Below, piece after piece: positions 1 to 64,000 of a stretch of 64,000 nucleotides of DNA (positions are counted from its first letter, which is position 1; each line of letters begins with the position of its first letter). The DNA lies in contig DAOLKO010000017.1 of assembly GCA_035331565.1 (NCBI GenBank), positions 30,832-94,831 on the forward strand, read 5' to 3'. The DNA comes from Blastocatellia bacterium (lineage in GTDB: Bacteria; Acidobacteriota; Blastocatellia; RBC074). The notes below the pieces were generated by a model. It was given only the letters and a program-made list of their open reading frames with translations, was not told where the DNA came from and did not search any database. Position numbers and translations under genes: made by a program.

Positions 1-17
1 TTAATCGAGATAACGTG

Positions 18-49
18 CCAACAGCGATTGGAAAAAGTCGCTGTTGGCG
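18..49 (+). other. 11-bp-arm inverted repeat (GCCAACAGCGA/TCGCTGTTGGC) just upstream of the M28 peptidase RBS
   Basis: Perfect IR read directly from the sequence; function unknown (terminator of an upstream gene, or operator). Confidence 0.4.
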
Positions 50-70
50 ATCCCTTCGGAGGAAAAGCTT

Positions 71-1738
71 ATGTTCAATCGTCAATTTAGACGGGCAGTC
101 GCGCCGATTGCCGTCATTCTGATTCTGTGCCTGACAGTGGGCGCGCAACTTCCCGCGGTCGAAAAAGTTGACCTGGAAATGATGAAAAAAATCCGCGCGG
201 AAGGTCTGGAGCGCTCGCAGGTGATGGATACGCTCAGTTGGCTGACCGATGTCAACGGCGCGCGTTTGACGGGTTCGCCCGGCATGAAAGCCGCCAATGA
301 ATGGACGAAAAAGCGGCTGATGGAATACGGCCTGGTCAACGCCAATGTCGAAGCCTGGGGACAATTCGGTCGCGGCTGGTCTTTCGACAAAGTTTCCATT
401 CACGTCACCGCGCCCACGGCGTTTCCCGTCATCGGCTATCCCAAAGCCTGGACGCCTGGAACCAACGGCCCCGTCGTGGCCGAAGCCGTTTTCGCCGACA
501 TCAACAACGATGCGGACTTTGAAAAATACAAAGGCAAACTGAAAGGCGCGATTGTGCTGACTTCGCCCATGCGCCCGGTCAATGCACAATTCAAAGCCCC
601 CGGCGTCCGCTACACCGACGAAGAGTTGTTGAAAATGGCCAACGACGAAGCCGAACAACGAGGACGCGGCAATTTCAGCGACGAGCAGCGGCAACAAATG
701 ATTCAAGCCCAACAAATCGCCGCCAAGAAAACAGCCTTCTTAAAATCCGAGGGAGCCGCCGTGCTGGTGGACATTGACCGCATCAACAACAACGTCAACG
801 GCGGAACGGTTTTCGTCGGCAGCGGCGGCCCGCGCGACAAGGATCAACCCCAATCGCTTCCTTCGGTCACCATCGCCATCGAACATTACGGACGCATCAT
901 TCGCATGCTGCAAAAAGGCGTGAAGGTCAAAATGGAAGTTGAGGTCAAGGCGCAGTTCCACGACAACGATCTGATGGCTTACAACACCGTCGCCGAAATT
1001 CCCGGCACTGACAAAAAAGATGAACTCGTTATGCTCGGCGGTCACCTGGATTCCTGGCACACCGGAACCGGCGCGACGGACAACGCCGCCGGCTGCGCCG
1101 TCGCCATCGAAGCCGTCCGCATTTTGAAATCGCTCGGCGTGCAGCCGCGCCGCACTATCCGCATCGGCCTGTGGAGCGGCGAAGAGCAAGGCTTGTTGGG
1201 TTCGCGCGGTTATGTCGCCAAACACTTCGGCTCACGTCAGTCCGCGCCCGGACAACAGGGCGGCGGCGGCGGCAGACCCGGTGGTGGAGGCGGCGGCGGC
1301 GGATTCGGCGGCCCGCAAGGCCCAGTGGTTCCGCTGCCGGATTACGACAAGTTTTCGGTCTATTTCAATCTGGACAACGGCACGGGCAAGGTTCGCGGCG
1401 TTTACCTGCAAGGCAACGAAGCCGCGCGTTCGATTTTCCGCGCCTGGCTTGCGCCGTTTAACGATCTGGGCGCTTCGACGCTGACCATTCGCAACACCGG
1501 CGGCACGGATCATTTGTCCTTCGACGGCATCGGCCTGCCCGGCTTCCAGTTCATTCAGGATGAAGTCGAATACAGCACCCGGACGCACCATTCCAACATG
1601 GACGTTTTTGACCGCATGCAAGCCGACGATATGAAACAGGCGGCGACGATCATGGCGGCCTTCGTTTACAACGCGGCCATGCGCGACGATAAATTCCCGC
1701 GCAAACCCTCCGCAGGCGCGCAAACCGCCAACCGCTAA
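71..1738 (+). CDS. Secreted M28-family metallopeptidase (PA-domain aminopeptidase-like)
   Basis: ORF 44..1738; likely start ATG 71 ([21 protein letters not shown] signal peptide) with a GGAGG RBS 8 nt upstream. M28 motifs [38 protein letters not shown]. Paralog at 24296..25993. Confidence 0.85.
1258..1316 (+). repeat. (GGC)n-rich simple-sequence tract encoding a poly-Gly insert ([22 protein letters not shown]) inside the M28 peptidase
   Basis: Read directly from the sequence; the insert is absent from the paralog at 24296..25993. Confidence 0.85.
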
Positions 1739-1765
1739 ATCCGAAAACCAACCCCCAACCGAAAC

Positions 1766-1812
1766 GGCGAAAGAGCGCGACCGAAGTCCGGCTCTTTCGC
1801 CGTTTCTTTTTC
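1766..1812 (+). terminator. Rho-independent terminator after the M28 peptidase gene
   Basis: GGCGAAAGAGC-loop-GCTCTTTCGCC stem followed by GTTTCTTTTTC. Confidence 0.7.
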
Positions 1813-1950
1813 CCACTGCGACAACGTTGGCCAAGCGGCAGAGGTGCGCGGAAACGGATTTTTCTCTTCACGGATGCCTGTGGTAGCATCCATTTGCTTT
1901 TACGAACCAAATTGTTTCCAAATTCAGAAGGAGAGACCTTAAGGAACGCT

Positions 1951-2967
1951 ATGGCTATCTCATTGCGCCAGGCCCTGAGTGTGGGCGGCTACATCTTCAA
2001 ACAAAAATTCAAAGGCAATAAACGCTACCCGCTGGTATTGATGCTGGAACCGCTCTTCCGCTGCAATCTGGCCTGCGTCGGCTGCGGCAAGATTCAGTAT
2101 CCGGGCGAGATTTTGAAAAAGAACATGTCGCCCGAACAGGCTTTCAAAGCGATTGACGAATGCGGCGCGCCTGTCGTCACCATCGCCGGCGGCGAACCGT
2201 TGCTTCATCCTGAAATCGAAGTAATTGCCAAAGGCATGGTCGAGCGCAAAAAGTTCGTCTACCTTTGCACCAATGCCATTCTGCTCGAAAAAAACATGCA
2301 TCGCTTTGAACCCTCGCCTTATCTGACCTTCAACGTCCATCTGGACGGAATGAAAGAGCGTCACGATCACGCGGTGGATCGCGACGGCATTTTCGACATC
2401 GCCGTCAGCGCCATCAAAAAAGCCAAAGCTGCGGGCTTTCGCGTCAACACCAACACCACTGTCTTCGAGGGCGAAACCGCCGAAGGCTTGCACGAAATGT
2501 TCGATATGCTGATGGAACTCGGCGTGGATGGGATGACGATTGCGCCCGGCTACAGTTATGAAAAAGCGCCGGATCAGGATCACTTCCTTTCGCGCCGGCA
2601 AACCAACGCGCTGTTTCGTCAGGTGCTCGCTCCGCTTTCATCGAAAAAAGGCAAGAAATGGGTTTTCAATCAATCGCCGCTCTATCTGAAATTCCTGATG
2701 GGCGAGATTGAGTACGAATGCACGCCCTGGGGAAGTCCGAATTACAACATCTTCGGCTGGCAAAAACCCTGCTATATGTTCAGCGACGGCTACGCCCAGA
2801 CCTTCAAGGAATACATGGAAGAGACAACCTGGGAAAACTACGGACGCAAAAGCGGCAATGCCAAATGCCAGGATTGCATGATGCATTGCGGCCACGAACC
2901 GACCGCCGCCATTGACGCCACCAGCAATCTGAAAGGCATGCTGGTTTCTATTCGCGGTTTGAGTTAA
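1951..2967 (+). CDS. hpnH: Hopanoid biosynthesis radical SAM protein HpnH (adenosylhopane synthase)
   Basis: ORF 1894..2967; start ATG 1951 (MAISLRQ) with a [22 protein letters not shown] radical-SAM cluster motif. Near full-length similarity to known HpnH ([16 protein letters not shown]...GWQKPCY). Confidence 0.9.
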
Positions 2968-3009
2968 TTGAAGCCTGGGCAAATTAAACTTGAATGAAAT
3001 CGACAGGTT

Positions 3010-3096
3010 CACGCAAAGCCGCCAAGCCACAAAGAGGAAAGAGATTAAGACGAGCCTTTTTCCCTTCTTGTCTTTGCGTCTTGGCGGCTTTGCGTG
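3010..3096. terminator. Extended inverted repeat (17-bp perfect arms CACGCAAAGCCGCCAAG / CTTGGCGGCTTTGCGTG, 53-nt spacer) between convergent hpnH and the FGE-domain gene; possible bidirectional terminator
   Basis: IR read directly. No canonical U-tract, so terminator function is inferred from its position only. Confidence 0.4.
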
Positions 3097-3120
3097 AGAG
3101 CTAATCGGCACTCAAGCCGG

Positions 3121-4524
3121 TCAAAGAACTTTGCTGATGGCCACGCGAAAGCCCTGATCGTTGCGGCGCAGCGTGGGATGGCCATAATCAATGCGAAAGG
3201 CCGAACGGCAGTTGACGGCCGCGTCCACCCACGAACAACCGCGAATTACGCGCGGACGATCCCAGTGGGCGTGCTTCAATATCAGGCCGCTGAACTTCAG
3301 CGTTTGCTCTTCACCGATTTCGGTTTTCAGCCTGGCAAGAATCTTTTCTTCTCCGACAAACACATAATCCTTGAGCCGCCGCAGTTTGGTCAGCGTGTCA
3401 TCCGGCATCCCCTGCGACCGCAAGACGACCAGCGTCTGTTCGACAATGTTGAAGCCCTGCTCCTGTCCTTCCCACGAAGACCCGTCCGTCGGCGCGCCTT
3501 GATAATTCGTATGCCATTGATCCTGGCACCATTCCCAGACGTTGCCGTACATATCGAACAAGCCGAAAGCGTTGGCGCGTCCCAGACTGCCGACCGGAAC
3601 GGTTTTCTCGCGGTATTCGCCTGCGCCCTGCGTTTTCCAGTAAGGGTGATTGCCGTTGTAATTGACGATGGCCGGCGTGATGGTTTCGCCGAAAGCATAA
3701 GGCAGGGAGCTTCCGGCGCGGGCGGCGTATTCCCATTCCGCTTCGGTCAACAGGCGATATGCTCTGCCGGTTCGACGTTCCAACCGGGCGCAGAATTCCT
3801 GTGCTTCAAACCAGGAGACGGTTTCCACCGGCAATTTGTCGTCGTCTTTGAAAGACGATGGATCGGGCTTCAATTCAATTTTGACTTTCGGCCATTGGGC
3901 GACGACGCGCCATTGTTCCCGCGTGATTTCGTATTTGCCCGCCCAGAATTGCGCGACCTTCACCTGATGCAGCGGACGTTCGTTTTCCGGGCCGAGTTCG
4001 CCGGACGCCGCGCCCATGGTGAAAACGCCGCCGGGAACTTCCACCAATTCCAGCCAGATGTCCGAATCCAGCGGTTCGCGAAAAGTCTTCACGGTCTTTT
4101 CCGGCTCGTCCTTGATCTTGCCTCGCCTGTCGTAAAGCGCCGTTTTGAAGCGGATCGTTTCCAGTACCGGCGCAATAGTTTTCGGAGTTTTGCCGGCCGT
4201 AGGCGCGGGCGGAACAGAGTCGGCGTCCAACGTCAGCACAGGCGGCACTGTCGGCGCTGAAACCAAAACCGGCGCAAGCGCGATGGAAGAAACGTCCGCA
4301 ATTTCCGGCAACGAAATCGGCTTAGGTTTTGCGGCAGACGTTTCGGCAACTTTTACGGCTTTGGGTTTTGAAGTCTTTCGTTCAGGGACGAGGATCACGC
4401 CGCCTTGCTTTTGCGCCGCGCCGAACCAACACGAACCGAGCGCGAACAGTAAACACAGCGTCCAGGCGCTGCGAACGGCGAGTCGCCGAAGATGTGTTTG
4501 GGCTTTCATGAAAGGAATCTCCAA
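3121..4524 (-). CDS. FGE-sulfatase (SUMF1-like) domain protein, copy B; N-terminal TM/signal, Pro-rich linker; ~75-aa insertion inside the FGE-like domain
   Basis: FGE-sulfatase domain hallmarks (WLELVEVPGGVFTMG, RVVAQWPK, GNVWEWCQD, RGCSWVDAAVNCRSAFR...GFRVA). Alternative start at ATG 4509. Paralog of 6646..7866. Confidence 0.8.
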   Translation of the reverse strand: MEIPFMKAQTHLRRLAVRSAWTLCLLFALGSCWFGAAQKQGGVILVPERKTSKPKAVKVAETSAAKPKPISLPEIADVSSIALAPVLVSAPTVPPVLTLDADSVPPAPTAGKTPKTIAPVLETIRFKTALYDRRGKIKDEPEKTVKTFREPLDSDIWLELVEVPGGVFTMGAASGELGPENERPLHQVKVAQFWAGKYEITREQWRVVAQWPKVKIELKPDPSSFKDDDKLPVETVSWFEAQEFCARLERRTGRAYRLLTEAEWEYAARAGSSLPYAFGETITPAIVNYNGNHPYWKTQGAGEYREKTVPVGSLGRANAFGLFDMYGNVWEWCQDQWHTNYQGAPTDGSSWEGQEQGFNIVEQTLVVLRSQGMPDDTLTKLRRLKDYVFVGEEKILARLKTEIGEEQTLKFSGLILKHAHWDRPRVIRGCSWVDAAVNCRSAFRIDYGHPTLRRNDQGFRVAISKVL

Positions 4525-4544
4525 GGTAGGTCTGCCCGCGCGTT

Positions 4545-6512
4545 TCAGTTGCCGGCAAATTTCAAGTTGATGTCGAAAATCAGAGGCTGCGGACTTTCCG
4601 TGTTGCTGACGACGTTAGCCGTTGTGCCGCGTCCGCTGAAATCTTCAATGCTGCCGGGCGCAATTGCGCCGAGTTGGGATTGAAGCGATTTGATCGGCTC
4701 GGGTTGGGATTTCACCTGCCTGACCGCCGCGTCGAAGTTCTCTATTCGATTGCGCGACATCACCACGGTGAATCGCAACTGTTCGCCCGCCGCCAGACCG
4801 CGAATTCTTTGTCCGTTGGGAAAGACGAATTCACGCCCGGCGTCCAGTCGCGCACCGCCGGGCAAAAACGCCGTCAATTGTCCGCTGCGTCCGTCCAGCG
4901 CGAGCAAGTACAAATAACCGTCTGCGCGGGATTTGAAATGAAGCTTGAATTCCCGCGCAGACGGCAGTTCGTGATTCGCAACGGCCAGTGACTGCCCACC
5001 GGTGAATTGCTCGAACCAATACTGCAACTGTTCGGGCACGGGCGAAGGCGAAGCGGCGGGTCGAGTCGGCGCGGGCGCGGGCGGCAATGGTTGCGAAGCC
5101 GTTTTGGTCTCGCTTTGCTGCCACAGCCAAAAAACCAGCAAGATCATCAAAACACTGACCGCAGCCGCAGCCCAACGCGCGCGCGGCAGACGAGCATTTT
5201 GAGTTTTCGGCTTCAGCGTCGGGGGCGGCAAATCTGTGTTTTTTTTCGGCGGAAACACTTCAACCGGCGCTTCGACAGGCAGAGGTTTCTCTTCCCTGCT
5301 CTTTCGCGCGTCTTCCGACTTCGCTGCCTCTGTCCGAAGCGATTTTCCAGCCCGGCCAAGTTCCAGCCGCTGTTGGTCCTGAAGTCGTTCTTCTTCCAAT
5401 TCGCGCAACGCGGCTTGACGGCGGCTTTGCTGCAACTGGCGGCGGCGTTCTTCGGCTTGTTTGCGTTGATGTTCCAGGTCGCGTTGGCGTGCTTCACGAT
5501 GGCGTTGTTCTTCTTCGCGGCGGCGCTGTTCGGCGAGAAAACGTTTCTCTTCATCGCGGCGGCGCTGTTCGGCTTCGCGCTGCTCGTTGGCGGCTATTTC
5601 CTGCTGACGGCGGCGCTCGGTTTCAATTTGAAGCTTGCGCTCTTCCGCCTCACGGCGGCGTTTCGCCTCCGCCTCTGAATCTTGCGCAATGGAAGGGTTT
5701 TCGCCTTCCTGTCGCGCCTGTCGCAAAGCCTCGCGCATGACGTTGGCGCTTTGAAAGCGGGCTTCCCGGTTAAGCGCCAAAGCGCGAAAAATCACCTCGG
5801 CCACGGCTTGCGGCACTTGCGGGTTGAGTTCGTACAGCGGAGTCAGCGGATCGGGCACTTTATAACGCAAGACATCCGCGCGCATTTTGGCGTTGTCAGG
5901 CAATTGGCCCGACAACAGGAAATGCAGCGTCGCACCGAGCGAATATAAATCGCTGCGCGCATCCGTGGCCTCCCCGTTCAACTGTTCCAGCGGCAGATAA
6001 TTCAAAGCCTCCGTCTGAAGCTTGCCCGACGCCGCAACTCCAACGCTCAAGTCCGTCAGAAACAGCGCGCCTTGCGGCGTCAGCTTCAGCGCTTGCGGTT
6101 TGATGCCGCGATGAAAAATCGGCGGTTGCCGGTCGTGCAGGCAATTCAGCGCGTCCAGCAGCCTGTCGGCCCAGTCCGCCACCTGCCGCCAGTCAAATGG
6201 TTTTGCGTCCTTGTTCAACAGTTCGGCCAGACTTTGGCCGGGAATGAATTCGGCTACCAGAAATTGACTACTGCCTTCGATGAAAGAATCCAGGATTTTC
6301 GGCAGCGCCGGATGTTGCAGCTTTGCCAACGCGGCGACTTCTTGTTGAAAGCGTTTGTGAGCTTCAGGCGAGCGGGAAAAAGTTTCCCTGATCTCCACGG
6401 CGGCGGGTTCCAGATGCGTGGCCTCGGCTTCGTAAATAATCGCGGTGTCGCCTTGCACCAGCAGGCGTTTTATCAGATAGCGGGTTTGCAAGAGGGTTCC
6501 ATTCGCCAACAT
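4545..6512 (-). CDS. Predicted pseudokinase (Ser/Thr-kinase fold with degenerate catalytic motifs), ER/K-rich charged helix, TM helix, extracytoplasmic C-terminal domain
   Basis: Paralog of the kinase at 7883..9757 (both begin MLANGTLLQ.RYLIKR). Gly-loop is VQGDTAIIY, VAIK is VEIRE, catalytic loop is HRGIKPQALKL (D to G, N to A), DFG is DLS, APE is LPLEQ. Confidence 0.75.
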   Translation of the reverse strand: MLANGTLLQTRYLIKRLLVQGDTAIIYEAEATHLEPAAVEIRETFSRSPEAHKRFQQEVAALAKLQHPALPKILDSFIEGSSQFLVAEFIPGQSLAELLNKDAKPFDWRQVADWADRLLDALNCLHDRQPPIFHRGIKPQALKLTPQGALFLTDLSVGVAASGKLQTEALNYLPLEQLNGEATDARSDLYSLGATLHFLLSGQLPDNAKMRADVLRYKVPDPLTPLYELNPQVPQAVAEVIFRALALNREARFQSANVMREALRQARQEGENPSIAQDSEAEAKRRREAEERKLQIETERRRQQEIAANEQREAEQRRRDEEKRFLAEQRRREEEQRHREARQRDLEHQRKQAEERRRQLQQSRRQAALRELEEERLQDQQRLELGRAGKSLRTEAAKSEDARKSREEKPLPVEAPVEVFPPKKNTDLPPPTLKPKTQNARLPRARWAAAAVSVLMILLVFWLWQQSETKTASQPLPPAPAPTRPAASPSPVPEQLQYWFEQFTGGQSLAVANHELPSAREFKLHFKSRADGYLYLLALDGRSGQLTAFLPGGARLDAGREFVFPNGQRIRGLAAGEQLRFTVVMSRNRIENFDAAVRQVKSQPEPIKSLQSQLGAIAPGSIEDFSGRGTTANVVSNTESPQPLIFDINLKFAGN

Positions 6513-6645
6513 AAAATTTACTTGTGGAAAGATCGGGGCGAACAGGTCGAAACTGAAAGGCCGGCATTATCCAGAAAGCAGCCGAGGCTGACAATACAAA
6601 TCTTCACGGAAGATTCACTCTCAAAAAATGCCCGACACACAGCCG

Positions 6646-7866
6646 TCAAAAAGGTTTGCCGACCGCGACCCGAAAGCCTTGATCCTTGCGCCGCACCTGA
6701 GCGGTGCCATAAGTCACGCGCCTTGCAGACCGGCAATCAGGCGCGGCGTCTTCATAAGAACCGCCACGAATCACCGGCCCTGCATTTCCGCTCATCCAGG
6801 CAGAGCCATCCGCAGGAGCGCCGTCATAGTTCGGATGCCATCTGTCCTGACACCATTCCACGACATTGCCGTGCATATCGAATAATCCAAATGCATTGGC
6901 TTTTCCAAGACTTCCCACCGCAACTGTTTTCCGGCGTCCTTCCGCCTTGATTTGAAAAGGCCAAAAAGGCTGGCTCCCGTCATAATTCACAATGCCCACA
7001 TTGATGGTTTCGCCGAAAGCGAATGCTGTGGTTGTTGCCGCGCGGGCGGCATATTCCCATTCAGCCTCTGTCGGCAAACGATATTCCCTGCCGGTGGCGG
7101 CGGCCAAACGAGCGCAAAACTCCACGGCTTCGTCCCAGGTAATTCTTTCGGCGGGTAGATTTTTGTCCCCTTTGAAAGCTGACTGATCTTCCAGATTGAT
7201 CTTCACTTTGGGCAGTTCGGCAACCGCACGCCATTGTTCCTGGGTGACTTCAAACTGACCGATCCAGAATTTTTTGATGGCCACTTTATGCACCGGACGC
7301 TCTTCTTTCGTTTGTCCATTGCGGTCGGTTTCCCCTTCCGGCGTCCCCATCAGGAACTCTCCGCCGGGAATCTCCACCATTTCCAACCAAACGTTGTCAT
7401 TGATGTACTCACGATAAAACCTGACGGATTTGGCGCTTTCCTGCGTGATCTTTTCCCGCCTGTCCATCGTCAAGGTCTTGAAGTTAAAGACCTCAATCAA
7501 TGGCGGCGGCGGTTTCGGAATCACCGTTTCGTCAATCAACGGTAAATTTGGAAAGAACCAAGTCCCTTCCCATCGGAAAAAACCTGCCAACCGCGGACGT
7601 TGGCTGTAAGCAATTTCAGGCAAACTGACAGGTGTCGGCGTGAGCAATGGTTTTGGTGTCGGTGATGGAGTTGGCTTCACGGTTGGTTTGGGCGATGGTC
7701 GTGGAGTGGTTTTCGCCGTGGTGGAAGTTTTACCTCCCGGTTTGATTCTGATTCCCTGAGCATCAGCTCGCCCCCAAAAGCTGAAATGAAACAACAAACA
7801 AGCAGCCATGCAGATAGCGAGGGCGCTAAAAACCACGACCAACCTGATCTGCCTTGTCAGTTTCAT
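6646..7866 (-). CDS. FGE-sulfatase (SUMF1-like) domain protein, copy A; N-terminal TM, Pro/Thr-rich linker
   Basis: ORF 6646..8010 trimmed to ATG 7866 (MKLTRQIRLVVVF) with a GGAGGA RBS. FGE-domain motifs (WLEMVEIPGGEFLMG, GNVVEWCQD, RGGSYEDAAPDCRSARR...GFRVA). Confidence 0.8.
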   Translation of the reverse strand: MKLTRQIRLVVVFSALAICMAACLLFHFSFWGRADAQGIRIKPGGKTSTTAKTTPRPSPKPTVKPTPSPTPKPLLTPTPVSLPEIAYSQRPRLAGFFRWEGTWFFPNLPLIDETVIPKPPPPLIEVFNFKTLTMDRREKITQESAKSVRFYREYINDNVWLEMVEIPGGEFLMGTPEGETDRNGQTKEERPVHKVAIKKFWIGQFEVTQEQWRAVAELPKVKINLEDQSAFKGDKNLPAERITWDEAVEFCARLAAATGREYRLPTEAEWEYAARAATTTAFAFGETINVGIVNYDGSQPFWPFQIKAEGRRKTVAVGSLGKANAFGLFDMHGNVVEWCQDRWHPNYDGAPADGSAWMSGNAGPVIRGGSYEDAAPDCRSARRVTYGTAQVRRKDQGFRVAVGKPF

Positions 7867-7882
7867 GTTCCTCCGATTTCTT

Positions 7883-19567: not shown

Positions 19568-19966
19568 TTAGCTTTCTTCGATAGCCGCGCTGATTTTGCC
19601 TTGATCCGCCTGTTTGGCTTCGCGATAGCCTTGTTTGCCGGCTTCGATAGCAGCGGCAAACTGCGCTTTTTGGTTAGTGATTAGATCTTTGCCGCGCTGC
19701 GTCAGGTCGCCGACAGCCTCTTTGCTGCGCACTCCCAAATCGGCGGCACGCTCAACGCCTGTGTGGTAATAATCGGTGGCGCGTTCGCTAAAGTCTCGTC
19801 CGGTGTCGCGCGCATAATCAAGTCCTTTGCGCGTCGCGTCGGCAATGTCCGAACGAAGCTCGCTGCCCGCTTTAGGAGCAAAAAGCATCGCCGTCACAGC
19901 TCCGATCCCGGCTCCGATCAAAAAGTAAACCAGCTTGTCCCCGCTGCTGCCTTGATTTTCTGCCAT
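19568..19966 (-). CDS. YtxH-like domain protein
   Basis: LIGAGIGAVTAMLFAPKAGSELR matches the YtxH family N-terminal motif. Confidence 0.65.
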   Translation of the reverse strand: MAENQGSSGDKLVYFLIGAGIGAVTAMLFAPKAGSELRSDIADATRKGLDYARDTGRDFSERATDYYHTGVERAADLGVRSKEAVGDLTQRGKDLITNQKAQFAAAIEAGKQGYREAKQADQGKISAAIEES

Positions 19967-20169
19967 AATCTCATCCTCCTATTTTCTAAACCGGCGCGGC
20001 TGTTTGAAGTCCGCGCGACTGTCGTGAAATTCTTCGGCACGAACCAAAATTCGCGCGTCAAATCCCGTAAAACTGCTTGCAACTAAATGAATTTGTTGGT
20101 GATTGAAGCTACTCATCGAAACGTGCGGCACTATAGCATCGGGCCTATGCAACTTCAAGGAAGCCATAA

Positions 20170-20199
20170 TTGACACTGCTCGGCGCGCGCCGCTAGAAT
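20170..20199 (+). promoter_or_regulatory. Sigma-70-like promoter TTGACA-N18-TAGAAT upstream of tatA
   Basis: Near-consensus -35/-10 hexamers read from the sequence, about 20 nt upstream of the tatA start codon. Confidence 0.55.
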
Positions 20200-20218
20200 G
20201 CCTGCAAAGGAGATCACA

Positions 20219-20419
20219 ATGTTTAACTTCATATTTTTGCTCTTGGGACTTGGAATGCAGGAAATGGTGATCCTGCTGGTCATCGTTCTAATTCTGTTCG
20301 GCGGCAGCCGGCTGCCTTCACTGGCCAAGGGACTCGGCGAAAGCATTCGGAATTTCAAAACCGGGATGGCCGAAGCCGAAGCCGAAGACGACAAGAAAGA
20401 CAAAGCCAAAAGCGCTTAA
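20219..20419 (+). CDS. tatA: Twin-arginine translocase subunit TatA/E
   Basis: MFNFIFLLLGLGMQEMVILLVIVLILFGGSRLPSLAKGLGESIRNFK. AAAGGAGA RBS. The ORF track starts 21 nt earlier. Confidence 0.85.
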   Translation: MFNFIFLLLGLGMQEMVILLVIVLILFGGSRLPSLAKGLGESIRNFKTGMAEAEAEDDKKDKAKSA

Positions 20420-20564
20420 CCCTTTTCGCCAGGGATGCGGGCTTCATTAAACGAGGGCGAAGGCGGTGTAAAGACAAGCCGTCGCCTCTCATTCGTTTCC
20501 TGATTCCGGCGGCAATGTATTGCCATAACCCGAGCGCGATAAAACCGCTCAAACTGCCACCGCG

Positions 20565-21902
20565 ATGTCTCGTAAACGCCATCACAGCACTCAGCGCCCG
20601 CGCCGGCAATTCGGTTCGGATCGTTCCTATCAAGCTTATCAAATTGATCTTCCCGCCCCGGCAATTACTCGTACGGAGCTGGTACGTCTGATTCGCGGCG
20701 GCGAAGACACTTATCTTGAACTCAAAGTCCGCTTCAGCAACGTCGAAAAGATGATTGCCGAAATCATCGCGCTGGCTAACACCGACGGCGGCGTGATTGT
20801 CTTCGGCGTCAACGATCAATTGCGCATTGAAGGCGTGGACGACCCTGAAAGCGTCGAAGAACAATTGCGCGACATCTGCGCGCACCAGATTCAGCCGCCA
20901 ATCTTTCCGTACATCAACAAAGTCGCCTTCGACAGCGGACGCCGCGTCGTCGTTCTGGAAGTCGAAGCCGACAATCGCCCGCACCGCACGCTGGACGACC
21001 GTTTTTACCTGCGTGAAGGTGCCATCAAACGCGAAACAACTCGCGAAGAATTGTCCGGCCTTTTCCACGAAAAACACCTGGTTCATTTTGAACAAGTCCC
21101 AGTCTTCCAGGCGCACATCGAAGAAGACATTGATGAGTCGCTGCTGTGGAGTTATGTGCGCGGCGTCAACCCGGGTTACTGGGGCGAAACGTCGAAAGGC
21201 TACCCCAACGACACTGTGCTGCGTGATATGGGACTGGCTGTCAAAATCGGTGAAGATTGGCTGCCGACGGCGGGCGGACTGATGTTGTTCGGGATGAACG
21301 ACCGCCTTGCTCGATTGATGCCGCGCTCCGATATTCAACTAACCCGATTCAGCGGCATTCACAAAAACGGACATCCGTCGCCAATCATTGAACGGGCGCA
21401 TTTACACGGCAATCTGCTGCGGCAATTCGACGGCGCACTGAACTTCATCAAACGTTACGTGGATTTGTGGGACGCTCGGCCTTCGCGCAAAAGCCTGGAA
21501 ACCGATGCCGCCAAACCTGACGCGGCGGCGGAACACCCAATTGCTGGTCGAGCCAATTATCATCGCGGCGCGGTGATTGAAGCCTTGACCAACTTCATCG
21601 CCCACCGCGACCTGAGCACGCGCGACCGGCAAGCGCGCATCAACATTTATGACGACAGCCTCGAATTCATCAATCCCGCGCAGCCAATTGAACTGCCCAT
21701 AGTCTCGCTGCGTTATGGCGTTGCCGCCCCGCCGAATCCACGACTGAAAGCCATCTTCACCAACCGGCATTACGGCACGCTCTCTACACAAGGCGGCATC
21801 CCCATGATTTGCGCCGAAACCATCAACTTCGCCCGCCGCGCTCCCGAAGGTCCAACCCTGACCAACAACGAATTCCGACTGAAACTGCACGGATTACAAT
21901 AA
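20565..21902 (+). CDS. AlbA_2 (Schlafen-like) DNA-binding domain + HATPase_c_4-like C-terminal domain protein (putative regulator / ATP-binding protein)
   Basis: N-terminal LIRGGEDTYLELK...ALANTDGGVIVFGV pattern. C-terminal region typical of RecG-C-like HATPase_c_4. Confidence 0.7.
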   Translation: MSRKRHHSTQRPRRQFGSDRSYQAYQIDLPAPAITRTELVRLIRGGEDTYLELKVRFSNVEKMIAEIIALANTDGGVIVFGVNDQLRIEGVDDPESVEEQLRDICAHQIQPPIFPYINKVAFDSGRRVVVLEVEADNRPHRTLDDRFYLREGAIKRETTREELSGLFHEKHLVHFEQVPVFQAHIEEDIDESLLWSYVRGVNPGYWGETSKGYPNDTVLRDMGLAVKIGEDWLPTAGGLMLFGMNDRLARLMPRSDIQLTRFSGIHKNGHPSPIIERAHLHGNLLRQFDGALNFIKRYVDLWDARPSRKSLETDAAKPDAAAEHPIAGRANYHRGAVIEALTNFIAHRDLSTRDRQARINIYDDSLEFINPAQPIELPIVSLRYGVAAPPNPRLKAIFTNRHYGTLSTQGGIPMICAETINFARRAPEGPTLTNNEFRLKLHGLQ

Positions 21903-22422
21903 AGCTCGACGCGACCGACACGAATGTTGCGCGTTCCACGGGTTCAAGATTAGATTCCCCTTCCATTCAAAAAAAGTCTCACGAGCAGAAATTCAGGCAT
22001 GAGTGAAAAAGCGGAAGCCTCCGCTCTGAGCGCCGACATCGGTGAAGTGCGCCGTTCATTGGCCGGCGAAGTGAAACTGCGTCAGGCAGTCATCAAACCT
22101 TTAAATCAGGCGCTGCGCACGCTTACAGACCCACACAAAAACGCCGTCGCGCTGCACAAAGCAACTCCACCGGCGGAAATGTCGCTGCCGAACGCCTGCG
22201 GCAAATCACATTTCCTGTTCCGGCTGCGCGACCTGGCCTGGGCCAACGGTTACGTCGCCAGCCGCACTGAACTCAGCCCGAAAAAATGCCAGTACGACTC
22301 AACCACGAATTGCAGGCGCAAAACACCGCGCAACTGGCCGACACTTGCGGCGCGCTGTGTCCACCAGCCGCGGCAGCCACTTCGTCAAATCTCTGATTGA
22401 TCTGCTGGCCGAACAGCGCGCC

Positions 22423-22462
22423 GAAGGCGAACGACTGACAGCGCGCCGAAGGCGAACGACTG
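22423..22462. repeat. Tandem duplication of ~21 bp (GCGCGCCGAAGGCGAACGACTG x2)
   Basis: Read directly from the sequence. Confidence 0.8.
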
Positions 22463-22540
22463 TATGATCCGGAAACGTCCAAAACGTGGTGCGCGCTATT
22501 ACGGCACAGTTGGGACAGGCACAGGGCGGCGAATATTAGC

Positions 22541-22560
22541 CAATCTCAAATTTCAAATCT
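22541..22560. repeat. Left copy of an 18-nt direct repeat CAATCTCAAATTTCAAAT (right copy at 23891..23908)
   Basis: Exact 18-nt match; the two copies are 1350 bp apart. Confidence 0.85.
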
Positions 22561-23341
22561 CGAATTCGAGGGAACGTCGCGGTTGGGCGGAGGCGTACGC
22601 GTGATTCTGAGCGAATACGGCACAGGCAAATGTCATTTCTTTGAACTCGCCGCGCAGGAAGCCCTGGAGCGAAACTTCCTGGTCGCCACAATCCAACCGC
22701 GAATGGATGAAGCATCCTTTGCCCGCGACCTGCTATGTTCTACTCCTGACGGATTGCGGATTGCCCAAGCGCCCGACGACGTTCGGCAAGATTGGCACCG
22801 GCGACATGCAAATCACGGTTCGTTTTCGGATTGTGCGCGTCTCACAAATTTCGGCCTCGCGTGCCATCGAACTTGAACGCGAACGCCTGCTGCCGTTCGT
22901 GCCGTTAATGAGCGGCGAACGGAAAGGACTGATTGCCGCGGTCAGAAACCTGCGCAAAGTAAAACTGGAAAGAAAGCGACACGAACTTGGCCTGCATTTC
23001 TCCGTACTTGGCGGGTTGCGCTACAATCCCGAAGGCTTGTTGGACCTGATTGGGAAGCAAGCTATGACTCCACTTGAAGTGCTAAAACAGTCGCCGACCT
23101 ACGACTTTCCGATCAACGAAGGGAAAGATCGTTGGATAGAAGAGGGCCAACAGAGATTCGCTTCTGAACCGCTTCGTCTGATGATTCGTAAAAGGTTCCC
23201 GAAGTTGAACGTCTCGCAAAAGATCAAACGCATTCACAACCCTGCTGTCTTGCAGCAACTCATGCTGGAAATCAACGAAGTGCCGGACGCCGTCGCGCTG
23301 CGCAAACGCCTGGACAAAGCCATTCAATCACAGGAACCCTG

Positions 23342-23857
23342 ATGAACGCCGATTATTCGCATCAAAGGCAGTTGAAAGATAACCTGCTACACGCCTGGGA
23401 TGCTCTGTTTGCGCAGTTCGGGCGGTTCACTGAAATTCAAGCGCAGGCCATCGAACCGCTGCTTGCCGGACAAAATTGTATGTTGGTTTCAGCCACAGCC
23501 AGCGGCAAAACCGAAGCTGCACTCGCGCCGCTGATCGAACTTCTAAAACAAGACAAAAAAGCCGCCGGCAACCTTTCCATTCTTTGCCTGATCCCGACGC
23601 AAGCGCTAGCGCGCGATTTGGCACGGCGACTGGAACAACCGCTCGGCAAACTCGCCTTGCGCCTGCAGGTCAAAACCGGCGACGACACCGCGCTCAATGC
23701 CAATCGCCCGCCCGAACTGTTGTTGACCACGCCGGAGTCTTTCGATTCGCTGCTGACGAAAATGCCGCGAATATTCAAAGACCTGCGCACCGCGCGGCTG
23801 TCACGGAATCCGTTGATGTCGCGGGCTTCGTGCGCACATTCAACGGTCGCAAGATGA
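23342..23857 (+). pseudogene. Truncated DEAD/DEAH-box (Lhr-like) helicase N-terminal fragment
   Basis: Motif I (ATASGKTEA), Ia (PTQALARD) and TTPE are present. No motif II or C-terminal domains; ends after 171 aa. Start overlaps the preceding ORF stop (ATGA). Confidence 0.6.
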
Positions 23858-23884
23858 CGGAAGCCAAAGCTGAGTGAAACCGAA

Positions 23885-24196
23885 ATGAAGCAATCTCAAA
23901 TTTCAAATTTCAGACTTGCCGCCTTGTCGCTGCTTTTCTGCTTGACGTTCAGCGCCGCAACTTTCGCCCGCCAACAACCGGCCAGACCTGTCAACCTCAA
24001 CACAGCTTCCGCTGAAGAGTTGCAAAAGCTGCCCGGCATCGGGCCAAAACTCGCGGCCAGAATCATCGAACACCGGCAAAAACACGGCCCCTTCAAACGC
24101 CCGCAAGACCTCATCATCGTTCGCGGCCTGAGCGCGAAACGCTTCCGGCCAATCGCGCATTTGGTTGTCACGGGCGATCACGAAAAATCCCGCTAA
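23885..24196 (+). CDS. comEA: ComEA-family helix-hairpin-helix DNA-binding competence protein
   Basis: Signal peptide, then VNLNTASAEELQKLPGIGPKLAARIIEHRQKHGPFKRPQDL HhH repeats. The 5' end carries the right copy of the 18-nt direct repeat. Confidence 0.8.
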   Translation: MKQSQISNFRLAALSLLFCLTFSAATFARQQPARPVNLNTASAEELQKLPGIGPKLAARIIEHRQKHGPFKRPQDLIIVRGLSAKRFRPIAHLVVTGDHEKSR

Positions 24197-24295
24197 ACCG
24201 TTATTGAAAGGTCATCGCAGAACACAGAACCAAACACTTAAGTTTCTCAGTGTTCTGCAATGACCTACGTGGCTGGGTTATTTCCGCGTTGCCGC

Positions 24296-25993
24296 TTACC
24301 TGGCCGTGGCTTTACGCGGCAGCTTTTCGTCGCGCATGGCAGCGTTGTACAAAAACGCGGCCATGATCGTCGCCGCCTGTTTCATATCGTCGGCTTGAAT
24401 GCGGTCGAAGACGTCCATGTTGGAATGGTGCGTGCGCGTGTCGTATTCGACCGGGTCTTGAATGAACTGGAAGCCGGGCAGGCCGATGCCGTCAAACGAC
24501 AGGTGATCGGTGCCGCCGGTGTTGGAGATGGTCAGCGTGGTTGCCCCCAGGTCTTTGAAGGGCATCAGCCAGTCGCGGAAGATCGGGCGGACGGCTTCGT
24601 TGCCTTGCAAATACACGCCGCGAATCTTGCCCGTGCCGTTGTCCAGATTGAAATAGGCCGAGAACTTCTCGTAGTCCGGCTTGGTGTTGATTTTGGCGTT
24701 CGGACCTCCGCCCATCATCGCGGCCATTTCGGCTTCGGGCGAACCGTCGTCGCCGCGCGAACCCAAATGCTGTTTGACGTAAGCGCGCGAACCGAACAAG
24801 CCTTGCTCTTCGCCGCTCCACAGCCCCACGCGGATGGTGCGGCGCGGTTGCAGGTTCAAGGCTTTCAAAATGCGCACGGCTTCCATCGCCGCCGCGCAGC
24901 CCGCGCCGTTGTCCGTCGCGCCGGTTCCGCTGTGCCAGGAATCCATGTGCGCGCCAACCATCACGATTTCATCTTTTTTGTCGGTGCCGGGGATTTCACC
25001 AATGGTGTTGTAAGAGTTCAAATCTTCGCCGTGGAATTGCACGTCCAGATTGATGCGCGCTTGCAGCTTTTCGCCGGCTTGCAGCATGCGGATCAAACGA
25101 TTGCAGTGTTCGGCGGCGATGGTCACTTGCGGCAGATTGGCGGGCGCGTCCTTGTCCCATGGGTTCACCTTGCCCATAAACAAGTCCATTATCACTTCCA
25201 TCGGCGCACCATTTTTGACTTCTTTCGGGATCGAAGCGTTTTCCAGAAAGATCGTGCCGCCGTCGCCGGAGCGCGAAGGCGTCAGGAACATCGCCGCGCC
25301 TTCATCCAAAAAGAACTTCAGTTTTTTGGCGTCGAGAATGGCACTTTTGATGAACTCCTGCATTTGCGGATTGGCGGCCATCGCCGCCGGGCCGCCGGAG
25401 CGCGCTTTGGCGGGGTCTTGCGCATCAGCCAGTTGCAGCAGGTCTTTTTCGGTCAACCGCGTGCCGGGCGCGTCAAAGCGGGCTTTGACGTTGCGAACAG
25501 GCGCGCTCAGCACAATCTTGCCTTTCAGTTGGCCTTTGTATTTGGCCAGTTCGGCTTCATCTTTGGCTTCGACATAAACAATGTCCGCCGTCAACGGGCC
25601 GTTGGTTCCCAGCGACCAAGCTTTTGGATATGCGATCAGCGGGATGGCCTGCGGCGCGATGATTTCCGCCGAAAACGATTTCAGCGTCCAGCCGCGTCCG
25701 AATGGCCCCCACGGTTCCAGATGCGCTTCCATGCCCCACTCTTTCATCTTGTCGCGCGTCCATTCATTGGCGCGTTTCAGGTTGGGCGAAGCGGTCAGGC
25801 GCGGGCCGATAACGTCAGTCAAATAGCTCAGGGTTTGCATCACCTGCGAACGGTTCATGCCTTCGTCTTTGATGCGTTCAATGGGATCGTTTGAATTTTT
25901 TGCCTGCGCCTGCTGTTGCTGAGCGTGAGACGGCCAGCCGGTAACGCTCAGCGCAAAAAGCAAAATTGCGACGGCAATTCTGTTGCGAGTCAT
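24296..25993 (-). CDS. Secreted M28-family metallopeptidase (paralog of 71..1738)
   Basis: [38 protein letters not shown]. Lacks the poly-Gly insert. Confidence 0.85.
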
Positions 25994-26080
25994 AAGTTTG
26001 GATTCTCCTATTTTGAAAAATGAAACTGCTGGTGCGGAGTGAGTTTGACCTTACGACAAACGACTTGCGAAGGTTTTGGT

Positions 26081-26722
26081 TTAATAGCCCAGCTCGCTTA
26101 GCGTTTCGAGCGTCAGAGTGCTTTTCGGTTCTGCGTGGTGCGCCAGCATTCGCTCGACGTATTTGGCCAGAATGTCCACTTCCAGATTGACCGCCGCGCC
26201 GCGTGCGAGCGCGCCCAGATTCGTGACTTTCCAGGTGTGCGGAATGATCGCGATTTCAAACCAGGTGTCGCCGAGCGCAGCCACCGTCAAACTGATGCCG
26301 TCCACAGTGATCGAACCTTTTTCGACAATGTAGCGCGCCAGTTCCGGCGGAAAACCAATGCGTATCACCCAACCGTCGCCGCTAGCTTGCGCGTTCAAAA
26401 ATTCGCCCGTGCCGTCCACATGGCCCTGCACAATGTGGCCGCCGAAGCGTCCGCTCGCCGCCATCGCACGTTCCAGGTTGACGCGCGTGCCTGCCTGGGC
26501 TTGTTTCAAACTCGTTCGACGCAAAGTTTCCGCCGAAACATCCGCCGCAAACCAATCCGAACCTTTATCAACGACGGTCAGGCACACGCCATTAACAGCG
26601 ATGCTGTCGCCGAGTTTGGCGTCGGCCAAAACAGTGCGCGCCGAAACTTCCAACCTTGCGCCGTCACGTGCCGGAGTGATTCTGCGAATTGTGCCGAGTT
26701 CTTCGATGATGCCTGTGAACAT
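26081..26722 (-). CDS. ribE: Riboflavin synthase (alpha subunit)
   Basis: [13 protein letters not shown]-terminus; two lumazine-binding repeats. Confidence 0.9.
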
Positions 26723-26725
26723 AAA

Positions 26726-27460
26726 TCAGTTTTCCGTTTTGTCGTGAACGAGCTTCAGCAGGGTTTCAATAACCTCGTCAATCGTCAGCGCCGACGAATC
26801 CACGTAAACCGCACCTTCCGCCTGCACCAGCGGCGAATCCGCGCGGGTTTTGTCGCGATGGTCGCGCTCTTCGATTTCGGCTTTCATTTGTGCCGGCGAA
26901 GCCACGGCGATGCCACGCGCGGTGTCTTCGGCAAAACGTCGCTGTGCGCGCGCGTCCGAAGTGGCGTCCAGATAGATTTTCAAATCGGCGTTCGGAAAGA
27001 CTTTTGTGCCGATGTCGCGGCCTTCCATCACGACGCCGCCCGCGTTGCCCATTTGCTGTTGCCGGGCAACGAGCGCACGCCGCACTGCGGAAATCGCCGA
27101 AACCTGCGACGCAGCCTGACTGATTTCCGGTTTGATGATTTCTTCCGTGATGTCGCGCCCATCAATCAGAACGCGCGTGGCGTCCACAGTGCCGGTTAAT
27201 TCAATCAGCGAATCTTCCGCCAGCTTGCCGACACGCGCTGCATCGTCCAGCGAAAAGCCTTGCTGCAAGGCTTTCCACGCCACGGCGCGATACATTGCGC
27301 CGGTGTTGATGAACAAATACCCCAATTGCCGCGCCAGCATTTTGGCAATCGTGCTTTTGCCCGCGCCGGCCGGGCCGTCAATAGCGATAATCAATCGTCG
27401 TTCCGTCAAGTTGCACTCCTGTGATGGCTGACAGACAGGATGAACAGGATTTTCTTTCAT
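26726..27460 (-). CDS. cmk: Cytidylate kinase
   Basis: [18 protein letters not shown]-loop and Cmk-wide similarity. Confidence 0.9.
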
Positions 27461-27554
27461 GATTTACAGGCAGTGTTTGATGCTGCGCGAACAAACTCTC
27501 CAATCAAGTCCGGGCTTTTCCTGTGAATCCTGAAAAAAATCCTGATCATCCTGT

Positions 27555-28592
27555 CTATGCCTTCAAAATCTCATTCGCAATTTTCAGCGTTTGTTCAATG
27601 TCGTCGCGGCTCACGTCGTAATGCGTGACCATACGCATTTCGCGCGGGTTGATGCCGTTGGCCAACACGCCGCGCGCTTTCAATTCGGCGCTGAATTGCG
27701 CGGTGGTCAAACCGCTCGCTGAAATGTCGAAGATGACGATGTTGGTTTGCACGCGCTCCGGGTCAATTTGGACGCCGCGCAGCTCAGCCACGCCTTCGGC
27801 CAAACGTTTGGCGTTGGCGTGGTCTTCGATCAAAGCCTTCGGCGATTCTTCCAGCGCGATCAAGCCCGCCGCCGACAGCACGCCCACTTGCCGCATTCCG
27901 CCGCCGAGAAGTTTGCGAATGCTGACGGCTTCCTTAATGAAGTCTTTGCGTCCGACAATCATCGAACCGACCGGCGCGCCCAAACCTTTCGACAAACAAA
28001 ACATCACCGAATCAAAAGGCCGCGCGATGTCGGCCACACTTGCGCCCAGCGCCAGGGCGGCGTTGAAAACGCGCGCGCCGTCCAGATGCACAGGCAAACC
28101 CAGCGCGTGCGCGTGGTCGCAAATGTCGTTCATCGCTTCAATCGGCAAGACCGCGCCGCCCGCCATATTGTGCGAGTTTTCCAGCGCCAGCAGCGAAGTC
28201 GGCGTCACGTAATACGGCGCGCTGTGATGAATCGCCGGCGCTATCAAGTCCCAACTGAGCAAGCCGTCCAGCCCGCGCACAGGCCGAAACGTCACGCCGG
28301 AAATCACCGCCGACGAACCCATTTCGTAATTAAAAATATGGCTTCGCTCTTCGAGAATGACTTCGGTGCCGGGCCGCGTATGCAAGCGGACGCAAATCTG
28401 ATTGCCCATCGTGCCGGTCGGCACATACAGCGCAGCTTCTTTGCCGAAAGTTTCAGCCGCCCGTTCCTGCAAACGGTTGACGGTTGGGTCTTCGCCGTAA
28501 ACGTCGTCGCCGACTTCGGCATCGGCCATCGCGCGCCGCATCGCCGGCGTGGGTTTGGTTACGGTGTCGCTTCTCAGGTCTATGAGTTTCAT
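27555..28592 (-). CDS. ltaE: Low-specificity L-threonine aldolase
   Basis: [15 protein letters not shown]...[10 protein letters not shown]; PLP-enzyme beta-eliminating-lyase family pattern. Confidence 0.85.
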
Positions 28593-28595
28593 AAA

Positions 28596-29231
28596 TTATT
28601 TGTTTGGTTTGATTGTGTCTTGGGGAATGTCGTTAAACGCAAAAGGTGCGCGGTGTCGCAACAGCGGTTCATGTGAGATTGGCTTCTCTCCAACGTAGCC
28701 AAACATCACTTCCACGTTATGGTTTTTTTTGAACATCGGCGAAGTTACGGGAAACAAAAATGTCTGGCCGGGTTGGAGGACAATGGATTGGACAAGACAG
28801 CCTTCGTAATTGCCCGCGCCAACAGATTTTAGCCGAGAGTTGGTTAGGTGATAAATGGCTTTAACCTTGTCGCCATCCTTAAATTCGATTTTAGGTTCAT
28901 ATTCAATTTGAAATCCGCCATTGGCTGTTTTGATAAATTGGCCGTTGTTATCACGTGCGACTCGCGGGCTGACAAATGTCTTACTAATGAACTCTGTGGG
29001 AACGTTGATTTCAATGCCGCACTGAGAATTATTGCGAATCCTGAGCCAGTAAGTATTAATTGGCTTCCCATTCACGATGGCGAGCGTTTCAACGTGATCG
29101 AACACAATTTGAACAGCGCCCGGCAAACTGTTGCAGGTTGATTGGCTTGTTGCTGCGTCCTGAGCCATTGCCGTAACAAACAGGCAAATTCCAAGCAACA
29201 AGCTACGAAGCATAAAATTAGGTTGAATCAT
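28596..29231 (-). CDS. Hypothetical secreted protein (211 aa), compositionally atypical (low GC)
   Basis: Signal peptide MIQPNFMLRSLLLGICLFVTAMA. GC about 45% against ~62% in the flanking genes. Tightly packed between ltaE and hemW. Confidence 0.6.
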   Translation of the reverse strand: MIQPNFMLRSLLLGICLFVTAMAQDAATSQSTCNSLPGAVQIVFDHVETLAIVNGKPINTYWLRIRNNSQCGIEINVPTEFISKTFVSPRVARDNNGQFIKTANGGFQIEYEPKIEFKDGDKVKAIYHLTNSRLKSVGAGNYEGCLVQSIVLQPGQTFLFPVTSPMFKKNHNVEVMFGYVGEKPISHEPLLRHRAPFAFNDIPQDTIKPNK

Positions 29232-29243
29232 TCTTGCCCCTTA

Positions 29244-30380
29244 TCAAACAAACGCCGCAAAGACTTCATTCGCCAGCACCGTGCCGGCGCGTGAAATCTT
29301 CAGTGTTTCGTCGTTGAGTTCAATCAAGCCTGCTTCATTCAGTCGCGCCAGGTCTTCGCCGTAACGTTTCGTCACGTTCACACCGAAGCGTTGTTCGTGT
29401 TCGCGCAGATTGACGCCTTCTTTCAGTCGCAGGCGGAGAAACAGATTTTCGCTTTGGCGGTCTTCGTCGTCGAGTTCGACGGTTTCGGCCACAGGCGAGT
29501 CGCCACTTTCAATCCTGCTCAAATACTCGTGAATGTTCCGCGTGTTAGACCAGCGCCGTGCGCCGTCATAGCCGGCAGCCGAAACGCCGAACGCCCAATA
29601 CGGCGCGCCCGTCCAGTATTTCAGATTGTGCCGCGACTCAAAGCCGGGCCGCGCCCAGTTGGAAATTTCGTAATGGTCAAAGCCATGCCGCTCGGCTTCG
29701 TCTTTCAAGGCGAAATACATTTCCACGGTCAGTTCGTCGTCAATCGCGCGCAGTTCGCCGCGATTGATGCGGTGCAGCAGCGGCGCGTCTTTATAAAGTT
29801 CCAGCAAGTAAACAGACAAATGATCCGGTTCGAGCGCGAAGGCTTCCGCCAGATTTCGCCGCCAGGTTTCCATCTTTTGTTCGGGCAGACCGGCGATCAG
29901 ATCAATGCTGATGTTTTCAAAGCCTGCGGCGCGGGCTTTCCTGACGGCTTCGCGGGCTTCTTCGGATGAATGCGAACGCCCGATCATTTGCAGTTCGCCG
30001 TCGTCGAACGATTGAACGCCGAAGCTCAGCCGATTGACGCCCGCCGCGCGCAAGCCTTCCAGAAAGCTTTGCGAGATTGTACCGGGATTGGCTTCGCTGG
30101 TGATTTCGCTGTCAGGCGCAACGGCAAATTTTTCGCGGCAGAGTTCGATAATGCCGCTGAGTTGTTCCAGCGAAAGCGTAGTTGGCGTGCCGCCGCCGAA
30201 GTAAATCGTGTCCACTTGCCGCATCTCCGGTTTGAGTTCGGCGCGCGAAATCTCTTCGCGCAACGCGCCCACGTAACGCCGCGCCAGTTCGGATTCGTAA
30301 CCGCCGGTGGCGAAGTTGCAGTAATGACAGCGCGTTTCGCAAAACGGAATGTGAAGATAAATGCCCGCGAATTGATTCAT
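29244..30380 (-). CDS. hemW: Radical SAM family heme chaperone HemW (HemN-like)
   Basis: [17 protein letters not shown] radical-SAM motif. Start ATG 30380 (MNQFAGIY). The ORF track begins 153 nt upstream. Confidence 0.85.
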
Positions 30381-30559
30381 AGGAACGGCGGCAAGTATAC
30401 CCGGCAAAGCGCGCGGCGGCGAACCGTGGCAAGCCGTTGGCGAGAGCAGGCTTTGCAGCCGTTGGCGCAAGCCGACTTTGCAGATATGATGAGCGCCGTC
30501 CGCTAGGCTTCCCACAGCCGGGAAGTCACACAAGCCAACAAAACACTCGGAGGTGCAGC

Positions 30560-32107
<1,548 letters not shown>

Positions 32108-32261
32108 CATTCAAAAACAATCAGCATCGCTTCTAATCCGTCCCGACACATCAAGCGCCCGTGCTGACGGCACACACTGTCGTGTCCACTATCAGCGCAG
32201 GTTTTAGCTACAAGGTAAAAAAACTAAGTTTTCGGTGCGTACTGAGAGCTTCTATTTTTCT

Positions 32262-32294
32262 CGCCGATTCGTATTCCAGTTATACGAATCGGCG
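32262..32294 (+). terminator. Perfect 13-bp inverted repeat (CGCCGATTCGTAT / ATACGAATCGGCG, 7-nt loop) followed by a T-rich stretch
   Basis: Read directly. Could be a comM terminator or an operator in the AT-rich 32108..32583 region. Confidence 0.45.
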
Positions 32295-32583
32295 TATTTC
32301 CGAGATTTAACTCACGGCGCATGAGTTGCTATTGCCTGCCTTGCGCATTGAAGGCGAAACGTCGCCTCCCAACACAAATAGCTCTTCCCCAAATGCAGTG
32401 TTACCTGATTCAATCTCTTCAAATTGTGCAAGTAGCATTCACATAACAACCAAATAAGTAACAACCGAGTAACACACGGAATTCCTTCCCTTTCGCCGGC
32501 AACGTCTAACATTCGTCGGGCGCTAGGCACAAAGGATGCCATCAGGATCAATAAGCTACAGGAGTCTCACAAGGAGGAAATTC

Positions 32584-34446
32584 ATGCTTAAGTTCGAAAG
32601 AAGAATCGCTTTGTTAATTTGCGCTGTCGCGCTTTGTCTGGCGGGGCTGGTTTGGGGGCGGATGATGACCGTTTCAGCGGATACGACCGCTATTATTTGC
32701 GGAACGGTATCGGCGTTTTCGCCCGCGACCGATACGGCATCAGGCTCCATTAGAATTGCAGGCACGACACGAACGATAGCTTCCGGCACCGCGCTTGGCG
32801 GCGTGATGGTGGGCGCGAATGTTTGTTTGAACGCTTCGCTGAACAGCGTGGGAGAAATCACTTCGCCCACAACCGTGACCGTCAACTCCAATCCGGTGCC
32901 GACGGTTTGCGGTGTCCTAACCGCCTACAGCGCGGCGACCCAAACAACGGCGGGAAATCTCGTCATCGGCGGAATCGCTTATGCCATCGCTCCGGGAATA
33001 ACGCTGGGCGGTGAAAGCTTGATTATGACAGGAGCTAATCTTTGCCTTTCACCTGTCTTTACAGGTTCCGGCCAGATTGGCACCGGCAGTGTTATTAGTT
33101 CGTCCACGCCGAACAATTGCCTGCAATTGCCGGTTCCGGGAATCACAAAAGGCTTCACCACGGGGCAGGATGTTTTTGCCCTGCCGCAGCCGTTTTTCAT
33201 GACGGCGACTTCGGCGGTGGATGCAAACACACGCACGTTCAATATCTCGCCGGCGACGTTCGGAAACACGGTGGTCGGGCTGGGCGGCTTGCCGACGCTT
33301 GATCCGCAGGGACTGAGTTTCTCCACGCCGAACGGCAGCCTGACGCTTCTTTCCTGCTTAGACAGTATTTGGGACGTAGCCTTCGTCATCGCCGGCACGG
33401 GAGCCACGACCGGAGACACGGTTTCCATTTTCCTGACCAGCGCCGGCGGAATAAGAACCGTCGTGGCTGATTTCGCGATTGAAGCAGGCGGTGCCAGGCT
33501 GACGACGATTCATCCCGGCGTCAGACTGTTTTTGGACAATCGGCAAGCCAACGGCACGGCGGTGAGCGTTGGGACGCTGCTTCCGTTTTCCAATGACGCG
33601 GCAACGGCGGGACGGCGCACCGGCTTGCTGCTTTTGAATGTGCTGATGGATCCGGGCGCTCCGTTTAACGATTGTTTCCAATTGGGCGTCAACTTGACGC
33701 GCGGAGCTGGCGTGGGAACCACCTCTCTGTTGATCGCCGATGTTCAGTTAATGAGGAGCGAATTGCCCGGAGATCGTTCGCGGGTTGGAACGGGCTTGCG
33801 ATTCGGCAGCACGGGCGGTTTTCCGACGGGGCTGATTTGCCAGGCGGTTTGCCCTTCGTGCCCGACTGACAACGTCGTGCAGCCGCCGCAGGTTATTAAA
33901 TGCAGCACGATTTGCTTCTACTCGCCCGGCTTCTTCCTGCTCAACCCTGGTCGTATGCCTACCGGCGGCGCGGTGCTGGTTCCGGGCTTCAACGTCAATA
34001 CTCCGCTGAGCGTCGGCAACAACTTCAGCATCATCAACGGAGTGCTGCAAGGCAATGGTCTTTATGGCGGAACGATGACGCCCGCTCAACGCTTTGCCCA
34101 GCAATACGTCACAGCGCAAATGAATCTGATCAACGGCAGCGGCGGCGGCGGGATCGAAGCCGACGTGTTGTGGGCCGGCCTCAGTTGCTACGGCCTGGAT
34201 TTCACGCCCATCACCCTGAGCAACGGAACCACGCTTTCGCCCGAATCCATGCTCAAGGACCTGTTTATGCAAGCGCGTTTTGCGGCCACCAATCAAGCGC
34301 GAACCGACGCCGACCTGAACGCCTTGTCCAACCTCTTCGCGCGGCTCAACGGCAACAGTCTTGCCGGGTGCAACAGCAACCGGCAAGCTCTCGCGCCGAA
34401 CCGTCCGGCGAATTCAATCCGGCTCGACCGCACCGGCTTGAATTGA
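32584..34446 (+). CDS. Hypothetical secreted Thr/Gly/Ser-rich protein with two N-terminal Cys-containing tandem repeats
   Basis: Start ATG 32584 (MLKFERRIALLICAVALCLA) with a GGAGGA RBS. Repeats CGTVSAFSPATDTASGSIRIAG... and CGVLTAYSAATQTTAGNLVIGG... No known domain. Confidence 0.7.
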   Translation: MLKFERRIALLICAVALCLAGLVWGRMMTVSADTTAIICGTVSAFSPATDTASGSIRIAGTTRTIASGTALGGVMVGANVCLNASLNSVGEITSPTTVTVNSNPVPTVCGVLTAYSAATQTTAGNLVIGGIAYAIAPGITLGGESLIMTGANLCLSPVFTGSGQIGTGSVISSSTPNNCLQLPVPGITKGFTTGQDVFALPQPFFMTATSAVDANTRTFNISPATFGNTVVGLGGLPTLDPQGLSFSTPNGSLTLLSCLDSIWDVAFVIAGTGATTGDTVSIFLTSAGGIRTVVADFAIEAGGARLTTIHPGVRLFLDNRQANGTAVSVGTLLPFSNDAATAGRRTGLLLLNVLMDPGAPFNDCFQLGVNLTRGAGVGTTSLLIADVQLMRSELPGDRSRVGTGLRFGSTGGFPTGLICQAVCPSCPTDNVVQPPQVIKCSTICFYSPGFFLLNPGRMPTGGAVLVPGFNVNTPLSVGNNFSIINGVLQGNGLYGGTMTPAQRFAQQYVTAQMNLINGSGGGGIEADVLWAGLSCYGLDFTPITLSNGTTLSPESMLKDLFMQARFAATNQARTDADLNALSNLFARLNGNSLAGCNSNRQALAPNRPANSIRLDRTGLN

Positions 34447-34705
34447 CGCAAACCAGTATGAAGGCGATGCGTACACAGGCACCCGCTAAGCAGTCACTTT
34501 CCATTTTGATTTGTCATTCGCCATTGTTCGAAGCCGGCGCGTCTCCCACGAACAATGACAATTTGAAAATAGCAAACGGAAAGTGGAAAACAGCGATTCT
34601 CACGCGGAACTTTTATCCATCCGCTTCCGAACGCAAGGGCTTGCTTAATCTCTCGCGTTCGGAAACCTGAAGATCGAAGAAGATGACGAGTCTGTTGGTT
34701 GAAAC

Positions 34706-34945
34706 TCAGCCTTTGGTTTGACAATCATCCTTATTGGCGACGCACGAGCCATCCGGGCATTTGAACAGCATGCCGCAATCGCCGTTCTCGTCCTTCACGA
34801 ACGTGGTTGCGTGCTTCATGAAATCCGCGCGGGTCGGGGCAATCGCCGCCAAAGACCGCAAGGCTTCTTTCTTCCATTTGATCTCCGAATGATGTCCCGG
34901 CACATTGTCCAGGTATTTTTGCAACAACTCTTCTGAAACCGCCAT
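34706..34945 (-). CDS. Small Cys-rich hypothetical protein (79 aa) downstream of the PD40 kinase
   Basis: AAGGAG RBS 9 nt upstream. C-terminal CGMLFKCPDGSCVANKDDC four-Cys cluster. Confidence 0.6.
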   Translation of the reverse strand: MAVSEELLQKYLDNVPGHHSEIKWKKEALRSLAAIAPTRADFMKHATTFVKDENGDCGMLFKCPDGSCVANKDDCQTKG

Positions 34946-35070
34946 AGATCAAGCTCCTTTTTTCGTGATCGGTGTAATGCTTCAGCAGCCTCACTCTCAT
35001 TGTCCTTACAATGGTCTCGGCTGCTGCATAGGGAAGGGCGCAAAAAGCGATGAAAAACTGCCACGCCGCC

Positions 35071-38124
<3,054 letters not shown>

Positions 38125-38161
38125 AGGGGGAATGGAGGAAACAAGGTGGAGATGCTGCGCG

Positions 38162-38716
38162 TCAGGCCCGGCTCAGTTGGTGAAAGAGCCAGGCGCGCGC
38201 CAGCTTCCATTCGCGCGCGACGGTGCGCGGCGAAATGCCGAGGAACGTTGCAATTTCTTCAACGGCGAGGCCGCCGAAAAACTTGAGTTCGACGATCCTG
38301 CCGCGGCGCGGGTCGAATTGTTCGAGCGTCGTCAACGCATCGTGCAGCGCCTCGAAATCCGCCTCGCGTTCGGTGCTTTGCCCGTCTGCTTCACTCAACG
38401 AAACCTTGATGCCCTTGCGTTTGCGCGCGTGGTCAACCAGGACGTTGCGCATCACGCCCGCCGCCACGCCGAAAAACTGCGTGCGGCTTTCCCACGCGAT
38501 GTTTTGCCAATCAATCAGCCGCATGAACGCCTCATTGACCAGCGCCGTCGTTTGCAAGGTGTGCCCCGCGCGCTCGTTACGCAAACGCACGCGTGCCATC
38601 CGATGCAACTCAGCTTCGACCAGCGGCACCAGGCGTTCCAACGCCTGCGCATCGCCCGCGCTCCAGGCGCTCAGCCATTGCGTGACTTCCTGCGGCGACG
38701 GTGTGTCCACGCTCAA
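38162..38716 (-). CDS. ECF-type sigma-70 family RNA polymerase sigma factor (STK-associated subgroup)
   Basis: Region 2 (ALVNEAFMRLIDW) and region 4 HTH (LAVEEIATFLGISPRTVAREW). The N-terminal TQWLSAWSAGDAQALERL motif is typical of the kinase-coupled ECF group. Confidence 0.85.
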   Translation of the reverse strand: MSVDTPSPQEVTQWLSAWSAGDAQALERLVPLVEAELHRMARVRLRNERAGHTLQTTALVNEAFMRLIDWQNIAWESRTQFFGVAAGVMRNVLVDHARKRKGIKVSLSEADGQSTEREADFEALHDALTTLEQFDPRRGRIVELKFFGGLAVEEIATFLGISPRTVAREWKLARAWLFHQLSRA

Positions 38717-38928
38717 TCGCTCCCTTTCTTGAATTGTGGTGATTGTGAGTCAATGCGAAAAAACGCGCGCAATTTAGCACAGCTTGGGACAGGCCGCTAT
38801 TTTGCCGGGCGGCGCGAACTTTTTTTGCGCGGCGTGGCAGTTTCTTCCGTCCATTTACGCCCTCAGCAACGGGAAGCTTTCGGCTGGCTCTTCCCCAACA
38901 CCAAACCCGTAACAAGGAGAACAACACA

Positions 38929-39501
38929 ATGCCTACGGCTTACACAAAAAAACTCGCGACAGTCGCGCAGGCGCAATACGACAAGTACCATTGGCTGCAT
39001 GAGGACGATGCGCCCTTAGCCGCCCAGATCAAAAAATACTGGCAGGAAATCAATCTGAATTTTCCCGACGTTGATACGCCCTGGTCGGCGGTCTTCGTTT
39101 CCTGGTGCATCTCGAACGCCGGTGCCGGCAGCGATGAATTCAAATTCGCGGCGGCTCACTCCGTCTTCGTCCACTGGGCCATCAAGAATGCAACGGCGGG
39201 CACGGGACTGTTTCAAGGCTTCGCCATTTCGGACTATGCCCCGCAACTCGGCGACATCATCCAACACAACCGCGGCGGCAATCATTTCGATTTCGCCTTT
39301 GCCACGGCTAACAAAAATTACATCTCGCATTCGGCCATCGTGGTCGAGACCGGCGAAGACCCGCAGGGCAAATACGCGCTCACCATCGGCGGCAACGAAG
39401 GCGATTCGGTGGGCCGCAAACTGGTGCGGTTGAAGCCCAACGGCTTGATCAAGCAGCGGGAAAACAGCCCCTTCATCTGCGTCATTCGGAACTTGAAATG
39501 A
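38929..39501 (+). CDS. Hypothetical protein, possible papain-fold (Cys/His) hydrolase; tentatively DUF2272-like
   Basis: PWSAVFVSWCI (candidate nucleophile Cys) and YISHSAIVV (candidate His). AAGGAGAA RBS. The family assignment is from memory only. Confidence 0.5.
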   Translation: MPTAYTKKLATVAQAQYDKYHWLHEDDAPLAAQIKKYWQEINLNFPDVDTPWSAVFVSWCISNAGAGSDEFKFAAAHSVFVHWAIKNATAGTGLFQGFAISDYAPQLGDIIQHNRGGNHFDFAFATANKNYISHSAIVVETGEDPQGKYALTIGGNEGDSVGRKLVRLKPNGLIKQRENSPFICVIRNLK

Positions 39502-39587
39502 GTTGAGCCAAAACGGCGGCAAAAGAAAAGAACCCGAACCAGCTGCGTAGCGGTTCGTTCTCGGCACGCTTTCCCATCGGAGGTTTC

Positions 39588-40568
39588 ATGAAAAGAATTT
39601 GGTTATTGCTTGTCCTGTGCGGCGGCCTATTGCTCGCCGCCTGCGGAAGCCACGGCACGCCGAAAATCCCGACCGGCATTTCCCGCCAAGGCATCGGCGA
39701 ATATGCCGCCGTCACCTTTCAAAAGGACTACGAGAACTACACAAAACAGGTGAATGAAAACAATGTGGAGGCCGCCCGGCTGATTCGTGACCGGCTGATT
39801 AATCGCATTGAGTTGGACATCGAACGGAATTACCGCGAATACGAAGCCAAGCTGTTTTACAACCGCTCCAGCGGCAACGTCGCTGCCGACATCGTTGACC
39901 TGGGTATGTCCGCAGCGGTCGGGGCGACGGCGGAAGTCGCAGTCAAAGATATGCTGGCGGCGGCGCTGACCAGTTTCAAAGGCGCACGGCTTTCGTTCGA
40001 CCGGAACTTCTTCCGCGAAAAGACGACCGAGATCATCGTCTCGAAGATGCAAGCCTACCGCGACCGCGTGCGCAATCGAATTACCGAAAAGATGGCGAAG
40101 CTCGGCGCGCGGGAATATCCCTTCGAAGCCGCCTGGCGCGATCTGGTCGAGCATTTTTATGCTGGCACCTTGCAAGGCGGCCTTCAGTCGCTCGCCAACG
40201 ATGCAGGCAAGGAGGCCGCTGCCGCCAAAGAGGAAACCAAGGAAATCGAACGTGAATTGCTTTGTGTACCCTCCGAGGATGATGTGGCGCGTGCCAGGGA
40301 AATTCGCGGACGCTTTGCCAGGCTGGTCGAGAACCTAAATTCATCCAATGCGGACACCGCCAAAACCGCACGCCAACAAGCACAGGAATTACTGACGAAA
40401 CTGGGCGGTTCAGTTGTGCTTGTCGGCAATGACGACGCCGACGGCAAAAAGCTGCGAACGGCACTGGAACCATTTATCAGGGACAGTTTCAGCAGAACCA
40501 GCGACGGAAAATGCAGCGCCAAATCGGCGGCGATTCTGCTTGAGGGCTTGCCCAAATTGCCCCAATAA
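39588..40568 (+). CDS. Hypothetical lipoprotein (326 aa)
   Basis: Lipobox LLLAACGS after a signal peptide; largely alpha-helical and charged; no known domain. Confidence 0.7.
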   Translation: MKRIWLLLVLCGGLLLAACGSHGTPKIPTGISRQGIGEYAAVTFQKDYENYTKQVNENNVEAARLIRDRLINRIELDIERNYREYEAKLFYNRSSGNVAADIVDLGMSAAVGATAEVAVKDMLAAALTSFKGARLSFDRNFFREKTTEIIVSKMQAYRDRVRNRITEKMAKLGAREYPFEAAWRDLVEHFYAGTLQGGLQSLANDAGKEAAAAKEETKEIERELLCVPSEDDVARAREIRGRFARLVENLNSSNADTAKTARQQAQELLTKLGGSVVLVGNDDADGKKLRTALEPFIRDSFSRTSDGKCSAKSAAILLEGLPKLPQ

Positions 40569-40600
40569 CCATCAAGAAAAGGCAAGAAAAGGAGTAAACC

Positions 40601-40933
40601 ATGTCTACTGCATTCGACCTGCGCGGCAACTTAACATTGGCAGAAATGACCAATGCTTTGATCGTCAAAGAGCAAACCGGTTTTGTCAGGCTGACCAAAC
40701 TGGCGGCCAAAACCATCGGCGGCCAACGCCGCACGGAGGCTACTTTTGTGGATGATCCTTCCGTCGCTCCGCCGCCGAACTTACATCTGGTCGCGGTACA
40801 AGACGGCGACAATCTAACGGCGGTTGTAGCCACGCAACTCGCCCTCGGTCGTACTTTGCTCAACCCCGCAGGGCAACCGTTTTCTGTCTTCGTCAACGAC
40901 CAGCCCGCCAAAGTGTTGGTCTTTCGGGAATGA
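40601..40933 (+). CDS. Hypothetical protein (110 aa)
   Basis: ORF immediately downstream of the lipoprotein gene, followed by a GCCCTGTCC/GGACAGGGGC hairpin. Confidence 0.5.
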   Translation: MSTAFDLRGNLTLAEMTNALIVKEQTGFVRLTKLAAKTIGGQRRTEATFVDDPSVAPPPNLHLVAVQDGDNLTAVVATQLALGRTLLNPAGQPFSVFVNDQPAKVLVFRE

Positions 40934-41045
40934 GCGCCCTGTCCTTCAGGAAATTTACAGCAAGCGAGGACAGGGGCGAATGCGCCAGTGACCTGTCCTC
41001 GACTTCAATCACAAATTGAATCACCAAACTTTGGAGGAATTTGTC

Positions 41046-42035
41046 ATGCGTCAATGGAACGTACTCGGATTCGTGCGTCCACTGCTCGTTGTCCTGAGCC
41101 TGATGACCGGGCTGGCCATAGCCGGGCGGGCGGCAGACCCCGGCACGGAACTGCCGGCCACGTCGGAAATCAGCGATCAAAAACTCGGCTCCGTGCTGAT
41201 TTATCCGCTCGCGTTGTCCGGGGCTGCCGCCAATCAGGAAAACACGCGGTTTTCCATCACCAATCACAGCCTCACTTCGGCGGCGTTCATTCGTCTTCTC
41301 TTTATCAACGGCGTGAATGGGGCGGTGACGGATACTTTTATCTGTCTGACGGCGGGCCAGACGGCGACGTTTCTCCATTCGGACGTGGATCCGGGTGTGC
41401 GCGGATTTCTGGTTGGAATCTCCATAGACGGCGTTACCGGCGTGCCGAACAATCTCAATCAATTGTTCGGTGAAGCGAGCGTCAAACTCGCCGGCGGTCA
41501 TCAAGCCGGCTACAAGGCGGAAGCCATTGCCGCCGTTGCCGCCAATCCTGCTTCGGTGAATGGCAGCAATGCCACGCTGGCTTTTGACGGAACCAGCTAC
41601 AACCGATTGCCGCGCGCGCTGGCCGTAGATCGGCTGAAAAGCACTGCGGACGGCAATTCGACCATTCTGGCGCTGTGCCGCGTGGACGGGAATTACAACG
41701 TCGCTCTCGGCAGCCTGGGCGCGATCACCGGCACGATGTTCAACGACGCCGCCCAAGCCGCTCCATTCACACTGACCGGCGCGACGCAGGAATTCATCAC
41801 CTTGTCCGATGCCTTCCCGATTACTCCCGTGTATTCGCAATTGATCTCGGCGGGACGTTCAGGCTGGCTGCAAATCTGGCGGGATGCCGACGCGCCCTTG
41901 ATCGGCGCTACGCTCAATTTCAACGCCGGCACCGGATCGAACGGCAGCCGGTTCAACGGCGGCCACAACCTGCGCAAGCTGACGTTGACCGCCGCCGGTT
42001 CCATCACCGTTTCGATTTTAGCCCCTCCTTGTTGA
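41046..42035 (+). CDS. Secreted hypothetical protein; N-terminal domain paralogous to that of the 42095 protein
   Basis: Start ATG 41046 (MRQWNVLGFVRPLLVVLSLMTGLAIA) with a GGAGGA RBS. Shares the SDQKLGS(V/I)L(I/V)Y...AGRSGWL...GATLNFNA pattern with 42095..43963. Confidence 0.7.
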   Translation: MRQWNVLGFVRPLLVVLSLMTGLAIAGRAADPGTELPATSEISDQKLGSVLIYPLALSGAAANQENTRFSITNHSLTSAAFIRLLFINGVNGAVTDTFICLTAGQTATFLHSDVDPGVRGFLVGISIDGVTGVPNNLNQLFGEASVKLAGGHQAGYKAEAIAAVAANPASVNGSNATLAFDGTSYNRLPRALAVDRLKSTADGNSTILALCRVDGNYNVALGSLGAITGTMFNDAAQAAPFTLTGATQEFITLSDAFPITPVYSQLISAGRSGWLQIWRDADAPLIGATLNFNAGTGSNGSRFNGGHNLRKLTLTAAGSITVSILAPPC

Positions 42036-42094
42036 GCGCCATCCGCGAAAACCAAATCGAGACTAACTGAAGAGTTTTTGAAGGGAGATTCACC

Positions 42095-43963
42095 ATGCCG
42101 AATTTATTCAAACGTAGTTCATTGCTTGAGGGAAAGCGGAACAGATTTCAGTCTATTCGGTTCCGAGGACAGGCTGAAGCCCGTCCCACTTTGTTGCTGA
42201 TGTTGTTGCTGATGTTCTTTTCCGGCGCGGTTTGGGCGCAAACACCGCCGGGCACGGCCTTCCCGAACACTTCGGAGTTGAGCGACCAGAAACTCGGCTC
42301 CATTTTGGTCTACAACTACATTACTGCCGGGGGCGATCCCGCGACACAAAATACCGAACTAAATCTGACCAACACTCATCCGACGACGCCGGTAACGGTG
42401 CGGCTGTTTTTGGTTCGGGAAACGGGGCGTCCCATCAGTTTCTTTGTCACGCTGGCACCGCGCCAAACCGCCGGCTATCTGGTCAGCGATTTGTTGCAGG
42501 GTTTCAGCGTCAACGGCTATGCCGTGGCCGTGGCGGTGAACAGCGCCACGGGCTGTCCGATCAATTTCAACCATCTGGCCGGAGACGCGTTTATCAAACT
42601 CTCCGCCGGCCAGCGCGCGGGATTGCAGGCCGTCGCCATCGCCGCCATTGCTGCCAGTCCAGCCACGTGCAGCGGCGGTTCGACGACGCTGAATTTCGAC
42701 GGCACGAGTTACAACAAACTGCCGCGCGTGCTTTCGCTGAACAACATTCCGTCCCGAGTGGATGGAAACGACACCTTGTTAATCGTCAATCGCATCGGCG
42801 GCGACCTGACTTCCACAATGGCGACGGTGGGCACGCTGTTTGGACTCATCAGCGACGACGCGGAAAACTCTTTAAGTTTCTCTTTGAGCAGTTCGTCCAG
42901 CCAGTTACGTGGCATTTTGAGCGACGCCTTTCCCCGCCTCACACCGCGATTCACAATTTATATTCCGGCTGGGCGAAGCGGTTGGCTGCGAGTGTATAGC
43001 TTGCAGGATAACGCGTATCTCGGCGCGACGCTGAACTTCAACGCGAGCGCAGGATCATCGGCGAACGCCTATAACAACGGCCAGAACTTGACGCATAGAA
43101 CGCTGACGGTCGGCGGCACGACATTGACGATGCTGGTTTCTCCGCCGCCTTGCACCAACGCCATTGCGCCGGCCGGCGTGCAGCAGCCGAGCAGCGGCGG
43201 CAGCGGCAGCGTCACCATCACCGCGTTTTCCGATTGTTTGTGGACGGCGACCAGCAACGCCGCGTGGATCACCATCACTTCCGCAGCCAATGGCGCGGGC
43301 AACGGAATACTGAATTACTCCGCGGCGGCCAATCCGGGAACCACTCCGCGCACCGGCACGCTGACCGTCGCCGGGCAAACCTTCACCGTTACGCAGGCGG
43401 GCAATTGCCCTGTCATCACGATCAATCCGGCGACCTTGACCAGCGCCCGCGTCGGCGTGCCGTCCAACCAAACACTGACGGCCAGTGGAGGCGTTTCGCC
43501 GTACACCTTCGCCATCACCGCCGGAAGCCTGCCGATTGGGATGAGTTTGAGTTCGAGCGGCGTGTTGTCGGGCGTTCCGGCGCAACCGGCCACTTACAGC
43601 TTCACCGTGAGGGCGACGGGCAGTAACGGCTGCGCGGGAATTCGCAGTTATCAATTGGTCGTCATTCCAGCCTGCAACCTGACGATCAATCCGGCGAGTT
43701 TGCCGGCGGGAATTGCCGGAACGCCTTACAGCCAAACATTGACAGCCGGCGGCGGCGGCGCGCCGTACACCTTCGCGCTCAGCGACGGCGCGTTGCCGGG
43801 CGGCTTGAGTCTGTCCGCCGGCGGCGCGCTGACCGGCACGCCGACCACGGCGGGCACATTTACCTTCAGCGTCCGAGGCAGGGATTCCGCGCTGCCCGCT
43901 TGTACCGGCGAACGCCGATACACAGTGACGATCAATCCAGGCGGCAATTCGCCGCGAAAGTAA
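42095..43963 (+). CDS. Secreted hypothetical protein: paralogous N-domain + BACON-like domain + two to three Ig-like (He_PIG/dystroglycan-type) repeats
   Basis: AAGGGAG RBS before ATG 42095; an alternative start at ATG 42200 cannot be excluded. BACON-like CLWTATSNAAWITI...VAGQTFTVTQ. Ig-like repeats of the form NPA.L..G..G.PY.Q.LTA.GG..PYTF....G.LP.G..L. Confidence 0.75.
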   Translation: MPNLFKRSSLLEGKRNRFQSIRFRGQAEARPTLLLMLLLMFFSGAVWAQTPPGTAFPNTSELSDQKLGSILVYNYITAGGDPATQNTELNLTNTHPTTPVTVRLFLVRETGRPISFFVTLAPRQTAGYLVSDLLQGFSVNGYAVAVAVNSATGCPINFNHLAGDAFIKLSAGQRAGLQAVAIAAIAASPATCSGGSTTLNFDGTSYNKLPRVLSLNNIPSRVDGNDTLLIVNRIGGDLTSTMATVGTLFGLISDDAENSLSFSLSSSSSQLRGILSDAFPRLTPRFTIYIPAGRSGWLRVYSLQDNAYLGATLNFNASAGSSANAYNNGQNLTHRTLTVGGTTLTMLVSPPPCTNAIAPAGVQQPSSGGSGSVTITAFSDCLWTATSNAAWITITSAANGAGNGILNYSAAANPGTTPRTGTLTVAGQTFTVTQAGNCPVITINPATLTSARVGVPSNQTLTASGGVSPYTFAITAGSLPIGMSLSSSGVLSGVPAQPATYSFTVRATGSNGCAGIRSYQLVVIPACNLTINPASLPAGIAGTPYSQTLTAGGGGAPYTFALSDGALPGGLSLSAGGALTGTPTTAGTFTFSVRGRDSALPACTGERRYTVTINPGGNSPRK

Positions 43964-44021
43964 CGGAAAGCCGGGAGCGCCGAACGCTAGTTCCGCGCTT
44001 AAGAGATGCCAAATAACGATG

Positions 44022-44084
44022 AAAATGTGGGACAGGCTTTAGCCTGTCGCCACCGTGGACAGACTAAAGCCCGTCCCACATTTT
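44022..44084. promoter_or_regulatory. 63-bp near-perfect palindrome (27-bp arms, 2 mismatches, 9-nt spacer) built from two inverted copies of a GACAG(A/G)CT(A/G)AAGCCCGTCCCAC element, ~20 nt upstream of the giant-protein RBS
   Basis: Read directly. A third copy lies at 42168..42189. A related GCCCTGTCC/GGACAGGGGC IR lies at 40935..40977. Confidence 0.7.
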
Positions 44085-44101
44085 CCGAGGAGCTTACTGC
44101 C

Positions 44102-47100
44102 ATGATTCGACACTCTTTCTTTTTTGTTGCCGGGCGCGACCGAGCGCGCCGGTTGAGTTTCACATTCGCGGCCGCTTGTCTGCTGGGATTGGCGCTGCTT
44201 TTCGCGCTAAGCCTTCGCCGTGCGACCACGGCCCGCGCGATGTTCGCCACCATCACCGTCACCACCACCGCCGACACTGTCGCCGCCGACGGCCAATGCA
44301 GCCTGCGCGAAGCGATTCAGGCGGCCAACACCAACACCGCCGTCAACGAATGTGCGGCGGGCGCGGCGGGACTCGATACGATTCAATTCAATATCGGCTC
44401 CGGCACTCCAACCATTAATGTGACCAGCGCGCTGCCGACCGTCAGCGATCCGGTCATCATCAACGGCAACACCGGCGGCGCGACGCGCGTGGAATTAAAC
44501 GGCACGAGTGCGGGCGCGGGCATCAGCGGACTGACGATCACAGCGGGCGGCAGCACAGTGCAGGCGTTGGTCATCAATCGCTTCACAGCCAACGGCATTT
44601 CCTTGACGACCAGCGGCGGCAATGCGGTCAGAGGCTGCATCATCGGCCTGAATTCCGCCGGAACGACGGATCAGGGAAACACGCTTGTTGGCGTTTCCGT
44701 CAGCAGCACGGGCAACACCATAGGCGGAACCGAAGCCGGCGACGGCAATGTCATTTCCGGCAACAACAGTGCGGGAATCTTTCTGACCGGCGCGTCCAAC
44801 ACTGTGCAAGGCAACATCATCGGCTTGAACGCGGCGGGAACGGCAGCCGTTGCCAACAGCGTTGGCGGTATTCAAATCAACAACGCGGCCAATAATGTCA
44901 TCGGCGGTACGACGGCAGCGGCGCGCAACATCATTTCCGGCAACACCACGAGCGGGATTCGCATTTTGAACGCCGGAGCATCCAACACGCTGGTGCAAGG
45001 CAATTACATTGGCCCAGACCTCACAGGCGCACTTGACCTGGGCAATACGACGGACGGCGTGTTGATTGACACTGCCGCGCACGACAACACCATCGGCGGC
45101 GCGACGGCAGGTGCGGGAAACGTCATTTCCGGCAATAACAGCGACGGCATCGAAATCAATGGGGCAGCCGCAACTGCCAATTTGGTGCAAGGCAATTTCA
45201 TCGGCACCAATGCGACAGGAACCGGCGCGCTGGGCAACAGCCTGGCTGGGGTGTTTGTCACGGACGCTGCCAACACAACCATCGGCGGGACGACTGCCGG
45301 AGCGCGGAACATCATTTCCGGCAACAACAGCGGCGTTAATCTGAGCGGAGCGAACGCCGCCAACAATCTGGTGCAGGGAAATTACCTCGGCGCGGACGTG
45401 AATGGAACGGCCAGTCTGGCCAATGCCGTCAGCGTGACCATCGCCACCGCCCACGACAACATCATCGGCGGAACCGCCGCAGGTGCAGGAAATGTCATCA
45501 CCAGCATGAGCATTGGCGGACCGACCAATCTGATTCAGGGAAATTTGATCGGCACGAATGCGGCGGGAACGGCTGTGCTTGGTGTCGGTAACGGCGGCGT
45601 GACGATTTCCGCCGATAACAACACCTTTGGCGGAACCACGGCAGCAGCGCGCAACATTGTCGGCGGCCTGACCATCAGCGGCGCGAACAATACCGTTCAG
45701 GGCAATTACGTGGGCACGGATATCACCGGCACCGCAATACTGGGAAACGGAAGCGGCCTGGCTGTCAGCGGCAACAATAACATCATCGGCGGAACAGTCG
45801 CGGGCGCGAAAAATGTGATTTCCGGCAGCTTCTCCACCGGCGTTACGGTGAGCGGAACTGCCAATCAACTACAGGGCAATTTGATTGGAACCAACGCTGC
45901 CGGAACCAATACATTGAGCAATTCCGGCATTGGCCTGTACCTGCTAGGCTCGAATAACACCATCGGCGGAACGACGGCGGCGGCGCGTAACGTGATTGCC
46001 GCGAGCGGCGCGCAAGGCATATTCATCGAAGGCAATTCCAACACCGTGCAGGGCAACTTCATCGGCACGGACATCAATGGGACGGCGAATCTGGGCAACG
46101 TGATGGACGGCATCCGGCTGACCTTCGGCGCACAAGACAATCTGATTGGCGGAACCGTCGCGGGCGCGGGCAATCTCATCGCCTTCAGCGGGCAACGCGG
46201 CGTTTCGCTCAGCTTTTCCTCGACGGCGCAAAACCGGATTTTGGGAAACTCGATTCACTCGAGCGGCAGTCTAGGCATTGATCTGGGGAACAACGGCGTG
46301 ACGGCCAACGATCTGGGCGACGGCGACGGCGGCCCGAACAATCTGCAAAACTTTCCGGCGCTGGTGTCGGTGAGTTCGGGCGTCGGCACAACGACCGTCG
46401 CCGCCGGGTTGAGCAGTGCCGCCGGCACGCTCTACCGAATCGAATTCTTTTCCAATCCATCGTGCGACATTTCAGGCAACGGCGAAGGGCAGGTTTTTCT
46501 GGGTACGGCGGACGTGACGACCGACGCCAACGGCAACACGCCGATCAACGCCGTCTTGCCGGGAAATTTGGCTCCCGGGCACGTGGTGGCGATGACGGCG
46601 ACGGATCCGGCGGGCAACACCTCGGAGTTTTCCGCTTGCGGGGTTTGCACCTTCGGTTTGTCGCCGAGCGCGCAGCCATTTCAAGTGCCCGGCGGCAGCA
46701 ACAGTTTCAACATCACCAGTCAGATCGGCTGTCCGTGGACGGCGGTCAGCAACGATCCCTGGATCACCATCAATTCAGGCGCAAACGGATTCGGCAACGG
46801 CACGGTTGCTTACACCGTGGCCGCCAATGCCGGAGCATCGGCGCGCGTCGGTTCGATCACGGTCGCCGGGCAAACCTTCTTTGTCAGTCAGGCGGCGGTC
46901 GGCGAATTGATTTCGACGGATTTTTCCGGCGGCATTCCGCCCGGTTGGGTAGTCGCTCACGGCGGAACGGGATTTTATCCGGGCGGACAGCCCGCCACCT
47001 GGACGACGGCCAATCCCTGCAATCGCGTGATTCCGTCGCCCTTCGCGCCGCCCTTCGCGATTGTGGATTCGCAATGCGCCGTTCCGCCCGCCACTCAGGA

Positions 47101-49501
47101 TGAATCGCTGATCACGCCGCCCTTTGACGCGACGGGGCAGGGGCAAGTCGTGTTGCGGTTCGACAATCAATTCCGCTGGTTTTCCGGCGGCGACAACGAA
47201 ATCGGCGATGTGGATGTGACCACGGACGACGGCCGGAACTGGATCAACGTTTTGCGCTTTCAGGGCGGAGATGACGGTTTCCCTACTCCCACTGTCCAAA
47301 ATCTGAACCTGACGCCATTTATTGCCGGCAATCCGCCCAATGTGCGCGTGCGGTTTCATTACTACGTGACCGCCGCGCCTCTGTTGGCCAGACACAAGCC
47401 GGTCAAACCGAACATTCCCGTAGGCCAGGAGCTTTCCTGGGGCATAGACCGGCCCGCCATCGTGTCGTTCACCATCGGGCCGACCAATCGAGCCATCGGG
47501 CAGAACGGCGGAACGGGGCAAGTGGCGATAGAGGCCGCTACCAGCGTGCCGTGGACTGCGGAAAGCCACGTTCCCTGGATTCAACTATTAGCCGGTGCCG
47601 GCGTGGGAGCGGGTTCGGTCGGTTATGAAGTGATGCCGAATCTGACCGGCGCGCCACGCTTCGGCACAGCTACGATTGCCAACAACACCTTCACCATTTT
47701 GCAGGACGGCAGTTGTTTGACGATCACCGTCAATCCAACGACTTTGCCCGGCGGCACGGCCGGTATGCCGTATCAGCAAACATTGACGGCCAACGGCGGG
47801 CTTGGACCTTATGTTTTCGCGACCACTGCGGGAAGCTTGCCGAACGGCCTGACTCTTTCTCCAAACGGCGTGCTGACCGGAACACCGACGGCGTTCGGCA
47901 CATTCAACTTCACCGCCGGCGTCACAGACGCCAGCAACTGTACGGGGACGCGGAATTATGAATTGGTCATCAGTGCCGGCTGCGCCGTCACCGTCAGCCC
48001 GTCCGGCCTGCTCGCCGGAACGGTCGGCGCGGCTTATAACCAAACGTTGACGGCCAACGGCGGAACCGCGCCTTACAGTTTCAGCCTCAGCGCAGGCAGT
48101 TTGCCGGGCGGATTGAGTTTGTCCGCCGGCGGCGCGCTGACCGGAATGCCCACGATGGCAGGAAACTTTACGTTCACCGTTCGCGCGACGGACTCTTCGC
48201 CGAGCGCCTGCACCGGCGACCGGCAATACACCGTAACCATCAGCCCGCCCGGCAACGGCTTGCAGTTCTTCCCGCTGCCGCAACCGGTTCGTTTGCTCGA
48301 AACCCGCGCCGGTCTGACGGGCTGCACCACGCCCGGCGCAATCATTGATGCCGGCAGCACGTTCACGCTGCCCGCACGAACGACCTGCGCAGGCATTCCC
48401 GCCAACGCTCAAGCCGTTACCGGTAACATCACGGTCGCGCCCACGGGCGGCGGCTTCCTGACCTTGTTCCCCAGCACGGCGGCGCAACCCACCGTCGCCA
48501 ATTCCAACTTCGGCCCCAACGAAGTCACCAACAACGTCTTCACAGTCGGCTTGGGAGCGGCGGACGGCGCGTTCAAGATTTTCGCCAGCGGCACGACGCA
48601 CGTCATCGTTGACGTGACCGGCTACTACGCGCCTCCGGCATTAAGCGGGGGGGGCGGCTTGTACTTCCATCCTTTGGCCACGCCGGTGCGCTTGCTGGAA
48701 ACGCGCGCGGGCTTGAATGGCTGCTTCGCGCCGGGAGCACAGCTCATCGGCACTGGCGATCCGAACTCCGATCCGAATCAGGATTTCGCCATTCAGGGCC
48801 GTTCGCCAGTGGCTTCGCCTTGCAACTCGATTCCGGCTTCGGCGCAGATGCTGGTCGGCAACGCGACGAGCGTCGTTCCCGATGGCGGCGGCTATTTGAC
48901 GATCTATCCCAGCGGCGGCACGCGCCCATTGATCGCCAGTTCCAACTACAGCGGCAGCGACGTCATCAACGGCCCGTTCACCGTCAAACTCGGCGCGGAC
49001 GGCAAGTTCAAGATTTACACCTTGAGAACGACGCATCTGGTGGTGGACATCATCGGCTATTACAGCGAGGAAGCCGTGGACGCGAGCGGCGTGGGATTGC
49101 TCTTCAATCCTTTGCCGATTCCGGTACGCCTGCTGGAAACGCGCCCGGGCGGGCCGCCGCTGGTCGGCTGTACGCGGACGAACGCGCCGATTCAAGGCAA
49201 TCTGAACGCGGCCACGCATACGCAGCCGGCTGCGGGCTTTTGCGGATTGCCGACGTCGGCGCAGGCGGTGGTCGGCAATGCCTCGGTGGTCAGCACGCCG
49301 GCGGCGGGCTTCCTGACGCTGTTCCCAGGCAATCTGACCATAGCGCCGCTGGTGGCTACATCGAACTACCCGACGCCGGCGGCTTCGGGTTACAACCGGC
49401 ATATTTTCGTCGGGTTGAGCCCGGTGGACGGGACGTTCAAGGTGCTGACGTCAGCCACAACAGACTTGATCCTGGATGCGTCAGGCTATTTCGCGCCCTA
49501 A
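44102..49501 (+). CDS. Giant secreted protein (~1800 aa): N-terminal right-handed parallel beta-helix repeat region, two BACON-like domains, three Ig-like repeats, three C-terminal ~140-aa repeats
   Basis: Start ATG 44102 (MIRHSFFFVAG...LLGLALLFALSL) with a GAGGAG RBS; the track ORF from 44006 would read through the upstream palindrome. CSLREAIQAAN...DTIQF N-motif; GNxxxGxxxG beta-helix repeats; NLQNFP...FFSNPSCD end-cap. Ig-like and BACON-like modules are shared with 42095. Confidence 0.8.
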   Translation: MIRHSFFFVAGRDRARRLSFTFAAACLLGLALLFALSLRRATTARAMFATITVTTTADTVAADGQCSLREAIQAANTNTAVNECAAGAAGLDTIQFNIGSGTPTINVTSALPTVSDPVIINGNTGGATRVELNGTSAGAGISGLTITAGGSTVQALVINRFTANGISLTTSGGNAVRGCIIGLNSAGTTDQGNTLVGVSVSSTGNTIGGTEAGDGNVISGNNSAGIFLTGASNTVQGNIIGLNAAGTAAVANSVGGIQINNAANNVIGGTTAAARNIISGNTTSGIRILNAGASNTLVQGNYIGPDLTGALDLGNTTDGVLIDTAAHDNTIGGATAGAGNVISGNNSDGIEINGAAATANLVQGNFIGTNATGTGALGNSLAGVFVTDAANTTIGGTTAGARNIISGNNSGVNLSGANAANNLVQGNYLGADVNGTASLANAVSVTIATAHDNIIGGTAAGAGNVITSMSIGGPTNLIQGNLIGTNAAGTAVLGVGNGGVTISADNNTFGGTTAAARNIVGGLTISGANNTVQGNYVGTDITGTAILGNGSGLAVSGNNNIIGGTVAGAKNVISGSFSTGVTVSGTANQLQGNLIGTNAAGTNTLSNSGIGLYLLGSNNTIGGTTAAARNVIAASGAQGIFIEGNSNTVQGNFIGTDINGTANLGNVMDGIRLTFGAQDNLIGGTVAGAGNLIAFSGQRGVSLSFSSTAQNRILGNSIHSSGSLGIDLGNNGVTANDLGDGDGGPNNLQNFPALVSVSSGVGTTTVAAGLSSAAGTLYRIEFFSNPSCDISGNGEGQVFLGTADVTTDANGNTPINAVLPGNLAPGHVVAMTATDPAGNTSEFSACGVCTFGLSPSAQPFQVPGGSNSFNITSQIGCPWTAVSNDPWITINSGANGFGNGTVAYTVAANAGASARVGSITVAGQTFFVSQAAVGELISTDFSGGIPPGWVVAHGGTGFYPGGQPATWTTANPCNRVIPSPFAPPFAIVDSQCAVPPATQDESLITPPFDATGQGQVVLRFDNQFRWFSGGDNEIGDVDVTTDDGRNWINVLRFQGGDDGFPTPTVQNLNLTPFIAGNPPNVRVRFHYYVTAAPLLARHKPVKPNIPVGQELSWGIDRPAIVSFTIGPTNRAIGQNGGTGQVAIEAATSVPWTAESHVPWIQLLAGAGVGAGSVGYEVMPNLTGAPRFGTATIANNTFTILQDGSCLTITVNPTTLPGGTAGMPYQQTLTANGGLGPYVFATTAGSLPNGLTLSPNGVLTGTPTAFGTFNFTAGVTDASNCTGTRNYELVISAGCAVTVSPSGLLAGTVGAAYNQTLTANGGTAPYSFSLSAGSLPGGLSLSAGGALTGMPTMAGNFTFTVRATDSSPSACTGDRQYTVTISPPGNGLQFFPLPQPVRLLETRAGLTGCTTPGAIIDAGSTFTLPARTTCAGIPANAQAVTGNITVAPTGGGFLTLFPSTAAQPTVANSNFGPNEVTNNVFTVGLGAADGAFKIFASGTTHVIVDVTGYYAPPALSGGGGLYFHPLATPVRLLETRAGLNGCFAPGAQLIGTGDPNSDPNQDFAIQGRSPVASPCNSIPASAQMLVGNATSVVPDGGGYLTIYPSGGTRPLIASSNYSGSDVINGPFTVKLGADGKFKIYTLRTTHLVVDIIGYYSEEAVDASGVGLLFNPLPIPVRLLETRPGGPPLVGCTRTNAPIQGNLNAATHTQPAAGFCGLPTSAQAVVGNASVVSTPAAGFLTLFPGNLTIAPLVATSNYPTPAASGYNRHIFVGLSPVDGTFKVLTSATTDLILDASGYFAP

Positions 49502-49568
49502 GCCCACAAAGGTTTGGTTTGCGAACTGGTGGCCGGAGCGCGGACATTACAGCATTGGTTTCCGGACA

Positions 49569-49640
49569 GTAACGGTTCAGCCCCAGGTGCGCATCGCTTC
49601 GCACGCTGGAAGCGATGCGCACCTGGGGCTGAACCGTTAC
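49569..49640. repeat. Perfect 32-bp inverted repeat (8-nt loop) between the convergent giant-protein gene and the TonB-dependent receptor gene
   Basis: GTAACGGTTCAGCCCCAGGTGCGCATCGCTTC / GAAGCGATGCGCACCTGGGGCTGAACCGTTAC; verified base by base. Confidence 0.9.
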
Positions 49641-49657
49641 GAACTTCCAACTTGGCC

Positions 49658-52600
49658 TCAGAACGTGACCTTCAATGCAAATTGGATGATGCGCGGATCG
49701 AAGGTTTGCGTTACCTGTCCGAACAACACGCTGGAAATGTTGGTACTCGGATCGCGGAACTGAGCGGAGTTGAACAGATTGAAAAACTCCGCGCGGAATT
49801 CCGTCTTGACCCGTTCGCCGATCAGCGGCGTGACTTTGGTCAGCGCCAGATCGAAGTTCGTGCGGCCTGGGCCGTTGAAGAAATTGCGCGGTGTTGTGCC
49901 GTAAGTGCGCAGCGCCGGATTCGTCACCGCCGCTCGGCCTGAAGTGTCCAATCCGGCGGTGGTGAAATTGGCCGGGTTGAAAAAGTAATTGCCGTTGCGG
50001 TTGTTGAAGCTCTGCGCCTGTTTCACCTCGAAAGTATTGACGGAGCTTCCGGTCAGATTGGCGCGCACCAACCCGCCGTCGCCCGCGCCTGAAGGGCCGG
50101 GCGTGGTGATGTCGTTGAAGAAATTCGCGCCGCCGAATACATCCAGCGGGAAGCCCGTACGCCAGGTGATGATTGGGAACAGATTCCAACCCGCTGTCAG
50201 CCTGTGCGGTCCTTTCGACCAGGCACGGTCAAAGGGCAGTTCCCAACCGCCGCTGAATACCAACCGCTGCCGCACGTCGAAATCCGAAGACGCACGAAAC
50301 TGATTGCTGTTGTAAGTCGGTGCCTGGCTGTTGCGATTTCGGAAGCCGGAGACGGTGTCAATCGAATGTCCCAAGGTGTAGGCCAATTGGAAGCTTGTTT
50401 CACCCAGGAAGCGCGTCACCGAAGGCCGCTTCGACAAGGTCAGTTCCAGACTGTTGAAACTGCCCGTGCCGACGTTGCGGAACTCCGGCAGGAACGCGAA
50501 GGTATTCGCCGCCACGCCCGCTTGCGCGTTGAACAAACGCACCACTCGCGCATCACCCGGCAGGAACGGATTGGCATCCACCAACCCTGTCAGTTTGTGC
50601 GACGAATTGCCGACGTAGCTGGCTTCCACCGCAAGGTCTTTGTAAAGCTCGCGCTGAATGCTCAGGTTGTATTGATAGGTGTACGGCGTGCGCAGATTCG
50701 GATCCACGAAATACACGCCGCTGCCGCCGGCAGGTAAAAATCCGGAAGCCGCGAAATCCACGTTGCCGGCCGGAGGCCGTGAAGGAAAACTATTAGGCAC
50801 ATTCGCGGCAACATAGGGTTGGCTCAAATAATTGACCTCGCGCGTCGGGTTGGCAGTCAAGGTCGGAAGATTGAACCCGCTGAAACCGAAGAAGGGTGCT
50901 TGCCCGTTGAACTGCAAATTGTCCTCGCCTTTCAGAATGTCGTAGAACACGCCGAAGCCGCCGCGCACGCTGGTTTTGCCGTTGCCCCAGGGTGCCCAGG
51001 CAAAGCCTAGTCGCGGCGCGAAGTCATTCTTGTCGGGATGATTCGACCCTTCTGGAATTCCTTGATCGCCTGGGAAAACCAAACCGAGCGGCGCTTTCGT
51101 GAAGCGAGTGGATTGCTGCCCCAGCTTGAGCGAGAACGAACGCCCCTGCAGGTCTTTTTTCGGCGTGCTGTATTCGTAACGCAGCCCATAAGTCAGCGTG
51201 AAATTGCGCGTCACCTTCCACTCATCCTGCCCGAACACAGTGGTCGCTTTGGTGCGGATGTTGGAGGGCGCTTCGGGGAATTGCGTGTAATCGTTCGCCA
51301 GGCCGAGCAGGAAATCCGCAAAGCCGTTGCCGCTGAAGCGCGTGCCGCGAAAACGGAAGCGACCGTTGATGAAGAAATCGAAAACCGTGTTGTTTTGATA
51401 AGGCGTAAACGACGCGCCGAACTTCAGCCCGTGCTTGCCTTTTTGCCAGGTCAGCGTGTCTGAATAACCGAAGGTGTTGTCAATCAAGTTCGTCGGCCCG
51501 CCCCGGCTGAATCCCAGCGTCAAGCCGTTGCCGAAAGCGATTTGTGTTGGGCCGGTCGGGTTGTCCGGCGTGATGCCTATGCCCAAGTCCGCCGGCTTCG
51601 GCAGTTCGCGGGCAGGCACGCTTTGCAGATTGTTGTTGCGCTGCGCCGTGAAACGAAAATCGTTGAGCAGAGTCGGCGAGAAGATTTTCGTGTAAGCGAA
51701 ATTCGAGAAGTAACGACGGTTCTTGGTCGTCACCGGAAAGCCTGAAACATTGGCTTCCGCCGTGAAGGGGATCAACTGCGGGTTGTCCAGCCAACCCAGT
51801 GTCGCCGTGATTTTGTCGTTCGGCGACAGGTTGAAATCGAATTTGAGCGTCAGCTCGTCGTTGTCGTTTTTGGCGGCGCTGCGTGAAATCAGCGAGCCGC
51901 CGGCGGCGGTCGGGATCAGGCCGGCGCTGATGTAGTTTTTCGCCACCGTGTTGATACGCGCCGGATCAATGATGCCTTGCGCGGCCAGCGCCGCATCCGC
52001 TTGGAAATACGGGAAACGTTGCAGGAAGGAAACCACGCCCGCATCCGGGCCGGTGCGCGCGGCGTTTGAGCGCGAAAAATTGCCGCGCAATTCATCCGGT
52101 GTGAAGACAGTGATGGCCGCCGTTGTTTGCGCTTGCGACAGGCGCTGCCCCTGATAGCCGGCAAAAAAGAAAAACCGATCCTTGCCGTTGACGATTTTGG
52201 GAATCCAGATTGGGCCGCCAAAAGTCGCGCCGAATTGATGACGTTTGAGCACATCGCGGCTGCGCCCGTCACGGTTGTTGAAAAAGGTATTGGCGTTGAA
52301 GGCGTCGTTGCGCACGAAATCATAGGCGCTGCCGTGCAGCGCGTTCGTCCCGGAGCGAGTGACGACGCTGATGATGCCGCCGGCATTGCGCCCGAACTCC
52401 GCCGTGAAATTGCTGGTCAGAATGCGGAACTCCGCCACCGCCTCCGGGTTGGGATTGAACACCACGCCATTGCTGAGCAAATTGTTGTTGTTGCCGCCGT
52501 CGAGCAAAAACGTCACCGAATCCGCACGCCCGCCGGCCACCGAGAAACTGCCCGCGCCGCCGTCACCGGGATTGGTTTCAGTCACCCCCGCTTGCAACAG

Positions 52601-53088
52601 CGCCAGGTTGAGCACGTTGCGCCCGTTGAGCGGCGTATTGATGATTTGCCGCCCCGTCACCGATTGGCCCAAAGTCGGATTGACGGTTTCCACATTGGAA
52701 GAAGCCACCGTGATTTCAACCGATTCGCTGCTTGCGCCGACTTCCAGCACGGGGTCGAAGCGCAAAACCTGATTGATCTGCAAGGTTTGTTCGCTGCTCA
52801 CCAATCGTTTGAATCCTTGATGCTCGACCGTCACGCGATAAGCGCCCAGCGGCAACGATGGAACCTGATAACTGCCGTCGGACGCCGTAACGGTTTCGCG
52901 CGCAATGCGCGTCGCCACGTTGGTAACAGTCACTTTCGCTCCGACAATCACCGCGCCCGTCGGATCGGTAACGGTTCCGGCAATGCGTCCCGTAGCGTCT
53001 TGCGCAAATGCCGTTGCGTATATCGTCAGCAAGAGGCCGACGACGAACGCCGGCGCAAACTTACAACTTCCTCTGTTGTGTTTCTTCA
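49658..53088 (-). CDS. TonB-dependent receptor with N-terminal carboxypeptidase-regulatory-like domain
   Basis: Signal peptide (MKKHNRGSCKFAPAFVVGLLLTIYATAFAQ), a CarbopepD_reg-like beta-sandwich, plug and 22-strand barrel ending in the aromatic C-terminal residue F. The start coordinate is approximate to within 1-2 nt: ATG 53088 is off by one from the track's coordinate frame. The track ORF begins at 53215. Confidence 0.85.
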
Positions 53089-53576
53089 TAAGGTCTCCCG
53101 GAATTTGAGCTATTGAGTGAGTGGCTGCTTTTGCAAGCCATACAATTCTTTGAACAAGAATTTGGTGTTGATTTAGGCAAGCAATATGCCGACAGCGAGA
53201 AGTTGGCCGCTGCAATTGCCAACTCCCGGCTCGTAAAAGCAGAGATTCAATTTACTTGCTGTCCTTTTTCTCAACGCCGACGACAGAGGATGCAACAGTC
53301 ATTTTGTGGCGGTGGACGCGCCGGCGAGTTGACCTTTTTGGAGGAGACAATGATTTTTCGGAAGCCCTCTCCAGCGCGGGTTGAAGGCTTTGCTCCGCTC
53401 GACGGGATGCGCTTGTAAATATTTGTAACGGTTGTAGACAGCTTGCAAAAACAAACGAATCTTCGTTCGGACTTCGTCATTGTGCCCGGTATATTGCCGC
53501 CGCCGAACGTAACCATTCGATTGAAGAACAATGTCTGCTCCGCTTGAACCACGCGTGGAGCAAACGAGGGGGAAAA

Positions 53577-55718
53577 ATGAACGGAAAGTTGCTCAGACTC
53601 TGTTTTGCGCTGGTCTGGCCGGCGCTTGTTTGTTGGCAACAGGCAATGGCGCAAGCGCCGGCAACGCCTGCTGAAGTCAGTCAGGCACAAAAGCTTTTCC
53701 AGGCCAAAGACTATGACGGCGCGATCAAAACGCTGGAAGAGTATTTCCAGCGCAATCCTTCGGCGACGACGGGACTGTTGCTGCTGGGCAATGCGTACCG
53801 CCGGAAAGGCGAACTGGACAAGGCGCTGGCCGCTTACCTGAAAGCCGTCCCTGCGCGTCCGCTCCGTTTGCAGGCATTGCCCAGCGCCGCCGGCGTGCAG
53901 GCGTTGAAAGGCGCTTCGGACGAAGCGTTCGAGCTGCTCGGCCAATTACGCGATTCAGGCGCTTACGACATGGAATTGCTGCGAACGAACGAGGATTTCA
54001 AATCGTTGCGCGGCGATGCGCGTTGGGAAAAGTTGTTTCCGAAACCGGAAGACTTCACCAATCCTTTTGTCGAACCGGTCAAAGTTATTCACGAATGGAC
54101 TGCCGAAACTAAAGGCGATCAGTTCAGTTGGATTGCCCGCAGCATAGGCGATGTGGACGGTGACAAGGTGAAAGACATCGTCACATCCGCGCCGACTTAT
54201 GGCGCAAACGGACAGGCGGCAGGGCCGGGGCGCGTTTATGTTTATTCCGGCAAGAGCGGCAAGCTGCTGTGGACGCAAACGGGCGAAACGCCGATCTCAG
54301 GCTTGGGGATGGGATTGGAAGGCGCGGGCGATGTCAACGCCGACGGCATCCCCGATGTGATTGCGGGCGCGCCGGGCGCGAACAAAGCCTTCGTTTATTC
54401 CGGCAAAGACGGCAAGCTGCTGCTGAAGCTTGGTTCCGGCGCAACGGAAAATGAAAGCTTCGGCAGCAGCGCCAGTGGAGCAGGCGATCAGAATGGCGAC
54501 GGCTACGCCGATGTGATTGTCGGCGCGCCGGGCAGCAATGCCGCCGGACAAGGCGCGGGGCGCATCTATGTATTTTCCGGCAAGGACGGCGCGCTGCTGT
54601 TGAAACTCGACGGCGATAAGGCGGGCGCGGCTTTCGGCAGCATCGTTGCGGGTTATAAAAACAACCAGCACGCTTTCCTGTTGGCAGGCGCGCCGGGCGC
54701 GGGCGCAAACGGGAGTGGGCGCGTTTATGTTTACGCAGGCTTGAACGACAAGCCGAAGTTCATCATCGAATCCGATGAAACCGGCGCGGCACTGGGCGCG
54801 ATGTTCGCGTCAGTAGTTGGCGATGTGGACGGCGACAAAGTGCCGGACGTTTACGCTTCCGATTTTCCAAACACCGCCAAAGGCCCGGCCACAGGCCGCG
54901 TTTACGTGCATTCCGGCGCGGACGGACGGCGGCTGCACACGCTGACCGGCGAAGCACCCGGCGGCGCTTTCGGCATAGGCTCCGCCGATGTGGGCGATGT
55001 GAATAAAGACGGCTTTGACGATCTGCTCGTCGGCGCGTGGCAATACGCAGGCGCGGCGCAATCCGGCGGCAAGGTGTATTTGTATTCGGGCAAGGACGGC
55101 AGCCTGTTGCGCGCCATTACCTGCCGCGTGCCGGGCGAAACCTTCGGCTTTGACGCCACGGGCGTGGGCGATGTGGACGGCGACGGCGTGATTGATTTCC
55201 TGCTGACTTCGACCTGGAGCAACATCAAAGGCTTTCGTTCCGGGCGAATGTTCGTCATCTCCGGCAAGGTTCCGGCTGCACCTTGCGCCGACCAACCGCA
55301 ATATAAGCAATTCGATTTTTGGGTGGGCGAATGGGACGTAACCGTGCAGGATCGCAAGGTTGCCGACAGCAGCATTCAACGCACGGTGGGCAGTTGCGTC
55401 ATTTACGAAAACTACGAGCAGGCTGGCGGCTTTCAAGGCAAGAGCTTCAATTTTTACGATGCGAACCTGGGAAAGTGGCGGCAAACCTGGGTGGACGCGA
55501 CCGGCACGGCGGCGGACTTTTCCGGCGAATACAAAGACGGCGCAATGCGCTACGAGGGCGAATCGCATCGCGCCAACGGTACGAAACTTAAACAACGCAT
55601 GACGGTTTACAACCTCGGCCCGAACCGCGTGCGCCAATACGGCGAACGTTCGACAGATGAAGGTAAAACCTGGGCGGTGACTTACGACTTTCTTTACATC
55701 AGGAAAAAGCAGAATTGA
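53577..55718 (+). CDS. Secreted TPR + FG-GAP (integrin-alpha-like beta-propeller) repeat protein with C-terminal domain of unknown function
   Basis: Start ATG 53577 (MNGKLLRLCFALVWPALVCW) with a GAGGGGG RBS. TPR-like helices. Repeated GDVxxDGxxDxxxGAP...G(R/K)VYVxSG FG-GAP units. C-terminal FDFWVGEWDV... domain. Confidence 0.75.
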   Translation: MNGKLLRLCFALVWPALVCWQQAMAQAPATPAEVSQAQKLFQAKDYDGAIKTLEEYFQRNPSATTGLLLLGNAYRRKGELDKALAAYLKAVPARPLRLQALPSAAGVQALKGASDEAFELLGQLRDSGAYDMELLRTNEDFKSLRGDARWEKLFPKPEDFTNPFVEPVKVIHEWTAETKGDQFSWIARSIGDVDGDKVKDIVTSAPTYGANGQAAGPGRVYVYSGKSGKLLWTQTGETPISGLGMGLEGAGDVNADGIPDVIAGAPGANKAFVYSGKDGKLLLKLGSGATENESFGSSASGAGDQNGDGYADVIVGAPGSNAAGQGAGRIYVFSGKDGALLLKLDGDKAGAAFGSIVAGYKNNQHAFLLAGAPGAGANGSGRVYVYAGLNDKPKFIIESDETGAALGAMFASVVGDVDGDKVPDVYASDFPNTAKGPATGRVYVHSGADGRRLHTLTGEAPGGAFGIGSADVGDVNKDGFDDLLVGAWQYAGAAQSGGKVYLYSGKDGSLLRAITCRVPGETFGFDATGVGDVDGDGVIDFLLTSTWSNIKGFRSGRMFVISGKVPAAPCADQPQYKQFDFWVGEWDVTVQDRKVADSSIQRTVGSCVIYENYEQAGGFQGKSFNFYDANLGKWRQTWVDATGTAADFSGEYKDGAMRYEGESHRANGTKLKQRMTVYNLGPNRVRQYGERSTDEGKTWAVTYDFLYIRKKQN

Positions 55719-55761
55719 TAGCGCACCAGAAATGGAAATCTTCGGCAATAACCGTGAATGA

Positions 55762-56871
55762 TTAAGGCTGTACTTCTTTGAAGCTGATGCCCGTCATATC
55801 TTCAAACAAAGCTTTGACGCCCCAGCCGCCGAAATTTTCCGTGACGGCCAGCCAGAGTTCGTTCGCGCCTTTTTTCAGCGGCAAATAGACCTCATCGTGC
55901 AAGCCGATGGTTCCCATAAAATGTTCGTCGCGGGAGCGGAACACATTGCTGCCGCCGGAAATCAACCGGTCGTTGCAATACACCTTGACGGCATCGCTGA
56001 AACCGAAGCGCAGCTTTTTCACCTGCTCGCGGTCGGACTGAATCACCAGCCGTGCGAAAACCGTGTCGCGTTCCGGTTCCGTGCCTTGCAACCGGGCGAG
56101 GTTGGCGATTCCGGTAGGCTCGCTATCCAGCCGCTTCCAACTCAGCGATTGTTTGTCCGCCGTCTGAAGTTGGTATTTGTCATTGAGCGATTTGCCCGCG
56201 ACGGCGTTGGAAACCAGCCAAGACATGACAGTGCCGGGGGTTGCCCGCTCTGCTGCTTTCGGTTTGCCTTTGAGCGGCAGGCGCGATTGCGCGACGAAGC
56301 TGAAGTTCGAGTAATAGCCCGGCCCGAAATTGCTGACGCGCAAGCCGACTTTGCCGGGTTTGATTTCGTGCTTCAGTTCGTTGACGAACAGCGCGGGCGT
56401 TTCCATGTCTTTGATGTAAACCTCCGCCTGTTTGCCGACAACGACGATTTTGACGTGCGTCCATTGGTTGAATTCATACTTGGTTGCTGCGCCGTAGCCT
56501 TCGCCGGAATACAGTTGCCAGGCTTCGACGCCGTTGAAAACCGGCTGATATTGATTCGCATCGCCGTGGCTGGAATGCGGCGGGCGCAGGTAAAAGTCCT
56601 CGTAATTTCGCGTGTCTTGCAACCGCCACACCGCACCCATAAATCCCTGTTCGTCGGTGAACGCGATGTCGAATTCAATGATGCCGTCGGTGAACGGAGC
56701 GTCTTTGATAAGCGCAAAACCGCCTTTCAGATAGAGGGTCTTGCGTCCCAAATGTTCGATGATCTTGTGTTCTTTGGCTTGTATTTCCCAGCGGTCGGAA
56801 TCGAAGGGAACGATTTGCGCAGTCGCGCTGATGGATAAAAGCAGCATTGCCGCCAAACAAAACTTTGCCAT
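55762..56871 (-). CDS. Hypothetical secreted two-domain beta-sandwich protein
   Basis: Signal peptide MAKFCLAAMLLLSISATAQ. No confident family assignment. Confidence 0.55.
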   Translation of the reverse strand: MAKFCLAAMLLLSISATAQIVPFDSDRWEIQAKEHKIIEHLGRKTLYLKGGFALIKDAPFTDGIIEFDIAFTDEQGFMGAVWRLQDTRNYEDFYLRPPHSSHGDANQYQPVFNGVEAWQLYSGEGYGAATKYEFNQWTHVKIVVVGKQAEVYIKDMETPALFVNELKHEIKPGKVGLRVSNFGPGYYSNFSFVAQSRLPLKGKPKAAERATPGTVMSWLVSNAVAGKSLNDKYQLQTADKQSLSWKRLDSEPTGIANLARLQGTEPERDTVFARLVIQSDREQVKKLRFGFSDAVKVYCNDRLISGGSNVFRSRDEHFMGTIGLHDEVYLPLKKGANELWLAVTENFGGWGVKALFEDMTGISFKEVQP

Positions 56872-56907
56872 GGTTGCTCTCCTTGTGAAGGTTGTTCGCG
56901 GCGAAGC

Positions 56908-57774
56908 TTAGCGAGGCGGAAAGAGGCAGTCTTGTACGTTCTTGCTGCCGGCCTGATAGCGGCTGGGCGAGACGCCGACCAGACGTTTGAAGTGGCGATG
57001 AAAATGGCTTTGATCGAAGAACCCGACTTGCGACGCCACTTGAGAAGCAGGCCAACCTTGTCGCAGCAGTTCCTTGGCCCGAAGCACGCGCAATTGCATT
57101 TGGAATGCGTGCGGCGGCATACCGGTTTGCACCGTGAAGACGCGATGAAAATGGAACGGGCTTAGGTTCGCCTGTTGTGCGAGGGTGTCCAACGAAACGT
57201 TTTCGGAAAAATGCGCCGTCAAATATTCGCAGGCACGATTGACGGCTTGATGCTCTAACTTGAAAGATGGCAAGAGCGTAGGCTGTTCGGCAAAGCCGCG
57301 AATCAACTCCGTCAACAGGTTCAACAACAGGGCTTCCCGTTCCAATCGCGCGGCGGATTGTTCCAGCGCGCCGTAAAAGCGAAGGTACGTTTGAATCAAT
57401 CTTTGATCGGCCACCACCGCCGCCGGAAAGAACGGCAGCGCTGCCTCTTTCCGGCGAATGCTCGTGGCCGCGCCGCGCATCAAGTCTGCGTCCAGGTAAA
57501 CCGCGCGATAGCTGCAACCGAATTGATCGAACGAGCGATTGGAATGCACTTCACCCGGATGCACGATGAACAAGCTGGCCGGCGGCGTCAGGTGATTGCT
57601 GCCGCGATACGTGAGTTCGCCTTCGCCCGCCTGAATCAAGCACAGCTGATATTCCTCGTGCCAATGGCGCGGGACGGCACCCGCAACTGCCGCACCGCGG
57701 CGCAACTCAAGCTGCGCAAAATCCGGCGGTCGCCAGACTTCGATGGATTGAGCCTGTGGCTTTGCTTCTTTCAT
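56908..57774 (-). CDS. AraC-family transcriptional regulator (cupin-type sensing domain + HTH_18)
   Basis: N-terminal cupin motif HWHEEYQLCLI. C-terminal AraC HTH (SLDTLAQQANLSPFHFHRVF...GFFDQSHFHRHFKRLVGVSPSRYQ). Confidence 0.85.
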   Translation of the reverse strand: MKEAKPQAQSIEVWRPPDFAQLELRRGAAVAGAVPRHWHEEYQLCLIQAGEGELTYRGSNHLTPPASLFIVHPGEVHSNRSFDQFGCSYRAVYLDADLMRGAATSIRRKEAALPFFPAAVVADQRLIQTYLRFYGALEQSAARLEREALLLNLLTELIRGFAEQPTLLPSFKLEHQAVNRACEYLTAHFSENVSLDTLAQQANLSPFHFHRVFTVQTGMPPHAFQMQLRVLRAKELLRQGWPASQVASQVGFFDQSHFHRHFKRLVGVSPSRYQAGSKNVQDCLFPPR

Positions 57775-57792
57775 TCACCGTACGCTTTCAGA

Positions 57793-58320
57793 TTAAACGT
57801 CCCGCAGCAACGACAGATATGCCCGCCACGGTCCCACGGCCTGTGTGTATTGGCGTCCCATCACACGACTGATTTGCGCCAGATGATTGAAGTCATGCAC
57901 CGTCCAGGTCGCCAGCAGTTGTCCCAGCGTGACCGCACCGAATTCTGGATGCCGTCCGGTTTTGAGCATGTCGTCAGCCGTCAATTGCCAACCCGCGAGC
58001 GTGGCCAGACTCTCTGCACGCAGTCGCGCGAACTCGTCCAGCATTTCGTTGAGCGATTTGCCCGCCGACCTTTCGAATTGCGCGAAACGGTCAAAAACAT
58101 CGAACGTGCGCGTTTCGCCCGCTTCCAAAATGATGCGCGCGCGGGGAATCCAGTCGGTCTCTTCGCCGTGAATCAGATGGCCGACCACGTCGAACGGACT
58201 CCAACTCTCTCCGCCTTCATTTTGATGCGTCCAGGCTTCAGGCAAGTCGCGCAACAGTGCATTGAGCGCGTCCGGCGTGCGGCGTAAAACGGCGATGGTG
58301 TGCTCCAATTGAAAATCCAT
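57793..58320 (-). CDS. DinB/YfiT-like (DinB_2) metal-dependent four-helix-bundle protein
   Basis: Start ATG 58320 (MDFQLEH). Conserved His pattern (GHLIHGEE...HDFNHLAQI). Confidence 0.7.
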   Translation of the reverse strand: MDFQLEHTIAVLRRTPDALNALLRDLPEAWTHQNEGGESWSPFDVVGHLIHGEETDWIPRARIILEAGETRTFDVFDRFAQFERSAGKSLNEMLDEFARLRAESLATLAGWQLTADDMLKTGRHPEFGAVTLGQLLATWTVHDFNHLAQISRVMGRQYTQAVGPWRAYLSLLRDV

Positions 58321-58678
58321 GATTGTCGTCTCCTGCGGCAACGTACACTTCCAAGTGGACTGCGGCAAGAGCCAATTTTGCGATTTCAACCCCGCCATTT
58401 GTCGCACGCATCGTTTCCGATACCTGAAATTGCCGTCATCTCGCCTTGAGTAATGAGCCGTTTGTTCGAGGCTTTATCATGAATCTTGACTTCCCGTTCT
58501 TCGCCCTTGCCGGTCACGCTTTGCACAATCATGCGGCCGGTCGGCTTCTGCAATGCATCCTTGCCGCCAAGCCCCTACACATACTTTTCCGGAATCTGCC
58601 CAAGCGTCGGCGTCACTTCCGGCGCGCTTCCGGTTTGCGCAAAGGCTAATTGTTCACTTCTGTCGCCGGCAGGGTCGG

Positions 58679-59914
58679 TTATTTCAGTTCTATCGCCGCG
58701 ATTGTCCGGCGGTCGCGCACGTACAGCGTGGTGCCGACGAGCGCCGGGATGCTCCACGCATTGTTGCTAAGCAGCGCGGCTTTGGAGTGAATGGTCAAGC
58801 CTTCCGCCGTGGGAGTAGCAAGCGCGAGGTTGCCGTCTTCGTCGAGAATCAACAGGCGGCCTTCGACGAGCAGGAACGACGCGCGTGGAAAGCTGCGATT
58901 GCGCCAGACGATCTTGCCCGTCTTGACGTTGACGGCGGTCAGCGGCGCGGGACCGAAATCGCCGCTCGAACCGAAAACCAGATCGCCGACGCGAATGCAG
59001 TTGCCGAAATGTACGCGCATCAAGCGATGAAACCAGACTTCTTCAACGTTGGTCTTGTCGCCGTTGCGCACCAGCTTCAGCACGCGGCTGCCGCCGTTAT
59101 AACCCGACGAAATGAAGAGCAGATTGTCGTCGCCCCACACCGGCGTCATCGTGTTCAAACCGAAATCCGTTTCGTGCTGATGCTGCCACAGCAATGCGCC
59201 GTTGTCGGGATTTACGCCGATAATCTCACCGTACATAAACGCAACGAGTTGCTCCTGCCCATTCACGTTGATGAGCAGCGGCGAGGAAGTCGAGTTCTTG
59301 AAATCGTGCTTGCGCCAAACCACAGCGCCGTCTTTTTGATTGAAGGCCATCAGCGCCGCGCCCGCGCCGCCGACCATTACAATAATCGTGTTCTTATAAG
59401 CCAGCGGGCTGCACGCATAGCCGTTCACGCGCACCGTGCCGTTGAATTCCTTGAACAGATCATGCGCCCAGACGAATTTGCCGGTTTGTTTGTTCAGGCA
59501 ATGCAGCTTGCCCGTTGCGCCGGTGGTGAAGACGAAATCGCCCACAACCAACGGCGTCGCATGCGGGCCGGGCCCGTTGGACATGTCCTGCCCCTGCCAA
59601 AACGGTGCGTAATAAACGAACTCCCACACGGTCTTGCCCGTCGCCGCATCAAGCGCGACGACGACATCCTGCTCGCCTTTGCGGTACATCGTGAAAAGCC
59701 TGCCGCCCGCAACCGCGATGGATGAATAACCGTCGCCGAGCGCGCGGCTCCACAGCTTGCGCGGCCCGCCTTCCGGCCAGCTTGTCGCCAGCCCGGTTGA
59801 CGCGGATTTGAAGTCGCGTTGCGGCCCGCCCCATTGCGTCCAGTCGGTGGATTGCGCTGTCGCGCTCAGGCCAAGTGCGCTCAGCAACAGTAGTGTGATG
59901 AAAACCTGCTTCAT
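58679..59914 (-). CDS. Secreted PQQ-like beta-propeller repeat protein
   Basis: Signal peptide. Repeated G..vW pattern (GKTVWEF, GKFVWAH, GAVVWRK, GALLWQH, GKIVWRN). Confidence 0.7.
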   Translation of the reverse strand: MKQVFITLLLLSALGLSATAQSTDWTQWGGPQRDFKSASTGLATSWPEGGPRKLWSRALGDGYSSIAVAGGRLFTMYRKGEQDVVVALDAATGKTVWEFVYYAPFWQGQDMSNGPGPHATPLVVGDFVFTTGATGKLHCLNKQTGKFVWAHDLFKEFNGTVRVNGYACSPLAYKNTIIVMVGGAGAALMAFNQKDGAVVWRKHDFKNSTSSPLLINVNGQEQLVAFMYGEIIGVNPDNGALLWQHQHETDFGLNTMTPVWGDDNLLFISSGYNGGSRVLKLVRNGDKTNVEEVWFHRLMRVHFGNCIRVGDLVFGSSGDFGPAPLTAVNVKTGKIVWRNRSFPRASFLLVEGRLLILDEDGNLALATPTAEGLTIHSKAALLSNNAWSIPALVGTTLYVRDRRTIAAIELK

Positions 59915-61026
59915 TGTTTCACCTGCGGTTTTTCAAACAACTTCGCATCCAACTCACCGTTGAGCGTGAGGGTTTCGATAACGGAAGATTGATCTTTCCA
60001 CAGTTGTCCGTTGAACATCGCCGTGATTTTGAACGGCAGCGTGACGCCTGCGACTGTGCGAAAGTCGGAAAAGATTTGGACGAACTCGCCATAAGCGCCC
60101 TGCGGCGGCCCGTGTCGCTGGTACGACAGGCTCAACAAGCGTCCCGTCGCTGTTTCAAAGCCGAGCACAACAGGCGCGCCCGCCAATTCCACCGCAACTT
60201 GTTCGACCGCCGTTTCGCCTACTTTACCCGCGCCGAGATACGTCGCTTTCAGGCCAACGCGCGCGCGCAGAATCGAGAGCGGCTTGCGCTGTAGCTGCCG
60301 CTCCTGCTCGACGCGTTGCGCGCCATCCAGCGGAAACACCTTGCCACTGCTATTGACGACGAAGGGTTCGCCCGCCAGCACCATTACCTGATGCATCATC
60401 ACGGAGGGGTCGTTGAAACCCGGCATCTCAATTTCCAACCGGACACGCTCAGGAAAAGTCATCCGCAAATTGTTTTTGACGACGATTTCGCCCTGCGGGC
60501 CGCGCGTCTGCGTCGTCGTACTTGTTTCCTGATAGCTGCTCAGTCCATCAATTTTGGTCGCGCCGCCCATCGCTACGACGGCTTTATCGAGCAGCGCCGC
60601 GCCTTTCTTCAAAGCCTCCGGCGTAGCCTTTAACGGCTTGTGCTCCGGCGGCAGATACTTTTCCGGCGCAGCGACAAATAGCGTCTTGCACTGTTCCGAA
60701 CCGAAAATGTAAATGCGCCCATTGTGGACGGCGTACAAATCGGCAATGCCGGTAACCGGCGCGCCCATCCGCGCGCACGCGCCGTCCAATTGAATTTCGT
60801 AACGCGCCGGATCTTTTTCAAACGCGGCTTTGTTGGCTTCGTTGGCGAACAGGTAGCGGAACTTGCCGCGCGTGACCGTGATTTTCAGGTCGCCTTGCGC
60901 CTCTTTGCCCTGAACCAACATCACCGGATCAAGTCCTTCGAGTGCGTCCGTCACTTGCGATTGCGCCGTCACCATTGCCGTCAAAGCGGCCAACAGCACG
61001 ATGCTCGACAAAAATGATTTGTACAT
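59911..61026 (-). CDS. Hypothetical secreted protein with two YHS-like modules lacking metal-binding Cys, plus a C-terminal beta-rich domain
   Basis: Start ATG 61026 (MYKSFLSSIVLLAALTAMVTAQ). DPVMLVQG...GKFRYLFANEANKAAFEKDPARY and GAPVTG...NGRIYIFGSEQCKTLFVAAPEKY resemble YHS domains. Tentative. Confidence 0.5.
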   Translation of the reverse strand: MYKSFLSSIVLLAALTAMVTAQSQVTDALEGLDPVMLVQGKEAQGDLKITVTRGKFRYLFANEANKAAFEKDPARYEIQLDGACARMGAPVTGIADLYAVHNGRIYIFGSEQCKTLFVAAPEKYLPPEHKPLKATPEALKKGAALLDKAVVAMGGATKIDGLSSYQETSTTTQTRGPQGEIVVKNNLRMTFPERVRLEIEMPGFNDPSVMMHQVMVLAGEPFVVNSSGKVFPLDGAQRVEQERQLQRKPLSILRARVGLKATYLGAGKVGETAVEQVAVELAGAPVVLGFETATGRLLSLSYQRHGPPQGAYGEFVQIFSDFRTVAGVTLPFKITAMFNGQLWKDQSSVIETLTLNGELDAKLFEKPQVKQ

Positions 61027-61066
61027 TGCAATTCCTCTCGGTGTTCTCAACAGTTTGTTTTGGGGA

Positions 61067-61729
61067 TTACTTTGGAGCTGCCATCAGCGTTTGATGTTCT
61101 TCAGCCGGTGCGCGCACGACTGAAACTTCCCGTGCCTTTTGTTTTTGCACGTAGCTTGGATTGAGCGTCCCTTTTTCTTTGGCCACGGTCAGGATGGTTG
61201 GGTAGAACTGGGCGAAAGTGTTTTCAACTGCGGCATTCTTGCTGTGGCAGTCAAAACAACCGGCCTCTTTCGGAAGAGCTTTAGCGGCTTGAACCGTCGT
61301 TCCCAGATCGAAGTACGCCCATTTTTCGGGAAAGCGTTGTTCGTCTTTGACGGCGGCTTCCAACGTCAGCAAGTTTCCCTGGTACTGCCCGCCTTGTGCG
61401 AAAGTTCCTTTGTCCATTAATCGGCGAAGTTCCAGTAGGAAAATCGTCTTGTCCGGCCATTTGCCGCTGCCGATGAATTTTTTGTAGGCAGATGGATTGA
61501 CGTACACATTCTCAAACGCGGGGTTGCCCGGGTTCGCGCTCGGCCCATATTGCAGCCCAACGCTGGAACTCAAAAAAATCCAGTCTCGATAATTTGCCGG
61601 ACGAATCAGTTGGCCGTCTTTGGTGTACTGCGGTCCGTCCGCCGCTTCCTTCACTGCCGAGGTGCTGCTCCAAGTGAACAGCAAGACAGGCACAAGCGCG
61701 ATCACAAACACAATCATTTTCTTCATCAC
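61067..61729 (-). CDS. Cytochrome P460 / cytochrome c'-beta family protein (periplasmic mono-heme)
   Basis: Signal peptide. Single C-terminal heme motif CFDCH. N-terminal ANYRDW region typical of the P460 family. Confidence 0.6.
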   Translation of the reverse strand: MMKKMIVFVIALVPVLLFTWSSTSAVKEAADGPQYTKDGQLIRPANYRDWIFLSSSVGLQYGPSANPGNPAFENVYVNPSAYKKFIGSGKWPDKTIFLLELRRLMDKGTFAQGGQYQGNLLTLEAAVKDEQRFPEKWAYFDLGTTVQAAKALPKEAGCFDCHSKNAAVENTFAQFYPTILTVAKEKGTLNPSYVQKQKAREVSVVRAPAEEHQTLMAAPK

Positions 61730-61742
61730 GGTCTCCTTTCAG

Positions 61743-64000
61743 CTATTCGCTACGCAAAGCCGGCAGCGGATCAATCAATGTGACGCGGCGCGCGGGCAGG
61801 AAACACGCCGCCGCCGCCACCAACGTCAAGACCAGTGAAACACCCAGCCACGTCAACGGATCGCCCGGCTCGACCGCGAACAGCAAGCCGGCCATCACGC
61901 GTCGTAACGCCAGCGCGCCGACGAAGCCCAACGCCAGTCCGAGCGCGACCAGCACCAGCCCCTGCCGCAAAACCAGCATTAAAATTTTGCCGGGCGCAGC
62001 GCCCAGCACCAGCCGAATGCCAAGTTCGTGCGTCCGCTGATTGACCAGCAAGGCCATCACACCCGCCAAACCCGTCGCCGTAATGACCAGTGCCAGCAAC
62101 GCGAACAGTCCCAGCAGCAGCGCCGTCAAACGCGGCGAAGCCAGCGCCTCGCTGCGCGCTTCTTCCAGCGTGCGCACGTGGTCAATGGCCGTTTCGCCGT
62201 CAATCCGGTAAACCGCGTTGCGCAATTGCCGCACAACGCCCATCGGTTCCGCCGCCGTACGCGCTAACAGGAAGCCGCCGCCGCTTGTTTGCGCCACCGG
62301 CGCGTAAAGTTCATCAACCGCTTCCTGATTCAAACCGTAGTTTTTACTGTCGCCGATCACGCCGACAACCGTCACCCAGGTTTCGCCTCGATCAAGACTG
62401 ATGCGGCGTCCCACGGGGTTTTCGTTACCCCACCGATGCCGCGCCAGCGTCTGATTGACGACCACGGCCCGCGCGGCTTTGTCGCCGTCGGCCTCCGATA
62501 GAAAGCGCCCGCTGATCAGCGGCTGGCGGAGGGTTTGCAAATAATCCGGGCTGACAATACGGACATCGGCTTGCGGCGCGAGTTCGCTTTCGGCCACCGG
62601 ACGGCCTTCGATGATGAAATCGCGACTGTTGGGGCCACGCGCAATGCCCTGCGGGTTAAGCGGATAGTTACCGGCAATCGCCGCCGACTGCACGCCGGGC
62701 ACCGATTTGATGACGTCGAGTACGCGCAACGAAAAATCCTGGTACTGCTGATTTGTCGTGTACTTCGACCAGTTCGGGCTGAGACGCATCACGACCACAC
62801 GTTCGGGATCAAACCCCGGACTGACCTGTTGCAGCTTAAGAAAGCTGCGCAGCGTCAATCCGGCACCGACCAGCAGCATGAACGAAAGCGCCACTTGCCC
62901 GACAACCAGCGCGCCGCGCAAACGCTGCCGAGCGACGCCCACCGTCGTTTGTCCACCTTCTTTCAACGCCGAAGTCAGACTCACTCCGGTTGAAAGCGCC
63001 GGAACCAGTCCGAAAAGCAATCCCGTCAAGACCGAAACCAGCAAGGTGAAGAGCAGCACCGAACCGTTCAGCGTGATTTCGCCGGCGCGCGGCGTGAAGC
63101 GCGCGGCAAAGTCCACCAGCAAGTTCAGGCTGAACGCCGCCAGCAAAATCCCCAACAGCCCGCCCGTCAGCGAAAGCAGAGCGCTTTCGGTCAGCAACTG
63201 CCGGATCAATCGGCCACGACTTGCGCCCAATGCCGCGCGGACGGCCATTTCGCGTTCGCGCCGCATCACGCGCGCCAGCGTCAGGTTGGCGACATTTGCG
63301 CAAGCAATCAGCAAAACCAGTCCCGCCGTGCCCAGCAAAATCAAAAACGTCGGGCGCGCGTCTTTCGTCAGCACTTCGCGCAACGAAGCCGACGCCAGTT
63401 GATAACCATTACTCGCCGGATAATCCGCCGGATGTTCTTGTTTGATGCGCGCAGCAATCGCCGACAAATCCGCCTGCGCCTGCGCCTGCGAAATGCCTGA
63501 TTTCAATCGCCCGAAAACCGTCATCATCCGCGCGCGGCGATTTTCTTTGAAGCCTTCGGACGAGCGCGTAGGGCAGGCCGAAGTCGCCATGTAAACATCG
63601 TTTTTGTTCGGGAATTCCGGGATCGGCGGCAACACGCCGATGACTGTGTGCGGGCGATTGTTCATCTGAAACACCTTACCCACGATGTTCGGATCGCCGT
63701 GATGACTGCGCTCCCAGTAATCGTGGCTGAGGATCAGCACCGCCTCCGCGCCGTGCTGTTCGTCGTCCGGCAAAAAACCGCGACCGAGTTTCGGTTGCAC
63801 GCCCAGCACGTCGAAGAAGTTCGCCGACACCACGGCGGTTTGCACGCGCTCCGGCTCGCTGTGGCCAAAAAGCGTGAATGCCATTGCATGGTATTCGACC
63901 AGTTCATCCAGCGTCTGTGACTGCGCGCGGTAATCGGCGATTTCCTTGACCGAAAAACCCAGGGAATCTATTCCGGCCAGCGGCGCTTGTTGTTTGAGAG
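61743..64000 (-). CDS. ABC transporter permease, ADOP (acidobacterial duplicated orphan permease) / MacB-FtsX type; 5' end outside the window
   Basis: Two FtsX 4-TM modules separated by MacB_PCD-like periplasmic domains. The ORF track starts at 63884, but the reading frame is open to the window edge. Confidence 0.8.
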   Translation of the reverse strand, partial: LKQQAPLAGIDSLGFSVKEIADYRAQSQTLDELVEYHAMAFTLFGHSEPERVQTAVVSANFFDVLGVQPKLGRGFLPDDEQHGAEAVLILSHDYWERSHHGDPNIVGKVFQMNNRPHTVIGVLPPIPEFPNKNDVYMATSACPTRSSEGFKENRRARMMTVFGRLKSGISQAQAQADLSAIAARIKQEHPADYPASNGYQLASASLREVLTKDARPTFLILLGTAGLVLLIACANVANLTLARVMRREREMAVRAALGASRGRLIRQLLTESALLSLTGGLLGILLAAFSLNLLVDFAARFTPRAGEITLNGSVLLFTLLVSVLTGLLFGLVPALSTGVSLTSALKEGGQTTVGVARQRLRGALVVGQVALSFMLLVGAGLTLRSFLKLQQVSPGFDPERVVVMRLSPNWSKYTTNQQYQDFSLRVLDVIKSVPGVQSAAIAGNYPLNPQGIARGPNSRDFIIEGRPVAESELAPQADVRIVSPDYLQTLRQPLISGRFLSEADGDKAARAVVVNQTLARHRWGNENPVGRRISLDRGETWVTVVGVIGDSKNYGLNQEAVDELYAPVAQTSGGGFLLARTAAEPMGVVRQLRNAVYRIDGETAIDHVRTLEEARSEALASPRLTALLLGLFALLALVITATGLAGVMALLVNQRTHELGIRLVLGAAPGKILMLVLRQGLVLVALGLALGFVGALALRRVMAGLLFAVEPGDPLTWLGVSLVLTLVAAAACFLPARRVTLIDPLPALRSE

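Follow-up and report, generated by a model that had tools for sequence, protein, structure and literature searches.

The stretch of DNA analysed here (the window, 64 kb) carries two tandem gene pairs on its minus strand, kinase-A with FGE-A followed by kinase-B with FGE-B. The four genes are as follows:

Kinase-A, 7883–9757, minus strand: paralogous kinase with intact VAVKE, HRD and DFG motifs and a weak DUF4384 match in its C-terminal part.
FGE-A, 6646–8010, minus strand: paralogue of FGE-B without the module described below; likely true start M49 at 7866.
Kinase-B, 4545–6512, minus strand: membrane-spanning Ser/Thr-kinase homologue with the degenerate motifs VEIRE, HRGIKPQA and TDLS.
FGE-B, 3121–4524, minus strand: ORF of 467 residues for a predicted exported or membrane-anchored FGE-sulfatase-fold protein, in which a hydrophobic N-terminal helix is followed by a linker modelled with low confidence and by a PF03781 domain that the module divides; likely true start M6 at 4509, giving 462 residues, equal to orthologue P0001.

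Residue numbers throughout refer to the 467-residue ORF of FGE-B. Pfam searches matched Pkinase to both kinases and PF03781 to both downstream proteins with E-values of about 1e-50 (PF03781: 1e-50 for FGE-B and 8.7e-50 for FGE-A). The AlphaFold model of FGE-B had a mean pLDDT of 84, and Foldseek searches with the full model returned only FGE-fold proteins, with FGE structures at E about 1e-14 and PvdO (5hha, E 3.7e-19) as the closest solved relative of the host domain. A hydrophobic N-terminal helix is present in FGE-A and FGE-B, and in the kinases a transmembrane segment precedes the DUF4384-like C-terminal part, which together point to FGE-A and FGE-B as probable extracytoplasmic partners of membrane Ser/Thr kinases. 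A candidate lipoprotein signal in FGE-B (LGSC) was rejected because its cysteine is not conserved among the FGE-B orthologues.

The first-pass annotation of this locus held that the CxxxxC active-site pair of true formylglycine-generating enzymes (FGEs) is missing from both FGE-like proteins, and in substance this holds. The pair in true FGEs binds copper and is C336 and C341 of human SUMF1, within GGS-x-C-x4-C. In a MAFFT alignment that included the C-terminus of SUMF1, the C336 position is occupied by Asp in both FGE-A (GGSYED) and FGE-B (GCSWVD), and the single cysteine that follows in each protein, within DC or NC, falls at or near C341. The pair is therefore incomplete in both copies. FGE-A has a single cysteine between GGS and its C-terminus, and FGE-B has an additional one in RGCSW, outside the CxxxxC spacing. 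Both hosts are predicted from their sequences to be non-catalytic FGE-fold ligand binders. This fits the likeness drawn earlier to the non-catalytic, ligand-binding FGE-like domains of kinase fusions, and in close homologues Pkinase, caspase and TIR domains are fused to the FGE-like domain.

Extent, fold and conservation of the FGE-B insert

FGE-B had been described as carrying an insertion of about 75 residues between two sequence blocks that are contiguous in FGE-A. The insertion is real and was trimmed to 67 codons (3259–3459), inside the interval 3249–3468, whose minus-strand translation is the insert peptide originally quoted. BLASTP of FGE-B (3124–4524) against FGE-A (6649–8010) gave 47% identity up to GAPTDGSSWEGQEQG (residue 357) and picked up again at VIRGCSW (residue 426), with the segment between the blocks lacking a counterpart in FGE-A. 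Likewise, the PF03781 profile matched FGE-A in one stretch (profile positions 4–254) and FGE-B in two stretches split at residue 361. The spacing from a conserved W to a conserved V is 74 residues in FGE-B versus 7 in FGE-A, as in other relatives, which puts the net insertion at 67 codons or 201 nt. Cutting out 3259–3459 gives back the loop W-EGQERPR-V, with the usual seven residues, directly before the RVIRGxSW strand. The insert and its borders comprise the following parts, in which the flanks are named after the 9-bp target copies seen around young copies of the module elsewhere:

Upstream flank, 3460–3468, minus strand: G353-Q354-E355, position of the upstream target copy.
Module-coding element, 3268–3459, minus strand: 192 nt or 64 codons (Q356–A419), matching the module-family HMM over columns 2–67 with E 3.5e-26.
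Terminal inverted repeat arm ATGTTGAAGC, 3446–3455, strand unspecified: codes for F-N-I at the N-terminal end of the module.
Terminal inverted repeat arm GCTTCAATAT, 3273–3282, strand unspecified: codes for part of ILK at the C-terminal end of the module.
Downstream flank, 3259–3267, minus strand: H420-W421-D422, site of the downstream 9-bp target copy in young copies.

The two arms are 10 nt long and 90% complementary. The downstream flank has decayed as a duplication (3/9 matches), yet it is kept as (H/S)WD in the orthologues. An HMM search located this single copy of the module within the window, and it keeps the core of the module except for T7V, F41I and Y57F. Structure prediction with AF2 yielded a confident β-α-α-β-α-α fold, with pLDDT values of 83–97 across the insert (strands 357–359 and 388–390; helices 362–370, 375–384, 392–403 and 405–418). 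The lower GC content reported for the insert is correct as a number (0.542 versus 0.577 in the rest of the gene; 10th percentile of the 201-nt windows within the gene) and carries no meaning, as GC3 is higher (0.73 versus 0.65). The dip arises because the peptide is rich in K, E, I and L, and a foreign origin based on composition was accordingly rejected.

In a survey of 5094 homologues at E ≤ 1e-10, eight full-length matches (P0001–P0008; 55–90% identity) carry the insert, in the same place and with a conserved sequence. It is absent from FGE-A, the FGE-A orthologues and all other aligned homologues. A neighbour-joining tree of the FGE domain, calculated with the insert removed, united the nine insert-bearing proteins in 189 of 200 bootstraps and placed them as sister to the FGE-A clade, with insert-free proteins outside both. 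From this distribution, a single, ancient gain at the base of a small FGE-B clade is well supported, and the named homologues suggest that this clade belongs to Blastocatellia-type Acidobacteria. Among five orthologues, dN/dS was 0.13–0.25 in the insert versus 0.08–0.17 in the FGE domain. The insert is thus under purifying selection, as is the remainder of the domain, and for this locus it should be read as an old trait, kept by selection in one FGE-like clade, rather than as a symptom of pseudogene-like decay.

The first-pass annotation had also taken the insert to mark extra divergence of the pseudokinase-linked copy, a reading that is not supported in view of the conservation of the insert, the intact kinases next to some of its orthologues and the trivial GC difference. 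Kinase-B does have the hallmarks of a pseudokinase, with VEIRE where the VAIK Lys is expected, HRGIKPQA lacking the HRD Asp, and TDLS instead of DFG. However, the kinases that adjoin insert-bearing orthologues form a series from intact, at loci L001 and L002 (VAVKE, HRDIKPQN and DFG, as in kinase-A), to fully degenerate in the window, with HCD/NFG at L006 and HRG/DLS with the Lys kept at L004. At L002, the insert is present in each of the two tandem FGE genes, and neither kinase has lost its motifs. Because the insert occurs beside intact kinases at L001 and L002, it is older than the decay of the kinases and unconnected with it; as read from these motifs, kinase-B became a pseudokinase later and separately.

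A module family and its copies at the DNA level

A profile built from the nine FGE-B-clade inserts, and seeded from these only, recovered a whole family of modules: 524 proteins at E ≤ 1e-3 and 120 at E ≤ 1e-10 among 1.84 billion representatives, with the window copy scored as listed above. The unit of about 64 residues is often tandem, with up to 15 copies per protein, and occurs nested within domains, at termini, between domains or in tandem arrays. It was found in at least four lineages (Acidobacteriota, Ca. Moduliflexus, Ca. Magnetomoraceae and Ca. Scalindua). On 91 matched proteins, 121 different Pfam families were identified, including HSP70, TssG, penicillin-binding domains, RAMPs, ParA, cyclases, TIR, PD40 and LptD_N, none of which covers the module. 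The module also recurs beside DUF4384 signalling genes, as it does in the window.

Scanned against Pfam and NCBIfam, the insert and 63 module instances were assigned to no family and gave only scattered, sub-threshold single matches to the small helical families DUF2795, DUF5789 and RAD51D_N. Predicted alone, the module reached an AF2 pLDDT of 86, and a Foldseek search of the PDB with this model gave no fold match at E ≤ 1e-3. A helix-hairpin-helix type was considered, for which the evidence consisted of those same sub-threshold profile matches and Foldseek probabilities of at most 0.25. The consensus reads approximately SFKITEQSLENLKSEGVPDDVLEKLQSLKNQEFTGEEKFLDILKTTIGDEQTVKYKSLILKHA, with a conserved core of F4, T7, L14, P20, L27, F41, I49-G50, Y57, I61-L62 and H64-A65. 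The conserved positions thus comprise a hydrophobic core plus Gly, Pro and Thr; the only polar standout is the His of column 64 (53%), and no catalytic motif stands out. At E ≤ 1e-5, a word-indexed protein search with the module alignment gave no hits, a profile of 67 residues being too short against a database of 5.8 billion, and a search with the tandem protein P0124 gave only seven. In the viral collection, neither a peptide pattern nor a 20-nt DNA pattern turned up a copy. Overall, a family of modules that are nested, terminal or tandem in hundreds of unrelated proteins and absent from Pfam and NCBIfam is well supported. In our literature searches we came across no account of this module, nor of any domain-encoding element that is nested in RpoB, Hsp70 or Cas7-11.

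DNA-pattern scans yielded 13 loci, four from the genome collection (with a tighter alignment) and nine from metagenomes. Nested copies were found in the following hosts:

L007: BrkB/YihY membrane protein.
L008 and L015: large membrane proteins, L008 from an Acidobacteriota MAG.
L009 and L010: GH5-like protein of Ca. Moduliflexus.
L011: RpoB, within Rpb2 domain 6 (Rpb2_6).
L013: Hsp70, within the ATPase domain.
L014: caspase-domain protein.

Defined as profile columns 2–65, the element measures 192 nt in 16 of 18 full-length copies, those of the window, RpoB, Hsp70 and BrkB/YihY included, and 189 and 195 nt in the other two. It is short, of nearly fixed length and devoid of a transposase of its own. 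Three copies are flanked by 9-nt sequences that match at eight of nine positions, namely GAATCTGCG and GAATCTGCT at L007, AAAGTTAAG and AAATTTAAG at L011, and GATCTAAGG and GATCTAAGA at L012, and these represent three independent insertions with three different 9-mers. The flanks of L014 match at 6/9. When the offset was scanned, the duplication signal was unique to offset 0,0, against a background P(≥8/9) of 0.0017. It was not detected in L008, L009, L013 or L018, nor in the window copy (3/9), for which a shifted WEG/WDR pairing (6/9 by eye) was dropped because it would require a non-canonical loop length. The arithmetic nevertheless fits FGE-B exactly, as 192 + 9 = 201 nt, or 67 codons, is its net insertion.

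Copies in four different host genes, from different assemblies, are 82–88% identical in DNA and 72–78% in protein; the differences fall at all three codon positions, and dN/dS is 0.3–0.6. The copy at L017 is frameshifted and that at L019 is internally deleted. The ends of the element, about GGCATGTTTCAAAAT, form an imperfect inverted repeat, TTCAAAAT...ATTTTGAA, which matches at 14–15 of 21 positions in L007, L011 and L012, at 11 in L013 and at 10 in the window copy. Synonymous resampling of the first three gave an expectation of 11–13 of 21 (P 0.04–0.12). Since the conserved end peptides FKI and ILK account for most of the repeat, it is suggestive only. A long-hairpin model, akin to the palindrome of the Rickettsia elements discussed below, was rejected upon DNA folding (z-scores of −0.9 and 0.0). 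The terminal stem was the sole recurring stem and the only centroid stem joining both element ends.

Transposition is thus suggested as the most economical reading of the young copies, although it is unproven and several observations count against it. Duplications occur in three, perhaps four, of eight independent insertions, with none visible in the older copies, and the Hsp70 copy has flanks matching at only 2/9 despite DNA 82–83% identical to the others. Moreover, dN/dS is below 1 even in young copies, and many copies are terminal or tandem and explicable by ordinary duplication. Finally, applied to RpoB, the duplication model would make the loop shorter by one residue than in other bacteria.

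Origin of the insert and competing explanations

We consider it probable that the 67 extra codons of FGE-B are an ancient, fixed, in-frame insertion of a widespread, autonomous 64-residue module, encoded by a MITE-like element and since domesticated. The module would spread as DNA, in the form of a non-autonomous 192-bp element that duplicates 9 bp of its target site, and would be tolerated inside genes by landing in surface loops and folding by itself. In FGE-B, the loop that accommodates it would lie at the edge of the C-terminal region, which forms the ligand-binding or variable face in FGE-like sensors of C-type-lectin fold. Most likely, the module began there as a tolerated passenger or decoration and has since become structurally integrated. 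It may add a binding surface, possibly for a ligand or the kinase ectodomain.

The main competitor, which we hold to be possible and clearly the weaker account, is an ordinary promiscuous domain, such as a small helical interaction or helix-hairpin-helix-like domain, gained by recombination or shuffling for its function, with the flanking repeats due to junction microhomology or chance. Strong purifying selection in the FGE-B lineage, dN/dS below 1 even among the most similar copies and the confidently predicted autonomous fold would all suit such a domain, as would the many terminal, inter-domain or tandem copies, the weak matches to DUF2795, DUF5789 and RAD51D_N and the recurrence beside DUF4384 signalling genes; conserved residues, besides, account for most of the terminal inverted repeat. 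Shuffling does not readily explain, however, why three independent 8/9 duplications of different sequence sit at exactly the predicted boundaries, why the length is nearly constant at 192 nt, or why DNA identity exceeds protein identity among the nested copies. A shared added function is hard to imagine for copies nested in proteins as essential as RpoB and Hsp70, and the conserved positions are structural, His64 being the one polar exception and no catalytic motif being present.

Two further readings concern FGE-B itself. That the kinase-linked FGE subfamily had the segment from the start and the FGE-A lineage lost it by a precise deletion, the case that the first-pass annotation had itself named as refuting it, appears improbable. 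It draws on L002, with both its tandem FGE genes insert-bearing, and on P0008, which adjoins an orthologue of kinase-A (81% identity in the kinase domain); yet P0007 and P0008 group with the FGE-B rather than the FGE-A clade (189/200), the next outgroups (P0010–P0018, P0029 and others) and every other aligned homologue lack the insert, and an exact 201-nt deletion restoring the canonical seven-residue loop would be needed. Least credible of all, and barely tenable, is a spliced element (mini-intein or intron) or an assembly artefact, missing from the mature protein. Like an intein, the segment does split a conserved domain, and RpoB and Hsp70 are split by similar modules. Against this, the Hint fold of inteins takes at least about 130 residues and junction nucleophiles, whereas the module has 64–67 residues, no intein Pfam match, and junctions (Q/G and A/H) without a Cys, Ser or Thr nucleophile or a His-Asn pair. 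Selection acts at the amino-acid level, AF2 models the segment as a packed, folded domain, and it is present in eight independently assembled orthologues.

The broader form of the domesticated-insertion hypothesis is that a cross-phylum family of 192-bp transposable elements evolved a self-folding 64-residue domain and thereby inserts in frame into surface loops of almost any protein without disabling it, including the essential RpoB and Hsp70 and the effector Cas7-11, with the FGE-B insert as a domesticated copy and the Cas7-11 insertion domain (INS) partly built from copies. We regard this wider claim as evenly poised. If the module does spread as DNA, it would be a second and far broader case, after Rickettsia, of selfish DNA that persists by encoding a harmless protein part, in this instance a genuine globular domain and in several phyla. 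It would also offer a concrete mechanism for nested domain insertions in bacterial proteins, a naturally tested ‘insert-anywhere’ domain for protein engineering and a testable origin for the Cas7-11 insertion domain.

Related systems

By analogy, the nearest counterparts of the element would be the Rickettsia palindromic elements (RPEs), which are in-frame coding repeats found in many genes (Ogata et al. 2000 Science, 2002 Genome Res; PMC10969869). As described, RPEs resemble the module in being short, non-autonomous, in frame in unrelated genes, tolerated at the surface and endowed with a conserved peptide. They differ in being about 100–150 bp long, restricted to Rickettsia and strongly palindromic, with no defined globular domain known, whereas the module element has 192 bp, short imperfect terminal repeats and no significant overall hairpin, and encodes a folded 64-residue domain that occurs in at least four lineages and in tandem arrays. 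Other repeat DNA that adds in-frame coding sequence to diverse proteins across lineages includes PARCEL elements, or palindromic amphipathic repeat coding elements (PMC2996958), as well as ERIC, BOX and QMITE (PMC10969869). These contribute low-complexity or amphipathic stretches, unlike the compact alpha/beta domain with a hydrophobic core of the module.

Among solved entries, one was strongly matched by the module profile, namely SbCas7-11 of Ca. Scalindua (7zol_B), with three tandem module repeats at residues 1073–1262 (E 3.5e-19). These fall within its INS domain (residues 1031–1390), for which, according to a later study, no SbCas7-11 structure has density. The repeat region is unresolved in the published structures, and the comparison was made by sequence. 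INS is dispensable in DiCas7-11, and its role has been called a mystery in the Cas7-11 literature. INS, in Cas7.4 of the type III-E gRAMP, and the FGE-B insert are alike in being nested in a host domain; INS differs in being larger and variable between orthologues, and the module match applies to the Scalindua protein only.

As for the host, a link to a diversity-generating retroelement (DGR) was not supported, as the window holds no template-like repeat of the FGE C-terminus. By analogy, the region that follows the module in FGE-B would correspond to the variable, ligand-binding part of related DGR targets. FGS domains, ligand-sensing domains of C-type-lectin fold, have been described as fusions in bacterial conflict systems. 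They and other sensors of this fold, such as PvdO and T. denticola TvpA, share with the proteins studied here the PF03781 fold, the missing Cys pair and the association with kinase, caspase or TIR fusions. Whereas the FGS sensors are themselves parts of fusions, the FGE-fold protein is encoded here by a separate gene, for a product predicted to be exported, downstream of the membrane kinase, and FGE-B differs further in its additional nested module.

Kinase decay and the FGE-B clade

In kinase-B, from the second of the window's two tandem kinase/FGE-like pairs, and in its orthologs, the loss of catalytic motifs is graded, running from an intact kinase through HCD/NFG and then HRG/DLS with the Lys retained to VEIRE/HRG/DLS. 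The series amounts to a naturally occurring time course of pseudokinase formation; its members are located as follows.

Window 4545–6512: kinase-B, in the decay series
L006 3313–5088: kinase ortholog in the decay series
L004 2201–4165: kinase ortholog in the decay series
L001 5731–7959: kinase ortholog in the decay series

In FGE-B, the FGE-like partner of the degenerate kinase, the conserved RGGSW motif reads RGCSW, its second Gly being replaced by Cys430 (window 3235–3237). This replacement is shared by the window protein and the module-bearing orthologs P0001–P0006; the Gly is kept in P0007, P0008 and all insert-free relatives. Cys430 could provide a new disulfide or an insert-linked contact.

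At locus L002 (GCA_021155085.1), the module is found in both tandem FGE-like genes (8001–9494 and 11992–13392). The product of the first, P0008, clusters with the FGE-B clade, yet its gene adjoins an ortholog of kinase-A, the kinase with intact motifs (81% identity), which suggests either reshuffling of the pairs or gene conversion between them.

Gene neighbourhood of FGE-B

A gene encoding a radical-SAM domain and DUF3463, a domain pair typical of the hopanoid protein HpnH, is convergent to FGE-B, and this order is kept in the closest relatives.

Window 1894–2967: radical-SAM + DUF3463 gene
L004 5673–6689: radical-SAM + DUF3463 gene
L005 3626–4642: radical-SAM + DUF3463 gene

Upstream, synteny is kept in L001 and L002, and comprises an ABC transporter with Wzt_C, a glycosyltransferase–methyltransferase fusion, Lgt, LspA and IleRS.

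The module in other settings

The C-terminal part of the window kinases is DUF4384-like, with a weak Pfam match for kinase-A (E 0.0018). At L023 (4786–9637) and L027 (2157–6958), the module is N-terminal in one of three tandem DUF4384 genes, adjacent to a CHASE2-cyclase. Taken together with the DUF4384-like part of the window kinases, these genes make the co-occurrence of the module with DUF4384 signalling a twofold one. The Pfam matches of L027 also include a DnaB helicase gene (6959–9847) with an intein bearing a LAGLIDADG endonuclease.

In Scalindua Cas7-11 (gRAMP; PDB 7zol_B, aa 1073–1262), three module copies stand in tandem within an unresolved insertion domain. L020, from Ca. Magnetomoraceae gMMP-15, brings the CRISPR type III contexts of the module to two: there the gene for P0272, a 199-aa module-containing protein (4144–4743), lies within a type III CRISPR-Cas locus, flanked by Cas10/Cmr2-palm and RAMP genes.

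Two further copies are decaying: that of L017 (2375–2715) is split by a frameshift, and that of L019 (about 999–1130) has an internal deletion that fuses VLKK straight to TIGDEQ.

Other repeats in the window

Long inverted repeats (200–1713 versus 24303–25864; 75–84% identity) join a 564-aa ORF (44–1738) and a 565-aa ORF (24296–25993), which appear to be diverged paralogs that lie in opposite orientations; their translations, read by eye, resemble aminopeptidases. At 44600–46200, an array of coding repeats (unit roughly 180–190 nt, NxIGGT...NVISGN type) points to a repeat protein with a parallel beta-helix fold. Additional repeat families are present at 48.2–49.2 kb and 54.1–55.2 kb.

Follow-up and report, generated by a model that had tools for sequence, protein, structure and literature searches.

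A probable remnant of a five-gene accessory cassette with BrxD-like ATPases and a BrxHI-like helicase upstream of comEA in a Blastocatellia genome

The window, a stretch of 64,000 nucleotides from a contig of a Blastocatellia bacterium, raises the question of how the broken coding frames between an AlbA_2 gene (20565-21902) and comEA (23885-24196) arose, and whether they still have a function. A preliminary description saw here a decayed accessory island with a frameshifted DUF4351-like gene and a truncated Lhr-type helicase, and took an exact 18-mer present twice as a sign of insertion or rearrangement of about 1.35 kb. ORF and profile analysis agreed with it that the frames between both genes are fragmentary. 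Very probably, positions 21903-23884 are what internal deletions left of an accessory cassette of five genes, and they are no longer functional. As a pseudogenized remnant of a cassette that is intact in the related Blastocatellia contig L007 and missing from several related genomes, the locus deserves the name of decayed island. Overlooked before were the remains of three further genes at 21999-22691, coding for a 290-aa protein and two BrxD-like ATPases. In public MAGs, three gene calls are annotated here as "hypothetical protein" or "DEAD/DEAH box helicase", and the present analysis amends these calls.

The flanks of the locus in L007, YtxH-TatA-AlbA_2 and comEA, are the same as in the window. 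Between them lies an intact cassette of 6.8 kb, with genes for an unknown protein (290 aa), two paralogous BrxD/SngB-like P-loop ATPases (427 and 472 aa), an Rpn-like, predicted PD-(D/E)XK protein (316 aa), and a BrxHI/SngC-like SF2 helicase (698 aa). The first ATPase matches the PADLOC models BrxD (1.5e-35) and SngB (9.2e-31), the second one BrxD (5.6e-20) and SngB (4.5e-18), and the helicase BrxHI (5.3e-73) and SngC (5e-63); Pfam BrxC_BrxD was matched at 1.3e-47. The 290-aa protein has at least 276 clusters of homologues; it had no Pfam, PADLOC, or PDB-fold match, the best Foldseek hit of its model against the PDB having E = 1.1, and PDB sequence searches with profiles of the 290-aa and Rpn-like families gave nothing at E<=10. 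Intact cassettes were found in many unrelated contexts (L006, L011, L032-L035, L157-L159), and the intact state is therefore ancestral. Empty sites, which the preliminary description proposed to look for upstream of comEA in related genomes, exist in L009, L014-L016, L023, and L031, where AlbA_2 directly abuts or overlaps the comEA start. The cassette would have been inserted in an ancestor between AlbA_2 and comEA, which otherwise abut. No target duplication flanking the cassette was found when L011 was compared with L010; in L007, 12-13 nt of the AlbA_2 3' end may be duplicated on either side of the complete 6.8-kb island. Between L007 and L011, the first ATPase (BrxD1) reaches 96% and AlbA_2 74%, a hint that cassette and species phylogenies disagree, as horizontal transfer into the AlbA_2 3' flank would predict. 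No second copy of the cassette was detected in the window by tblastn.

In blastn, the window aligned with L007 in six collinear blocks of 75-87% identity, and the segment between the two 18-mers likewise matched the L007 cassette collinearly. The blocks are separated by five internal deletions, D1 (845 bp), D2 (770 bp), D3 (about 0.35-0.38 kb), D4 (1,230 bp), and D5 (1,556 bp), with breakpoints inferred against a cousin and not the true ancestor, as L007 (about 80% nt identity) is the only syntenic intact relative. Microhomologies of 0-8 nt are present at the junctions: CGGCAAA at D1 (22199-22205), TTCGAG / AATCTCGAAT at D3, whose ends are ambiguous within repeats, and TGCGCGC at D5, with little or none at D2 and D4. 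Such junctions are consistent with replication slippage or illegitimate recombination. Three small frameshifting lesions (-1, +25, and -1 nt) lie in the 3' remnant of the first ATPase gene, and 18 nt are missing upstream of comEA. The locus is thereby disrupted in comparison with intact same-locus orthologues, and 1.98 kb remain, with about 4.8 of 6.8 kb lost. In this Blastocatellia population, the inserted cassette would have decayed by exactly these lesions, that is, five internal deletions, two 1-nt deletions, a 25-bp tandem duplication, and the 18-nt deletion before comEA, and would have lost its function. The dN/dS of the fragments against L007 (0.08-0.30) is similar to that of AlbA_2 (0.085) and comEA (0.22), which points to recent decay.

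All features of the locus are read on the + strand. A promoter-like element (TTGCGC-17 nt-TTAGAT, 21927-21955) recurs ahead of the 290-aa gene in seven cassettes of different genomic contexts and is a putative promoter. It was not detected in a sigma-70 consensus scan, which gave no promoter; a terminator consensus scan gave fewer terminators than in shuffles. The Shine-Dalgarno sequence AAGGAG, found downstream of this element in relatives, is degraded in the window to ACGAGCAG. Codons 1 to about 68 of the 290-aa gene remain at 21999-22205 (window 19678-22205 corresponds to L007 6-2555 in blastn), and residues 1-86 of its product, g290, are matched by the window in tblastn. By D1, this remnant is fused in frame to a BrxD-like fragment, resulting in the annotated 133-aa ORF at 21999-22400. 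The fragment, codons 65-98 (just after the Walker A lysine) of the first ATPase gene (22198-22298; L007 3401-3501, 87% in blastn), is bounded by D1 and D2. Codons 355-427 of the same gene follow at 22297-22539 with the natural stop TAG (22537-22539; blastn 22297-22569 to L007 4272-4522). According to a gapped alignment and the C-terminal protein sequence of L007, this part is disrupted by a 1-nt deletion (about 22358), a tandem duplication, and a second 1-nt deletion (about 22473). The duplication, reported before as 21 bp at 22423, is real, but its unit is longer: it consists of two perfect copies of the 25-bp ACAGCGCGCCGAAGGCGAACGACTG at 22413-22462 (TRF score 100, 2.0 copies, 100% match), and L007 has a single copy.

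The spacer between the two ATPase genes is 86 nt long in L007, consists of about eight heptads, and forms a 16-bp hairpin that reaches the ATG of the second gene (z = -5.2). In the window, a remnant of this heptad tract is left at 22540-22571, beginning with the units AATCTCA, AATTTCA, and AATCTCG, the same 21 nt with which the L007 spacer starts. It holds the first 18-mer (22541-22558), the palindrome CTCGAATTCGAG (22559-22570), and the left end of D3, and the hairpin is collapsed (z = 0.17). The second ATPase gene is represented by codons of about 110-154 at 22556-22691 (L007 4905-5040, 86% in blastn; 87% identity in tblastn), bounded by D3, which removed the start codon, and D4. Only the Walker A motif GEYGTGKC is kept in this fragment, which matches Pfam BrxC_BrxD at 8.8e-05 and, weakly, NCBIfam BrxD and PADLOC BrxD/SngB; across the window fragments, matches were 0.003-0.015 for BrxD and 0.0044 for SngB.

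Codons 91-316 of the Rpn-like gene with the natural stop are located at 22698-23342 (blastn 22698-23788 to L007 6271-7397). This gene was formerly thought to be frameshifted; instead, D4 cut off its 5' part, and residues 1-90 of a protein of about 315 aa are missing. Its full-length homologues have 300-330 aa, and the window covers the C-terminal two thirds only. Positions of the type D55, E72, and Q74 are invariant in the full-length homologues; as the window copy begins at residue 91, D55 and the HxE(72)AQ catalytic region are gone. The label "DUF4351-like" found no backing in Pfam: neither DUF4351 nor PDDEXK_Yhga matched the fragment, P0002, or any of 26 homologues. Weak but collinear matches to the Rpn family model TIGR01784 were obtained below the curated cut-off (P0016, 20.9 bits vs. 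52.1, E 2.6e-4; P0002, E 0.032). The protein resembles Rpn/YhgA-like nucleases of this family, some of which have DUF4351, in its length of about 315 aa, a predicted N-terminal PD-(D/E)XK-like fold with the hhhExQ motif (VHIEAQ), and a helical C-terminus, and one JGI homologue is named "predicted transposase YdaD"; unlike these nucleases, it stays below the cut-off, and the window copy has no nuclease core. An AF2 model (pLDDT 80) had Foldseek matches to EndoMS/NucS with probabilities of 0.99/0.94, but with E of 0.05-0.2 and TMq of about 0.2, that is, a domain-only match, and the N-terminal domain matched NucS/EndoMS and MspJI. In five of five examples with context examined, the Rpn-like gene lies between the second ATPase and helicase genes, so it looks like a cassette component and not a free-standing Rpn. 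A selfish insertion was also considered and rejected, as the gene recurs at the same cassette junction in four further, mostly different, contexts.

The stop of the Rpn-like gene (23340-23342) and the ATG of the helicase gene (23342-23344) overlap by 1 nt in TGATG, not in ATGA as noted before; this native overlap is also present in L007 at 6951. Codons 1-149 of the BrxHI/SngC-like SF2 helicase with motifs I-Ib occupy 23342-23788 (89% identity to L007 residues 1-149 in tblastn). Its truncation after motif Ib had been recognized correctly: ORF 23342-23857 encodes an N-terminal DEAD-domain stump (Pfam DEAD 3.5e-20, PADLOC BrxHI 1.3e-21, SngC 2.2e-16), cut by D5 before motif II, which is VVIDELH in L007. 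The helicase is Lhr-like SF2 in a broad sense, but the former name Lhr-type is better replaced by BrxHI/SngC; matches of the stump to the ligase-associated DEXH helicase model (1.1e-17) and Lhr PRK09751 (5.9e-07) were far below their cut-offs. The last 30 codons with the natural stop TGA (23875-23877) follow at 23785-23877 (residues 669-698, 70% in tblastn), out of frame with the stump. Like the Rpn-like remnant, the helicase remnant can be aligned to its full-length L007 gene. A stand-alone RecA1-domain family was considered for the short homologues of 98-293 aa and rejected; their contigs show fragments or a split gene beside a Helicase_C ORF, and complete helicases of about 700 aa are known from other loci. 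The 18-nt deletion after the helicase stop removed the SD-like AAAGAGGAA, which is present upstream of comEA in L007. The comEA gene itself (23885-24196) is intact and encodes 103 aa with a signal peptide and an HHH_3 domain (Pfam 1.4e-22; TIGR01259). Matches to TIGR01259 (57.1 vs. 152.35 bits) and TIGR00426 (50.9 vs. 53.1 bits) are under the curated cut-offs, and a hydrophobic N-terminal segment, as in a signal or anchor sequence, follows MKQSQISNFR and precedes the HHH domain. An Rfam scan of 20000-25000 at E<=1 gave nothing.

As described before, the window has two exact copies of the 18-mer CAATCTCAAATTTCAAAT, at 22541 and 23891, and the match extends to 20/21 nt; no further match was found at up to three mismatches (0.09 expected). 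It was also read correctly that the second copy encodes the ComEA start MKQSQISNF. This copy is held by comEA codons 3-9, a heptad tract at 23891-23912 (TRF period 7). In L007, both heptad tracts are found at homologous positions, in the spacer between the ATPase genes and in comEA codons 3-9, flanking 4.5 kb with intact genes of the second ATPase, Rpn-like protein, and helicase. A tract is present at the comEA 5' end also in island-free L029. About 55 heptad tracts were counted in 440 kb of related loci, and at least 120 metagenome stretches contain the exact 18-mer, in most cases as part of a longer (AATYYNR)n tract on a GC-rich contig. Both 18-mers belong to heptanucleotide (AATYTCR)n tracts that were there beforehand, and they are not a target duplication.

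Compatible with this, and with a modest chance of being right, is the explanation that the identity of the two copies came from ectopic gene conversion between the spacer and the comEA 5' end, or from shared descent from a longer duplicated tract. An exact, genome-specific 18-mer is shared by both tracts in each genome (CAATCTCAAATTTCAAAT in the window; AATCTCGAATCTCGAATC in L007, 23/25 over 25 nt), and the orthologous comEA tracts share 13 nt only. However, two genomes only carry both tracts, the small heptad alphabet (AATCTCA/AATTTCA/AATCTGA/AATCTCG) makes long chance matches likelier than in random DNA, and many unrelated contigs from metagenomes contain the 18-mer of the window as well.

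It is improbable that the surviving ORFs are retained as functional small proteins, e.g., regulators or decoys. Three ORFs could be meant: the fusion of the g290 N-terminus and the first ATPase (133 aa), the Rpn-like C-terminal domain of 211 (211/233) aa, and the helicase RecA1 stump (171 aa). The promoter-like element is kept, the Rpn-like C-terminal and helicase N-terminal parts together run over 1,091 nt without stop or frameshift at dN/dS of 0.14-0.19, and the arrangement is fixed across several samples. Nevertheless, no cassette gene in the window keeps its catalytic core: the Rpn-like remnant is without the D55/E72 region, the helicase without motifs II-VI, and both ATPases have lost all that follows Walker A. 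The Shine-Dalgarno sequence of the first gene is degraded, the other short helicase matches are contig fragments or split genes beside a Helicase_C partner, and decay that is young compared with the divergence from L007 (dS 0.4-0.8) would be expected to leave dN/dS low.

Insertion of 1.35 kb in the 5' region of comEA, accompanied by a target-site duplication of 18 nt, or its origin by recombination between the repeats, as proposed in the preliminary description, is very unlikely. Two exact copies 1,350 bp apart are not expected by shuffling, and D3 ends inside the first tract, a weak echo of rearrangement in the heptad/hairpin spacer. Against this, the tracts of L007 have the same relative positions around intact genes, what lies between the 18-mers follows the cassette collinearly, the comEA tract exists without the island, and the motif is common, which the preliminary description itself had named as a refutation; the repeat is not an insertion scar. 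Empty sites such as L009 lack the whole cassette and not merely 1.35 kb, and transposase and integrase are absent.

Three independent MAG assemblies from NCBI and a Logan SRA assembly agree base for base over positions 21999-23912, including the 25-bp duplication, and diverge elsewhere, in M28 from 24815; the arrangement is therefore not an assembly artefact. Assembly or sequencing errors (chimeric joins, indels) in genes that are intact in the real genome are hardly credible, even if the source is a metagenome-assembled genome and two related contigs terminate within or near the region, since these separate assemblies agree here while differing in M28, and five collinear kb-scale deletions would be an atypical error mode.

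The intact cassette fits the definition of neither Shango nor BREX, and the PADLOC models applied in this analysis do not include it. Similar to Shango, its ATPases in L007 match SngB and its helicase SngC, in an operon of accessory protein, ATPase, and helicase. Unlike Shango, composed of the TerB-domain protein SngA, the ATPase SngB, and the helicase SngC, it lacks TerB/SngA: neither PADLOC nor Pfam gave a match to them at E<=5 for the first gene, of 290 aa, or for 25 of its homologues. It also differs in carrying a pair of ATPase paralogues where Shango has a single ATPase, and, optionally, a gene with an Rpn-like nuclease fold. The best profile matches are to the BREX type 2 pair of BrxD, a DUF2791 ATPase, and BrxHI, an Lhr-like helicase, and the order of ATPase then helicase is shared. 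Unlike BREX, the cassette stands alone: PglX, PglZ, PglW/PglY, and BrxC were not found in the gene and Pfam tables of nine cassette loci, nor were PglX, PglZ, PglW, and PglY around the window. SngC and BrxHI form one clade of defence helicases (PMC12278908); nothing relevant was found in the literature on DUF2791. We infer a defence role for the intact cassette.

The window itself is of little import. It shows, clearly and with good documentation, how an accessory cassette decayed by deletions. It shares with ordinary decay of accessory and defence islands the small indels, the tandem duplication, the intact flanking core genes, and several independent deletions whose microhomology is short or missing. 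No essential difference was seen, and the case is unusually reconstructable because an intact syntenic copy exists. Beyond this, the locus points to a BrxD/BrxHI-type cassette that stands alone, with an unknown partner of 290 aa and, optionally, a component of Rpn-like nuclease fold.

Heptanucleotide short tandem repeats are known as cyanobacterial STRR elements and as heptad contingency loci such as neuO. Phase variation of neuO is mentioned in PMC13001214, and a search for literature on heptanucleotide repeats in Acidobacteria found none. The tracts described here resemble STRR/neuO-type repeats in their 7-nt tandem units, often in inverted pairs forming intergenic hairpins, with one tract in 5' coding position (comEA). 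They differ in the host (Acidobacteriota/Blastocatellia) and in the units (AATCCGC, AATCTCA, and others). It is rather doubtful that the (AATYTCR/AATCCGC)n tracts form a so far undescribed class of STRR-like repeats in Blastocatellia/Acidobacteriota and actively shape gene content, and, separately, equally doubtful that the intact cassette is an uncatalogued defence system widespread in Acidobacteria. If the former were true, the tracts would mark hot spots of insertion within operons, as the spacer between the ATPase genes receives toxin-antitoxin, 23S_rRNA_IVP, or hairpin tracts, and would seed deletions such as D3. Ectopic conversion among tracts would then explain the genome-specific exact 18-mer in the spacer and the comEA 5' tract. 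Changes in unit number could switch comEA, and thus DNA uptake, on and off, because the tract lies in coding sequence and its 7-nt unit is not divisible by 3; its three imperfect units are far fewer than in known phase-variable tracts. In these genomes, the heptanucleotide family can yield deceptive "target duplications".

The stretch between an intact AlbA_2 gene (20565-21902) and an intact comEA (23885-24196; HHH_3 1.4e-22) is a real feature, namely the pseudogenised remnant of an uncatalogued Shango/BREX-type-2-like cassette, about 70% of which has been deleted. The intact cassette was found between the same flanks on L007, the related contig encoding P0002 (Logan SRR16085906), where 6,847 bp separate the stop of AlbA_2 from the start of comEA, against 1,982 bp in the window. 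The L007 gene order is YtxH, TatA, AlbA_2 (440 aa), a 290-aa protein, two BrxC_BrxD proteins of 427 and 472 aa (BrxD1 and BrxD2), the Rpn-like P0002 (316 aa), a 698-aa DEAD+Helicase_C helicase, and ComEA. Six collinear blocks were obtained in blastn: window 19678-22205, 22198-22298, 22297-22569, 22556-22691, 22698-23788, and 23784-24159 correspond to L007 6-2555, 3401-3501, 4272-4522, 4905-5040, 6271-7397, and 8954-9346, respectively. The preliminary description of the segment as a decayed accessory island was correct. Relative to the intact cassette, the window therefore has five internal deletions. The first (845 bp, microhomology CGGCAAA) makes an in-frame fusion of the 290-aa gene (at codon ~68) with BrxD1 (at codon 65), and the second (770 bp) is inside BrxD1. 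The third (about 0.35-0.38 kb, microhomology TTCGAG or AATCTCGAAT) runs from the BrxD1-BrxD2 spacer to BrxD2 codon ~113, the fourth (1,230 bp) from BrxD2 codon ~154 to codon 91 of the Rpn-like gene, and the fifth (1,556 bp, microhomology TGCGCGC) lies between helicase codons 149 and ~668.

The window ORFs confirm that the coding frames between AlbA_2 and comEA are fragmentary, with some corrections of detail. Besides the deletions, the BrxD1 3' remnant carries two 1-nt deletions with a 25-bp duplication between them. The tandem duplication at 22413-22462 is a perfect 25-bp unit present twice, not a 21-bp one, and the stop/start overlap at the helicase start reads TGATG (23340-23344), not ATGA. 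The BrxD-type Walker A in ORF 22583-22876 had not been noted. ORF 22641-23342 had been called a frameshifted DUF4351-like gene, which is imprecise; it represents only the C-terminal two thirds of about 30 matching database proteins of 300-330 aa (P0002 at the top, with 70% identity), and neither DUF4351 nor any other domain was recognized in it by Pfam. The helicase stump (23342-23857) matches the PADLOC models BrxHI (1.3e-21) and SngC (2.2e-16), and the final 30 helicase codons with the natural stop are kept out of frame at 23785-23877. No catalytic core is left in any fragment: the Rpn-like remnant is without the invariant D55 and the HxE72AQ region, the helicase stump stops just short of VVIDELH, and each ATPase remnant retains the Walker A neighbourhood at most. 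Because dN/dS of the fragments against L007 (0.08-0.30) resembles that of AlbA_2 (0.085) and comEA (0.22), most of the divergence from L007 is older than the inactivation, and the decay is comparatively recent.

A Blastocatellia MAG contig of GCA_035338555.1 matches the window with 100% identity, and 21999-23912 is base-for-base identical also in two other MAGs and in the Logan assembly of SRR3501853. These last three differ from the window elsewhere (in an M28 peptidase gene, from 24815). The decayed structure is thus real and fixed in this population.

The family assignments of the intact L007 proteins are firm for the first ATPase (BrxD 1.5e-35, SngB 9e-31, Pfam BrxC_BrxD 1.3e-47), the second ATPase (BrxD 5.6e-20), and the helicase (BrxHI 5.3e-73, SngC 5e-63). 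The stand-alone cassette (L007:2334-9047; also on loci L006, L011, L032-L035, and L157-L159) consists of the 290-aa protein, two BrxD/SngB-like ATPases (427 and ~470 aa), an optional Rpn-like protein of ~315 aa, and a BrxHI/SngC-like helicase of ~700 aa, and in numerous genomic contexts it is found widely across Acidobacteria. Its ATPases and helicase make a BrxD/BrxHI-type (SngB/SngC-type) pair, and BrxHI/SngC-type helicases form one defence clade (PMC12278908). Neither known system is represented, with no TerB/SngA of Shango in the cassette and no PglX or PglZ of BREX anywhere nearby. The 290-aa family comprises at least 276 clusters, every one labelled hypothetical; the protein has a confident AF2 model (pLDDT 84.5) and matches nothing in Pfam, in PADLOC, or among PDB folds. 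The resemblance of the 315-aa protein to Rpn is weak (TIGR01784, 20.9 bits against a cut-off of 52.1), and the model of its N-terminal domain resembles the PD-(D/E)XK folds of NucS/EndoMS and MspJI (probability 0.99, but E 0.05). Its gene is probably an optional cassette component rather than a free Rpn gene, since in each of the five contexts inspected, one of them the window remnant, it lies between BrxD2 and the helicase, overlapping its neighbours by 1-4 nt or separated from them by a short spacer. The helicase was called as two ORFs in the cassettes at L005:1426-3537 (154+536 aa) and L006:6001-8113 (290+446 aa), which suggests independent frameshifts or splits in other lineages. A promoter-like element, TTGCGC-N17-TTAGAT, is conserved at 21927-21955 and travels with the cassette, and it also precedes the 290-aa gene in L007, L011, L032, L033, L035, and L036; the SD AAGGAG following it is degraded to ACGAGCAG in the window.

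Species-representative genomes were scanned with AlbA_2, giving 24 loci. TatA-AlbA_2 is kept in every locus reaching upstream of AlbA_2, and the 3' flank varies (comEA, M28, tRNA, cassette, or other genes). Empty sites of the kind that the preliminary description asked for do exist: comEA directly follows AlbA_2 in L009 (AlbA_2 84% identical), L014-L016, L023, and L031, with an ATGA overlap of the AlbA_2 stop and comEA start in L009 and L014-L016, but these sites lack the entire cassette rather than 1.35 kb. In L011, AlbA_2 is followed by an intact cassette that lacks the Rpn-like gene, and comEA is absent; L010 shares the downstream gene of L011 but has no cassette. Intact cassettes are also in unrelated contexts (L006, L032-L035, L157-L159). 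Horizontal movement of the cassette is indicated, as L007 and L011 share 96% identity in BrxD1, against 74% in AlbA_2. A similar 12-13-nt string occurs at both island flanks in L007 (L007:2215-2230 and L007:9060-9080), the left flank having GGACTGCAATAAAC and the right flank GAACTG-AATGAAGC, and matches the AlbA_2/comEA overlap of L009 (L009:11345-11365), GGGCTGCAATGAAAC. The string may have arisen by duplication of the AlbA_2 3' end (GGNCTGCAATGAA) as the target site of the whole island.

The 18-mer CAATCTCAAATTTCAAAT occurs twice in the window, at 22541 and 23891, as an exact search confirmed; similarity of the copies reaches 20/21 nt, the copy at 23891 encodes ComEA residues 3-8, and no further copy with up to three mismatches is present in the 64 kb (0.09 expected). 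Its interpretation as the target duplication of a 1.35-kb insertion is wrong, as L007 has both tracts and L029 has the comEA tract without the island. The L007 spacer is 86 nt long, begins immediately 3' of the BrxD1 stop as CC AATCTCA AATTTCA AATCTGA AATCTCG AATCTCG AATCCCA, and shares its initial 21 nt with the window; comEA starts ATGAAG C AATCTCG AATCTCG AATCTCA in L007 and MKSAISNLKSQFSN, encoded by a similar heptad tract, in L029. Since heptad tracts sit at these positions, both 18-mer copies are ancestral features, each at its own position, not insertion products. The repeat is also a common motif, an outcome that the preliminary description itself had named as counting against its reading: the exact 18-mer is present in at least 120 metagenome stretches, 47 of the 65 occurrences in contigs with GC of at least 0.5, among the matches listed, run on as in-phase heptads, and related loci totalling 440 kb hold about 55 heptad tandem tracts, most of them (AATCCGC)n and frequently arranged as inverted pairs. 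The spacer and comEA tracts of one genome share an exact 18-mer, different in the window and in L007, while the orthologous comEA tracts have only 13 nt in common; for these two genomes the pattern hints at gene conversion, or at a longer duplicated tract from which units were lost differentially and in frame. The L007 spacer (L007:4489-4580) forms a perfect 16-bp hairpin of direct and inverted heptads ending at the BrxD2 ATG (z = -5.2), which may be a translational or terminator element and is destroyed in the window (22537-22600). The L011 spacer consists of degenerate heptads, and elsewhere spacer homologues accommodate a BrnT toxin pair (L158) and a 23S_rRNA_IVP gene between GGGGCTN heptad hairpins (L035); the spacer is an insertion hot spot. 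The decay itself is ordinary, and the modest interest is in the ancestral cassette and the heptad repeat family. A further tract, (GATTGCG)x4.5 at 14150-14190 (AATCCGC on the minus strand), sits where the minus-strand ORFs 12091-14151 and 14153-15031 meet. Its unit is found again, both at syntenic sites and elsewhere, in L009, L014, L015, L017, L019, L020, L022, and L027.

At 23878-23884, an 18-nt deletion relative to L007 removed the SD-like AAAGAGGAA that precedes comEA in L007. This leaves no more than 7 nt from the stop of the dead helicase gene to the comEA ATG, which may affect translation initiation of comEA. The AlbA_2/Schlafen-like gene has a HATPase_c_4 tail and matches a pAgo-fusion model of PADLOC in its N-terminal region (5.8e-13). 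Two M28-family peptidase paralogues with 56% identity are coded at 107-1714 (plus strand) and 24296-25993 (minus strand). Wherever public MAGs of this population differ in sequence, the differences begin at 24815, inside the second copy. L002 is strongly divergent there, suggesting recombination between strains or a chimeric end of the contig.

Follow-up and report, generated by a model that had tools for sequence, protein, structure and literature searches.

The window, i.e. the whole 64-kb stretch of DNA that was analysed, comes from a Blastocatellia (Acidobacteriota) MAG, a soil Acidobacterium. Six open reading frames between positions 38929 and 49501, all on the + strand, were found as reported in the preliminary description, each with a Shine-Dalgarno-like sequence on its 5′ side (AAGGAG, GGAGG, AAGGAG, GGAGG, GGGAG and GAGGAG, from g1 to g6). 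They encode a DUF2272 protein, which is a putative papain-like hydrolase of the NlpC/P60-CHAP type (g1, 38929–39501); a lipoprotein, as recognised before, with the lipobox LLAAC (g2, 39588–40568); a protein of 110 aa (g3, 40601–40933); a signal peptide followed by a stand-alone β-sandwich domain of ~300 aa that ends in PPC (g4, 41046–42035); a protein with a long signal peptide, a g4-like domain (aa 49–353), a BACON domain and two He_PIG domains (g5, 42095–43963); and a modular protein of 1,799 aa (g6, 44102–49501). The earlier view that all six proteins are secreted holds for g4–g6, which are predicted to be exported, and fails for g1 and g3, in which neither a signal peptide nor a hydrophobic N-terminus was apparent on reading the sequence. 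Profile searches placed g1, g5 and g6 in known families and g2, g3 and g4 in none, and no product has an experimentally known function, consistent with the earlier statement that none could be assigned one.

An ECF sigma factor gene (38162–38716, − strand; Pfam Sigma70_ECF PF07638, E 1.4e-47) diverges from g1. Downstream of it lies a gene for a Ser/Thr protein kinase with C-terminal PD40 β-propeller repeats (35071–38124, − strand; Pfam Pkinase E 5e-48, PD40 E 2e-34). At the 3′ end, the previously noted TonB-dependent receptor gene (CarboxypepD_reg, Plug and OMP_b-brl_4; 49658–53215, − strand) converges on g6, and the sequence between the two contains a perfect 32-bp inverted repeat with an 8-nt loop (49569–49640, unstranded), which is likely a bidirectional terminator or a REP-like element. 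A second unstranded hairpin (GCGCCCTGTCCT ... AGGACAGGGGCG) was read in the g3/g4 spacer (40934–40978). The GGACAGRCTRAAGCCCGTCCCAC hairpin element occurs in three copies in the window, against none expected; one lies inside g5 (42167–42189, + strand), and two form a 65-nt hairpin that lies immediately 5′ to the ribosome-binding site of g6 (44021–44085, + strand). The surrounding region (43960–44110) folds as RNA at −63.4 kcal/mol (z −6.2), and this hairpin is kept in the related loci L001–L003. Rfam matches on it were rejected as spurious microRNA families, far under their gathering scores. A scan for sigma-70 promoters returned none, and terminator-like sites were at chance level.

Gene g1 and the g2–g3 pair

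The g1 product was assigned to DUF2272 (PF10030; Pfam E 2.6e-19, 70.2 bits with the cut-off at 27). It also gave a sub-threshold CHAP match (E 4e-4) and weak matches to endolysin PHROGs, and no PDB chain, that of Tse1 included, was similar in sequence at E ≤ 0.5. The earlier designation of g1 as a possible Cys/His hydrolase had to be corrected, as S53 replaces the nucleophile Cys of the papain fold in the motif PWSAVFVSW. A Ser at this position is typical of the DUF2272 family, which has been grouped with Tse1-like amidases (PMC10318531). The g1 protein resembles the rest of its family in this residue and in scoring above the gathering threshold, but differs in lacking a signal peptide and in having neighbours that are not kept family-wide. 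Judged from its sequence, g1 is a putative Ser-variant, papain-like cell-wall or peptide hydrolase, with the ECF sigma/kinase pair in divergent orientation.

A total of 38 homologs of g2 were found, and the family was located at 23 genome loci, which belong to Acidobacteriota, Verrucomicrobiota, Planctomycetota and Undibacterium; the lipobox Cys is at least 90% conserved. The sole conserved neighbour across 26 related loci is g3: in 23 of them, jackhmmer detected a g3 homolog as the gene directly after that of g2. Relatives of g4–g6 were found at none of the 26, and DUF2272 adjoins g2–g3 in one only (L008), where the three genes stand next to the same ECF–kinase pair (44–48% identity). By conserved gene order, g2–g3 is a separate unit, made up of a lipoprotein and a partner of ~100 aa and conserved across four phyla. 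Searches of g2, g3, g4 and the C-terminal triple repeat of g6 against Pfam, NCBIfam, PHROGs, PADLOC and the PDB gave nothing significant. The g2–g3 genes constitute a compact, multi-phylum pair without assigned function.

Synteny, divergence and architecture of g4–g6

The six genes had been taken for one locus, the test of which was to be their synteny in relatives. The block as a whole is not kept: DNA synteny with L001–L003 begins at a blastn breakpoint at 40959, inside the g3/g4 hairpin, and extends to the end of g6, so that g4–g5–g6 (40959–49501) is, on sequence comparison, the only block syntenic with relatives. In L001–L003, it is flanked upstream by apionate lactonase/ABC transporter genes and downstream by a kinase and an ECF sigma gene, and the TonB-dependent receptor is missing from the position adjacent to g6. 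Genes g1–g3 are absent beside g4–g6 in L001–L004. Identity to the L001 orthologs is 91% for g4 and 83–90% for the central domains of g6. It drops to 64% in the g6 β-helix, with 129 gap positions, and to 61% in the g6 triple repeat, as expected if the stalk and tip are exposed and diversifying.

The three proteins share modules. A domain of ~305 aa is common to g4 and g5 (40% identity, E 4e-61), in support of the proposed paralogy. More distant homologs of g4, at 45% identity, stand alone. The start codon of g5 is homologous to that of its L001 ortholog, and a 69-nt in-frame insertion, which contains the element copy mentioned above, distinguishes the n-region of its signal peptide. Above curated cut-offs, g5 matches He_PIG (PF05345, 88 bits) and BACON (PF13004, 37 bits), and g6 matches He_PIG (78 bits) and CSLREA_Nterm (TIGR04214, 43.5 bits, E 2e-11); Pfam places two He_PIG domains in each. 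The BACON match of g6, at 22 bits, falls just under the cut-off of 25, yet this domain is 52% identical to that of g5. The C-terminal stretch of 262 aa in g5 shows 51% identity with residues 1157–1417 of g6, which bears out the shared BACON/He_PIG cassette, and a second BACON copy is found at g6 residues 881–963. From its N-terminus, g6 comprises a signal/anchor segment, the CSLREA motif, about ten β-helix-type repeats of ~60 aa, in keeping with the giant β-helix protein described earlier, an NFP...GNTSEFS region and BACON; these are followed by a weak choice-of-anchor-J-like jelly-roll, a BACON-like domain, the He_PIG pair and the C-terminal triple repeat.

Exchange of cassettes within g4–g6 is clear and goes beyond what had been noticed. 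The triple repeat of g6 in the window is 86–89% identical to modules of other proteins and 61% to that of its own ortholog. In L004, one type of C-terminal triple repeat is borne both by a reprolysin-type metalloprotease and by a g5-like protein, and L004 and L034 both have arrays of a similar kind whose passengers differ.

The two terminal modules

At 50% identity, clusters with the g4-like domain number at least 1,640. Among the 148 best matches, the domain takes the C-terminal position in 130, most often ending in PxC, on passengers that include HYR, FG-GAP, Calx-beta, He_PIG, DUF11 and P-domain. In g5 and its orthologs it is N-terminal, and a protein may carry two or three copies. Its predicted fold is an ASRT-type β-sandwich that matches TM1070/ASRT, a superfamily predicted to bind sugars (PMC2739507). 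Pfam ASRT did not match g4 at E ≤ 0.01, the family profile matched no PDB sequence, hhalign detected no internal repeats, and relatives of the domain were not found on viral contigs.

The C-terminal module of g6 (48254–49498, + strand) consists of three tandem jelly-roll repeats of ~135 aa, each with a conserved Cys pair, and ends in GYFAP. It is present in at least 443 proteins and is C-terminal in 116 of 120 matches, mostly with YFAP or FFAP as last residues. Each repeat is predicted to adopt a jelly-roll/β-sandwich protomer fold, as in C1q/TNF or the Bd2133 tip. By fold, the three-repeat model (pTM 0.88) matches best the tip of the Bdellovibrio Bd2133 fibre, which is trimeric (PMC10769870), and a single-chain C1q head, with which two repeats co-align; the co-alignment with single-chain C1q-type trimers covers 188–194 residues. 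On the strength of the pTM and this co-alignment of ~190 residues with single-chain C1q heads, the three repeats probably pack as a single-chain mimic of trimeric fibre tips or C1q/TNF heads.

Both modules occur together in one protein in L004 and P0247, and passenger-less versions are represented by g4, L005, L006 and L033. The last is an IMG/VR contig that bears a stand-alone triple-repeat gene; its neighbours have no Pfam or PHROG match that would support a viral context, and a phage origin of the modules was rejected. Both modules, although very common, are absent from Pfam (2025) and NCBIfam (2026), and their folds, predicted with confidence, point to recognition of glycans or other ligands. 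The literature on CSLREA and on acidobacterial sorting domains yielded no description of either, which is not proof of absence.

Proposed function and alternative explanations

Acidobacteria, Blastocatellia included, abound in soil but are poorly cultured, and little is known about their attachment to surfaces, polymers and cells. We lean slightly towards reading the 10.5-kb stretch as three independent units, namely g1, g2–g3 and g4–g6, with the last as an adhesin- or lectin-like modular array. Genes g4–g6 would be a lineage-specific tandem array of Sec-exported proteins, destined for the cell surface and built from a class-wide kit of β-rich modules. Within it, g6 would be fibre- or adhesin-like, with a CSLREA-capped β-helix stalk of variable repeat number, BACON and Ig-like spacers, and a C-terminal head of three tandem jelly-rolls, whose ligand would be external and most likely a glycan. 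Proteins g4 and g5 would carry a different terminal module of ~300 aa, i.e. the ASRT/TM1070-like, putatively sugar-binding β-sandwich. The array would diversify by tandem duplication, change in repeat number and swapping of terminal modules. It counts against this reading that an outer-membrane crossing route for g4–g6 was not identified.

Alternatively, the g4-like domain and the YFAP triple repeat may be class-wide sorting or anchoring domains for an export or surface-attachment pathway instead of binding heads, with a role like that of T9SS C-terminal domains and of SLH or CWB2 triplets. We regard this as unlikely, although the strictly C-terminal position and the conserved end residues fit such a role as well as they fit a binding head. 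Both modules are found at the extreme C-terminus in about 90–97% of matches, on many unrelated passengers, in several copies per genome and also in passenger-less form, and their conserved Cys pairs indicate an extracytoplasmic location. Against it stand the N-terminal and multiple g4-like domains, the coexistence of both modules in one protein, and the lack of any conserved neighbouring machinery gene at the loci compared. In addition, no part of g6 diverges faster between orthologs than the triple repeat, which would not be expected if it docked to a fixed partner in the cell. That the two modules are signals of an undescribed, Blastocatellia-specific protein-display pathway with hundreds of passengers appears distinctly unlikely; if true, g4 would be a passenger-less copy, and g4–g6 a hot spot of duplication and recombination of cargo genes.

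It is quite improbable that the six genes together make up a single cell-surface or contact-dependent system, possibly under the control of the divergent ECF sigma factor. They are co-directional, with short spacers, and lie beside an ECF sigma/kinase pair; this pair recurs with g1, g2 and g3 in L008 and also flanks g4–g6 in L001, so common regulation of all six may exist. The restriction of synteny to g4–g6, with g2–g3 paired elsewhere, argues that the six genes are not one system, and stable hairpins separate g3 from g4 and g5 from g6. The contact-dependent part of the original proposal finds no support either: Pfam, NCBIfam and PADLOC searches of g1–g6 and their neighbours revealed no toxin, immunity, defence-system or secretion-system signatures and no delivery domains of CDI or polymorphic toxins (TPS, haemagglutinin repeats, Rhs/YD, PAAR or VgrG), and in place of a variable C-terminal toxin followed by an immunity gene, g6 ends in a structural triple repeat and is followed by the convergent receptor gene. 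As judged from synteny, the one-system reading is largely refuted.

A locus of the polysaccharide-utilisation type, in which the g6 β-helix would act on glycans as a lyase or hydrolase, the substrate would be bound by BACON and other domains and the receptor would import the products, is very doubtful. BACON, a right-handed β-helix, sugar-binding-like folds and the neighbouring TonB-dependent receptor would suit it, but the receptor is convergent and not beside g6 in L001–L003, Pfam and NCBIfam found no SusD-like or CAZyme family, adjacent ORFs included, Pfam Beta_helix gives no significant match (E 0.81), and the g6 repeats look like structural PbH1-type coils. Least credible of all is a pair of a T6SS-type peptidoglycan amidase effector (g1) and a periplasmic lipoprotein immunity protein (g2) beside unrelated large adhesins: the fold family of g1, its lack of a signal peptide, the lipoprotein gene that follows and the placement of DUF2272 with Tse1-like amidases (PMC10318531) are opposed by the association of g2 with g3, the single further case of DUF2272 adjacency, the size (326 aa) and cross-phylum conservation of g2, which are unlike typical immunity proteins, the lack of sequence similarity between g1 and Tse1, and the absence of T6SS genes from the 64-kb window.

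Returning to the adhesin- or lectin-like array, g4–g6 would be a fast-evolving trio, probably sugar-binding, that illustrates how proteins diversify through duplication, changes in β-helix repeat number and swapping of tip modules. Once the two modules are defined, thousands of giant proteins now labelled 'hypothetical' could be annotated better, and concrete targets would be available for work on binding and localisation.

Comparison with known systems

With T9SS cargo of Bacteroidota, as well as SLH and CWB2 proteins, the proteins described here share unrelated passengers, one conserved C-terminal β-rich module and passenger-less copies. They differ in that the modules span 300–415 aa, compared with ~80–100 aa, that the g4-like domain may also be N-terminal, and that a T9SS context is not known from this lineage. 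Neither Por_Secre_tail (TIGR04183/PF18962) nor another sorting domain was detected by Pfam and NCBIfam in g4, g5, g6 or the isolated modules. Compared with ASRT/TM1070 (ASRAH), the g4-like domain is three times larger, has additional β-sandwich parts and possesses a conserved Cys pair, which includes the terminal Cys, without a detectable internal repeat.

To our knowledge, the Blastocatellia source organism is not a predator. Together with C1q, the nearest structural parallels of the g6 head are the mosaic adhesive trimer (MAT) fibres that Bdellovibrio bacteriovorus forms (e.g. Bd2133) and phage tail-fibre tips. A MAT tip is a homotrimer to which each chain contributes a single domain. In g6, by contrast, one chain carries all three copies in tandem, there is no sequence similarity, and the predicted stalk is a single-chain CSLREA-type β-helix and not trimeric. 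Likewise, g6 has no sequence relationship with the heads of the C1q/TNF superfamily, to which the likeness is one of predicted fold; the single-chain arrangement is natural in g6, and each of its repeats has its own conserved disulfide loop.

Gene organization

Six + strand genes were delineated, with likely starts at 38929 (g1), 39588 (g2), 40601 (g3), 41046 (g4), 42095 (g5) and 44102 (g6), each preceded by a Shine-Dalgarno-like sequence, as the preliminary description had reported. For g6, position 44102 was preferred over the longer 44006 version, since the latter would cross a conserved intergenic hairpin. Upstream of g1 lie a gene for a Ser/Thr kinase with PD40 repeats (35071–38124) and a divergent ECF sigma gene (38162–38716), and downstream of g6 a TonB-dependent receptor gene converges on the 3' end of the cluster, as also described. 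The claim that all six products are secreted had to be restricted, as g1 and g3 lack a signal peptide. The g1 product, previously listed as a possible Cys/His papain-fold hydrolase, was instead assigned to DUF2272 (E 2.6e-19), its motif PWSAVFVSW placing Ser at the papain-fold Cys position, which is typical of that family (PMC10318531). Elsewhere in the window, a Schlafen/AlbA_2-domain protein (20565–21902; Pfam E 5.5e-21) is encoded among housekeeping genes and is unrelated to g1–g6.

Modular architecture of g4–g6

The proposed paralogy of g4 and g5 was reproduced over a common domain of ~305 aa (40% identity, E 4e-61), as was the cassette shared by g5 and g6, in which the C-terminal 262 aa of g5, comprising one BACON and two He_PIG modules confirmed by Pfam, are 51% identical to g6 residues 1157–1417. 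The g6 protein carries a further BACON copy, and its N-terminal CSLREA motif (NCBIfam) is followed by the anticipated beta-helix, with ~10 repeats of ~60 aa of the right-handed type. Between its two BACON copies, a stretch (46892–47473; aa 963–1156, numbered from 44006) gave a weak, near-full-length and sub-threshold NCBIfam match to choice-of-anchor J (E 0.0075, 16.5 bits against a cut-off of 30).

Searching 1.84 billion representative proteins with a profile of the g4-like domain returned 1,640 clusters at E <= 0.001, 738 of them at E <= 1e-30; named members belong to Blastocatellia or Acidobacteriota, and several are encoded on one 9.5-Mb contig. Of the 148 best matches, 130 have the domain at the very C-terminal end of a large protein, most commonly closing with Pro-x-Cys, behind HYR, FG-GAP, Calx-beta, He_PIG, DUF11/DUF7933 or proprotein-convertase P domains as passengers. 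Thus, g4 is a copy that lacks a passenger, and g5 is unusual in carrying the domain N-terminally.

The last 415 residues of g6 consist of three repeats of ~135 aa that each contain a conserved pair of Cys residues; we infer that these repeats may form a single-chain pseudo-trimeric head. No match to this triple repeat was found in Pfam, NCBIfam or PDB sequences; its fold matches include carbohydrate-binding modules and PNGase F. Comparable tips in Bdellovibrio serve as exchangeable recognition heads mounted on beta-helical fibres (PMC10769870). The homologs of the module number more than 443, of which the best 120, all from Blastocatellia, Pyrinomonadaceae or unclassified Acidobacteriota, were used for counting. 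Within this set, the module closes the protein in 116, is present with all three repeats in 100, and ends in YFAP (91) or FFAP (16). Its passengers include He_PIG, BACON, FG-GAP, HYR, PPC, Calx-beta and delta-60, among other domains. On a contig with a viral classification (IMGVR_UViG_3300033076_001470), an ORF of at least 1,639 aa is followed by a stand-alone gene for the triple repeat (4944–6146; 47% identity to that of g6); none of the five ORFs checked there had a Pfam or PHROG match, which leaves the viral context unconfirmed.

The fixed C-terminal position of both terminal modules and the conservation of their end residues would suit sorting or anchoring signals of an undescribed display pathway. 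This main alternative is nevertheless rather doubtful, as N-terminal and multi-copy occurrences exist, the two modules can be found together in one protein, and the tip diverges fast. Against the orthologs on contig L001, identity is 91% for g4, 76–84% for the g5 domains and 83–90% for the central g6 domains, compared with 64% for the beta-helix (129 gap positions, a difference of some two repeats) and 61% for the triple repeat. The latter is 86–89% identical to modules of other proteins, and in two further loci (L004 and L034) both terminal modules are borne by differing passengers. Judging from these alignments, module swapping is real, and the putative tip and stalk are the fastest-changing parts, a pattern more in keeping with an exposed recognition structure than with a fixed anchor.

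Synteny

On three contigs carrying a 91%-identical g4 (L001–L003), g4-g5-g6 are present and g1–g3 are not; genes for sugar-acid catabolism and an ABC transporter border the array at one end, and a kinase/ECF pair borders it at the other. DNA similarity to L001 begins at 40959, within the g3/g4 spacer, and extends to the end of g6. At 71% identity, in L004, a g4-like gene lies between genes for a reprolysin-BACON protein and a g5-like protein, and the g4 homologs at 45% identity stand alone in unrelated gene neighbourhoods.

The g2 product, a ~320-aa lipoprotein with the motifs LSxDKNFFREKTTEII and YxFEEAWxDLVEFFYAGTLQGG, has homologs in Acidobacteriota, Verrucomicrobiota, Planctomycetota and the betaproteobacterium Undibacterium. 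Its gene is tightly linked to g3 (~100 aa; the pair spans 39588–40933 and recurs in loci L007–L032), a homolog of which directly follows on the 3' side in 23 of 26 related loci. No further neighbour is conserved among these, and neither protein has an annotation in the databases. DUF2272 and an ECF-kinase pair adjoin g2-g3 in one of the related loci only (L008), in a different order.

The stretch therefore splits into three units: g1, which in this lineage may be loosely tied to g2-g3 and the ECF-kinase pair; the g2-g3 pair; and the g4–g6 array. The preliminary description was largely right in its observations, but not in interpreting the six + strand genes as one novel contact system, which is unlikely given that the relatives' synteny takes in g4-g5-g6 only and g2-g3 travels separately. 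Readings as a T6SS effector-immunity pair or a polysaccharide-utilisation locus are likewise unlikely.

Hairpin elements and adjoining ECF/kinase genes

Two inverted copies of the GGACAGRCTRAAGCCCGTCCCAC element form a 65-nt hairpin just 5' of the g6 ribosome-binding site (44021–44085; L001 12868–12934), kept in L001–L003 at 91% identity. The RNA fold of 43960–44110 scored z = -6.2 against shuffles, and the hairpin may act in RNA stability, processing or attenuation, or may be a REP-like repeat. Another copy lies in a 69-nt in-frame insertion in the n-region of the g5 signal peptide (42140–42210; hairpin 42167–42189), which measures 48 aa against 25 aa in the L001 ortholog (11046–11098), with the frame intact. 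A related hairpin occurs at 40934–40978. GGACAGG occurs 13 times in the window, an enrichment over the 4.6 expected, and six of these occurrences fall between 38787 and 44036. Between the convergent g6 and receptor genes, a perfect 32-bp inverted repeat with an 8-nt loop (49569–49640) is followed by no T-run.

Genes for an ECF sigma factor (PF07638 type) and/or a Ser-Thr kinase adjoin surface-protein or g2-g3 genes in four contexts: as pairs in the window (35071–38716), L001 (18158–20987) and L008 (2123–5168), and as a kinase alone at a contig end (L034 1–46). Such recurrence could arise by chance in Acidobacteria, which are rich in kinases, or could mark a regulatory link.

Proposed role

We lean, with modest confidence, towards g4–g6 encoding exported, modular, adhesin-like proteins that would bind glycans or other ligands and belong to a class-wide expansion, with g1 and g2-g3 as unrelated neighbours. 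The g4-like domain and the triple repeat, two large unannotated module families, are worth cataloguing, as is the conserved g2-g3 pair. The g4–g6 products would represent a familiar kind of modular surface protein, here from a soil bacterium.
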